Positions 1 to 64,000 of a DNA stretch of 64,000 nt are shown piece after piece. The position numbers and the translations under genes were made by a program. Source of the DNA: Octopus sinensis (taxonomy: Eukaryota); the NCBI RefSeq assembly GCF_006345805.1, contig NC_043013.1:56048001-56112000 (forward strand). The letters are read 5' to 3'. Positions within the stretch are counted from its first letter, which is position 1. Each line of letters begins with the position of its first letter. Under the pieces are notes generated by a model. The model worked only from the letters and a program-made list of their open reading frames with translations, searched no databases and was not told the origin of the DNA.

Positions 1-590
1 CGTAACCCAATGCAATTTTTCTTTTCGATTGATTTGTCTTGGAGGATAGCTGTAACTTCAGCCTCATATAAGTTTATCATGCATGACTGGCCAAGTGGGC
101 AAGCTTCAAGGTCTTGACAGTTACAACTGGGAGTGCTCTCTTGATGATTTTTGTGTTATAATGTTCATCATATTGGGGTAGCAGCTGTATGATATTTTTG
201 AGTGTCTGTTAAAAATGTTCCTGTATTTATGATTTATTGTAAAATGTTTATCTAAAAGAGACAGAAATTTCTTGCTTATGTTAGTCTTAACATTAAAAGA
301 GAAAGGAGGAGGTGAAAACAATTATTTTTACAATTCATATTTTTACTTAAACAGTTGTAATATATTTTATCTTTGAAGCTGCTAGAGCTTTATTATAGTA
401 GGGGGCTGCCTTATCAAATATTTGTTTTGAAGAAAATAGATTTGAGATCTATGTTGGCTGTCAAACTTTTAAAGACTATAAGGGGTTGACAGGACTGTTT
501 ATGTTTTAACAAGAGCTTCTCATTTAGCTTATGATACAACTTATAAAAGTAGGAGTTTAAATCTAGGGAAACATCTAAAAATATATAAAC
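1..590 (-). mobile_element. Penelope-like element fragment (RT C-terminus, linker, start of GIY-YIG endonuclease), frameshifted
   Basis: Minus-strand translations FLDVSLDLNSYFYKLYHKLNEK..., IFDKAAPYYNKALAAS, FSPPPFSFNVKTNISKKFLSLLDKHF...KISYSCYPNM, then CNCQDLEACPLGQSC...YEAEVT...CIG. These match the typical PLE thumb/linker/CxC-CP and YIG motifs. Confidence 0.85.
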
Positions 591-1103
591 ATGTGTATAT
601 ATGCATCTATACATACATACATATATATATATATACATATGTGTACATGTGCATGCACATGCATGAGTGCATGTGTGTATGTATGTATGTGTGTTTGTAT
701 GTATGTATGTATGTACATTTATACTTGTCACACTGGAATTCATGAATGAATGAAAATTATTCAAAATAATAAAATATAAGTACTTCCTTCCATTTCTCTT
801 TGTTCATGATAAGATATGTATGACATTTCAAGTCACTTCTCACATATGCAATTAGCATTCATTATCTTTTATCTAAATCTTCAAAGTGTTCAGAAATGTT
901 TTAAAAAAAGCTTTTCTTAATATTTTGCTTCCAATGCCTTTTACCTTCATCATTCAGTATTCCTCAACTTTCCCTAATTCTTTGACATTTCATTGTCTCT
1001 CTTTCCATCTGATTTAACTCCCATCAATAACATTTACAGAGCATTCAATGTGCTAAATTGTTCTTGTATACTATTGAAAACAACATGTGTATTGCAGAGG
1101 GTT

Positions 1104-1372
1104 AGCAGAATTGCTAGACTGGCAGAATTGCTAGACTGACAGAATTGCTAGATTGGCAGAATTGCAAGATCTGCAGAATTGCTTGACTGGCAGAATTGCA
1201 AGACTGGTAGATTTGCTAGATTTGCAGAACTGCAAGATTGGCAGAACTGCAAGATTTGCAGAATTGCTAGATTGACAGCATTACTAGATTTTCAGATTTT
1301 CTAGATTGGCAGAATTGCTAGATTAGCAGAATTGCTAGACTGGTAGATTTGCTAAATTGGAAGAATTGCTTG
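1104..1372 (+). repeat. 16-bp minisatellite (GGCAGAATTGCTAGAY), ~16 copies, running into a decayed SINE body (~1373-1500)
   Basis: Direct tandem repeats are visible. The downstream ggttcaaaccccactgaggtccactttgtctttc resembles the SINE bodies at 31020 and 42645. Confidence 0.85.
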
Positions 1373-2117
1373 GGCATCAAATAAAATATTTCACCACATT
1401 TCCTTTATACTTCTTAACATTCTTGGTTCAAACCCCACTGAGGTCCACTTTGTCTTTCAACTTTCCAAGATCAACAAAAGAAAGAAACAGTCAAGCACTG
1501 CAGCTGGTCTGCTCCATCATTTTCTAAAAGATGTGACATTCTCAGTCATCAATATTTTACAATCGATGCTATTGATTGATTGGCAATCAAAACATTGAAT
1601 AAAATGCCTAGCAAAGCTTTGAGAAACACCTCTTCACCTTTTCTAGTTTCAAATTCTGCCTGAAGTTGAAGAACTGGCTATCATTACAGACTTCGCTAGA
1701 ACACCTCACATTATTTGTTCTGACATTTTGTGCTTTGAGTCCAAAGTTCCACAAGGAGAACTTTACCTTTCATTTAATCAAGGTTAATAAGTAAAATAAC
1801 TGACAAGTAAAGGGGTTGGGTCTTTTCTCTTCTACTCTTTCCCCCTCTGTCTTACTCTCTCTCTTTCTCTCTCTCTCTCTCTCTGCTCTTTCAAGACGAC
1901 ACAGACTGTGGTCAGAATGGATTCCACTGGACATTAAAATTTCCAAGACATGCTGTATATACCGATGCCTCATCTATGACTCCACGAGGAATTGAAAACC
2001 CAACATCAAATCATCTTTCCTGCCAAAGTGAAGAACCAATGAAAAAACTTAGCACAGCAAAATTTAATCGATAATTTAATAGAGTCATCTGATGTAATAT
2101 CTATTATAAAGAAACCT

Positions 2118-2315
2118 CACCTGTGCCAGTGCCATGTAAAAAAAAAACACACCCCAAACACTGTGTAAAGTGGTTGGCAGCAGGAAGAGTATCCAGCTGT
2201 AGAAATGATGCTGAAGCAGGCCCTGGAGTATGGATATGGTCCTGCATCTTGTCAGAGCCTGTCAAACCATCCAACTTATGCTACGTGGGAAATAGACAAT
2301 AAATGATGATGATGG
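2118..2315 (+). mobile_element. Diverged 3' end of the RTE LINE family, with (GAT)n tail
   Basis: gtggttggc..ggaagagtatccagctgtagaaa...ccatccaacttatgcta...aaatgatgatgatg is the reverse complement of the 15491-15660 terminus. Confidence 0.7.
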
Positions 2316-2320
2316 TGATT

Positions 2321-2352
<32 letters not shown>

Positions 2353-2367
2353 GGCGGGCCACACTTT

Positions 2368-2527
2368 TTAACCCTTCTAAGCTATACCAGATCATATTGC
2401 TAAGCAGAATAAAGAGAAATTAAGAAACAAGGTTGCCATAAATGAATTGGTCCAGATATTTTCATGCAATTTTGATAGAGCCACATATATTGTCTGGTGC
2501 CAACATTATTGCAAGTGAAAGGGTTAA
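2368..2527. mobile_element. piggyBac-type MITE (TTAA-CCCTT...AAGGG-TTAA)
   Basis: TTAA at 2368 and 2524 flank short inverted termini. Confidence 0.5.
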
Positions 2528-3489
2528 AGGATGATTTAAATGCTGCAGATTTACAAATTTGATTAACAAATTGTCCATTCTCTACGAAATAATGGAAGGA
2601 ATATATAATTAACAGAATTACTAGAGGGTTGTACAATATTCTCTGTGTAAGATAATTTTAGACTTGATTTTATTGAAACTTTTATGAAAATTCCAAAGTG
2701 AAGCCAATTTATTTAGGTTCCAGTGAACCAATAAACAAAATTCAAAGTTATATTTATTCTTTTATCTTTTTCCAAATTTATGAGAAAATTTCCGCCATCT
2801 AAAGAATTCAAAATTTGATTTAAACTTATCCTTGTAAATATCAATATTAGTTAACTAAAATAAAAGCTAGAGATGTACAGCTTGAAAAACTACTCAAATT
2901 TATGTTTGACTGAGTTTGCCAACTTTGTAGTGAATGGTGTAGGAATATTTTTTGGAAATTTGCCATTGCTAAAGAAAGGAATATAATTCTAAGAAATGAT
3001 GACTTAGTTGGAAATAAAAACAGAATCAACACACTATGATAATGGAATAACAAAATAACAAACAAATAAACAAACAAAATGGTAAGGATTTCTACTACTT
3101 CAATATATTGATTATGTGTAGAACAATTAGCTCCTAAGTTGGCATGACTATAAAGTATTTTCCTTTTTCAAACAGCTTTGGCGGTTTCAAGGAAATATGT
3201 AATACAGAACCATCGAAGCCAACATAAACAAACACACAATTAAAGAAGTCGAATTAAATGCCAGTTCATTGCAACTCTCTTCTCTTTCCCTCTCAAGAGT
3301 CTGCTTTCAATAGAAATATTCTTTTTTTTCCTTTCCAAGCTTAAGCCAACATATAGACATAAGCTATAAATATTAAGAACTACTCTGGGATCATAATATT
3401 CTGATAGAATTCCGACCGAAACTAGGTCGGTTGGAACTATTTCTCTTTAAAAGGAAAACTACACTTGATTTACATTGTTACAGTGGACC

Positions 3490-6225
3490 CTTTCTCTCCA
3501 ATCAATTATTCCCTCCACCCCCTTCCTCAGCCATTTTTTCCATCTTCTCTCCTACCATTTATTCCCTCCTCCTCCTTCCTAAGCTCCTTTTTCCAACTTC
3601 TCTCCTACCACTTATTCCCTCCTCCTCCTTCCTCAGCCCCTTTTTCCAACTTCTCTCCTACCACTTATTCCATCCTTCCCCTTCCTCAGCCCCTTTTTCC
3701 AACTTCTTTCCTACCACTTATTCTCTCCTCCTCCTTCCTCAGCCCCTTTTTCCATCTTCGCTCCTACCACTTATTCCCTCCTTCCCCTTCCTCAGCCCCT
3801 TTTTCCAACTTCTCTCCTACCACTTATTCCCTCCTTCCCCTTCCTCAGCCCCTTTTTCCAACTTCTCTCCTACCACTTATTCTGTCCTTCCCCTTCCTCA
3901 GCCCCTTCTTCCAACTTCTCTCCTATCACTTATTCCCTCCTCCCTCTCCCTAGTACCTTTTCCATCTTCTCGCTTACCACTTATTCCCTCCTCTTCAAAC
4001 CTCAACCCTTTTTTCAACTTCTCTCCTACCACTTATTCCGTCATCCCCCTTCCTCAGCCCCTTTTTCCATCTCCTCTCCTACCACTTATTCCCTCCTACT
4101 TCTCCTTCTGCAGCCCCCTTTTCCAACTTTTCTCCTACCACTTATTCCCTCCTCCCCTTTTCCATCTTCTCTCCTACCACTTATTCCCTCCTCCACCTTC
4201 CTCAGCCCCTTTTTCCATCTTCTCTCCTACCACTTATTCTCTCCTCTTTTTCCAACTTCTCTTCTACCACTTATTCCTTCCTCCTCCTTCCTCAGCCCCT
4301 TTTTTAACTCTATCCTACCACATATTCCCTCCTCCTCCTTCCTCAGCCCCTTTTTCCAACTTCTCTCCTACCACTTATTCCCTCCTCCCTCTTCCTAGCA
4401 CCTTTTTCCAACTTTTCTCCTACCACTTATTCCCTCCTCCTCCTTCCACAGCCCCTTTTTCCAACTTCTCTCCGACCACTTATTCCATCCTTCCCCTTCC
4501 TCAGCCCCTTTTTCCAACTTCTCTCCTACCACTTATTCTCTCCTCCTCCTTCCTCAGCCCCTTTTTCCATCTTCGCTCCTACCACTTATTCCCTCCTTCC
4601 CCTTCCTCAGCCCCTTTTTCCAACTTCTCCCTTACCACTTATTCCATCCTTCCCCTTCCTCAGCCCCTTCTTCCAACTTCTCTCCTATCACTTATTCCCT
4701 CCTCCCTCTTCCTAGTACCTTTTTCCATCTTCTCGCTTACCACTTATTCCCTCCTCTTTAAACCTCGACCCTTTTTTCAACTTCTCTCCTAACACTTATT
4801 CCCTTCTCCTCCTTCCTCAGCCCCTTTTTCCATCTCCTCTCCTACCACTTATTCCCTCCTCCTCCTTCCTTAACCCATTTTTCCAACTTCTCTCCTACCA
4901 CTTATTCCGTCCTCCCCCTTCCTCAGCCCCTTTTTCCATCTCCTCTCTTACCACTTATTACCACCTACTTCTCCTTCTGCAGCCCCCTTTTCCAGCTTTT
5001 CTCCTACCACTTATTCCCTCCTCCCCTTTTTCCATCTTCTCTCCTACCACTTATTCCCTCCTCCACCTTCCTCAGCCCCTTTTTCCATCTTCTCTCCTAC
5101 CGCTTATTCTCTCCTCTTTTTCCAACTTCTCTCCTACCACTTATTCCCTCCTTCTCCTTCCTCAGCCCCTTTTTCCATCTTGTCTCCTACCACTTTTTCC
5201 CTCCTCCTCTTTCCTCAACCCCTTTTTCCAACTTCTATCCTACTACTTATTCTATCCTCCCCCTTCCTCAGCCCCTTTTTCCATCTCCTCTCCTACCACT
5301 TATTCCCTCCTCCTCCTTCCACAGCCCCCTTTTCCAACTTCTGTCCTACCACTTATTTCATCCCCCACCTTCCTCAGCCCCTTTTTCCATCTTCTCTCCT
5401 ACCACTTATTCACTCCTCTTTTTCCAACTTCTCTCCTACCACGTATTCCCTCCTCCCTCTTCCTCAGCCCCTTTTTCCATCTTTTCTCCTACCACTTATT
5501 CCCTCCTCCCCTTTTTCCATCTTCTCTCCTACCACTTATTCCCTCCTCCACCTTCCTCAGCCCCTTTTTCCATCTTCTCTCCTACCACTTATTCTCTCCT
5601 CTTTTTCCAACTTCTCTTCTACCACTTATTCCTTCCTCCTCCTTCCTGGGCCCCTTTTTTTAACTCTATCCTACCACATATTCCCTCCTCCTCCTTCCTC
5701 AGCCCCTTTTTCCAACTTCTCTCCTACCACTTATTCCCTCCTCCCTCTTCCTAGCACCTTTTTCCAACTTTTCTCCTACCACTTATTCCCTCTTCCTCCT
5801 TCCTCAGCCCCTTTTTCCAACTTCTCTCCTACCACTTATTCTCTCCTTCCCCTTCCTCAGCCCCTTTTTCCAACTTCTCTCCTACCACTTATTCTCTCCT
5901 GCTCCTTCCTCAGCCCCTTTTTCCATCTTCGCTCCTACCACTTATCCCCTCCTTCCCCTTCCTCAGCCCCTTTTTCCAACTTCTCTCCTACCACTTCTTC
6001 CCTCCTCCCCCTTCCTAGCCCCTTTTTTCTTCTTTTCTCCTACCACCTATTCCCTCCTCCTCCTTCCTCAGCCTCCTTTACCATCTTCTCTCCTATCATT
6101 TATTCCCTCCTCCCCCTTCGGCAGCCCCTTTTTCCCTCTTCTCTCTTCCCACTTATTCCCCCCTCCTCCTTCCTAAGCCCCCTTTTTCATCTTCTCTCCT
6201 GCCAGTTATTCCCTCCTCCTCCATC
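3490..6225 (+). repeat. Polypyrimidine minisatellite, ~53-bp unit with ~39-bp variants and higher-order duplications
   Basis: Unit ttctctcctaccacttattccctcctcctccttcctcagcccctttttccaac (3598-3650). The plus strand has almost no G. Confidence 0.95.
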
Positions 6226-6784
6226 CTATCTCCCGAAACCCATATCTCCCGTCAGTCACACCCCTATCCATGTTCGTCAATCACTACATTCACCTCTAAC
6301 CATATATTACTCTTCACTCTCACTCTTCCGCAGTTGCCTAACCATCACTCATGATCCTTTCTCCTTATTCTCCCTTAAATACATCGTACCTTGTTTTAAC
6401 TTGAATATACATTAAGCTGACATGCCATCACCACCCCATTTGTCTCTCTTGTCGGCTACTTCTATCCACCCTTAAACAGCACAGGGTAGTCATGTACCCT
6501 CTTGCACAATAAGATACCAGTCCCTGTCCCCTGGTCAAATTTTAGCCTCTCAACATCTGGCATAAAGCTACTTCTCTCTATAAAATCTACCCACTCAGCC
6601 CAGGGGTTTTTTCACTTTGGTGACGCTTTTACTTTGGGACTTCACCAGAGTTTGTACCCACAAAAGGGTGACCCGTACACTCTGCAAAATAGAATCCAGC
6701 CATGGAAGCTACGACACAGGAAACAATGGAGCTTGATATAGTCATGATGATCTGTCCAGCGCATGCCAGCAGGGAAGACAGATG

Positions 6785-6823
<39 letters not shown>

Positions 6824-6824
6824 T

Positions 6825-7327
6825 ATCGCCATACTAATATGGCAGTCTATAAATATAAGACTAAAGCTGTCACCAATTAGCTCCAGGAGGCCATTGCCTC
6901 CAGCTAGCTATATGACACACGAACCTGCGTCCATTACAACCTTCGAACAGGGAAGGTCAGCTGCTTCACCGTGCTAGTCAGACATCTGCAGACATGTTTC
7001 ATGGTTGTTGCCCTTTATCAATGCAGCGTAGTCAGAACCAGCGGGTGTTGCTACTGATCGTCTATTCGAAGATTTTATTTACCTAGTTACAGTGGAATAC
7101 ATCCACTTGTTTTCAATAATAGAAATATTAAAATTACTAAGTTCGAAGGTTGTAATGGACGCAGGTTCGTATATCATATAGCTAGAGGCGATGGCCTCTT
7201 GGAGCTAATCAGCCACAGCTTTAGTCTTATAGTTATAGACTGCCATATTAGTATGGCGATAACTATTAATATCCAGTAACGCTGCCGTAATCTCCTTTAG
7301 AGAGACTTAGTAATTTTAATATTTCTA
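6825..7327 (-). mobile_element. Fold-back ribozyme-bearing element (Penelope pLTR / retrozyme-like) between (TA)n tracts
   Basis: Inverted pairs 6825-6948/7141-7260 and 7120-7141/7306-7327. A hammerhead motif lies in the spacer. Confidence 0.75.
6986..7026 (-). ncRNA. Type I hammerhead ribozyme, U3-A8 core variant
   Basis: Minus strand: ctgca TTGATAA agggcaacaaccat GAAA catg TC tgcag. Stem I is ctgca/tgcag, stem III is the palindrome ACATGT, and stem II is imperfect. Confidence 0.6.
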
Positions 7328-7383
<56 letters not shown>

Positions 7384-8029
7384 GTATGTATGTATGTAGT
7401 AAAATTGACAGAAAGAGCCCAGTGAAGTTGGAATGGAGACTGGAAAATCCAAAGTTTCAGAGTCGTTCTTCAGAGAATTTTTGACAAAAGAGAGATGAAG
7501 GAGAGACAACAGATGCTTATATGTTTTCTGAGTTCTGATAACTGGTTGCAATTCCCATGCACACACACACACACACACGCACATATATGCATATGTATAT
7601 ATATATGTATATAGTACATAGTAAGATAGTGGTTATGAGGGTAACCCACTATGGGATATCAGTTATCCAATATACTGCTGGTGAAGCACCCATAAGGCAA
7701 ATACATAAATGCTTATAATTGCAATGCAATTAATTCATTTATTGTATTGGATATATATATATATATTTATATATATATATAGATAGATAGATATAGTGTA
7801 CATGTATGTGTGTGTGCATGTGTGTGTAGGCACGTATGTGTGTGCATATACACACATAGAAGTGCACACACACACACATGACAGGCCTCTGAATGGTCTC
7901 CTCTACTTGTACTTGCAAAGCAATTGTTGAGGCCAGGTGTATAGTATTAGACATTTGCCCAGGGTGCTTAAGGTATCCTATAACAGGATCGGGTGGGCAT
8001 GTTAAGCTAGAGGTGAGGAGTTAAAACTG

Positions 8030-8235
8030 ACACACAAGTTGGATGTTGTGGGATTTGAACTCAGAATAGACAGAAGTGAAACAAATACCATAAGACATGT
8101 GATCCTATGCCTTAACAAAGCAACCAGATAGCCACCTTAGATTGGATGTTTATTTATTGACCCTGAGTGGGGGAAAGGCAATATTGACAGCAGTTGGATT
8201 TGAACTTTGAAAGCAAGGAACTGCAGTAAATGTTG
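8030..8235 (-). mobile_element. Two decayed tRNA-derived SINE heads
   Basis: Reverse B-box motifs ggatttgaactcagaa (~8051) and ggatttgaactttgaa (~8196). Confidence 0.5.
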
Positions 8236-9709
8236 AGATGTATTTTGTCTCAGCAGTATTTCTGTTGGATGAAGAACAGATTGAAATAAAATCTGGAGGA
8301 ACTGAAGGGATATTAGAGGAATTTTTGAATTGATAGGAGAGGAGATGGGTTTGAGATTGATGATGGTGGATTGGAGGAAAGCTGAAGGAAATTGCCATCT
8401 CTATGTTAGAAATTGGTACTTAAAGATGGAATGGAATCTGTAAAAGGGAATTTCTTCAGAGAGGAATGACTGTAAAGCAAACACTTGATACAGAGGTAAT
8501 GATGATGACAAAAGGGAAATAACAATTTAGAGACTTAAATGACCTGAAAATAGAGATCAGAATTAGAAACCAGTAACAATGACAAATTTGAACTTCCATT
8601 CAAAACATTCTAAGGTAGTCTTAGGCAAGACCCATTATTTTATTGTTATAATTTGCTGAGCTAAGTATAAGCACTGCTAATGCTTCACAGTTGAATTATT
8701 GATATTAAGAAAACCCAATCTGCTGTGAAATCATGTGTTCCAATTTTTAGCAAAATTTCTGAAACTCTTCACATACACCAACATTAGAAATTCAATAGGA
8801 GAAAAATGAAAAAGAAAACAACACAAAAAACAAATTTAAAAAAATGAAAAAGAAAACAGGAAACAAATTTTTTAAAAAATGGAATTTCTCATAGAATTTC
8901 TAGTAAGCAAAAATATCTTGAATATTGTAATTAGCATTTATGGAAATTAGGCTCTCGTTTAGTAATGTAAAAATAACAATAAGCAGCAAATAAGAGAATA
9001 AAGGCTTAAAGAAAAAAAAGGGAAAAAATATAAAATATAGAAAAGAGCTGAAGACAGGACCAAGAGAAAAATAAATAGGAAAGAAAAGAATAAAAGAGAT
9101 GAGAGGATGGATTTGTGAAATTGGTAAAAAGTGAAGTTTATAGTGTGTTAAGGCTTGTGATTTAGTGTCTATAAAAGGAAATTACTGGAAATTGAGAGAA
9201 AAACCATGAAATTAGAATGAATCAACAATAGGCAATTAATAAAGAAACCTTATAGGATAATATGTGTGTGTGTATTGTTTGTTGTTGTTTATTGTTAAAA
9301 GATGAGGAGGAGGAGGAGGAGGAGGGGGAGAAATGGTTTTATCAAATGGAAGTTTTTAAATGCTGTAAACATCTGAGATGAAAATGAATAAAAGAAAAGA
9401 GAGATTAAAAAAGAACAAAATGAATGGAAGACTAAAAGAAAACAAACAAATAAAATATTGTATTTAAATTTAGAAGCTCAATGGGTAGGAGACTAAATAC
9501 CACCAGGTATCTATTGCCAGCTCACTCTTTTGTTCTTGTCAATGATGATGGTGGTGATGGTGACGGGGAATGATAATCAGGACAATGGCAACAACGACAA
9601 CAACAATCACATATAGACATTGTTACTATTTTCAGTATATATACATACATCTACATATATGTGCGTGTATATGTGTATATATATGACTATATCTATATCT
9701 ACATATCTG

Positions 9710-9747
<38 letters not shown>

Positions 9748-9750
<3 letters not shown>

Positions 9751-10012
9751 CAACGATTTGCCTCACCACACACCGAATTTAGAAATAGCAGTCAAAAAGT
9801 TTTGGCTATTCTTTCTACTTTTAAGAAGAAAGAATAGCCAAAACTTTTTGACTGCTATTTCTAAATTCGGTGTGTGGTGAGGCAAATCGTTGCTAAACCC
9901 TCAATTACTTAGTATTACTTAAACCTTCCTTGAATGGGTCTTTTACATGCCGAACTCTACTTGGAGAAATTAATGATTATTTCTAAATTAATTAATTTCA
10001 CCCTTTATTATT
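9748..10012. mobile_element. Fold-back element with a perfect 69-bp inverted repeat, inserted in (TA)n
   Basis: 9748-9816 is the exact reverse complement of 9827-9895, with a 10-nt loop. A unique tail runs to ~10012 and TA tracts lie on both sides. Confidence 0.75.
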
Positions 10013-10101
10013 GATATATATATATATATACATACATATACCTATACATATACATGCATACATACATACATATATATATATATACACATGCATATATATG
10101 T

Positions 10102-10134
<33 letters not shown>

Positions 10135-10432
10135 GATAGATAGATGTATAGATAAATAGATAGATAGATACATATTGATATTAATTTGATTATAGGAGAT
10201 CCATAAAGGATCAAGCCGTATCAAAATAGAGCACGCCACACTTATTGGCTAGACAGAATGACGCAAATCGGAGAGTTAAGTAGTCTGTTATCGTAGCATA
10301 GAATGCCTTGATGAAGGGAAGTTCAGCTGCTTGGTAATCCACAACTCTAATTGTATCCAGAATTATCCAAAGATGAAAGGAAACTTAATACGGTGGCAGA
10401 AAGCATAATAATAGTAGACAAATTGGATATTT

Positions 10433-10562
10433 GGTAATGTTACAATTGTTTCATTAAAAGTTTTTATTGCAATGTAAATATAGTACTGTCAGGTATGCGT
10501 TATGCACAATGTCAATAAGAATCTGTAATATGTTATGCAACTCTCAACTCATCAGGATTACC
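10433..10562 (-). ncRNA. Type I hammerhead ribozyme with long stem II
   Basis: Minus strand: ggtaatc CTGATGA gttgagagtt...aacttttaat GAAA caattg TA acattacc. Stem II base is 10 bp including G-U, stem III is the palindrome ACAATTGT, and stem I is ggtaat/attacc with a proximal mismatch. Confidence 0.7.
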
Positions 10563-10674
10563 AAGTGAGCAATGACATGTTGATCAATCAACAGATGAAC
10601 AAGGACTTCTAATCAGAATGAACATCACTAATGAGGTCACCATGTCTATATACATACGCACATACATACATATA

Positions 10675-10810
10675 TCACCTTGATCACCTTGACTGACCAG
10701 TCCGTCAGGCATCCATTTGACACCGCTGGTCACAGCACGCTGTCCACTCCTCTCTGGATCGCGCCTTTCTCATCTACGTGATCCCAGTCATCCTCCTGAA
10801 ATCGTAACTC
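10675..10810 (-). mobile_element. 3' end fragment of a LINE (RTE-like)
   Basis: Minus strand encodes ...RKARSREEWTACCDQR... and ends in a tandem tcaaggtga tail. Confidence 0.4.
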
Positions 10811-10989
10811 TATCTATCTACCTATACACACACACACACACACCCACACATATACATATATATACATGTATATATGTATGAACTCCTGAAACATACATAT
10901 ATACATGTATATATATGTATATGTGTGTATAGGTAGATAGATAGATAGATAGACGACAAACAGACAGACAGATAGATAGATAAATAGAT

Positions 10990-11200
10990 ATGAGTGATTC
11001 TGAAAAGTTCCTGGCTTTGGGTAAAAGAAAATATGGGTGAATCAGTTAATTATGATTTTATTCTACATATTCCCTTCTCACTTATCGTAGTGGTCATTCA
11101 GTTTTTTTTTAAGTTCTGTAAAAGGACTTGGAAAGTTAGGCCTCCAACCAGGCCTTTCATGATACCCTTAAAGCCAGGAACTTTTCAACATTCCCTCATG
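10990..11200. mobile_element. mariner-derived MITE
   Basis: TIRs tgag..tgaaaagttcctggcttt and aaagccaggaacttttca..ccctca. Confidence 0.7.
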
Positions 11201-11499
11201 TGTGTGTGTGTGTGTGTATGCTGTGAAATGCGACACATAACCAAAGTGTAGTCTGAGTTGTATGTCCCACACTCCACCCCTGTATCCAGCACAGGACGAT
11301 GTAGCAACCTTCAGCATAGCCTTGTATTTGGAATATGATCCATTTGATAGGATCAATAAAATACAGAAAACCCACAACCTTTATAAAACTGGCATTTCAG
11401 CAAATTACTGCCCAAGACGACATATTTGCTTGCTCAAATATTATATAATCCTGTTAATTCACCACTTGGGTGTTTAGTAAAAAAATACAATAGCTGGTA

Positions 11500-11962
11500 T
11501 CAACCATTTAGAATTTAAACCAACTATATCCAGTAATAGCATGTTGTCAACTTAATGTGACAGTCCTATGAAAGGGAAGAATGCTACTGTTATTTAGCCC
11601 TAGGAAACACCGTTTCCTGTTGGACTTGACACATTTCCGACGGCTAAATAATAGTAGTATTCTTCCCTTTCATGGGACTGTCACATTAAGTTGACAACAT
11701 GCTACCACTTTATCTTGCTGCTATTGCATAAATCTCTCTGAGAGATTTAGAAATATATTATATCCAACTATATCCAGCCCAGATATTTTGCCTTTCAAGC
11801 CAGCCTGATCTGGCCTCTCACATCTACCCTGCAATGTCATTCAAAGACTAAGCAGTCACATCATTGAAATATTTAAGCTATAAGATAAAGCTGAATGAAT
11901 TCAAAACAATGTGAGTAAATGAGCCTTGCATTTGATAGAGTAACCTGAATGCTAAAGAGTTA
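11500..11962. mobile_element. MITE-like host element interrupted by an insertion
   Basis: Imperfect inverted termini aaccatttagaatt and aatgctaaagagtt. Confidence 0.45.
11534..11763. mobile_element. 230-bp fold-back insertion with a 14-bp target-site duplication
   Basis: ccaactatatccag occurs at 11520-11533 and 11764-11777. Inverted arms are ~11537-11599 and ~11642-11704. Confidence 0.8.
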
Positions 11963-12100
11963 GATACAAATTCTCAACAACATTCTCTGAGGCCCATTGT
12001 GGATACCTAAGGTTACAGGTAGTAACCTGCAATCCACATAATTCCTACCAAGAATAAGACCAAACCTGAGGCACATCAAGACAACAACAACAATAATAAT

Positions 12101-12503
12101 AAATGCCCTGATGCAGTACCAGGCAGTGGCTCTCATTTTCTTGAAGTCAATTAGCCCATCCCACACAAAAGGTCCCTAATAAGGGTTGTTTAAGGATGTT
12201 GAATGAAACACCCATGTTTCCAGAGGTGAATTATCCAAAACCCAAAGAATCCCTCTCAACACATGGCTATGATGCTTCCCCACTACTTCTGCTCGTGATC
12301 AGAGATGCACATACCATCAGCCACTAAGGGACATGCTCAACTGATTAAGGCCAAACAACTGACAAGCAAATCTGTGGTATTGAGCAGAATACTTGCTGTA
12401 GCCCATCTTTTATACCAAGACAAAACAATGTACATGATAACACTTCCAATCAGTTAAGATCAGAAGCCATGAAAGCCACTGCCTGGTACTGCATCAGGGC
12501 ATT
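12101..12503. mobile_element. ~400-bp element with ~35-bp terminal inverted repeats, in trinucleotide microsatellite context
   Basis: aaatgccctgatgcagtaccaggcagtggctctcat and atgaaagccactgcctggtactgcatcagggcattt. Confidence 0.7.
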
Positions 12504-12549
12504 TACCCTCCTCCTCATCATCATCGTCGTCGTCGTCGTCATCATCATC

Positions 12550-14045
12550 ATTATTATTGTATTAAAACTCAGAGCTTATTTTGCTGGGTATGATGGAAAG
12601 CGTCAGCTGTCCAAAGCCAGCAGACTAAAGTGACAATTGTTTACAGGTCATGCTTCAAGAACCCTGCAAAGAATTCTTGCAGTTCCAAGCAATGCTAATT
12701 TTTGTAGGTGTTCTACCTTCACACTGGCACCAATCTTTTGCAGCCATGTTGGTAGTTGAGGGCTAATACTTCCAAGTGCACCATTTACTATTGCTATCAC
12801 GTCTACTCTCTTCATTGACCACCAGTCTTCGTATTTCCCACTTCAAATCATCATAGTGGTTTATTTTTTCTTCTTCTTTCTCTTTGATCCTGTTGTCACC
12901 AGAACATGCTCTGTTGATTATCATGCATGTTCTTTCTCTTTTATTAACCACAACAATGTCCGGTTTCCGATGTTTAGTCAGGTGATCACACTGGATCATT
13001 ACATCCCACAGGATTTTGCAATTCTCATTTTCGGTGACTCCTTCTGGGGCTTTTTCCTACCATGTCTTTGCTTTTTGTAGGCCATGATTTCCTCAGAGCT
13101 CCCAATGGAACTCTTGCCACATTGTCATGGTATCTTTTCTTGTGCCAATTTCAGGCATTCACAAACAATGTGTCATACCATTTCACACCACTCACCATAA
13201 CATTCTGCATTTGTCTCTATTAGTAGTGTTGTCTATTCTGCACTTCATATAGTTGGTCCTTAATGCTTGTTCCTGAGCTGTGCATATGAATGCTTCTGTC
13301 TCTATCTTCAGGTCACTCTTCCTCATCCTTAGCCACCAGTCCTCTGCATCTGTCTTGGCATATCTGATCATACATTTGTTTTCCTTCCATGCTTCTTCTA
13401 TTTTTTTTTGTTCATTTCTTGTTTAAATTTTTCTTTATTTACACAATTTTCAGTTTTGATGATGTTGGCCTTCTTTGTGTATTTCAACAGTGGCTCCACT
13501 GCATTTTTTATATACCATTCTAGGCTGTTTTTCTCTGCTTCGACACAGTCCTGGCAGCTGATCCAACCCCTTCCACCCTTTCTTCTGGACATATCAGTGT
13601 TACTCTTAGGGTGGGCGACTCCGTATACTGTCAACGTTTTTTCTGGTCTTGGTATCTATTTTTTTCACTTCTGTCTTTTGCCATTTTATAATTCCTGCTC
13701 CATACCGAAGTAATGCTATCACCCACATATTAATTAATTGTTCGATAATTCTATCCCTGCTAGGGACTCTACCCTGCCTCTTTTTAGGTAGATTATTCCA
13801 CACTTTTTGAGTCCATATTCCATTCTAATGCCAGTACTAAAACAGTGAACTGTGTTCACCAAGAAACTCACTCATGTCTCATCTTTGCCATACAATTTCA
13901 AATCATCCATGAAGAGGAGGTGGTTGATTGTTTGGGATTGTCCCTTTAGTTGGTACCCCAGGTTCATTTTCCTAAGTACTAAGGCCAGGGGTATCATTCA
14001 GAGAACAAAAAGCAATGGAGATAGGCTATCACCCTAGGAAAGATA
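12550..14045 (-). mobile_element. R4/Dong-like non-LTR retrotransposon, 5'-truncated and decayed (RT, CCHC, restriction-like endonuclease)
   Basis: GDSLSPLLFVL and INHLLFMDDLKLY (RT, ~13880-14035); CRM...HIVCEC knuckle (~13150-13210); RKPDIVVVNK...EEEKINHYDDLKWEIRRL (PD..D RLE). Confidence 0.85.
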
Positions 14046-14133
14046 CTACAACCGAATAGTACTGTAGCCTGAAACAAAACAGCTTCTTATCCCAAACAAG
14101 AGGCTATCCGCTTCACAGAATATGATGGTGTAT

Positions 14134-14757
14134 ATTATTATTATTATTATTATTATTCAGTAGTCTTATTTTTATAGCGTGCTTTCACTGCACTACCGAG
14201 TGCAGCTCTGTGTGCTTTGGGTATGTGATGTGGTTTGCTGTGATGCTCTTATTTTTACTGTATTGAAAGTGCTTTATGTAGGATGTGTGCAGTGCCCAGT
14301 AGTGCTATTTTCTGTATGTTATATGTGTTTGTAAGTCCTGGTGTTTTTGTTATGTATTTATGTGAATATCTTTTTATCATACCTAATGCACCTACTATGA
14401 TAGGAATTGTTTCTGTTTTTAGACTCCACATTCGAGTTACCTCTATTTCCAGGTCTTTGTATTTTGAAAGTTTCTCCGTTTCTTTCAGAGAAACATTGTC
14501 ATCTGTTGGTATTGATACATCAATTGGAAAGCATTTTTTTCTTCGTGATCTTTGACAACTATATCTGACCAATTGGCCTTAATTTCTCTATCTGTGTGTA
14601 TCGGCATATCCCAGAGTATTGTTGCTTTCTCGTTTTCTATGACCTTTTCTTGGATGTGCCTATACCATCTTTTTTCTGTTGTTATTCCATAGTGTTGGCA
14701 TAGTTTCCAGTGTATATAGTTCCTAATTCTGTCATGTTTGTGAATATATTCCTTCTC
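14134..14757 (-). mobile_element. Second R4/Dong-like 3' fragment (RLE domain and 3' UTR) ending in (TAA)n
   Basis: HDRIRNYIHWKLC...ILWDMPIHTDREIKANWSDIVVKD...IDVSIPTDDNVSLKETEKLSKYKDL...IQKIALLGTAHIL; (att)n at 14134-14157. Confidence 0.88.
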
Positions 14758-15689
14758 ATCATCATCATCATCATCGTTATTAATGGGCTGTCTGCTATTG
14801 AGAAGTTCAAGGAAGAGCAAAATGATGTGATCTGGCAGTTCCAGCAGCCACAGTGGATGCTTATCAATATAAACAGGCATGCTCATATGCACTAGACTAC
14901 ATATGAGAGGTTCTCTCGGGGTAAATAACACAGTATCCTATGTTCTTACACAACAGCCACTTTTAAGTGGAAGATAAATATTTTCCTTTGGTAGTGTCCC
15001 TACTAATAATTATTATTGTTGCTGCTGTTGTTGTTGTTATTGAAGATTACCATTCTGAATATCTGATGGCTGTCTCATTGAGAAGTGACAATTTCTTGGC
15101 TTATCAATTTCGTTGTTGCCTCTGTCAAATATTATGGAGACTAATTTGCTAGAAATTATAGAAGGTTATAAAATTGGTGAAACTTGTTAGCTTTTCCTGG
15201 AGCTGTATCAGAAGAGTTAAGCAGTAAATGTTAGTGGAATGGATAATGGAAAGATATCAAACTAGTTTTGTAAAATTTACATCAATTTCATTAACCTAAG
15301 AATACTAAATTAAGATATCACTACCTTAAAATACTATCAGATATCTTCGTCATAACTCTACTAAAGAAATTTTATAATACTTCAGCTCCGGAAATCTAAT
15401 CCAAAACAACTTTATTGCTGATATCAGTCTTTCGTTTTGGTGAAATGTTAGTAACACACCAAACGCTGTTGACTTCAGGGAAGGATTCTATCATCATTAT
15501 CATCATTTAGCGTCCGTTTTCCATGCTAGCATGGGTTGGACAGTTTAACTGGGGTCTGTGAAGCTGGAAGGCTTCATCAGGCCCAGTCAGATTTGGCAGT
15601 GTTTCTACAGCTGGGTGCCCTTCCTAACGCCAACCACTCCGTGAGTGTAGTGGGTGCTTTTTATGTGCCACCTGCACAGGTGCCAGACA

Positions 15690-15950
15690 GAGCTGGCAAA
15701 CAGCCACGAACGGATGGTGCTTTTACGTGCTACCGGCACGGGGGCCAGGCCAGGCTGGCAACGGACACGAACGGATGGTGCTTTTACGTGCTACCAGCAC
15801 GGGGGCCAGGCAAGGCTGGCAACGGACACGAGCGGATGGTTCTTTTACGTGCTACCAGCACGGGGGCCAGGTGAGGCTGGCAACGGACACAAGCGGATGG
15901 TGCTTTTACGTGCCAACGGCACGGGGGCCAGGCGAGGCTGGCAATGGACA
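15690..15950. repeat. 61-bp VNTR in the RTE 3' UTR (~4.3 units)
   Basis: gctggc unit starts at 15692, 15754, 15815, 15876 and 15937. Confidence 0.9.
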
Positions 15951-16022
15951 AACGATCGGATGGTTCGCTTAACCACAGCTGCAATTTCCACTGATGTTGA
16001 TTTGGTTTGATTTTGACTGTTC

Positions 16023-19000
16023 TCACTGGTCTTGCCGGGTCTTCTCACGCACAGCATACTTCCATAGGTCTCGGTCTCTAGTCATTTCCTTGGTGAGACC
16101 TAAAGTTCGAAAGTCGTGCTTCACTACCTCGTCCTAGGTTTTCCTGGGTCTACCTCTTCAACAGGTTCCCTCAACTGCTAGAGTGTGGCACTTTTGCACA
16201 CAACTATCTTCACCCATTCTCGCCACATGACCATACCAGTGCAGTCGTCTCTCTTGCACACCACAACTGATGCTTCTTAGGTTCAACTTTTTTCTCAAGG
16301 TACTTACACTCTGTCCATTATGAACACTGACATTACACATCCATCGGAGCATACTGGCTTCATTTCTTGCGAGCTTACGCATATCCTCAGCAGTCACAGC
16401 CTATGTTTCACTACCATGTAGCATGGCTGTACGTACACATGCATCATACAGTCTGCCTTTTACTCTGAGCGAGAGGCCTTTTGTCACCAGCAGGGGTAAG
16501 AGATCTCTAAACTTTGCCCAGGCTATTCTTACTCTAGCAGTTACACTTTCAGCACACCCACCCCCGCTACTGACTTGGTCACCTAGGTAGCGGAAGCTAT
16601 CAACTACTAGTTTTTCTCCCTGGAACATGGTAGACGTTGGTCTCTGCACATTTCCAGTGTTTATTGCTCCTGAGCATCTGCCACAGACAAAAACTATTTT
16701 CCTAGTTAGCCTTCCTTTGACATTACTACACCTCTTATGTGTCCATAGCTTGCACTTGGTGCACCTTATAGAGTTTCTACCTATGCCTTTACTACAGATC
16801 GAGCGGGGTCATCTACCTGAAGGCGTTTGTGACTTGTCTACTTTCCTACTTATTAGGACTTTGGTTTTGGCTAGATTGATTCTGAGGCCTTTCGATTCTA
16901 GACCTTGCTTCCACACCTGAAACTTCTCCTCCAGTTCAGATAGTGACTCAGCAATTAGAGCAAGGTCATCAGCATAGAGGAGCTCCCAGGGGCATCCTGT
17001 CTTGAATTCCTCCATTATTGCCTGGAGGACTATGATAAATAGGAGGGGACTGAGGACTGAACGTTGGTGGACCCCAACCTCTACCCGGAATTCTTCACTG
17101 TACTCATTGCCAACCCTCACCTTACTCGCAGCGTCTCTGTACATGGCTCACACAGCTCTAACTAACCATTCATCTATCCCTAGTTTCCTCATTGACCACC
17201 AGATAAGGGATCGGGGAACCCTGTCAAAGGCTTTCTCCATGTCAACAAAAGCCAGGTACAGGGGCTTATCTTTGGCTAGGTATTTCTCCTGCAGCTGTCT
17301 TACCAGGAATATAGCATCAGTAGTACTTCTCCCTGGCACGAACCTAAACTGCATCTCATCTAAGCTAATTCTCTCTCTAATTAGTTGGGCTATAACCCTC
17401 TCCGTAACCTTCATTACCTGATCCAGCAGCTTGATACCCCTGTAGTTATTTGTATCTAGGGCATCACCTTTACCTTTGTAGCAGCTGACTATTATGCTGC
17501 TACACCAGTCATTGGGTATGACTCCTTCGTGTGTCACCTGGTTAACTATACGGATGGCCAGGCTAATGCCGACAGTGCCAGATATTTTGAGGATCTCTGC
17601 AGTAATACCTGATGGGCCAGGGGCTTTCCCTGTTTTCATGCCTGTAATTGCCTTAACTACTAAAGAACTGTCAAATCGGATTGCTGATCCCTCTGTTGGG
17701 TCGACATTCGGCAGACTCTCTTTATCCCATTCATTTTCTTTATTCAGCAACCTTTCATAGTGGCGTCTCCAAACCTCTCTCTTTGCATCCTCATTTAGCG
17801 CAAGTGAACCGTCATCCTCGCGAACACATTTCTCTCTTACTACGTCACGATTCTCTCTCACACACTGTCTTGCAACACGAAATACCTCAAGTCTTTCATC
17901 CTCCTGGTGCAGGACATTGGCAAATTTTTTCTTATCTGCTTCCCCTCTGGCTAAATACACCTGCCTCCTAGCTTCCCTTCTGGCAGTCTGATACACTTCC
18001 CTGCTACCACCATTCTTCCAGTCCTTCCAAGCCTGTTTCTTTTGTCTAATAGCCCTGTCAACAATATTGTTCCACCACCACGTTATTTTGGGTCTTGAGG
18101 GGACTTTGCACCAGCCACAGATCTGGTCGGTGGCTTTCAGCAGGTTGTCCCTTAGAAGCGTCCAGTTGTCTTCTACCCCATGTGTAGCTATACCCCCTTC
18201 TATTTCGTCAAAGGCTTCAAGTAACATCTCTCTAAATCTCTGTCCATTTGCAGGATCTTTAAGCTTCCAGATCCTTCTTCTCCATATTTGTCGTCTTCTG
18301 GTTGTCCTCCTAGTCCTGATCCTAAAGTCACTAACTACCAGTCTATGTTGTGGTGTACATTCTTCGCCTGGGAAGGTTTTGGCATTTATAAGCAGCCTTC
18401 TTTCCCTTTTTCTGGCAAGGATGTAGTCGATTTGACTAGTATTCCGGCCCGATCGGTAGGTGACCAGGTGGCTTGTCGGTTTCCTGAAGTTAGTGTTGCA
18501 AACCATAAGACTATTCGCATCGCAGAACTCCAGCAGCCTGGTTCCCTCCTCGTTGCGGGAACCATAACCGTAGCCTCCATGCACGCCATGGAAGCCCCCA
18601 GCACATCGTCCAACATGCCCATTGAAGTCACCAACCACAAAGAGAAGGTCCCTGTCGTTCGTCAATGATGTGGTCTGCAGTAGGGTGTCATAGAAACAGT
18701 CTTTCTGTCCATCAGGTAGCCCTGGCTGAGGGGCATAGGCCGATATAATAGTTGCTAAACTATGATGGAGCACTAATCTAATCTTAATTATTCTGTCACA
18801 TACTCTGACTACCTCGATTACCTTATCTACCCATTTTTCGGCGATAAGCATGCCTACACCCCCGACCCCGTCAGTATTCCCAGCCCAGAAAATCTTGTAC
18901 CTCTGTCCTTTGCCTGTGAGGAACCTAGCAGAACCTCCTCTCCACCTCACTTCTTGAATGCAGCATACATCAACACACCTCCGTTCAAGCAATTCAACGA

Positions 19001-19100
19001 TCTCGCCAGATCTGCCTTTCAGTGTGCCAACGTTGAGGGTGCCAACCCTGAGGGTGGGGGTGGCGTAAGACTTGAAGTGTATCTTGCAATGAATGACCAC
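16023..19100 (-). pseudogene. RTE ORF (APE-RT-PHD-like finger) broken by a few stops and frameshifts
   Basis: ORF-track pieces 17148-19100, 16809-17144, 16401-16649 and 16158-16397 are collinear. The TGA at 17148 corresponds to an Arg codon (CGG) in the 52.9-kb copy. Confidence 0.9.
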
Positions 19101-20222
19101 TACCTTTTATGGTAGGGGGTGAGGGAGGCGTAAGACTTTGAAGTGTACAAGGAAGACAAGGATGAGAAAATTTAGGACTTCCTGTACCGGTGGAGGTTGC
19201 ACCGCGAAAACCGGCAGCCATTCCTTTCTTAGGAGAGAAATAGTTATTAGTACGCAAAAACCGGCAGCCATTCCTTTCTTAGGAGAGAAATAGTTATTAG
19301 TAGGTATAAATACCTAAATTTGAGAGAGAGGTATTTTGCCTAATCTATGGGAGAAGCGTGAGCGATAAAGAGCTATAAGTTATAAATACATTTATTCTAT
19401 ATCTACGAGGCATGAGGCTGATCGATAAAATTAGGGGCGAGCTATAAGATTAAATATATATTTAACACAAGACATGAGACAACGAAATATAATTAAAATG
19501 AACTATAGAATTATATGTACATATAAAAACACGAGGCGTGAGGCTGAATTACACAAGTCATAACAATAATAATAGAGATAAAACAGGGCTAACTAAAAGA
19601 TCAGATCAATTGCAGATAGATAGGTAGGTACGGGATGAAATTAAATTTAGATTGCTTAACTTGGATTCATTTTTCGTAGGAAGTCGGCAACAGTTTGAAT
19701 TCAAGTGGGGCCGTTATTAATCAGTCGCTGGTTTATATGCATATAGGGTGGTGGAGAAGGGGAGTCGAATGGCGATCGAAAGAGATAGAAGAGGAACGAG
19801 AGGGGGGGGGGTCGTGGCCTGCGAAAACCAGCAGCCATTCCTTTGTTAGGAGAGAAATAGTTATTAGTAGGTATAAATACCTAAATTTGAGAGAGAGGTA
19901 TTTTGCCTAATCTATGGGAGAAGCATGAGCGATAAAGAGTGTTTAATATGAGCTTAAAATGTCACCCTTAAAAGATCATTTGTTTTGCTAGAAATAACAG
20001 TGAAATCCCATTAACACTACACTCTTCTATATCCTGGAAAACATATCTCTGAGTAAAACATGGGTTGGTCATGGGTGGAATGTTCATGATCATATAGCTG
20101 TGAGAACAGGAGTGACCTGGGGCTAAATAATATGAACTGACATGAGAGACAGGTGCCTCTTATGATATTCCTGTCATTCAATGACTGATTGTACCATGCA
20201 TATCTATATCTATCTATCTATC

Positions 20223-20263
<41 letters not shown>

Positions 20264-20264
20264 G

Positions 20265-20308
<44 letters not shown>

Positions 20309-20336
20309 ATATCCATGCAATATATATATATATATA

Positions 20337-20697
20337 CCAGTTATGGCATGTACATTTATCCATTAATTAAACCCATTATTCAAACATAAATTGAAACATT
20401 CATATTTGCAAAAATGCAAATGGATAGGGCTTCCTAACATTCTTTTGGTGTATTGTTTTCCCTTAATTGAACATGGCAGCTCAAACAAAATATGAACAAG
20501 TTAAAGCATTGAAAATGGCTGGTGTAAAGAATAAAGAGCTATGGTGAAAGCAAACGGTGGCCATTTTGAATTGTAAATATACGTAAAATATTCTCAATAA
20601 ATGTAACAATCAACTTGCAAACTTTCATTAACCAAAACCTAAAACTTTTCATTTTATGATATATTTAATAAAGAGTAAATACACATGCTGAAACTGG
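20337..20697 (+). mobile_element. Internally deleted Tc1/mariner element
   Basis: TA-flanked TIRs ccagtt..gcatgt and acatgc..aactgg. The N-terminus MAAQTKYEQVKALKMAGVKNKE is joined to the C-terminal VKANGGHFEL*. Confidence 0.65.
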
Positions 20698-20720
20698 TAT
20701 ATACGATGATAATGATGATG

Positions 20721-20781
<61 letters not shown>

Positions 20782-22689
20782 TGTGAACATGCTCTTACCA
20801 GAAATCTATTAACGTCTAATTGAGGGTTGAGATTTTATAGTTTTGATAACAAATAATCTTGAAGAATATTTTCTTGTTTTGTTTTGTTGATTCCATTCTA
20901 ATTGGATGACTAATTTCTGAACACTTTAAATTCCATGAAAAAGAAAAAAGGAAATTTTGAATGCAATTAAAGGTCAATATTTGGATATCTTTTTTCCTGA
21001 TTAAATGAAAGACATTTTATATTCTGTATTTGATATTACAAACACTGAAAATGGCTCTACAAGGTTTTCCAGACAGAATAACTTGTAAATAATATGAAGT
21101 AAGTTTTGAAATCTGGGAAGTAGTTTAAGAAATGATGGCTTAACTGCATTCTTGTGAAGTATAAATAGCTTTACAGAAAAATGATATATTGCAAAGAAAA
21201 TCAAAACCATTATCAAATAACAGCTAATGGACAGCAGAAGTCTCCGTCAATTATCAAAGAATGGAACAGAATTATAAAGAAAACTAAGTTATATAAAAAC
21301 TAATATCTTTGTTCTGCCAATTCATTTTAGAAAAATGCCATGGTTTCTGAAAACTGTTGTTATCTTGAATAAATAATTACAATGAAATTTTCCTCATTCA
21401 TTTACATATCTTGGAAACTGTTATTCAATATTCATTAATTTTCATCATTTTCTTTTTACATTTTTTTAACATATCAACATTTCTTTTTCTATTGAAATAA
21501 AATCAACTTAATGACAATTCTATATCCTACTTAATATCAATTTAATATCATAGTTATATAATGCTTTCTATTGTTTTTCCTTTTCCTGTTTTCTAATATC
21601 AAAGTAATATTATTAATCATGAAATATAACTAATTAATATTTAATTTGGTAATGGAGAAATAGCTACTATGATGATTTCAGATGGAAAGTAAAGAATTTT
21701 ATCCACATGTAGTTGAAGCTGTGATGAGAAATTTCAGTTCGCAACACTCCTGTCTCCCCTAAGCATAAAAATTATTTCATCATATTATTATCCCTAACCA
21801 CTTTGGTTTTTATTGATAAATACAAAGAATTTAATTGGTAGGTTACTGCAGAAAGACAGGCTGTGAAAGAAAGGGAAGCAGGAAGTCAGGTTGCCAATGG
21901 CAGGCATGTAAAATAGCAAATTGATGGAAGAAGCTGTCTACAGAATCTTAAACACTCAGCTATCATGAATTTTACAACAAAGTTGACTCTGCTCTCAGCA
22001 TTGAGCCCTTTTATTTGTCACTGCCCCATTGTTATTCTTGAATTTGCTTTAATAGCCTCAGCTTTAATATTTACAAACCAACTGGGATGGAAGACATAAG
22101 GGAAGAGAAAGTTATACTTTTTAAATCTATTTCAGTGGAAAGGAACTATTTCAGTTTTAGATTACTTTGTTTGATTTATATATTCTAATCAAAATATAAT
22201 ATATGAGTGACTCATTTGAGTGTTAAACATGAGTCACTCCGTTGTCTGTTCTATACGAGTGATGCAGTTGGCCACTAACCATGAATGACTCAATTAGCTG
22301 TCATAGATGAGTGGCTCAGATATAAAACAAAGTTAAGAAATAGAGCGATTTTATTTGTTACTCGTGGGTGGAAGCATTGGACCACCAACTACAAAGTTCT
22401 TCCTGTTTCTAGTATTTCTTCTACTAAAATACTAGATGAGGTTTGTCAGGTTACATGGCTGTGTCAGAATTTTGGTCAAACAATCATTCACAGTCCTGCT
22501 TCTAATGTCTTAAACCGTAAATTGTAAAAACCCCTGTCATTAGAAATGTCGTTAATTAAGTGGTAAATCATGACCCCCCCCCACCCCGCTTTCCCACTTA
22601 TTCATGTAAAACTTTTTCAGATTTCAAAATCTCCATTCTGCAAGACATCTACTTAATTGCCTCCAATTCACCCTTGCACCCCTATTTTT

Positions 22690-22980
22690 ATCAAAGCATA
22701 ATAATTGCTGACACCCCATTGGTTACAGTGACAAAGGCTCCAATTGATTCAAACAATGGAAAAGCCTGCCAAGAAATTAACGTGCAAGTGGCTGAGCACT
22801 CCACAGACACGAGTACCCTTAACGTAATTCTCAGGGAGATTCAGTGTGACAAGGCTGGCCCCTTTGAAATTCAGGTACAACTCATTTTTTGCCAGCTGAA
22901 TGGACTGGAGCAAAGTGAAATAGAGTGTCTTGCTCAAGGCCACAATACGTTGTTGGGAATGGAACTCACGACCTTAGGAA
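22690..22980 (-). mobile_element. tRNA-derived SINE
   Basis: Minus strand: B-box-like ggtcgtgagttccattccc followed by the CORE-like ccttgagcaagacactctatttcac. Confidence 0.7.
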
Positions 22981-24265
22981 TATAATGGAGTAAAACTGTG
23001 AAAATTGATTTTTCTGAAATTTTTCTTCTCAGAATTATATTTTCTCCCATTCTCAAAGTTAAAAAATTCAAAGGTAATATTACTTGTTAAATGAATTAAT
23101 TTAACTAAATGAATTGGTTTTAGCTTAATTAGTTTAACAAATATGTACTTAGCCAATAATGGAATATCTATATTTGGTTAATCAATAGTAGTTATATCTC
23201 CCTCAAAGCACAGCCTAAAGTTTTAAGAAAAAAGGAGGAAGTGACAATAGACAATGCAGTCCTAGATACACTGTCTGATAAACAGATGGTCATGGCTGGA
23301 ATGCCTCTGATCATATATCTACTTGACCAGGGCTGAAACACAACAGCAAACACACATTTATGATTCAGAAGCAATGAGATTCATGCCCCCACCCCACCAC
23401 CACTGCCAAGTTCTTCCTCTTCCCATGGTCTGTCTCTGCTGTCCATTATTGCCTCTCTATTACACATTCCCCTTGACTTCCCTCTTATCTAAAATTCTAC
23501 AACACACAACAACAGACTTATTACTCGCAACAGACAAAAAGTTAGAATTGGCAGAGAAGATAGATAAAATAACAGTTTATTATTATTCTAAATTTGCATC
23601 TATTTTCCCTCCTGGCATAAACTAATTCACCAAAAATTACAATAAATATTTGAAATTTTTATATCTTTCTTGCAGTTTTTCACTCGACTCTCAAGACTTA
23701 ATTTTTCCTATATCTTCAATAATTTCTTATGAAACTAACCATTCTGATATCAGTTCTTCTATCTATTAGTTGGATAGTTCATCGTTGCAAAGCCATTTCC
23801 ATAGAATATATCTCTGAAATGAAAAACCAACTCTCTTAACTCACAATCTTTGCCTAAAATCTAATTTCTATTTTTTATATCTTTATAGCTCACCTTTTAA
23901 AACAAACTTTTTATTTCTTTAATACTCATTACAAGAGTCAGAAGAAAGTTCTAACTAAAAATAGAAAAATTACACTCATGACATCATGGTCTATTCCTGT
24001 GTGAGACAATTTTACTGGAAGACAACAATTGTTGCACAAATTTTGGAAAGGAATATGGCAGAATTCCGACAATATCCATTCCAAACATAGATTTTACCAA
24101 TGCCAATTAAACAGGAGACGAAAATGATATAATTTCCTATACGACCGATTCCATTGCCTCAGAGAATGATTCTGGTAATGAGGACTAGAACTCCGAAATG
24201 ATATCTAATTTGAGATGCTTTATACAAACATACATACATACAAACATATATTTATACACACACAT

Positions 24266-24304
<39 letters not shown>

Positions 24305-24745
24305 CATATGTATAAATATATGTGTATGTATAAATATATATATATATATACAGACATATAAAGAGACAGAGAGATAGATATTTATATGCATACACACACA
24401 CATACACATGCACACGCGTGTGTGCATGTGTCTGTGTGTGTAATATATTTATTTTTATTTGTGAATATGTCACTAATTACTCTCATAATTAATTACTTTT
24501 TAAGAGCCAATAATAGAAATATTTTCAATTCAATGCAATATTAATTATGTATGGTTAGTGATTGTCCTTGGCAAAAGATGCATATGAATAAATGTCTTGT
24601 CTAGAATGTCTTTAATCAACATCAATCAAGTTAATGAATTTTCAAAGAATTCTTTTGATAGCAGGTGCGATAAAAAACAAACAAACAAACAATAGTTTTG
24701 ATAGCAATATACACTTCATATAAGAAAATACTTCAGTGAAACACA

Positions 24746-24813
<68 letters not shown>

Positions 24814-24872
24814 CTATACACACATACACACACATGCATATATATACATATACATACACACACATATATATG

Positions 24873-26420
24873 TCATCTTCATCATCATTATCATCATCAT
24901 TATTTAATGTCCATTGTCCATGCTGGCATGGGTTGGACGGTTTAACCAGGGATGGTAAGCTGGAAGGCTGCACCAGACTCCAGTCTGATTTGGCATGGTT
25001 TCTATGGCTGGATACCCTTCCTAACACCAACCACTCTGCTTTTATGTGTCACCAGCATGGGTGCCATTTGCATGACACCAGTATCTGCCACAACTGCGAT
25101 TTTACTTGGCTTGATGGGTTTTCATAAGCACAGCATATCACCAAAAGTCTTGGTCACTAGCCATTGCCTCTGTGAGGCTTAAAGTTTGAAGATCATGCTC
25201 CACCACTTTGTCCCATGTTTTCCTGGGTCTACCTCTAGCACAGGTTTCCTTCACAGTTAGAGATCGGCACTTTTTTACACAGCTGTCCTCATCCCTATGC
25301 ATCACATGGCCCTACCAGTGCAGTTGTCTCCTTTGCTCACCACATCTGATGCTTCTTATGCCTAATTTTTCTCTCAAGATGCATACATTCTGTCATACAT
25401 GCTCACTGACATTGGACATCCAGCAGAGCATACTAGCTTCATTTCTTTCAGGCCTACGCATGTCCTCACCTGTCACAGCTCATGTTTTATTGCCATGTAG
25501 CATAACTGTTTGCACACAGGTATTATACAATCTGCCTTTCACTCTGAGAGATAGGCCCTTTGTTGGCAGCAGGGGTAGGAACTCTCTGAATTTTGCCCAG
25601 CCTAATCTTATTCTCACAGCTCCATTCTTGGAGCATCGACCTCTGCAACTAATTTGGTCACCTAGATAACTGAATCTATCTAATACCTCTAGCTTATGCA
25701 CCTGGCAGTTGATGGAGTCTATTTTCTGCACATTTTCACTATTCATTGTACCTGTTCATCTTCCGCATACAGAAGCTAGTTTTCCTATTAGCCTTCTGTT
25801 ATTGCTGCATCTTTTATGTGTCAAAAGCTTACACTTATAGAGTTTCTACCTATACCCTCTCTACATATCAAGCAGAAGGGATCTGTGATTTGTCTGCCTT
25901 CCTACTTCCTAAGACTTTGGTTTTTGCTAGGTTAACTTTAAGGCTCTTAGATTCTAGACCTTGCTTTCATACCTGGAACTTCTTCTCTAGTTCTGGTAGT
26001 GATTCAGCTATAAGAGCAAGGTCATCAGCATAGAGGAGCTCCCAGGGGAAGCCTGTCTTGAATTCCTCAGTTCTTACCAAGAAGACTATGATGAACAAGT
26101 GGGGGCTGAGCACCGATCCTTGGTAAATCCCTACTTGTACACTAAATTCTTCACCTTATTAGTACCTTACCGGTAGCATCCTTGTACAAGGCTTGTACAG
26201 CTCTCACCAACCACTCATCTATCCCTACTTTCTGCATTGACCACCAGATAAGGGATCGGGAGACCCTATCAAAGGCTTTCTCCAAGTTAACAAAAACCAA
26301 GTACACAAGTTAATCTTTGGGTGGGTATTTCTCCTGCAGCTGCCTTACCAAAAATATAACATCAGTGGTGCTTCTAGCTGGCACAAATCCAAACTACATT
26401 TCATCTAGACTAGCTCTATC
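24873..26420 (-). mobile_element. 5'-truncated, older RTE copy (same family as 15491)
   Basis: Homologous RT, finger and C-terminal segments (FSYLGDQIS...LSLRVKGRLY) and a (GAT)n tail. Confidence 0.88.
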
Positions 26421-26643
26421 TGACTGAAGAAGGGTTTTTTTTCCTTGAGTTATTTGTCCTGTACTCTATTTTTTTGTTGTTTAAGAAAAAATGTCCAGTT
26501 CCTTGTGTTTGTGTCTGTTTTCGTTTCTCATTGTATTCGACATCTATTTTGGTGTCTTGTACTCATATATGCGTGTATATATACATGTAGAGGTAGGTAC
26601 GTACATATATGCATATATATATATGCATATGTTTTATTTATTA

Positions 26644-26699
<56 letters not shown>

Positions 26700-27292
26700 A
26701 TATACTCTCTCCCTAATTAGGATATACGTATATATATATGCATGCTTACATACACAGTGACTGGCAGATACATGTCGTTCTGGGAGAATTAAGAGAGAGT
26801 TTTGTGAGTTTCCTTAAGGTAAACATGTAATTCACAAAAAAAGCATACATCATACTGAATGAATAAGTAAGTTGAGGGTTATGTTCCAAAGTAAGAAATG
26901 AACCAACACCCAATCCTTATTTGTGTGTTGGTAATACCAATAACTATTATGTGACAGACAGTGCCACTTGCTCCCAAAATGTAAATAGCATTGGTTTAAT
27001 CTGTTAGTAATTTACAATATTTAATGATTATTAATGTTCTAGAAACAAATTAGTTTCTAATTACCTCAAAATTAAGAGAAAAAATTCATGGATCACTATT
27101 GATCCATGAAAGAATGGATGTGCAGTTTAGACATTTCTTTTCTGACCATGTGGTTTTATGTTGAGTTTGACTATGGAGTACAGAACACTTTGGACAAGAG
27201 TCTTCTACTCTTGGCCCATAGTGACCAATGTTTATGAAGAGATTAGGTAAATGGAAACAGTAAAAAAAAGAAAACCTTTTACACACACGATG

Positions 27293-27428
27293 CTTGGATG
27301 GAATTTATAAATATGTTAAAGCATCGCTACGCACGTTTCCACAAATCACATGGTTTTTAAGATCATACTCTGTGTAATTTGTAGAAGCCTGTAGCGATGC
27401 ATTAAAATATTCATAAACTTCATCCAAG
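27293..27428. mobile_element. Fold-back element carrying only hammerhead 3' halves
   Basis: Arms 27293-27330 and 27391-27428. Minus strand reads GAAA cgtgcg TA gcgatg; no CTGANGA found. Confidence 0.45.
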
Positions 27429-27527
27429 AATTATATTACCATTACTATATTTATCCTACATTATCTCAGCTCAGCTCAGTGCAACCACAAGAATCGGGTA
27501 TCCCCAGTCGGCATTATTAGATTTCAG

Positions 27528-28042
27528 CATCATCATCGCCGTCATTTAACGTCTGCTTTTCATGTTAGCATGGGTTGGACAATTCGACTGGAGTCTGGGA
27601 AGCCAGGAGGCTGCACCAGGCTCCAGTCTGATCTGGCAGTGTTTCTACAGCTGGATACCCTTCCTAATGGCAACCACTCCGAGAGTGCTTTTTACGTGCC
27701 AGAGCAGGCTGGCAATGGCCACGGTCGGTTGGTGCTTTTTACGTGCCACAGGCATGGGTATCACAACTACAATTTTCATTTGATTTTCATTTTGATGTTG
27801 ATGTACTTGATTCAATAGGTCTCCTCAAGCACCGCAGGTCACCTTATGATCCAAGGTACTTTTGAATGGGACTGGGGCTGCTTATGCAAAACTGGTATAA
27901 GATACAGCCGTGAACTCAGTTTATTTGCTGGGTCTTCATAGTCACAACATATCTCCAGAGTCTTTTGTCATTGGAGGTCCAACGATCGAAGTTCATGCTT
28001 CACTATCTCATCCCATATCTTCCTGGGTCTACCACTACCCCG
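27528..28042 (-). mobile_element. RTE 3' fragment
   Basis: Same 3' UTR and tail as 15491, plus the RG.P.K.W..V C-terminal segment. Confidence 0.8.
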
Positions 28043-28137
28043 GATTCCTTCAACTGTTAGCCAGTATAATAGAATAGCTTTTATATGTATTTTCTAAATA
28101 TTTCCCAGAAATCAACTTAAAAGATATATATATATAT

Positions 28138-28440
28138 GAGGCATAGGAGTGGCTGTGTAGTAAGAAGCTTGCTTCCCAACCAAATGGTTCTGGGTTCAGT
28201 CCCATTGCATTGCACCTTGGGTAAGTGTCTTCTACTATACCCTCGGGCTGACCAAGCCCTTGTGAGTGGATTTGGTAGACAAGCTGAAACAAGCTTACTG
28301 TATATATATGTGTGGTAGGGGTGTATGTATTTGTGTCTGTGTTTCCCCACCACCACCACCATCGCTTGACAACTGAAGTTGGTGTGTTTATGTCACCATG
28401 AGTTAGTGTTTCAGCAAAAGAGTCCAATTGAATGAGTACT
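28138..28440 (+). mobile_element. tRNA-derived SINE with internal microsatellite
   Basis: A-box gtggctgtgtagtaag and B-box gggttcagtccc. Related copies at 27110-27250, 29780-29900, 37135-37356 and 42431-42550 (all minus). Confidence 0.8.
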
Positions 28441-28465
28441 GTTTGATGAGTTTATCATTTATATC

Positions 28466-28550
28466 CTTCCTGATGAGATTGATGCATTGCTGACCATAAT
28501 CTATCCTGTCAGACATTTTTGGAGTACATCTATTGAAACATATGTAGAAG
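28466..28550 (+). ncRNA. Type I hammerhead ribozyme
   Basis: cttc CTGATGA gattgatgcatt..ctgac..gtcag..agtacatctatt GAAA catatg TA gaag. Stem I is cttc/gaag and stem III is the palindrome ACATATGT. Confidence 0.8.
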
Positions 28551-30194
28551 ACTTCAAGATATACATGGGTTAACAACATCCTGAGCGTTTGTCTCCTTAT
28601 TCAATTTTCCTATATAATTATATATATAAATACATACATTCATAAATATATATATACATGTATATATACACACATACACAGGGTGACCATAAAATGTAGC
28701 TCCACGGGTGGAAATGCATATTTTCAATAATTTCCTTTCAATATGGTTCCACCATTAGTGAAACAAAGTTTGATGCACTTTGCAAGATTCCCATTAACCC
28801 ATTGCAGTTACTCCACATTTCATTCAATTTAAACTCATTTATTTGTCCTGACTTTTTGGTCTCCCCATACTGATAGATGTATTTATATCCATATGTATGC
28901 ATGCATGCTTGCATGTGTGCATTTGTTTGTTTGTGTGTGTGTGTGTAATTTTTATAGTTGCACTCATCACTTTGGTTTAATTTAAAGCTGGATTGAGACC
29001 TTTAGATAATTTGAAACTGTTGTTGTTGAATCCTGGGTAAGATTTCTCCCAGGAGTTCAGATGGACAACACTGGACAATTTCCAGGAGGTGACCAGTGAA
29101 GATGAAAAGAATGAACACAGGTAGATGCTTGATCAATCTCTGTTGGTTTCCTGGATACCACACCTGAAACGCTCAGAGACACAACAGTGATGATGTAGGG
29201 TCAATGTATTACATTTATTTGGATGTAATACTTTCGTATTGCATTTATTGATGAAGGAGAGAAAACATTGATGTATGTTAGACATGAAATACAGAAAATC
29301 ATTATTTCTAAATTTTTGGTTAGCACAAGACTTTCACAGAACTTCTTTACACATATATTTGTATGCATCTATTTTCTTTACTTTATTCTGAATCACACCT
29401 TAGCCATTTTTTTAGTTTTTAAATTCTTTTATTTTCCAGACATTAAATTTGTTTACGTGAATATTCTGGGTGAATTTCTCATAAAAGTGTCGCTTTTCTT
29501 ACAACATGAAACCTATTTATTATACTCTTTGACTTGTCAAATAAATAAATCTAAATTAATTTTTTAAAAAATAAATACCTGATGTAATTTTTTTCTTTCC
29601 TTTTATTACAACCAGACCAGACAGCATCTATGGCATCTTCTTTAGAAACCAGGAAGGAAACTTTAGAATAAAACTTCTTTGGTACAAAACACATTACCTT
29701 GATGTGAGCGGGGGGGGGGGTATATACCCAGTTTAATGTCTGCTAGACAATTGTCATGATTTTTAACTTACTTCTACTATGAAATTGTGGCCATGCTGGA
29801 GCCCAATCATATGGACCTTTAGTATATATTTCTTCCTTGTACTTATTTTATTGATCTCTCCTGATGAAATCGCTAAGTTAGTTTTTTGGCTGAAAGAGAC
29901 ACAACTGAGCACTCTTTATTTACACCAGTAAAGACACGTACACACACGCATGCACACACACACACACACAGCATGTCCATGCTCATTTATCAATCATATT
30001 TTGAAGGAGTCATGTCAGCAAAGCCCATAAACACCAGTTATTGTTTGTTTATTGACAAACAATAACTGCTGTGTGTGTTTATGGGGTTTAATGAAGAATC
30101 TTTCTTCTGATATATAAGAGAGTTATTGGTTTCAACAAAGGGTTACACATCAAAGTTCTCACAAAACAAATTCAAAACTTTTACATAAGCATTC

Positions 30195-30590
<396 letters not shown>

Positions 30591-31019
30591 AGATTTTTTT
30601 TATTTGTTTTGCAAGAATTCTCATCCTGAATCCTTTGAGGAAATCAATAACTGTTATATATCAAAAGAATGATTATTATTAAACCCTATAAACACCTTCT
30701 CTGGTGTTTGTAGGCATTCAATTTATATGCGATGAATTCCAACACAAAAACTGGTCAATTGAAGGCTGCAGCAGAAGACAGCTTCCTGAGTTACTGCTCA
30801 GTGATATCACACCAGGAACCAGATGAGTTTGTGAAACCAGTTTATAGATTCTGGCCCAATATGCTTCAATAATCAATTAATTAATTATTAATTGCAGTGG
30901 AAACATGTCCATGGCCAGGACACAATTTCAAGCAATGACAATTTTGACCTCTAATAATAAATATTTAAGTCAAGTTAAGAGTCTTTAAGTGTTTTCGAAT
31001 GGTTAATATGTATCTTGCA

Positions 31020-31235
31020 TAAAGGGCAGAGAGCTAGTAGAGATGTTATCATGCTGGGCAAGATGCTTGGCAGTATTTCATCTGTCTTTACATTCTGAGT
31101 TCAAATTCCACTGAGGTTGACATTGCCTTTCATCCTTTCGGGGTTGCTAAATTAAGTACCAGTTGCATATAGGGGTTGATCAAATCGACTGGACCCTCTC
31201 CCAAAAGTTTGGGCCTTATGCCTAGAGTAGAAAAG
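31020..31235 (+). mobile_element. SINE (second family)
   Basis: B-box gagttcaaattcc followed by gaggttgacattgcctttcatcctttcgggg. Related copies at 42645-42850, 45060-45205 (minus), 56300-56480 and 62520-62700. Confidence 0.75.
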
Positions 31236-31329
31236 AATTGTTAGCTTGCTGGACAAAAGCAAATTGTGACAGGTGATGAGAAATAGATTATCTACCAAAA
31301 TGTTCAGAGAAAGCAATCCTGGAGTAAGC

Positions 31330-31915
31330 GACATGAGCCACCCTTAGCCAACCCAAAAGCGGATCTTCACCCTAAAAAAGTCTTGCTTTGTGTCTGGTGG
31401 GATTGGAAAGGAATTCTGTACTATGAGCTTCTCCCAAATAACCAGATAATTGATTCTGAGAAATACTGCACACAACTGGACGAGTTAAAAGCAATTCAAG
31501 AGAAACGTCCAGAATTGGCCGACAGGAAGGGTGTTGTTTTCCAACATGATAATGCAAGACCACATGTTCCTTTGGGAACCAGGCAAAAGTTGCTGCAGCT
31601 TGGCTGGGATGTGTTACCCCACCCTCCATATTCACCAGATATTGCCCCTTCGGATTTCCACTCATTCAGGTCTCTGCAGAATAGTCTTAATGGTAAAAAT
31701 TTCAATTCCTTGGATGACGCAAAAAGATACCTGAATTCTTTGCCATAAAACCACCGCAATTCTGGGAAGAGGGTATTTTCAAGTTGAAGAAAAGATGGAG
31801 ACGCATTGTGCAACAAAATGGTTCATATTTGGTTGATTAAAAATGTAATGGCAAGTATCTATTGACCTTTTTCTTTCCTTTAAAAATCGGCACAAACTTT
31901 CCGGACAACCCAATA
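31330..31915 (+). mobile_element. mariner (DD34D) transposase 3' half with right TIR
   Basis: LCVWWDWKGILYYELL...QHDNARPH...HPPYSPDIAPSDFHSFRSL. TIR cggcacaaactttccggacaacccaa is followed by TA. Confidence 0.92.
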
Positions 31916-32008
31916 TATATAAAGATATATATATATATATGTATGTACATATACATATGTATGTATATGTATATATATGTATTTGTATATATATATACAA
32001 GCATGTAT

Positions 32009-32039
<31 letters not shown>

Positions 32040-32040
32040 A

Positions 32041-32260
32041 CTGTAATATAATATGTGACAATTATTCAGCTGCCCTAATAAGACTCCAAGTTTCAGATGT
32101 TGGGGCGGAAAACTGCTCCAGCACCTCGTCAGTTATTGAGGCAATCAAAACTTGGAGTCTTATTTTGGCAACCGAATAATTGTCACATATTGTATTACAG
32201 ATAAATTCTCTATTTAGATAATATCGAGGTCTCTTTCATTCTTTTGTTGTCTTACCATTA
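32041..32260 (-). mobile_element. Fold-back ribozyme-bearing element between (TA)n tracts
   Basis: Inverted arms 32041-32093 and 32148-32200. The hammerhead overlaps the left arm and the spacer. Confidence 0.75.
32071..32143 (-). ncRNA. Type I hammerhead ribozyme (GUC site)
   Basis: Minus strand: tgcctcaataa CTGACGA ggtgctggagcag tttt ccgccccaacatct GAA ACT tgg AGT C ttattagggca. Stem I is extended and stem III has 3 bp. Confidence 0.82.
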
Positions 32261-32284
32261 CTATTAATATATACATACATATAC

Positions 32285-32430
<146 letters not shown>

Positions 32431-32450
32431 ATACATATATATGTATATAA

Positions 32451-34750
32451 GACAAATGCATAGGCTTCAAACTCAGGTGGTCCATCATCGGATCAGCTGC
32501 ACCTTATTTAAATAATAGAGCAGGATGCCAACTATGTTGTGTAGAACTCCTGAACATCTTGAAATTCAAAGACAAACACAATCTTATTAACAAAAGGTCA
32601 GAGTTCAAACCATCCTGTATACACAAACTTATTAATACTTTCAAATACTACAAAGCTTAGGTTATTATACCAACTCCCCCATGCAATTTCCTCCCACCTG
32701 TCGGCTCCAGCACATCCCGCTTTCCTATATGTGCGTGTATATGCGTATATGTGTGCGTATATATATGTATGTGCACATATGTGTACGTATATGTATATAT
32801 ATATATATATGTGCGTGTGTGTGTGTGTGTGTGGGTGTGTGTATGTGCTTATATGTTTCCCTGCTTTTTCCTCCTATATATACAAATTTTGTCTCCCATA
32901 TATGACTTCTTTTCCCTACATATTTCTTCTCCTACACCCATATCCTTCCTATATAGTCTCTTTATTTCCCTATATCTATACCCTTTCACATTTCTAACTT
33001 GGATGTTGAACGCACACCGCCAAACTCCACTTCCCACCCTTCCAATTTTCAGTTCCCCCCGCCCGCCCCTACGTGGGCACCTTTAACACACACCTCTAAC
33101 TTTCAACCACCTTCATCTCATGTTAAACTTTACCAAATTATATTTTATTTTATTTTATTTTATTTTTATTTTTACTTTTATTTTTACTTTTATTCTACTT
33201 CGATTTATTCTCATTTTTATTTTCATCCCTTACCTTAACTCTTATAATTTTTATAATTTTTATATTTCATTTCTAACTTTTACATTGTATTTCTTATTTT
33301 ATACTGTATTTCTTACTTTTATTTCTAATTTTTACCCTTACCCTCATTCTTACCCCTAACTTATCGCTTTATATCTCTATATATGTCTATTTTTTTTTTG
33401 CTTATCCCTTATTTACTTACCTATGGATCCACTTTATGATTATACGAGCGTCTGTGTACGTATGTATACGTATACATATATGTACATATGTACGAGTAAA
33501 CATCTACGTCTGGATGTACATACCCCGTATTTCTTTTTTTTACATGTTTTCTTATATTCATATGTTTACACCTATTTGTATACACCTTTTAATATCTTAT
33601 AGCTATACCCATATGCGCGTATGTCTCTGTGTGTGTATGTAAGTGTATATGTGCACGCACATATGGACACACAGCCGTGTGTGCGTGCACGTGTAGACGT
33701 GAATGCATGATTCTTTACATACGTTCTTATATACATCCTTTAATATCTTATATCTAAACCTGGAAGCATGGGCATATGCGTATGTGTATGTAGGGATGGG
33801 CGCACGTATGTACATATGGGTGTGTACACATATAATGTCCGTGTATACATGCGGATATTCTGTTGTATGTATGTATATGTATGCGCGTGCGTGTGGGTGT
33901 GTGTGTGTTTATGTACATGTTTACACGCGAGTGCGTGTGTATGCTTATAGGCTTGGAGGCGTATATGTACGCGTGTATATGGGTGTATGTATCCATGATG
34001 GTATGTATGTACTAGATGACCAATTAATTCAAAGAACCAGATTAAACGCTCAACAGCTCTGATTTACAACACATTAGGTCCCCAGACGAAACTGTTGATT
34101 TATTGACACCCAAAACTTCTACAACTAAATTTTATCAATCTCCTGACCACCATGTTTGGTCCGTAACCTCTATACATCCCTTATCTTTATATTTCTTTAC
34201 ATTTTTATCATGTTTATTCCTATTTTTATTTTTTTACTTTTTACTTTTATTTCTATTTCTATTTTTACTTTATAACCTTATGCCTTTACATTTATTTATA
34301 TTTCTTTATATTTCTTTATATTCTTTATACCCCCTCTACATCTCCTTATATCCCTTTATATCTTTACACTCTACATTTTTATATTTTTCTATACTTACAC
34401 TTTTTATACATTTTTTATCCCTCGTCCTGAATTCTCGCCCCTCCATCTTCACGTCTATATATGTATTTATTTATTTACATTACTTCAATATCCAAATTTC
34501 CTCATTCTACATTGAGAGAAGAAAGAGATGGAAGCTTCAATTCTATGCTGCTGCCGCATTATGTCGTACGCGAATGAGAGGATTTGCATCCCCAACCAAG
34601 AATTTTTTATGTAACACATGTCTTTGTGGAAGCTGTTGTGCGCGGCTGAAGAAGGCCACAGACATACATTATGCATTGTTATAAATCTGTCTAATAAAGG
34701 CCCGAAACATATGTACTGCTGAATCCTTCGCATCATGTTTTTATTTTGAT
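32451..34750 (+). mobile_element. Penelope-like 3' fragment: GIY-YIG C-terminus, low-complexity 3' region, terminal pLTR with hammerhead
   Basis: 32451-32650 encodes [53 protein letters not shown] (PLE W-I...CxLC..E...LN.RSE...C.H motif). The hammerhead at 34642 is on the same strand; continuity between the two is inferred. Confidence 0.7.
34642..34719 (+). ncRNA. Type I hammerhead ribozyme
   Basis: gcgg CTGAAGA aggcc acaga...tctgt...ggccc GAAA catatg TA ctgc. Stem I is gcgg/ctgc and stem III is palindromic. Confidence 0.8.
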
Positions 34751-34754
34751 CAAT

Positions 34755-34824
<70 letters not shown>

Positions 34825-36052
34825 ATGTGCATGTATCTATATATATATGTGTGTGTGTCTGTATGTATGTATGTATGTGTATAAACACACACATATATAC
34901 ATATGTATATATATATATAAATATCTCTTAGCTTAGCTGTTTAACAAACAGAGATTGACTGGAATAAATAGCAGCTTCCATACAATCCATTAAAAGCAGT
35001 TAGCAAATATAAAACTATAAAACCTGTTTATGTAGTCATTGCTGAATTAACAAGCAACTTGATTTAATTATCCTTTAATCAGTTTGGTTGTTTTAATGTT
35101 GTTTTTCTTTTGTTTTTTTTAGATATAAGAATATAATGAATTAACTAAGTTAAATTTAGGATTACTTTTCAAACAGCTGTCTTGTTGGTTATCAGAAATG
35201 TTTTTAAGTTGTATCTGTATTGCAGTGACTATAAAGCCTATCGCTCAAGCTTAGCTGTGAAGACGTATAATGGTAAAGATTAAGTAAATCCTAACTGTTC
35301 AATGTCAAGATGTGAAATTGTTTGGAAAAATCTTGAGGGAAAATAATTGAATCAAAGAATTTGAAGGTTAATCCAAATTTAAATTGAAGGATTCTTCAGT
35401 AGGTGGAAAAAAAGAATGGAGTTAAATCAGAAATAATTTTATTGTCATTAATAATAAACATTGTAAATGGAAAGATTTATTAGAACGGAATACTGATATT
35501 GAAAAAAAAGGAATAATTTTGACAGGAATCTGATATTATTGTTGTGAAATGAAGGAAATATCACAGAAATAAACAAATGTTTTCACAGATTTGTTCCCAA
35601 ATGAAGCAGAAATATGAACAGTATCTTCTTTGACAGTCATAAGTCACATGACAGAAATTCTTGCAAAAGTTTTCCCAAAAGACAACTTCTTATCAAAGTA
35701 ATAATACCATATTAGGTCATTGTAACTTTAGTGTTGCTACATGAACTATGGAAGTATCAGGCATAAAATGTCTTGGAGCCAATGACAGGAGGGCTGATAA
35801 GAAATTTGACTACTGGAACAAAATGTAACAATTCAAATGAGGCTATTAGCTGAGTATCTGGTCAAAATAATTAATTTGCAATTAACACCAAATTTTAAAT
35901 AAGTAAAGTAAGTTTTCCTTGTTTTTCTCTCTTTCTTAACACACTCAGTCCATAATCTTGCTTTACTTGAAATTTACAACTTGATGTTCTTCCAAATATT
36001 TGATATGGCAGGAATTAGCGAACCCCATTTGAAGATCATCAAACAAAGAATA

Positions 36053-36148
36053 GACCAACTGACCGACCGACCGGCTGACCGACCGACCGGCTGACCGACC
36101 GACCGGCTGACCGACCGACCGGCTGACCGACCGACCGGCTGACCGACC
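36053..36148. repeat. CpG-rich (GACC)n/GGCT compound repeat
   Basis: gaccgaccgaccggct units of 16-20 bp. Confidence 0.9.
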
Positions 36149-37368
36149 ATTGTAAGGATATCAGTGCACAATTAAATGGTTTACTAATGTCTGCTTACAA
36201 CTAGCAAGAAGGCATTCGTAAACAATTTGCCTGGGTTTTATTTTGAACTTTTTTTACCAACCATGAAACTCATCACAGCTGAATAATTCCAGGAAAATGA
36301 GACAGAAGCTTAATCCATTCGCAACTGATGCAATGTTGCAAATTTTGGAAGGTTCTGATGACGATGAACAGGAATTTGATCAAATGCATCTAGAGGTTGA
36401 ATCGGTGTCATTTGAAAATGAAAGACTTCCTGTGGACGGTGATTAAGATCATCATCCTCATCACTGTTGTCATCCTCATCAACACTACCACCACCACCAC
36501 CACCACCATCATTATCATCATCATCATTTCTTAACATCCCTCTGCTCACCTGATAATGAGTTGGATACTTTGACTGGATACAACTAGTTAGAGGATTACG
36601 CTGTGTACCAAGGTTGGCTTTAGTTTGTTTGTTTTTTATAGCTGGACACCCTTCTTAGCCCTAATTACATGTAGTGGATGCTTGTTTATGTGGCACCAGC
36701 ACCAGTGATGTCACTGAACAGTTTGTGAGACTAAGATCCTCATCAATTGAGTTGAGCAATAACAGAGAAAGAGGTTGCTTTATGTTAAGAGATGAAGGGA
36801 TAAAGCATGAGGAAGAGACCTCTGTAGAGGGGCTAAATGTCTCCCCCAATTATAAAAGAGATGGTGGTGAAAGAGTAACCACGGTGGAGCCAGAAAGGGA
36901 TAAAATAGAGATGAGGATGTGTTGGGGTGGACTCCCCAGGTAGGGGCTGAATAGAAGTGTGATGTTCTATGATAATGCCATGCATCAGACATGTGGCATG
37001 TTTGTTAATAAATGATTTTAAAGGCGTTACAAATTGGTATTTGATTCACAAAGCACTAATTCCAAATAATTTCCTTGATTTTTAGATATTTTGGTTTTGT
37101 AGCATTTTTCATCACTCTTGTTTTAATGAAGAGATACTTTTACTTGTTTCAGTCATTTGACTGTGGCCATGTTGGAGCACCACCTTTTATTCAAAGAAAT
37201 TGACCCCAGGACTTATTCTTTGTAAGCATTGTACTTATTCTATTGGTCTCTTTTGCTGAACACAGGGACATAAACGCACCAACATTGGTTGTCAAACAAT
37301 TGTGGGGGGAACAGACACAGACACACACATACATATATATGTATATATATATATATATATACAGAGAG

Positions 37369-40300
37369 GACCTAGAAATACCTGGTATGGTGCCCAGGCG
37401 CACAGAAAGCCTACCAGGGTGGATCAGACCCTTTAGTGCTGACTCTCACAACTGATCTAGGAGACGGAACACTCTTACAAGAAAATCCTGCGATCGTTTT
37501 ATCATCTGACGTGTGGCACACCGTGCACCTGTACAGACCATGTTAATTCGATGGAGAGAGTGTGCTTTGTTCAGCACAAGCAATGACCACTTTAAACAAG
37601 TCAAAGTGCCGGTTGTTCAGTAAACCACTTTCACTCAATAACACCCGAGGTTTGGAGCATCGATGTTTATTTTTTTCTTTATTAAATCCTATGGCGATGA
37701 TGGGATTGTGACGGGAAGAGGTGAAGGATGTCACTGGTAGTTCCTAACATGAACATTGCACATTGGTGGTAGAAGGTAGGTGGCCGTTTTGCACAACACC
37801 TGCAAGTAATTGTGTGACTCGTGTCCTCCTTTCATAACAAAGCAGCCCTTTTTAGGATGGCACTGCTTTCCTCTTCATGGGGAGGGGTCTATAAAAGATG
37901 ACCTAAACATTGCTTGCTTGCTCTTGTCCCTGTCATCAGGTGCAGATGTCTGGGCATCCAATATTGCACCCAAATCAAAAGTAGAAAGAAAATACATGGA
38001 ACAAATATGTTCATTGTGTCTTGGAATGTGAGAACACTCTAAGATAACGTAAAGAACCCTGAACGAAGAACCGCTATCATAGCACGTGTGTTGAAGCATC
38101 ATAGAATTGGTTTTGCAGCTCTTTCCAAAACCAGGTTTGCTGATACAGGACAGTTAGAGGAAGTTGAGGGTGGGTACACTTTCTATTGGATAGGAAAAGC
38201 AAGTTCTGAGAAACGTGAATCTGGTGTTGGTTTTGCCATCAGAAGTGATATTGCCAAAAATCTTGACTCCCTGCCTGTTGATATAAATGACAGACTTATG
38301 TTCTTGCGCGTTGCAGTTGGAAAAGACAAATATGCCACATTTTTGAGTTGCTAAGCACCTACACTTAATTCATCTGATGAGCTAAAAGAAAGTTTTTACT
38401 CCTCTTTACGTGAACAGATTAACAAGGTGTCGAGTCAAGATAAGCTGTTTGTCTTAGGTGACTTCAATGCTCGTGTAGGTAGTGATACACAATCTTGGAG
38501 CAACGTCATTGGTCCACACGGAATTGGTAAAGTCAACTCAAACAGTGTTCTCTTATTCTCTCTTTGCAGTGAGTTTGATCTTCTGCTCACTTTCAGCTAC
38601 CTAATTGCAAGAAAGCCAGTTGGAAGCATCCCCGGTCAACTCATTACTATCTCATTGACTATGTCATTGTACATCGTTCTGATCGACAAGATGTAAGTCT
38701 TACACGCTCTTACAATATAGGGAAATGTTGGTCAGATCACAAATTAATCTGCTCCAAAATCAAGATGAAAATCAAACGCCCTGTTCGAAATCAACGTAGT
38801 TCTCTCATCATGAGAATTGATGTGGACAAGTTGAAGGTTAAGGAGATCTTGCAGGCGTTTCAAACGGTTACTGACGAAAAGCTGTCCTCCATTATATGTG
38901 GGAATGACATTGAGGCATCTTGGTCAGAGTTTAAAACTGCAGTGTGACTCTGCCAATGAGTCATTAGGATATGTTCGAAGGAAGAGCCAAGATTGGTTTG
39001 ATGAAAATGATCCAACCATCCTCCCTTTGCTCAGTAACATGCATCAAACCCATCATGTGTGGATTACTGACAAAAATTCTTCAGTGAAACACAAGGCTTT
39101 TCGAATGGCCAAAAAGTAGGCACAATCTCGGCTCCGGGAAATGAAACAAAACTGGTGGAAGTTGAAAGCCCAGGCCTTACAAGATGCAGCAGATAAGTGC
39201 GATTTTAAATCTTTCTACCAAAATCTCAAAGGTGTGTTTGGTTCCATCTCAAAGGGCGCATCTCCAATATTTTTGTCAGAGGGCACTCTCCTAACCGATA
39301 AGAAAGAGATTACTAAGTGCTGGGCTGAACATTTTTCAATGCTTTAAACAGAGAATCGACAGTGGATCAGGAAGTGATTGATAATCTTCCTCAGAATCTT
39401 GCTGACAGTCCATCCATGTCGGAGGTCGAAAAGGCTATAAAGCAATTGTCAAATGGTAAGGCTCCAGGTGATGATGGGATACCTGCAGAAATATACAAAT
39501 GTGGAAGCCAACTGCTAATAAGGAAACTAAGTGCTCTGTTTTCATCAATATGGGAACTTGGTACCATGCCACAACAGTTCAAAGATGCTTCAATTATTCA
39601 CCTATTTAAGCACAAAGGAAATAGATGTGAGAGTGTGATAACCATAGAGGAATTTCTCTTAAGATTCTAGTGCGTGTAATCTTAAACAGACTCAATGATT
39701 CAATTTGTAAAACTGTGCTCCCAGAAACCCAATGTGGTTTCTGGTCTGGAAGAGGCACTGTGGATATGAGCTTCAGTTTACGGCAACTACAAGAGAAAGC
39801 AAGGGAACAGAATAAGGACTTGTTTGTTACCTTTATTGATCTCACTAAGGCATTTGATACCGTCTCCAGGGATGCCCTGTGGACTGTTTTGAGGAAGCTT
39901 AGTTTTCCAGACAAGATGTAGAACGTGATTGTCTCCTTTCATCATGGAATGATGGCATCAGTACGGTCTGACTGCGAACAAAGTGAACCATTCGAAGTGT
40001 CAAATGGAGCCAAGCAAGGATGTGTCCTTGCTCCGATCCTATTTGCTCTTTTCTTTTCAGTGATGCTTGAAACAGCCTTCAAAGACACCTCAGAAGGTGT
40101 AGGTGTTGAGTATCGATCAGCAGCAGTTCAAAGCCAAAACCCGGACTTTTGTGCAGACTGTTCTTGATCTCCTTTTTGCTGATGACTGTGCTCTTGTCAC
40201 CCATAGTCTTGAGGACATGCAGAACATCCTCAATAGCTTCTCTGATGCATGTAAGGCCTTTGGTCTTACAATTAGCCTAACGAAAACTGAACTTATTCAC

Positions 40301-41254
40301 CAGCCGAAACCAAACTCTTTGCCCTCTTCACAACCAGTGGTATATGTTGATGGTAAAGCTTTGAAAACAATATCTTCTTTTACATACCTCGGCTCTATTG
40401 TGTCTGATGATGCAAAATTTGAAAAAGATATCCAAAACAGAATCAGTAAAGCAAGTGAAGCATTTGGTAGGTTGTGACACAGACTCTGGAACAGCCATGA
40501 TGTGTCTCTGAAATTAAAAGTAGCCCGCTACAAATCTGTTGTTTTATCTACTCTTCTGTATGGTGCCGAAACATGGTCCTTGTATCGCAAGCATATCAAT
40601 CAGCTTGATTCCTTCCATATGAGATGCCTGCGTTCTATTTGCAACTTTAAATGGCAAGATCATGTTCGAAATAGTGAGTTACTGGAGAGGTGTGAGATCA
40701 CTGGTATTGAAACATTTTTGATTAAGATACAAATGCGGTGGTCTGGTTATCTCACAAGAATGGATGACTCAAGAGTTCCAAAGCAGCTTTTTTATGGGCA
40801 ATTGACAAATTCTTCCCGTCCAACAGGGCGTCCTCTTCTTCGTTACAAGGACAAACTAAAAGACAATCTGAGGCGTTGTGAGCTCCTGGGAGAGTGCAGC
40901 AGGAGATCGCAGCAAATGGAGGAAAATGTGTTTTCTAAAGACTAGAGAATTTGAAAGTAACCGCCTTCATCATAGGGACGCCCTTCGTGCAAATTTGAAA
41001 GCAATGCATCAGCAAAATCCACCAAACAATGACTGCGTGTGTCACTGTGGGTTCAAAGCACGAAGCAAAGCTGGGTTAGCTGTCCACTTGAGAAGACATT
41101 TTGAACCAATGAATACATGCAAGTGTACCATTTGCGAGAAGGTGTGCAAGGCATCTGCTGGATTGAAGGTACACATGTAGTGTCACAAGGCTTAGGAATT
41201 GTTCAAGGTTATTTACTGAACCCTCATTCATCATCTTCGATGAGAGAATCCACC
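37369..41254 (+). mobile_element. Full-length decayed RTE (BovB-like) LINE with 12-bp TSD and C-terminal C2H2-like fingers
   Basis: WNVRTL/ERRTA..AALS.TR (APE), GDFNARVG, FIDLTKAFDTV, KQGCVLAP, LFADDCAL, CHCG..HLRRH and CTICEKVC..H. atatacagagag occurs at 37357-37368 and 41255-41266. Confidence 0.92.
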
Positions 41255-41413
41255 ATATACAGAGAGAGAAAGAGAGAAATTCCTAAAATGGTGTCATTGA
41301 CACCCAAAGGTGTCAGGTAATGCTGAATAAGTGCTATAGACAGACCATAGTTAAGTTCTAGTTTAGATTGTATCACATCTAAACTAACTATGACTTAACT
41401 ATCCTCTCACACC

Positions 41414-41465
41414 GTCTCCAATAAAGGGATTTAATTAATAAATATCCAAGAAACAGCTGTAAGAC
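41414..41465 (+). ncRNA. Degenerate hammerhead motif (core decayed to CCAATAA)
   Basis: gtct CCAATAA agggattt...aaatatccaa GAAA cagctg TA agac. Stems I and III are intact and the core has 3 substitutions. Confidence 0.45.
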
Positions 41466-41575
41466 CTTCTATCTATAAATGCTTTAAATTTACACAGCCT
41501 TGGTTTTTTATTTTATTATGCAAAAAACTCTTATATATATATATCAAAATAAGCAACAAGGATATCCAGAGGTAA

Positions 41576-41662
41576 TGCAGTATGATCATTTCAAGCAACT
41601 TCATTTAATTGAACAATGCAATCATTACATCAACTTAAAATGCAAAGCAATCTTCAGCTGCA
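41576..41662 (-). ncRNA. Type I hammerhead ribozyme
   Basis: Minus strand: tgcag CTGAAGA ...cattttaagttga..tcaattaaatg... GAAA tgatca TA ctgca. Stem I has 5 bp, stem III is the palindrome ATGATCAT, and the base of stem II is imperfect. Confidence 0.72.
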
Positions 41663-41862
41663 CAAAGACATAGAATTTAATTAAATTAAAACAGATGGAC
41701 ACATTAGTATAATTTTACCTAAAATCTCCAAGAAGGTGAGGAGATAGACAAAGAACATGCTGCTTTCACTTCAGCTTATTTTGAAATTCTATGGGTAATA
41801 CTGTATTAAATTCTGGTACCTCAACTCAAGTATCATATTCATCTGAATATATATATATATAA

Positions 41863-42365
41863 TCATCATCATCATCACCATCATTTAACGCTCGCTTTCC
41901 ATGCTGGCATGGGTTGGACGGTTTGACTGAGGACTGGCAAGCCTGGAGGCTGCACCAGGCTCCAATCTGATCTGACAAAGTATCTACAGCTGGATGCCCT
42001 TCCTAATGCCAACCACTCTGAGAGTGTAGTGGGTGCTTTTACGTGCCACTGCCACGAGGGCCAGTCAGGTGGTACTGGCAATGGCCATGCTCAAATGGTG
42101 TTTTTTACGTGCCACCTGCAGAGGAGCCAGTCCAGTGGCCCTGGCAATGACCTCGCTCACACGTTGTTTTTCATGTGCCACCGGTACAAGTACCAGTAAG
42201 GCAATGCTGGTAATGATCATGCTCAAATGGTGCTTCTTATGTGCCATCGGAACGGGATCCAGTCAGCAGCCTGGAAACGATCATGCTCAGATGGTGCTCT
42301 TAGCGATCCACTAGCATGGATGCCAGTCATGCAGTGCTGTCATCGAATTTGATTTCAATTTCGAT
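41863..42365 (-). mobile_element. RTE 3' UTR fragment with diverged VNTR units
   Basis: Same terminus as 15491, with repeated atggtg..ttttacgtgccac units. Confidence 0.8.
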
Positions 42366-42367
42366 AT

Positions 42368-42431
<64 letters not shown>

Positions 42432-43181
42432 GACAGGCTTCTTTTAGTTTCCATCTACCAAATCCACTCACAAGGCTTTGATCAGCCTGAAGCTATAGTA
42501 GAAGACACTTGCCCAATGTGCCATGCAGTGGAACTGAACCTGGAACCATGTTGTGGATGTGAACTATAGAGAAAACATTAGTTAGCTCCCTGTAGCCACA
42601 CCTGGTCATGTAAATTAGCATAAACAATATCTAATTACGAATTAAGGTAGCAAGCTGGTAGAATTCTTAGCATGCCAAGCAAAATGCTAAGCAGCATTTT
42701 ATCCATGTTTACATTTTGGGTTCAAATCCTGCCCAGATCAACTATGCCTTTTATCCTTATGGGGCTGATAAAATAAACACTACTTGAGCACTGGAGCCAA
42801 TATAATCGATTTACCCACTTCACCAAAATTGCTGGCCTTGTGCCAAAAATTTTAAACTAACATCTAATTAACGACTGTTTGCATATCTTGTAGTTTCGAA
42901 ATGTAAGAACGTCACTAGGCTGACTTACGCAAAAAATTTAATAGGGACCAAATAAACACAGTTGGTCTTGGGAACCCCACCACCATTGAGGAATCCCTTG
43001 AATAGGAGACAAAACTGAACCAACATAATTTAGTCGATACACTGTAAAAGGAAGTCTGTCACATGACAGAAGAAGATAAACTTATGTCTGAACGTATTAG
43101 CTTAATTTTATATCGGACAGCTGATACTGATATATAATTTGTTTGATATTAAAGCAAGAAGCAGTAGACATTGTGTGTATA

Positions 43182-43217
<36 letters not shown>

Positions 43218-45468
43218 TATGTGTCTGTGTGTATGTGTGTGTGTGTGTGTGTGTATGTGTCTGTATGTCTGTGTGTGTGTGTGTATGTGTGTGTGATCTT
43301 TACATTTATGAGATGAGTAAAATTCTTCATGAAGTAGAACATTTTTGTACAAGTAACACCATTTTCTTTGAAACTTTGTCCGACAATTCATCTGTAATGT
43401 TTAGCCTTCAATTTACCTTTTCTTCCATATTTCTCCACAAGATGTCCTATTCCTCCATCTAAATATATCGCTTCACTTGACTGGAACCCAGAAATTCTGT
43501 TTCAAATGCAGATTTGTAACAATCTTCACTAGTTTATGTTAAATTCCTAAAACTTTTAAGAAATTGGAACAGCCTGCTAAGATGGCCTTTAAGTAAAGTT
43601 AAAAGACAGGTGGTGCTAATGGGTAAACTGATTTGTAATTAGGGCTCTGTGCCAATTCTAGGGAGACAAAGATGCTACGAATAGTGCATAAACACAAGTA
43701 AAATATTTAGATTTTGCTAGATTTTGACAGATTTTTAAATGTAAAGGATTTTGTACCTGGCAGTAAAGAAGGAACAAGAATAATGAATTCAGTGTTGGAT
43801 TCAGAACTATTTGGAGGCAAAGATGATAGAGTTAAATATAATATATTGTTGAGAAATCCATTTTAACTAGTTCAGAGTTTAAAATAACCTCTTCTTGTAA
43901 CCTTTTGCAGACCCCTGCCAAATCTATGTTAAGAATCCCTGGCAATGAATATATTTTACATTTGACCCCTTCCAGCACAGCTAAACATATAACAAAATAT
44001 ATTCCCTTGCTGATATTCTTCTGTACATCACATTCAAACTGTATTTCTAAACTAATTTCTCACTGTTAGTTTACTGAAAGCCATGCAGCTGTTGTTTAAA
44101 CAAATGACAGAGTATTTAAATAATGAATAAGATTCACAAAATAGGTCTCTCAGAAACGTTTTGTGTTCAATTACTGATCATACAAGTTGCAAGTAAAGAA
44201 TAAAAAAATAAAAAAATAATAATATGATGTCGGTTGTGTGCAGAGATGGTTAACAAACACATTCGTCATTTGCAGCTACTCGTATATATATATATATCTT
44301 TAGCTTAGCAAATAACACATTTTGTGGTTTCTGCATTTCCAGTAATGAAACCACAGTTTGTTGAAGAAGGAGAATTGTGTTTGAGCAAGATGAAGGCTGT
44401 TTGTTTTTGTGATGGTAAATATCACAAGTGTCAGAAATTCCTTGCCAAATCTCACTGTGTAGAATAATCAGGTTCAGATGAGGTTGTATGTGACTGCCAG
44501 AAAAGGGGATAATAATGGCAAGTAATGTCAAAAGATCAGGAATTTAGAAAGATTTTCATCGCACACTTAACTGAAAGGTTTGTTGACATCTAACACGATA
44601 ACATTTCTTTTGATAAATTTCTATTGATTATCAAAGAATCATTGATGTGTAATAAGGAATTGTTCATCAGGATATCTGGATTTCAGGATCTGAATTGCTG
44701 ATCAATAAAGTTCGGGAAGCACCTACTCATACAGCTGATCCCTTCATGCGCAGGTGGGCTGCTGTTCACTTGTATTAGCTTACAAAGAAGCCTTTACACT
44801 CACGTCCATATTCTTTTGTATCATTCTCTTGTGCTCAGCCCCTTTGAGGAACACAGGAACTGACAGAAACTGAAGGAAAAAGTTGTTTAATAATTAAAGT
44901 AACACAACTGAGAAATTGTTAACCAATATTGACTAAACTGTTCTTATAAAGAAGTTTCCATTTGCAAGTAATACCAGACTGATTGATGTGAAGTCATTCA
45001 TTCATTGTGAGCCATTTATGATAAAGTCACTCATTATATATTTCTTTATTACCCACAAAGACAGACAAAGGGATTAAGTCGATTACATCGACCCTAGTGC
45101 ATAACTGGTACTTAACTTATCGACCCCAAAAAGATGAAAGGAAAAGTCGACCTCGGCGGAAATTTGAACTCAGAACGTAATGGCAGACAAAATATGGCTA
45201 CGCATTTATGTTGCTCATAATGAAGACCTCCATTCAACCTCTCATCCACAACATTCTGTATCCCCTCACTATGCCTTTTCTATTGCTACAGCAAGGGCTG
45301 CTTCTGGATAACTGCTTGTTCTTGAGCCAGAATTTTCAACTTATTTGTCTCTCCTCCTCCTCCTCCCCCTCTGTTCACCCCATCCCCATATCCCTGCACC
45401 AATTTTTATCACAATCCTTCCCCTCCAAAGCATTAATCTTCTGGAATTCCATCCCTTCCCATGCTTTT

Positions 45469-46061
45469 GGTAGCAAAAAATCACACAAGTAAAAATGATG
45501 TAACTCCTTGTTTTTAAAAGTAGAAACTTGGGGTTTATGTAAAATATTTTGTATAATATAAATATAAATAAATAAATGGAGTTAAACACAGGTGTTATTC
45601 AAATTCTTTTACTTCCGACACATGTTTCGAAGATATCACTGGTATTGTTCCAAAGTTATATACTTCTCATTTTTTGTTTTTCTTTCCTTTATCCCTCCTC
45701 TTTCTATAGGCTACTTTTGATATTATATCCTATATCGTTTCTTTGAAACAAACTTAATAGCGTTCAGTTAATCACTATACATATCCATCATTTTCAGTTA
45801 AAATGTCTTATTGACGAGTTTCATTTCTTCACTTCCCTGAAGAGAAGATTACGTTGTTTTACACCATTTTATTCCTTTGTAATAATATCAGTGAAATCTT
45901 CAAAACATTTGTCGAAAGTAAAAGAATTTGAATAACACCTGTGTTTAACTCCATTTATTTCTATATATATATTATACAAAATATTTCACGTAAACCCAAA
46001 GTTTCTACCTTTAAAAACAAGGAGTTACAACCTTTTTACTTGTGTGATCTTTTTTGCTACC
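45469..46061 (+). mobile_element. Fold-back ribozyme-bearing element
   Basis: ~185-bp diverged inverted arms 45469-45655 and 45875-46061. Confidence 0.78.
45831..45919 (+). ncRNA. Type I hammerhead with G12->A lesion
   Basis: acttcc CTGAAGA gaagatt...aatcttc AAAA catttg TC gaaagt. The inverted arm (45611-45634, minus) keeps the intact atcttc GAAA catgtg TC ggaagt. Confidence 0.7.
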
Positions 46062-46218
46062 CTGGTAACTGTTTATATATTTTTTCCATGTTAAATTTTT
46101 AACAAGGGAAAAATTCACACATCTATATATATATATACATATATACATGCACACACATATATATATATGTATATATACATATATACATGCACACACATAT
46201 ATATATACGTATATATAC

Positions 46219-46251
<33 letters not shown>

Positions 46252-46279
46252 TATATATATATATGTATATATATATATT

Positions 46280-46367
<88 letters not shown>

Positions 46368-46368
<1 letters not shown>

Positions 46369-47178
46369 TTGGAAGGTTTGGAGATGATGTACAGGTATTT
46401 TATATTAGAAGAAATTAGGTACTCAGAAATTTGGATGGTTTTATATTTTGGTTTTCGTTTTTCTTGTTTCAGCTCAGAGCTGTGGCCATGCTGATGTACC
46501 GCCGTCTACTGATATTTATTTGTACATTACATGTTTTTATACATCATATAACTTAGATCATGTATTGGCGCTTTCTCCCATTCTAGTGGGGTTTTCAAAT
46601 CGAACTAAGTTCCTGGGTGAAATGTTTTGACCACTTTATAGTGTTATTGAGCTCGTAGTGGTGGGGAAGACAGTACAAGAGGGTGATGGATGAGGAGAAA
46701 GTGAGAGAGAGATAGAGAGCGCATGTGTGTGTGTGTTTTTGTATTTGGAAGAAGTGTTAAAGAAAAAGAGGGGAAGGAAGAGGGAAGAAGAAGAAAAAAA
46801 TTTTTGTTCTGCTGGAGAGGATGTTTACTCCAAGGGGATTCTAAGATCTTTGGGAAAAAGAATTTGAGTTTTGACCATTTCATAGTGTTATTGAGTGTGT
46901 AGTGGTGGGGAGGGACATAAGAAGGTAGACAATAAATTATATTTTCTTCATGGTCTACCTTCTTATGTCCCTCCCCACCACTACACACTCAATAACACTA
47001 TGAAATGGTCAAAACTCTTTACACAGGAACTTAGTTCGATTTGAAAGCTCCACTAGAATGGGAGAAAGCGCTAATACATGATCTAAGTTATATGATGTAT
47101 AAAAAATGTAATATACAAATAAATATCTGTAAATATAAAACCATCCGAATTTCTGAGTACCTCATTTCTTCTAATATA
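46368..47178. mobile_element. Nested fold-back repeat between (TA)n tracts
   Basis: Perfect 65-bp arms 46866-46930/46953-47017, and diverged outer arms 46401-46671/46966-47178. Confidence 0.75.
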
Positions 47179-47375
47179 TATATATATATATATATATAAT
47201 AATAAATATTAGGGAATAAATCCAAAATTTACAGGGAAAAAATCAGATTTAGGATTAAATCGATTTTATAGTAAAATATTATAAAATATTATTCGAGACA
47301 AAACCACTATTTTGCAAAACAAACAAGGAAAGACTTAATCAATACATAAATTTTAATAAATAGTCAAAAAAACCG

Positions 47376-47418
47376 CCACTACAATTGTTTCTTGTCTTGA
47401 TCGACAATCTTCAGGTGG
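47376..47418 (-). ncRNA. Type I hammerhead ribozyme (compact, all stems perfect)
   Basis: Minus strand: ccac CTGAAGA ttgtc gatcaa gacaa GAAA caattg TA gtgg. Confidence 0.88.
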
Positions 47419-49095
47419 ACTTCCAATAATTCAGTGTCAAATTATGATGGTTGTCTACTAGCTATGCAGAGTCTGACAGCCTCATGTACCTACACCTTAG
47501 ATCCATCATGGCATCTGATGTGACTTTTTAAATCAGACTATGTCTTGAAAAGGTACCCACATAGATTGCATATCCGATTTAGACCACCAAGATCTGCAGA
47601 TAAGTTCTGATCTTTGTGAATCTTAAAATGTCTTTTGAGGCCTATATCTCTCTCTCTATATATATGTGTGTGTGTGTATGTGTGCATGTAAGTTTGTGTG
47701 AACCCTTGTGTTGTCACCCAGTGATGGTTGAAAATTACTTTCATATAAAGAAGCTGCTTGTTTCCAGTCTTCAATGGAAAACATGTCTGGTCAAGGGGAA
47801 AATATTACCTTGGTCAAAAACAGGTGAGAGTTGGCAACAGGAAGTGAATCTATCCATAGAAAAGTCAGCTGCAAAGTGTTCTGTCGGATCCAGAAAACTT
47901 GATGGGAAACAATGAATATGATGATGATGAAGTCACTGCAAAACTCCAAACATTACAGGCTTTTCATTACTTTTTCTTTAAATATTCCATTTCGGAAGAC
48001 TGTTTGGAAGCCTTTTGCTGCATTTTTAAAACATGACAAATAATTTGTAATTCTTCTAGAAATTTCTTTTAAAAATGCTGAATCCATTTTACTTTCTGTA
48101 TAGAAAAGAAATATACAAAACGCTCTCGTGGCTTGAATGTAGGCCACGCTTCCTAATTTGAAGTGAGATTATCTCATAAACTGTACAAATAATGAAATAG
48201 AATGGAAAACGTTGCCTCAAGACATACGAGACCTTTTTGCAGACGTTTTAGAAGCACAAATATTTTACGATGAATTTTAAAATTGTAACTATTTTATTTT
48301 GCCAAAATATTTCTTCACATAAGAATTTCTTTAAAATGTACAACTGAAATTATTAATAAGGTAGAATTGTTCAAAGAATGTATTTTAATATATTAAATGT
48401 AAACATGAAAATGAAGAAATGGAGAACAAAGACAGAAGAAAGAAAATGGAAAAGTGAGAAATATTCTTCACCTTATTCTCTCCATTTTCAATATCACTAC
48501 CTACATATTTACCTTAAATATATACAAATCTAATGGAAATTATCATATGGAGATATATAATATTACAAATCTTATATTATATTGGCATTAAAACTAACTG
48601 GTTCCATTGTGTGCTATTTTCAAAAGCTGCTTTTGTTTCGGTGATTAAAATAAAAATGAAAGTACCCAATACATATCATATGTAGCTGTTGTTGTTGTTG
48701 TGTAGACAACAAAATCAACATCCACTTATCAATGAAAAACTACATCCAAATACATCTTTTTTTTTTTTAATGAAATATAATGCAGCAGGCAAAATAAATT
48801 AAAGATTGTTTAGGAACTTTTAAATTTATTTTCATATCTGAAATAGAAAATAATATATATTTGGTTATTAAATATTTTATATACTTTAGAAAAATATTTT
48901 GGAATTTTTAGAGAATTTTGCTTCTTACTATCTCTTTCACCAATTCTCTCTTTCTCTCTCTCTTTAAGATATATATATATACACACATATGTGTGTGTGT
49001 ATATACATATTTATATATAGATATATATACATACATACATATATGCATACACACGCATGCATATATATATGCTTATATACATATATACATACATA

Positions 49096-49129
<34 letters not shown>

Positions 49130-49244
49130 CATACATATATGCATGAATGCACATGCATATATATGTTTATATACATATATACATACATATACATATACAT
49201 ACAGACATATACATATATATACATGCATACATACAAAATAAATA

Positions 49245-49520
49245 TCAAATGGAAATTGTAGTTACGATACCTGTGCCGGCAGCACATAAAAAGCATCATC
49301 CAAACGTGGCCGATGCCAGCACTGCCTTGACTGGCTTCTGTGCCGGTGGCACGTAAAAAGCACCCACTACACTCACGGAGTGGTTGGCGTTAGGAAGGGC
49401 ATCCAGCTGTAGAAACACTGCCAGATCAAGCTGGAGCCTGGTGCAGCCTTCTGGCTTCCCAGACCCCAGTCGAACCGTCCAACCCATGCTAGCACGGAAA
49501 ACGGACGTTAAACAATGATG

Positions 49521-49522
<2 letters not shown>
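49245..49522 (+). mobile_element. RTE 3' end with tail
   Basis: Reverse complement of the 52896-53090 terminus. Another decayed copy lies at ~58785-58950 (minus). Confidence 0.85.
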
Positions 49523-49567
<45 letters not shown>

Positions 49568-49854
49568 AATGTATATAGGTATATACATATGTACATACAC
49601 ACACAGATACACACACACACAGATAGTCCACATTACCTTATAAGGAATATAGGCAGGTTTTCAAAGAATGCATTTTGATATATTAAATGTGAACACTGTA
49701 AAAGCAATAAATTGTGATACAGACAGCCATAGTGAAGACTATGAAGTGATGGCTGTCAGGATGGGACACTGTAGCTATATTATGTCTCCATGCCAGAATT
49801 CATCCAGCAACGGATGAACAGAAGCCTAGGCTCAATTCAGACACGTTTGTGAAG

Positions 49855-50757
49855 CTGCTCAGGCTAAATGTGACAAGTTTCATGTTTCCTCTTTTCTGCT
49901 CAGGCTAAATGTGACAATTTTCATGTTTCCTCTTTTTAGGAATAACTTGATGAAATGGTGAACAGTCTATAGCATTGGGTGGCATTAATATTAAAGTTGC
50001 AGTTGAGAAAATGTGAGCTGACATGGAGGAAGGAAGCAATCTGAATGTTGGGAAAGCATTACCTGTATAACGAGGATTTGTGCTGGGTGTATCATTATGT
50101 CTGTCCCATGACTGCTGCTCCCTACTCTGTGAACATTGTGAAGGCTGCAAGATGTGACATAGACAACTCTAACAGAGACTATGAAGCTGTGGTCAGCTGG
50201 ATGGGACACGATAGGCATCCAACAAGTGCTGAAGAGGAGGACTTTAGACACAATTCAGACAACTATGTGAAGTTGCTTGAAGCTGTGGTCAAACCCTGGC
50301 TGGAGAGAGTCACAGCTGGAGGGCCATATGTGTGACAGCAGGATTCAGCTTCTTGCCATATCTCAAGAAAGGATCAGAAGTGCTTGTTGGAGAATTTCTT
50401 CCACTTCACCAGCCCCAATTTCTGGCCTCATAATCCCGCCGATTGTTATTCCATGGGTTTCTATTGTGGGACATGGTTGAGAAAGACACTTGAACTCACC
50501 AAGGCTGAGTTGGTGACCAAAACCAACGAAGTGTTCAATGATCTTCCCAAGGACACAGGGAGAAACACATATGCCAGGTCTTGGAGCTGCTTTTAGGCCA
50601 TTGTGGCAGCTGACAGAGGTTACTTCGAGTAAGTTGTTATCTCGCAGGCAGAGTCCAGTTGATACTTTTGATTTGCTCAAACACTTTTATCTATCGTTGA
50701 GATACTGTGCTTTCTTTTCTGTTATGCAAATTGTCACATTTAACCTGAACACCCTGT
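49855..50757 (+). mobile_element. Decayed Tc1/mariner-superfamily element (DD37D/maT-like)
   Basis: TIRs gctcaggctaaatgtgacaa (duplicated at 49857 and 49898) and ttgtcacatttaacctgaacaccctg-TA; VKPWLE...YV*QQDSASCH...FWPHNPADC. Confidence 0.75.
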
Positions 50758-50766
50758 ATGCATACA

Positions 50767-50797
<31 letters not shown>

Positions 50798-50829
50798 TTG
50801 TATTTTTGTATATCTCTCTCTATATATAT

Positions 50830-52355
50830 ATACGGCGATTGCCACTACCTCTTCAATTAGAAAAATCTGTCATAAGATGTCTTATGAGACTTGCAAGCCC
50901 AGCTAGGGCCACATGCACCCAACTGCAGATGCTACAAACATTTTCAGGAAAAACAATATCTAGGATTGAAGCTAAATCTTGCATATGAAGTTCTCCTTTC
51001 AAGATTGCTTGTTCAATTCTCCATGTTCCAAATTCTTTACAACCATTCTAAATCACTTCTTTCCAATCTTCCATCAACTGCTACTACTCCTCAATGTTCA
51101 CACTAAGAGACTTTTGAGGTTGCTTTTGGCAACGTACATGAAGCATTTCTTAAGTTTCTGTCTTGGATGCTTACCATGTTGCAACTCCCCAACGAATACA
51201 TAGGTAATCAGTCAACCTGTCTCTTAATAAAGTGCCCAGTCCAACGTATCTGATTACATATAAGGAACATTTCGATACTGGATGTGTTGGCTCATGGAAG
51301 AACAATGGCGTCTGATGTTAAAGACTACCATTTAGTGGGTAAGATCCTGAAATGGCAACTTTGAAGGAATCTTTCTAAAACCTTGATGGGGAGATGATAA
51401 TTAGTCCAAATCTCGGAAGAGAGCAAAAGAGTCGTTGAGACACGTGATTCATAGACACTGAACTTGGTTTTCATTGTGATGCTTCTGTCAGACCACACAC
51501 GATTTTTGAGCCTTCCAAATGTGTTGCTGGCTTTTTCAATCCTAGGATTTATTTCAGAATCAAGGGATCTATCTTTAGAGAGAGAGTGCTGCCAATGTAT
51601 ACAGAAGAGTTGACCACATTTAAACTTGTACCCTGGACGAAGGTGTTGGGTTTGACATAGGGATGGTCTGGAAGCTGATGATATGTCCGAAAGCAATGCA
51701 TGCTCTAAAGAAGAGATTCATTATAGCGTGCATGTCGCATTCAGTATGAGTAACAGGAACTACAACATCAGCATAAAGGATCTCACGAACAAGGGTCTGG
51801 AAAGTCTTTGATTCTGTACTGAAGTGTTATATCAAAGACCTTACCTGTGGTTCTGAAGTGAATGAAGACTACAATATCGCAGCCTGGGAAGTGTACAAGA
51901 CAGAAGCAGCAAGATATATGGTAAAAACGTTGGAGTAGCAATATCAACCTTATTTAACCCCATTATCAATGGGAATTGGTTCCAAGACCGAAACATTGAA
52001 GTTAAAACCAGCTTTCATATCAGTATGGAATTGCTTAAACAAGTTGTGAAATTGAGATGGAGGACCCAAAATGATCTGAAGATTGATCCTATAGACAGTA
52101 ACAAAGTTATTTGTTTAAGTTGACAATGGCCTAGAAAAGAACTATATAATGTCTGATGCATTTCTCTTGGAATTGATGAGCAGCATGAACTGATCTAAAA
52201 CCATATTAACTTTCCAGGATGTCAGAGGGGCATATCCACCTCTTTGTTAGTTGATTGAATAAAAATTTTGCAAAAGCCTTACCAACTGCTCCAAGCAAGC
52301 TTACTCTTCTGTCATTTCCACACACAGATTTGGATCCATTTCCTTTAAATAAGGA
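50830..52355 (-). mobile_element. Heavily decayed RTE (BovB-like) fragment
   Basis: LFKGNGSKSVCGNDRRVSLL..VGKAFAK and EINPRIEKASNTFGRL...TKFSVY...TTLLLSSEIW. Confidence 0.8.
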
Positions 52356-52762
52356 AATCATAACCCCAACTCTACCCCAACCCCCAGTCGAACCCACATC
52401 CCACCAGTGCTTTCCCCACTCTCGCCTCCCCACCTCCCAACAACATCACACCACACCACACTACACCATACAACATTACACATCACATCACAACACACCA
52501 CCCACACACCCATCTCCACATCTTCACACCTACGCATACATACACGTACACATCCAGACCACCAGCCCTCTTTCACATGCACATACATACTCTCTTATAC
52601 ACAGACGCACCTTTGTGTTGGGGTTCATCTTTACCTTGTTATCTCCCCTACTTTCCTTCCTGTGTTTGACCCTTCTGTCCGGCACTAGTCACCATGATAT
52701 ATCGTTAGCCACTACACACATTTTTTTCTCTCCTTGTTTCTCTCCTTGTTTTTTCTGTGTCC

Positions 52763-52798
52763 CTTTCTGTAGAAGAGCGTAGGCTCGAAACGTAAAAG
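52763..52798 (+). ncRNA. Minimal hammerhead motif (A6->U) in a pLTR-like segment ~52590-52890
   Basis: cttt CTGTAGA a gagc gtag gctc GAAA cg TA aaag. Stem II is 4 bp plus a tetraloop, and stem III is the minimal ACGT. Confidence 0.62.
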
Positions 52799-52895
52799 AC
52801 TTTTTCAGTTCCTGAGCGTTATACTAATACATCTGTTTGTTTTGTACACCACCTGTCTTCGTCTTTTGTTTTTTCGTAAAATCTCCCTATATATA

Positions 52896-55507
52896 TCATC
52901 ATCATCATCATCATCATTTAGCGTCCGTTTTCCATGCTAGCATGGGTTGGACGGTTCTACTGGGGTCTGTGAAGCCAGAAGGCTTCATCAGGCCCAGTCA
53001 AATCTGGCAGTGTTTCTACGGCTGGATGCCCTTCCTAACGCCAACCACTCCGTGAGTGTAGTGGGTGCTTTTTACGTGCCACCCGCACTGGTGCCAGACA
53101 GAGCTGGCAAACGGCCACGAACGGATGGTGCTTTTTATGTGCCACCGGCACGAGGGCCAGGCGAGGCTGGCAACGGACACGAAACGGGGCGGTGCTGGCA
53201 ACGGTCGCGAAACGGAAAGTTCTCTTACATGCCACCGGCACTGGTAACACATCTGCAATTTCCATTGATCGATTTCCATTGATCGATTTCGATTCTGATC
53301 CTCACTTGCCTCAATGGGTCTTCACAAGCAGAGTTTCGACATGCCACCGGCACTGGTAGCACATCCGCAATTTCCATTGATCGATTTCGATTCTGATCCT
53401 CACTTGCCTCAACACGTCTTCACAAGTAGAGTTTTGTGTCCCAAGAAGGGAAGGTATGCATACGTAGGCTGGCTCCATCCCATGTAGAAGGCCACGGGTT
53501 GTGGACTCACTTGTCCTGCCGGGTCTTCTCGCGCACAGCACACTTCCAGAGGTCTCGGTCTCTAGTCATTTCCTCAGTGAGACCTAAAGTTCGAAGGTCG
53601 TGCTTCACCACCTCGTCCCAGGTTTTCCTGGGTCTGCCTCTTCCACAGGTTCCCTCAACCGCTAGGGTGTGGCACTTTTTCACACAACTATCTTCATCCA
53701 TTCTCGCCACATGACCATACCAGCGCAAACGTCTCTCTTGCACACCACAACTGATGCTTCTTAGGTCCAGCTTTTCTCTCAAGGTACTTACCTGAAGGTG
53801 TTTGTGATTTGTCTACCTTCCTACTGATTACGACTTTGGTTTTAGCTAGATTGACTCTGAGGCCCTTCGATTCTAATCCTTGTTTCCACACCTGAAACTT
53901 CTCCTCCAGTTCTGATAGCGACTCAGCAATTAGAGCAAGGTCATCAGCATAGAGGAGCTCCCAAGGGCATCCTGTCTTGAATTCCTCCGTTATTGCCTGG
54001 AGGACTATGATAAATAGGAGGGGGCTGAGTACTGAGCCTTGGTGGACCCCTACCTCTACCCGGAATTCTTCACTGTACTCATTTCCAACCCTCACCCTAC
54101 TAGCGGCGTCCCTATACATGGCCCGCACAGCTCTCACTAACCATTCATCTATCCCTAGTTTTCTCATTGCCCACCAGATAAGGGATCGGGGGACCCTGTC
54201 GAAGGCTTTCTCCATGTCAACAAAAGCCAGGTACAGGGGCTTATCTTTGGCTAGGTATTTCTCCTGCAGCTGCCTTACCAGGAATATAGCATCAGTAGTA
54301 CTTTTCCCTGGCACAAACCCAAACTGCATCTCATCTAAACTAACTCTCTCTCTAATTAGTTGGGCTATGACCCTCTCCGTAACCTTCATCACCTGGTCCA
54401 ACAGCTTGATACCTCTGTAGTTATTTGTATCTAGGGCATCACCTTTACCTTTGTAGCAGTTGACTATTATACTGCTACACCAGTCATTGGGTATGACCCC
54501 TTTGTGTATCACCTGATTAACTATATGTGTGACTAGGCTATAGCCGACACTACCAGACATTTTGAGCATCTCTGCAGTAATTCCTGATGGGCCTGGGGCT
54601 TTCCCTGTCTTCATGCTTCTAATTGCCTTAGCTACCACAGAACTATCAACTCGGATAGCTGGTCCCTCTGTTGGGTCAACATTCGGCAGACTCTCTTTAT
54701 CCCATTCATTTTCTTCATTCAGCAACCTTTCATAGTGGCATCTCCAAACCTCTCTCTTCGCATCCTCATTTAGCGCAAGTGAACCATCTTCCATGCGAAC
54801 ACACTTCTCTCCTACCACATCACGATTCTCTCTCAAACACTGTCTTGCAACACGAAACACCTCCAGTCTTTGGTCCTCACGGCGCAGAACATTGGCAAAT
54901 TTTTTCTTATCTGCTTCCCCTCTGGCTAAATAAACCTGTCTCCTAGCTTCTCTTTTGGCAGTCTGATACAATTCCCTGCTACCCCCATTTTTCCAGACCT
55001 TCCAAGCCTGTCTCTTTTCTCTAATAGCCCTGTCTACAATATTGTTCCACCACCACGTTATTCTAGGTCGAGAGGGGACTTTGCACCAGCCACAGATCTG
55101 GTCAGTGGCTCTCAGCAGGTTGTCCCTTAGAAACGTCCAGCTGTCTTCTACCCCCTGTGATGCTCTATCCCCTTCTACTTCGTCAGAGGCTTCAAGTAAT
55201 ATGTCCCTAAATCTCTGTCCATTTGCAGGATCTTTAAGCTTCCAGATCCTTCTTCTCCATATTTGTCGTCTTCTGGTTGTCCTCCTAGTCCTGATCCTAA
55301 AGTCACTAACTACCAGTCTATGTTGTGGGGTACATTCTTCACCTGGGAAGGTTTTGGCATTTATAAGCAGCCATCTCTCCCTTTGCCTTGTAAGGATGTA
55401 GTCAATTTGGCTGGTATGTTGGCCCGATTGGTAAGTGACTAGGTGGCTGGTAGGTTTCCTGAAGTTAGTGTTGCAAATCATAAGATTATTTGCATCGCAG
55501 AACTCCA
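52896..55507 (-). mobile_element. Young 5'-truncated RTE copy with ~510-bp internal deletion
   Basis: Uninterrupted 604-aa frame, highly similar to the 17148-19100 ORF. Deletion junction at ~53790, (GAT)n tail, and ~110-bp tandem duplication at 53229-53435. Confidence 0.93.
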
Positions 55508-58500
55508 AAAATTAAATAAGGGTAGAAATTGATATTAATAGATTAAACCAGTGGCCTAGCATATTTTTAAAAAATCCGAAGATTAAAAAATTTTCTTACA
55601 TACAAAATTTAGAGGACTGACCACTAAAAATGGACAGCCTATATGCTAGATATAGACGTCAAACTCACCATTTACAACGAAGAATGTGTTCTCAAGAAAA
55701 AACTCAGCAAAAAAAACAAAGTGTAAAAATAAGAAAGACAAATGAAAATATACAAAATAAAAGAAACGATTACCTATGTACTAATTAGTTTTTGCTAACA
55801 TATATATATATATATATATATGCAATGACGAAATAAGTGATATAGACTTTCTACATGTTCCAGACTCTTTATGAATCATATTACATCCGTTTTATCATCC
55901 TCTTCATTTGGACTTTGCAAGTACATTTATGGACTTATATTTTTATATATTTATATTTATCAATTTTCATGTGTTTATAAATTTTTATATGTCTATGAAT
56001 TTTTATATATTTATAAATTTTCGTGTATATGTATGTATTTATATATTCTTAGACATTTTTTATATATCATATAGATGAATGCATCTATGTATGTACTTCG
56101 TATACCATGGAGAATTTCATTAATGTGGATTGAAGAATATATACATCGACCTTTGAATTTGGTTTCTCTTCTTAATTTTATACACACACACACACATGTA
56201 TATATATATATATGTACATATATATAAACTACTTACATAATATACAACAGCAAATAAAAGACAGAAACAGCCGTGGAATTTACTAAAAAAGCAATATAGA
56301 ATAGCAGAAAAGTTAGAGCATTGAACAAAATGCTTTGTAATATATCTTCCTGCTCTTTGTGTTCTGAGTTCAAATCAAACCAAAGTCCACTTTGCTTTTT
56401 ATCATTTTGAGTTTGGTAAAATAAAGTATCGGTCAGGCAAATAAACCCCTCCCTCAAAATTGCTGGCCTTGTGCCTTAATTAGAAATAATTTAATTATTA
56501 ATCAAAATGATTTCTACAATTTGATTTTAGTGTAATATTTTTAAAAAAAAAAAGCTGTTTTGATGATTTTGAAGTGGAACTGGGAGGATGTCGGTGAATA
56601 TTTAGCAATTATGGAATATTTCCAAATGCAAATATTACATATGGCTGATGCCAAATATATTTTATAGAATTGATTTTTGTCAAGAAATGTCAAAGAAAAT
56701 AATCCATATTCTGGCAAAAGAACTTCAAGTTTAAATATTCTTTATTCTGTCTCATTAAGTAAAATAATTATTAGCAATATAGGTCAGAATAATTGACAGC
56801 GGTTTCAGACAGTCTTAGAATAAAGTTGACAGTTACAAGCAAGCATTCTTTGAAACATACATACATACGTATACATAGATACTCATACATACTTAAACAT
56901 ACCTACATATATACATACATACAGTACTAACATGCACACATACCTAGAAACAATACCTCAATATTCATCTGCTTACATACATACACCCTTACACATATGC
57001 ATAGATGCATACATACATATATAAATGCACACATATGTAGATGCATACAGCTACACACATCCATACAAACACACATAAATATTCATGCTTGCATACATAC
57101 ACACATACATACATACACATTCATACTTACATAATCACATACACACATACACATTTATGCTTACATTTATGCTTACATAGCAACAGAAACAAAGAATCTA
57201 CAAGAATTACACTAAAAGTCATAAATAACAATTAAATGGCGTTGTTGAGTTCCTTCTATTTATTCTAAAGTAAAAGTCTGGTTTAAATAGACAAGCTCCA
57301 TTAGCTGGTGTCTATTTATCTAAATCAGACAAATCTCTACTTTCTATACTTCTTTGCAAGTAACTCCTGTGTTTTCTTAATTACTTGGTATCCTGGTTTT
57401 TCTTTCATCCATTTTCATTGCAATTTCACCCCTTACTGGTTTGTGTCTGCCACTGACACACACAAAACCTCTTTAAAACCACCCTGACCACCTTTTCGAT
57501 CAGAAAACCTACTAAAATGTTCAACTTAGATTTAATTCACAATCCTATGTAGACTCGTTTATCATTTCTCTTTGTATCAGATTACTGTCAACCTTTAAGA
57601 AGTATCTGAATGCTTACAGCTGTTGGTGCTTTGTGATTTTGTATTTAAGGAAGAAGTTATGTTGGTTACGTGGTAGGGCCTACAACAGGTAATCTAGATA
57701 TCCATTCTAGAAGTATTTGGAAGGATGAGAAACAGTTGGCTTCAGTAAGCCATCGGATATAGAATTTGGTCAAAAGAATGATCATGTTCAATAGATGAAC
57801 ATGTGAAAAAACTATATTCCAGACTCAAATCTTTTGCATCTTTGGTCTCTCTCTCTCTCTCCCTCCTCCCTCTTCCCCCCCTCTCCCCCCTCTCTTCCAT
57901 GTGCCCCACAACATGTCCAGGTTATTGACAAACTATTTCATTCAAAAGATACCCTGAACAAAAGAGAGTGACCAGTGACTATTATCCTCAGATAATCAGC
58001 TCTATAGGCATTAAAACCTATAAGATCCTTCAGCAGCAAGCTTCCACAGGAAGAGATATTGCCAGGATCTCTTACAGAAAATAAAAATGAGGGAAGGAGG
58101 CTTAAGACAGTCTTTGAGGCTCAAGACAGCATCTCACTGACAACATTTGCTAAATTAAGGGGGTTAAAATAGACTGAGAGCTGAAATGCTAAGAGAGCAA
58201 TATCTTATGATGGTGGTGGGGGGGGGGGTGACAGTATTCCTTCCAGAAGTATTTATTCCCTGATAATACCTTCTCTTGTAATTACTGGTTCAGAGTTCTT
58301 CAATAGAGATTATGAAGACTCTCTTGAGTTCCTCTCACTTTACTTCCAATTTCAGAAGTCATGCTTTTGCAATGCAAGAGCAGAAAAAATGGCAAGGAAA
58401 AACTGAATAGACAAAAGAATGTGACTGAAAATGTTGAATTAAGCAAGATTGTTTCCAAAAGTCTTATCGTACTTCCATCAGTTGCAATATAGTACTATCT

Positions 58501-59731
58501 ATAAGCAAGCATGCATCAGGGCTGAATATAGACAAAGACTCAGTTACTAAATACATTCATATCAACAAAGGGACAAGTAGGGGAACATCCCAATGAAATT
58601 TCCTCCAAATACGAGTATAACAGATCTAATTGTTCGAGACAGGAAAGCAATTTCCTGTACAGTAAGAGAAGTCAGCTGCTTTAAGGATGTGAACTTTTCC
58701 GCACCAAATGAGGAAGAAGGAAGAGCGTTATTTAAGGACAACAGCTTTGAAGTAAATAGCTTCTCTGCCTTGATTATAAATTCACATATCATCATTATTT
58801 TAATGTTCATCTTCCATGCTGGCATAGGTTGGAGGGTTTTTCCAGAGCTGGCAAACCAGAGAACTTGACAAGGTTCCATTTCTGAATCCCCTTTCTACAA
58901 CCAACCACTTAACAGAGTGAATTGTGTGCTTTTTATGTGGTAACAACACCAGCAGGGTCATTGAGCAACTTGCAAGATGACCCCTCAGCTGGGAGTGTGA
59001 TTGACAAGGATATAATATAATAACAAAGCCATTAATTATCAGTATAAATGTGAATTTAGAAATTGAGGTAGAGGTGCAACAATTGCAGACATCTAAGGAT
59101 TTTCAGGTAAGGAAAGTAAACAGTTAACTTGTATTTCACAAATGTACTTTATGAATACTGTAAGTTGAACAATAAAGATCTGGAAGACTTTTCTAAATGG
59201 CAGCATCTATTACATTTTGTATTCCAGATTCCAGCAACACAACTTTATTTTCTTTGTTAATATCCAGTTCCTTATGCATAGAAAGAATTTAAAAACACAA
59301 ATATACATTCATAATTTTATTATTTCTTCTATTATCCATAAAGTTACTCTTCAAAATTATCCGACTGGGATGGCTCAAAAGTAGAAATACAAATTGCCAA
59401 TAACAATCTGTAGTCAAAAACATGAGGCTACCAAAAGTCGTTCATTGATTATTTAAATGTTTTCAAACTCTGATGGCTGTTTTATGTTGTGTGTTTTGGT
59501 TACCTCGATCTTACTTTCGTTTCATTTTACTAACAAAAATATTATAGAAATATTATAAAACACAGAAAAAAAAAATAGAAGGAAGCTGAGGGAAAAAATA
59601 CAGTTGAATAAGAAATTTGTAGCAAGAAGGAAAGTTTTTAAAAAATTAAATAAATTGGTTAATTCTTTTTTTTTTTTTTTCTTTTAAGCAAGTTACAGAT
59701 TTGGAAACTGATATTTCTGGTACATTGTTGA

Positions 59732-59769
<38 letters not shown>

Positions 59770-60238
59770 TCTGTGAACCGTAAAAATTAATACAGAGAGT
59801 TGCTTATTTGCAAAAAAAAAAAAAAAAAAAAGAAATATAACATGTGACTTCATTGACCGAGGTTACCGTGGTCTTTTCCGTAGGCTTTTCTTTCCACGGT
59901 TAAACATCACCTGTCCTCCCCTTTACACTTCATATTGACATTTCTGTGATAACGATCCCTATTGATCAATTTTTTTCCTCTCCCCCTTTTTTTTTAACCC
60001 CCCCCCTTTTATTTTGTCCTCTTTCTCTCCTTTTACGATCCCTTTTGATCGACTCCCCCCTTTTTTTATTTTTTAAAAAATTTTTATTTTATTTTTTTAT
60101 TTTTTATTTTTTTTATTTTTTAAACCTTCAAAAGAAAAGCTCTACCTTGTAATTTGTTCTATCTGTGTGCAGCCCTGTGTGGCTAATAAAGAAACATATC
60201 TATCTATCTATCTATCTATCTGTCTATCTATCTGTCTA

Positions 60239-60285
<47 letters not shown>

Positions 60286-60488
60286 GTTTGTCTGTCTGTC
60301 TATCTATACAGTAATTGTACATATTTGTGTGTGTATGTGTATATCCATGTGTGTGTGTTTGTATGTACATATCTATATATACATACACACACAGATACAT
60401 GCAAGCATATGAGTATAAATGTATGTACATAAGTGCATACATATGTGTATGTAATATATATATGTGTATATCTATATATCTATATATC

Positions 60489-60585
<97 letters not shown>

Positions 60586-60594
60586 TATATTTAT

Positions 60595-61281
60595 ATATAG
60601 AGGGCATTATACATACATGCCAGGAGGCATTATATATACATGCCAAACGCTAAGAGGGACAATCAGTCATTTCTACCAAAAATATTACTAATCCCACCGA
60701 AGCACATGGGTGAGTTTATATATATTACATCCGGGTAAATGGTAAACTTTTACGAATTGCATTTCGGGAGAGGAAAAGTTTTTTCGGAATAAAAATTTAG
60801 CAATTAAGGACAACTACTTAATAAGGAAAACTTAACAAGAAATTGTCAGGTAGATAGCGTAAAAACCTCATAAGAGAAAAAATTTCGAAAATAATTATTT
60901 CTTCGTTGATGTTGATCAGTTAGCTGATCGGCTTAAGCGAGGCAGGGTCGTTGTTTATTTATGATACATTCAGGCCTGCTGATGAATACGTAAGTATGAA
61001 ATCACTGTGATACAGGTCTATATTTTTTAAATGTCTTACTTTGAAAAATTGCATTCGGTGGGATTAGTAATATTTTTGGTAGAAATGACTGATTGTCCCT
61101 CTTAGCGTTTGGCATGTATATATAATGCCTCCTGGCATGTATGTATAATGCCCTCTATATATAAATTAATATGTTCAATAAGAATAATTATTTTCGAAAT
61201 TTTTTCTCTTATGAGGTTTTTACGCTATCTACCTGACAATTTCTTGTTAAGTTTTCCTTATTAAGTAGTTGTCCTTAATTG

Positions 61282-61284
<3 letters not shown>
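60595..61284 (+). mobile_element. Interleaved double inverted-repeat ribozyme element between (TA)n tracts
   Basis: A 60595-60700 / A' 61055-61160 and B 60798-60899 / B' 61183-61284. Both pairs appear essentially identical. Confidence 0.8.
60972..61019 (+). ncRNA. Type I hammerhead ribozyme
   Basis: aggcctg CTGATGA atac gtaa gtat GAAA tcactgtga TA caggtct. Stem I has 7 bp, stem II is GNRA-capped, and stem III is near-palindromic. Confidence 0.88.
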
Positions 61285-61342
<58 letters not shown>

Positions 61343-62994
61343 TATATATATAAAGAGAGAGTTAAGGAGAGAGAGATTTATATAGATATATGTATGCATT
61401 GATTTATATATATATATATATATATATATATGAATGTGTGAGTGTGTGTGTGCGTGGGGGGGATGTAATATCTTCAAAAGGATAAAACAGGTAAATACTT
61501 TAAAAGCTGCATAATTTCAAAGTCTAAGAGTATTTTTAAAAATATAGAAGGTTATCTTTTACATTTATGCGTAAATGAATTCAATTTACTAAAAATTGAA
61601 AACGATCCAAATCAAATAACTTAAGGTTCGACTAGCAGCAGGATGTTGTAAGTCAGCTCAATATAAATGAAGTGACTTTAATCTCAGTTTGTATCTCAAG
61701 ATTATATTTTTCAAATCTGTATCAAGAAGAGAAGGAATTTTTAATTTGAAATAAAAAAAGAAAGAAGGAAAGGAACTGTTATGTTGGATGGCTAAATTCC
61801 ATTTTGCAAGCAATATTATATTATGGTGTTTAAAGTCAGCCAAATGACATTTATTTGACATAGTTTTGAAATAAAGGGTAATCATTGATTGTAAAAATTT
61901 GCTCAATGCTTTTTAAGGAGCAAATCAAATAGTTTGCTCTCCTATAAAATAGTTCATTAGCTAAAACACTTTATTAACTGTGATGAACAAATTGTTGGCT
62001 GTGATCAGAAACCATAATAAACAAGTCACTGACTGTGGAATGCCTCGTTGGCATCAACAGACTTGCAACAACAGTTGCTTTGCTATAGTTGATTCACTAA
62101 TTATAAGAAACAGATCATTAGTGGTGGCCTCTTCACAAAAGGCTAATGCTAATTCATAAGCTATGCCCTGGAATTATTTCTACCAAAAGCTCAAAAGCCA
62201 ATAAAGAGAAGAAGAGTCCCTCTGTATCTAACAGATATCAATTCAACATTCACACTGAACACAATTCCATGTTTGTCAGGAGTTTCAACATGGTTCCTCA
62301 AAATAGCAGCCAAATTGCTTCAAATCACACCTTGTTATCTCTCTAAAAATGGTAAAACATTGAATAATGATGTTTTAGAAGAATTATATCTGGAATAAAA
62401 AAGGGGTATTCCTGACTGGAATACCTTGTGTGAGAGATTTCATTGATCAGGGCTGGCCTGGGGTTAAAATATAGTGACAACCATAATAATGATTTTAAAT
62501 TTAGGCTCAAATGGGGAGGGGAATCTAGTCAATTCCATCAATCTCAGTGATCAACTGGAATATATTTTATCGACCCTGAAAGGGTTAAAGGCAAACATAG
62601 AGTTGAAAAGAATAGTTGTGTACTGGGGTCGATCTAATCAACTGGTCCCTGCCCTAAAATTTTCAGGACTTGTGCCTAGAGAGTAGAAAAGAATATTACC
62701 TGCTTGCCGCTTTACTTTTCTATATTGAAATAATTGCTTTTGTGCTTGTAATGGAAAATAACCCTTCGGCAACTGTCATGGAGCTGATTGCCTGGTCAGG
62801 TCATTGGGGATTGAACCATCCCTCCTCAGGTTTAACTGGTGAGGAGAATGACTTGATACTCAAAGTACCCAGCTGGATAATAACAGTACCTCTCTAAAGG
62901 ACTGATGAATCCCAGATCAACAAAAGATTGGAGACTTAGAAATTCCAAGTCCACGTTTGACAGGCTGTAAGATCATCAGGAGTAAAGTAGCCCT

Positions 62995-63690
62995 TCATCA
63001 TCATCATCATTGTTCGACCGTGGTCGAGACAATGGAATTTACCTGGCTACGCCAGACTTCACGGTCCATCATAGCATTACAGAGGTCCTGTTGCTGGATG
63101 CCTGTATCCCTGGAGATTATATCAGTGTAGGAGAGTGTGCGCCCTCTGGTATTGCGAGTAGATGGCTTCCAGAGGAGAAGAGTAGAAATTACCTCGTTTT
63201 CAGCTCTACAACAATGTCCAGCAAACTGGACTCTCCTACCTTTCACAAGAGATGACACAGGTGGTAATTTCCCATATATTTGCATTTTGGTTGGATGGCG
63301 CTTCCACGAGAGATTTTGAGCTCTCATAAGGAGGCGAGTGTGTGTAGGTTCCATCCAACCGCCTCTCAAGCTTCTTTGATAACGTCCAGGTTTCTGAGCC
63401 ATATAGTAGAATTGGTTCGACTGTGGCTTTGAATATTTCAAGTTTGAAGTCTCTACTTAGATTTGATGACCAGATCTTATGCATGTCATTACAGGCTGAC
63501 CAGGCCATACCCTTTCTAGTTAGAAAGTCTTTTCCAGATGATGATATGTATGACCCAAGATATTTATAATCAGAAACCATATTTAAAGGTGCACTGTTGA
63601 GAGTGTGGATGATGCAATCACTGTTGGACAGGCACTTGTTTATGTATTCAGTTTTGGTCTCATTAAGGTAAAGACCTACACAAGTAGCCC
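62995..63690 (-). mobile_element. LINE 3' fragment (RTE/RTEX-like RT C-terminus) with (GAT)n tail
   Basis: LNETKTEYI...DYKYLGSYI...VEPILLYGSETWTL...RRVQFAGHCCR...RGR. Confidence 0.85.
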
Positions 63691-63831
63691 TTAGTTTTTG
63701 CCACAGAGTGATTTTATGGGTCATTATGTTGGATTGTTTGTGTGTAGCCTTGTGTTGATATCGATAAGATATGAGTATCATAATCAATCATATTATATTT
63801 GTTTCCAGCCTGCCATATATATATATATATA

Positions 63832-64000
63832 TGAGAAGACCTGGTAAGACTAGTGAAGCCATAACCCGTGGCCCCTACCTGGGACGTAGTCGTCCACCTG
63901 TGCATATCTTCCTTCTTGTGACACTTGTGAAGACCTGTTGAGGCAGTGAAAATCAAATCAAACAAATCAAATCAAACCAAATCAAAAAGATGAACATCAA
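63832..64000 (+). mobile_element. RTE ORF end / 3' UTR fragment running off the window
   Basis: Resembles the reverse complement of 53390-53530. Confidence 0.65.

Follow-up and report, generated by a model that had tools for sequence, protein, structure and literature searches.

A decayed copy of a 362-nt hammerhead repeat in Octopus sinensis, inserted head to head in (TA)n, probably by Penelope-type machinery

Introduction

Insertions of Penelope-type elements (PLEs) are described as carrying an inverted, 5′-truncated copy and, optionally, a tail of 30–40 bp, with (TA)n as the target (PMC8557442, PMC3846280). In the case of PAc, the protein cleaves both strands of its target and extends each of them, and copying begins at two sites inside the RNA, between which the tail lies. 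Insertion is normal when the ribozyme is mutated, the substrate is mainly RNA that has not been cut, and RNA-seq gives no reads terminating at the cleavage site (PMC11167929). Animal retrozymes, small units with a hammerhead ribozyme, have been framed as non-autonomous PLE derivatives (bioRxiv 10.64898/2026.07.22.740005). That survey is mainly of vertebrates, and its main text names neither ‘tail’ nor ‘octopus’. In the Schistosoma Cercyon PLE hammerheads, a U3-A8 pair has been published as a covariation (PMC4209133). Retrozymes of the PLE-derived kind are thus already known from other animals; the open-access literature yielded no description of a cephalopod retrozyme or of an octopus hammerhead family, and a cephalopod family is an addition to them.

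Here we describe such a family from one insertion in a 64,000-nt stretch of the Octopus sinensis genome (hereafter the window), which is AT-rich animal DNA with microsatellites.

Results

An interleaved inverted element built from a 362-nt unit

The element spans 6824–7327 and is bounded on each side by (TA)n. Self-BLAST resolves two inverted pairs: A (6824–6948) with A′ (7141–7261), at 89.6% identity over 125 columns (E 2e-42), and B (7120–7142) with B′ (7305–7327), identical at 23 of 23 positions (E 2e-8). Exact inverted matches reach 30 nt, whereas in 200 shuffles the longest match averaged 9.7 nt and never exceeded 20 nt. B and A′ overlap by 2 nt (7141–7142), and the order A-x-B-A′-y-B′ given in the preliminary description is borne out. 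Read on the ribozyme strand, the element consists of a left arm, B-x-A, of 319 nt on the minus strand and a right arm, A′-y-B′, of 187 nt on the plus strand. The features are as follows.

6786–6823, no strand: left (TA)n target tract; no TSD is definable
6824–7142, minus: left arm, inverted and 5′-truncated, unit positions 1–319 (B, x with the hammerhead, A); from self-BLAST and folding
6824–6948, minus: segment A, the copy belonging to the left arm; from self-BLAST
6986–7026, minus: predicted type I hammerhead; from descriptor, folds and family states
7120–7142, minus: segment B, at which the left arm is 5′-truncated, 23 nt beyond end site 2 round the unit; from self-BLAST
7141–7142, no strand: head-to-head junction of the arms, with 2-nt microhomology; from self-BLAST
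7141–7327, plus: right arm, 5′-truncated, unit positions 195–385 (A′, y, B′), without hammerhead; from self-BLAST
7242–7257, plus: hairpin that directly precedes end site 1 and is retained by both arms; from folds
7268–7272, plus: end site 1, a stop followed by (AT)n in many other copies
7273–7327, plus: 55-nt tail from end site 1 to end site 2 (7327), resembling the optional PLE tail
7331–7376, no strand: right (TA)n target tract; from sequence

Joining the segments through B′ gives a unit of 125 + 43 + 23 + 171 = 362 nt, in agreement with the roughly 360 nt (about 120 + 45 + 22 + 171) estimated before. The unit has a GC content of 0.41, its longest ATG frame is 30 aa and it holds no ORF. A and A′ differ by nine substitutions and one 4-nt indel. 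The left arm (6824–7142) folds more strongly as the minus strand (z of −4.87) than as the plus strand (−3.15), and the hairpin at 7242–7257 is a candidate recognition element for the inserting enzyme.

A type I hammerhead with a U3-A8 core

The minus strand of segment x carries a type I hammerhead motif at 7026–6986. Stem I (5 bp) pairs 7026–7022 with 6990–6986; the core at 7021–7015 reads UUGAUAA, with a U3-A8 pair in place of C3-G8; stem II (4 bp) pairs 7014–7011 with 7004–7001 around a 6-nt loop (7010–7005); GAAA lies at 7000–6997, and stem III is a 2-bp palindrome. Cleavage is predicted between 6991 and 6990. The minus-strand hammerhead announced in the preliminary description is therefore present as a motif at 7026–6986, with the qualification that its core is U3-A8 and that a mismatch at base 7002 breaks stem II.

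That mismatch is private to the copy at 6824–7327: in family contigs from four runs the pairing base accounts for 99.6–100% of depth. Across 742, 262, 49 and 2 contigs of at least 80% identity in the four runs, which bear three organism labels, neither the core nor stems I and III contain a position that varies at 20% or more; divergent forms lie outside the scope of this alignment. The only other variants within the ribozyme affect two bases of loop 2, turning it into CAAAUA at 36–61% of depth in the three deeper runs, which we take to be the loop 2 sequence that canonical type I hammerheads of animals have. U3 and A8 might have been read as decay of a single copy, a reading rejected because the same states form the family majority in the four runs; the U3-A8 core is the family state. 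The copy at 6824–7327, with its one damaged ribozyme, is likely dead.

The descriptor used for the motif was composed after the motif had been seen, and it matches 2 of 5,000 dinucleotide shuffles of the element and three places in the whole window. Rfam, at two thresholds, reported no hammerhead match at the element. The minimal hammerheads of Schistosoma Cercyon share the covaried U3-A8 pair and the 5-bp stem I, but their stem II has 7–8 bp instead of 4 bp, and here the ribozyme sits in a small closed unit (PMC4209133). Within the open-access literature, that Schistosoma PLE description is the only place where we found a U3-A8 core.

A high-copy repeat family with a self-closing unit

Part of the element occurs in 20 of 24 listed public runs, under four organism labels. 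In three DNA-like runs, the summed contig depth is about 1e4–1e6 over the element and 25–115 over its left flank; these sums are not copy numbers, and the run types (DNA-like or RNA) are guesses. Since the depth over the element far exceeds that of the flank, we regard the element as a high-copy repeat.

Other copies show the closure of a unit of about 360 nt through the shared B′, as had been proposed. Behind 7142, loose contig ends match y in reverse complement (run X2, 12 contigs, agreement 0.59; run X3, 4 contigs, agreement 0.68), one contig of run X4 links 7140 to 7306 across strands, and contig pieces bridge A-x and A′-y. The family is thus a high-copy, ORF-less, closed 362-nt unit with a predicted U3-A8 type I hammerhead.

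Segment x of the present copy differs from the family majority at about 9–11 of 171 sites (about 5–6%). Of the nine A/A′ substitutions, about four in each arm depart from the majority and one site is mixed, with 7171 judged from the loose-end consensus. Such an even split between the arms fits decay after insertion. The comparison of A with A′ as a test of one versus two templates was accordingly set aside as undiscriminating, the departures being split as post-insertion decay predicts.

Loose ends also reveal another subfamily, in which the block of roughly 26 nt at 7211–7237 and 6850–6876 is different; both arms at the locus share one block. A 26-nt pattern had no match in metagenome or viral contigs. 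The 119 metagenome loci matching a 17-nt pattern were dismissed as chance, none aligning over more than 24 nt. Contigs from runs X10 and X19 (245 aligned; one of 358 nt) do not count here towards expression or a circle, the RNA type of these runs being a guess.

With a type I hammerhead and a non-coding unit inside the range of about 170–400 nt and below 45% GC, the element fits the sequence criteria for metazoan retrozymes, and the size class of metazoan non-LTR retrozymes assigned earlier agrees with the 362-nt length, the GC content and the hammerhead shape. The closest match in form is the set of non-LTR retrozymes of Mytilus, of 350–390 bp (PMC7229834), with which it shares an ORF-less unit of low GC (<45%), a type I hammerhead with a 4-bp stem II and a short palindromic stem III, and a strongly self-paired RNA. 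It differs from them in its U3-A8 core, in its one damaged ribozyme and in forming two truncated inverted arms rather than a tandem array (PMC7229834). By the rule that an active retrozyme has two consecutive complete ribozymes (bioRxiv 10.64898/2026.07.22.740005), this copy, with one hammerhead and a stem II mismatch, falls outside, a verdict on the copy and not on the family. The retrozymes of that survey are alike in their proposed reliance on PLE machinery.

We considered whether the arms could instead derive, as truncated pieces, from the pLTR of an autonomous PLE with an ORF, the 362-nt unit being no more than pLTR plus tail. Truncated PLEs with U3-A8 cores and opposite-strand hammerhead pairs have been described (PMC4209133), and two contigs in which A′ is preceded by some 970 nt that do not align would accord with such an origin. 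However, in this copy and in others the tail passes directly into the hammerhead segment, so that an ORF would have no space between them; the longest ATG frame of the element is 30 aa, and the search of the surroundings returned no RT or GIY-YIG Pfam domain in the 107 frames scanned (from 1–3500, 6200–12500 and 57500–64000, the low-complexity 3500–6200 being left out). We therefore rate the pLTR origin as very improbable. The two contigs themselves, of about 1.1 kb and low depth (runs X1 and X4), have an A′ ending at end site 1, and what lies upstream may be flanking host DNA, a partner PLE or some element that had inserted into the unit.

A short-motif search, a weak test, of the octopus Naiad and Hydra consensus sequences in the PMC8557442 supplement gave no match readable as related, and no sequence in the accessible PMC13282606 supplement matched two motifs of the element. 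The preliminary description had set a Penelope pLTR apart from a retrozyme as a separate source. These are not clean alternatives, animal retrozymes having been published as non-autonomous PLE derivatives, and the choice between retrozyme and PLE is largely a false one.

Two end sites and variable junctions in a (TA)n target

A stop at 7268–7272 followed by (AT)n recurs in 26 contigs of X1, 34 of X2 and 27 of X4. The left arm has its 3′ end at this site (end site 1) or up to about 10 nt short of it, and the right arm extends 55 nt past it to end site 2 at 7327, a site known from this locus alone, as the family tally left out 7322–7450. Measured from the predicted cut, end site 1 lies about 178 nt and end site 2 about 233 nt further on, and at such distances the ribozyme does not set the ends.

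Two of the marks of a PLE insertion are thus seen at the locus. The arms are inverted, 5′-truncated and head to head, with junctions that vary elsewhere, and (TA)n adjoins both flanks, as does (AT)n at the site 1 ends in three runs. The tail between the two ends measures 55 nt, against the 30–40 nt published for PLEs. EN+ PLEs (Penelope/Poseidon, Neptune, Hydra and Naiad) share with the element the inverted, 5′-truncated head-to-head copy, the TA-microsatellite target and ends away from the ribozyme cut, and their optional tail on one arm and two end sites have putative counterparts in it; they differ from it in that the element has no ORF and a tail of 55 nt in place of 30–40 (PMC8557442, PMC3846280, PMC11167929). 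Judged by its sequence, the element appears to work like a non-autonomous element mobilised by a PLE, while fitting the sequence criteria of metazoan non-LTR retrozymes.

Among the 15 best-supported of 47 joints, 10 pair a left-arm with a right-arm position, at differing places; each is carried by one or two contigs at a depth of 31–140, mostly with short sides of 21–30 nt. We read these left-right joints as probable further head-to-head insertions. Clusters of junctions near 6927–6958, 7113–7142 and 7236–7254 were discarded as evidence, because the same bins are the best covered and the tally comprises best-supported rows only.

The variability of the joints bears on a further reading, in which the element would be a MITE or another TIR DNA element, or a chance DNA rearrangement. 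Long inverted repeats and TA flanks are what such an origin would leave; on the other hand, the repeats are interleaved rather than terminal, and one strand bears a conserved ribozyme. Because junction points differ among copies, we discount a MITE, and this whole class of explanations is exceedingly improbable. Copies with fixed MITE-like ends, or copies always beside a PLE ORF, had been named in advance as the outcome that would speak against a retrozyme-like source; that outcome did not arise, and the joints found here vary.

Template and route of insertion

The preliminary description pictured one inversion of a single terminally redundant monomer. The locus is better read as two arms whose 3′ ends point outward into (TA)n, each at either of two sites. 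On balance we favour, with only modest confidence, the view that the element is a copy, decayed by about 5%, of a 362-nt hammerhead repeat that was inserted head to head in (TA)n by a Penelope-type RT-endonuclease, probably from an RNA circle. Tandem copies elsewhere would be transcribed, self-cleaved and ligated into circles. A PLE protein, by analogy with the PAc enzyme, would cut both strands of the (TA)n target, and each target end may then prime cDNA synthesis at one of the two internal sites, 178 or 233 nt past the cut, where the arms are seen to end. The left arm as it stands would represent 319 nt copied through an intact ribozyme junction and the right arm 187 nt. The two cDNA ends would finally unite through the 2-nt microhomology visible at the junction. 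The PLE enzyme, the two-ended priming and the RNA template are what we infer from this geometry. L1-type twin priming was set aside, as there is no poly(A) and segments of 125 nt and 23 nt are each present twice.

Because the left arm runs unbroken across the cut site, it cannot have been copied from a cut linear monomer, whereas either a circle or an uncut multimer would serve as its template. To this extent the claim that the insertion was copied from a tandem or circular RNA holds: the span across the cut site needs one or the other. Between the two, we incline towards a circle as the template of the left arm. A cut monomer would yield at most 233 nt and could never rebuild the unit, yet the ribozyme is conserved; in addition, mussel units of 350–390 bp accumulate mainly as circles (PMC7229834). 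The use of uncut RNA by PAc argues in the opposite direction, favouring an uncut multimer.

It is possible, though rather unlikely, that the same family and the same kind of PLE enzyme copied a linear transcript that came from a tandem array, had stayed uncut and covered positions 1–385 (1.06 units or more), or two such transcripts, with no circle involved. PAc takes unprocessed RNA and needs no ribozyme cleavage in vitro (PMC11167929), a short stem III makes for poor cleavage of monomeric hammerheads (PMC4209133), and the geometry of the locus fits a linear template equally well. What would be hard to explain under a linear template is the constancy of the ribozyme stems and paired core in four runs and three organism labels, if cutting merely destroyed templates.

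A further question is whether both target ends were primed at all. A single cDNA could have given rise to the inversion if it primed itself, folded back or underwent a template jump, a mechanism of the kind proposed for rotifer Penelope head-to-head repeats with palindromes at their junctions (PMC3846280), and the single subfamily block common to both arms fits a single template. The junction of the present element, however, is not palindromic, its arms begin at unit positions 1 and 195, and they end at two different sites, each adjoining (TA)n. We hold an origin from one cDNA to be improbable and retain priming at both target ends.

Within two-ended priming from a circle, a more specific version can be put forward tentatively, and we regard it as doubtful. 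In it, a single RNA circle of 362 nt would have served both arms at the same time: a dimer of the PLE enzyme, primed by the two cut target strands, would have begun at both start sites, one for each strand, with the left arm rounding the circle through the re-ligated U3-A8 junction and halting 23 nt past the start site of the other enzyme.

Other features of the window

A second, unrelated hammerhead element at 60590–61284 lies in (TA)n and has the same interleaved inverted layout, with A at 60582–60704 and A′ at 61050–61172 (98%), and B at 60798–60903 and B′ at 61180–61284 (99%). Its type I hammerhead (plus strand, 60972–61019) has a canonical core and a stem III like that of Hydra PLEs. Its end sites are about 111 nt apart, and its left arm is without the ribozyme segment. 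The interleaved layout is therefore not unique even in the window.

Long inverted pairs occur at 45469–46061 (90%) and 46401–47178 (91–96%), the latter between TA-rich tracts. The descriptor identifies no hammerhead in either, and they are possibly Naiad-type or MITE insertions. About 3500–6250 is taken up by a long minisatellite, rich in pyrimidines and extremely strand-skewed, that repeats about every 53 nt. On the plus strand, 12349–12630 gives a weak synaptobrevin-like transmembrane match (E 1.5e-4, below the Pfam cut-off) and is possibly an exon. Judging by eye, we take the frames at 16400–19106, 38043–41180, 53507–55511 and 63007–63787 to be fragments of RTE-type LINE endonuclease/RT, and the frame at 31287–31748 to be a mariner transposase fragment.

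Discussion

In the accessible literature, the copying of animal retrozymes into DNA, with circles as templates, is proposed rather than demonstrated. The copy at 6824–7327 is old and weak material in this respect, and younger copies, including the unrelated element at 60590–61284, are better suited. A family that combines a PLE footprint with a conserved U3-A8 ribozyme gives concrete end sites and a junction with which the template can be tested. If both arms were indeed copied together from a single circle, such insertions would be a genomic record of two-ended retrotransposition templated by circRNA.
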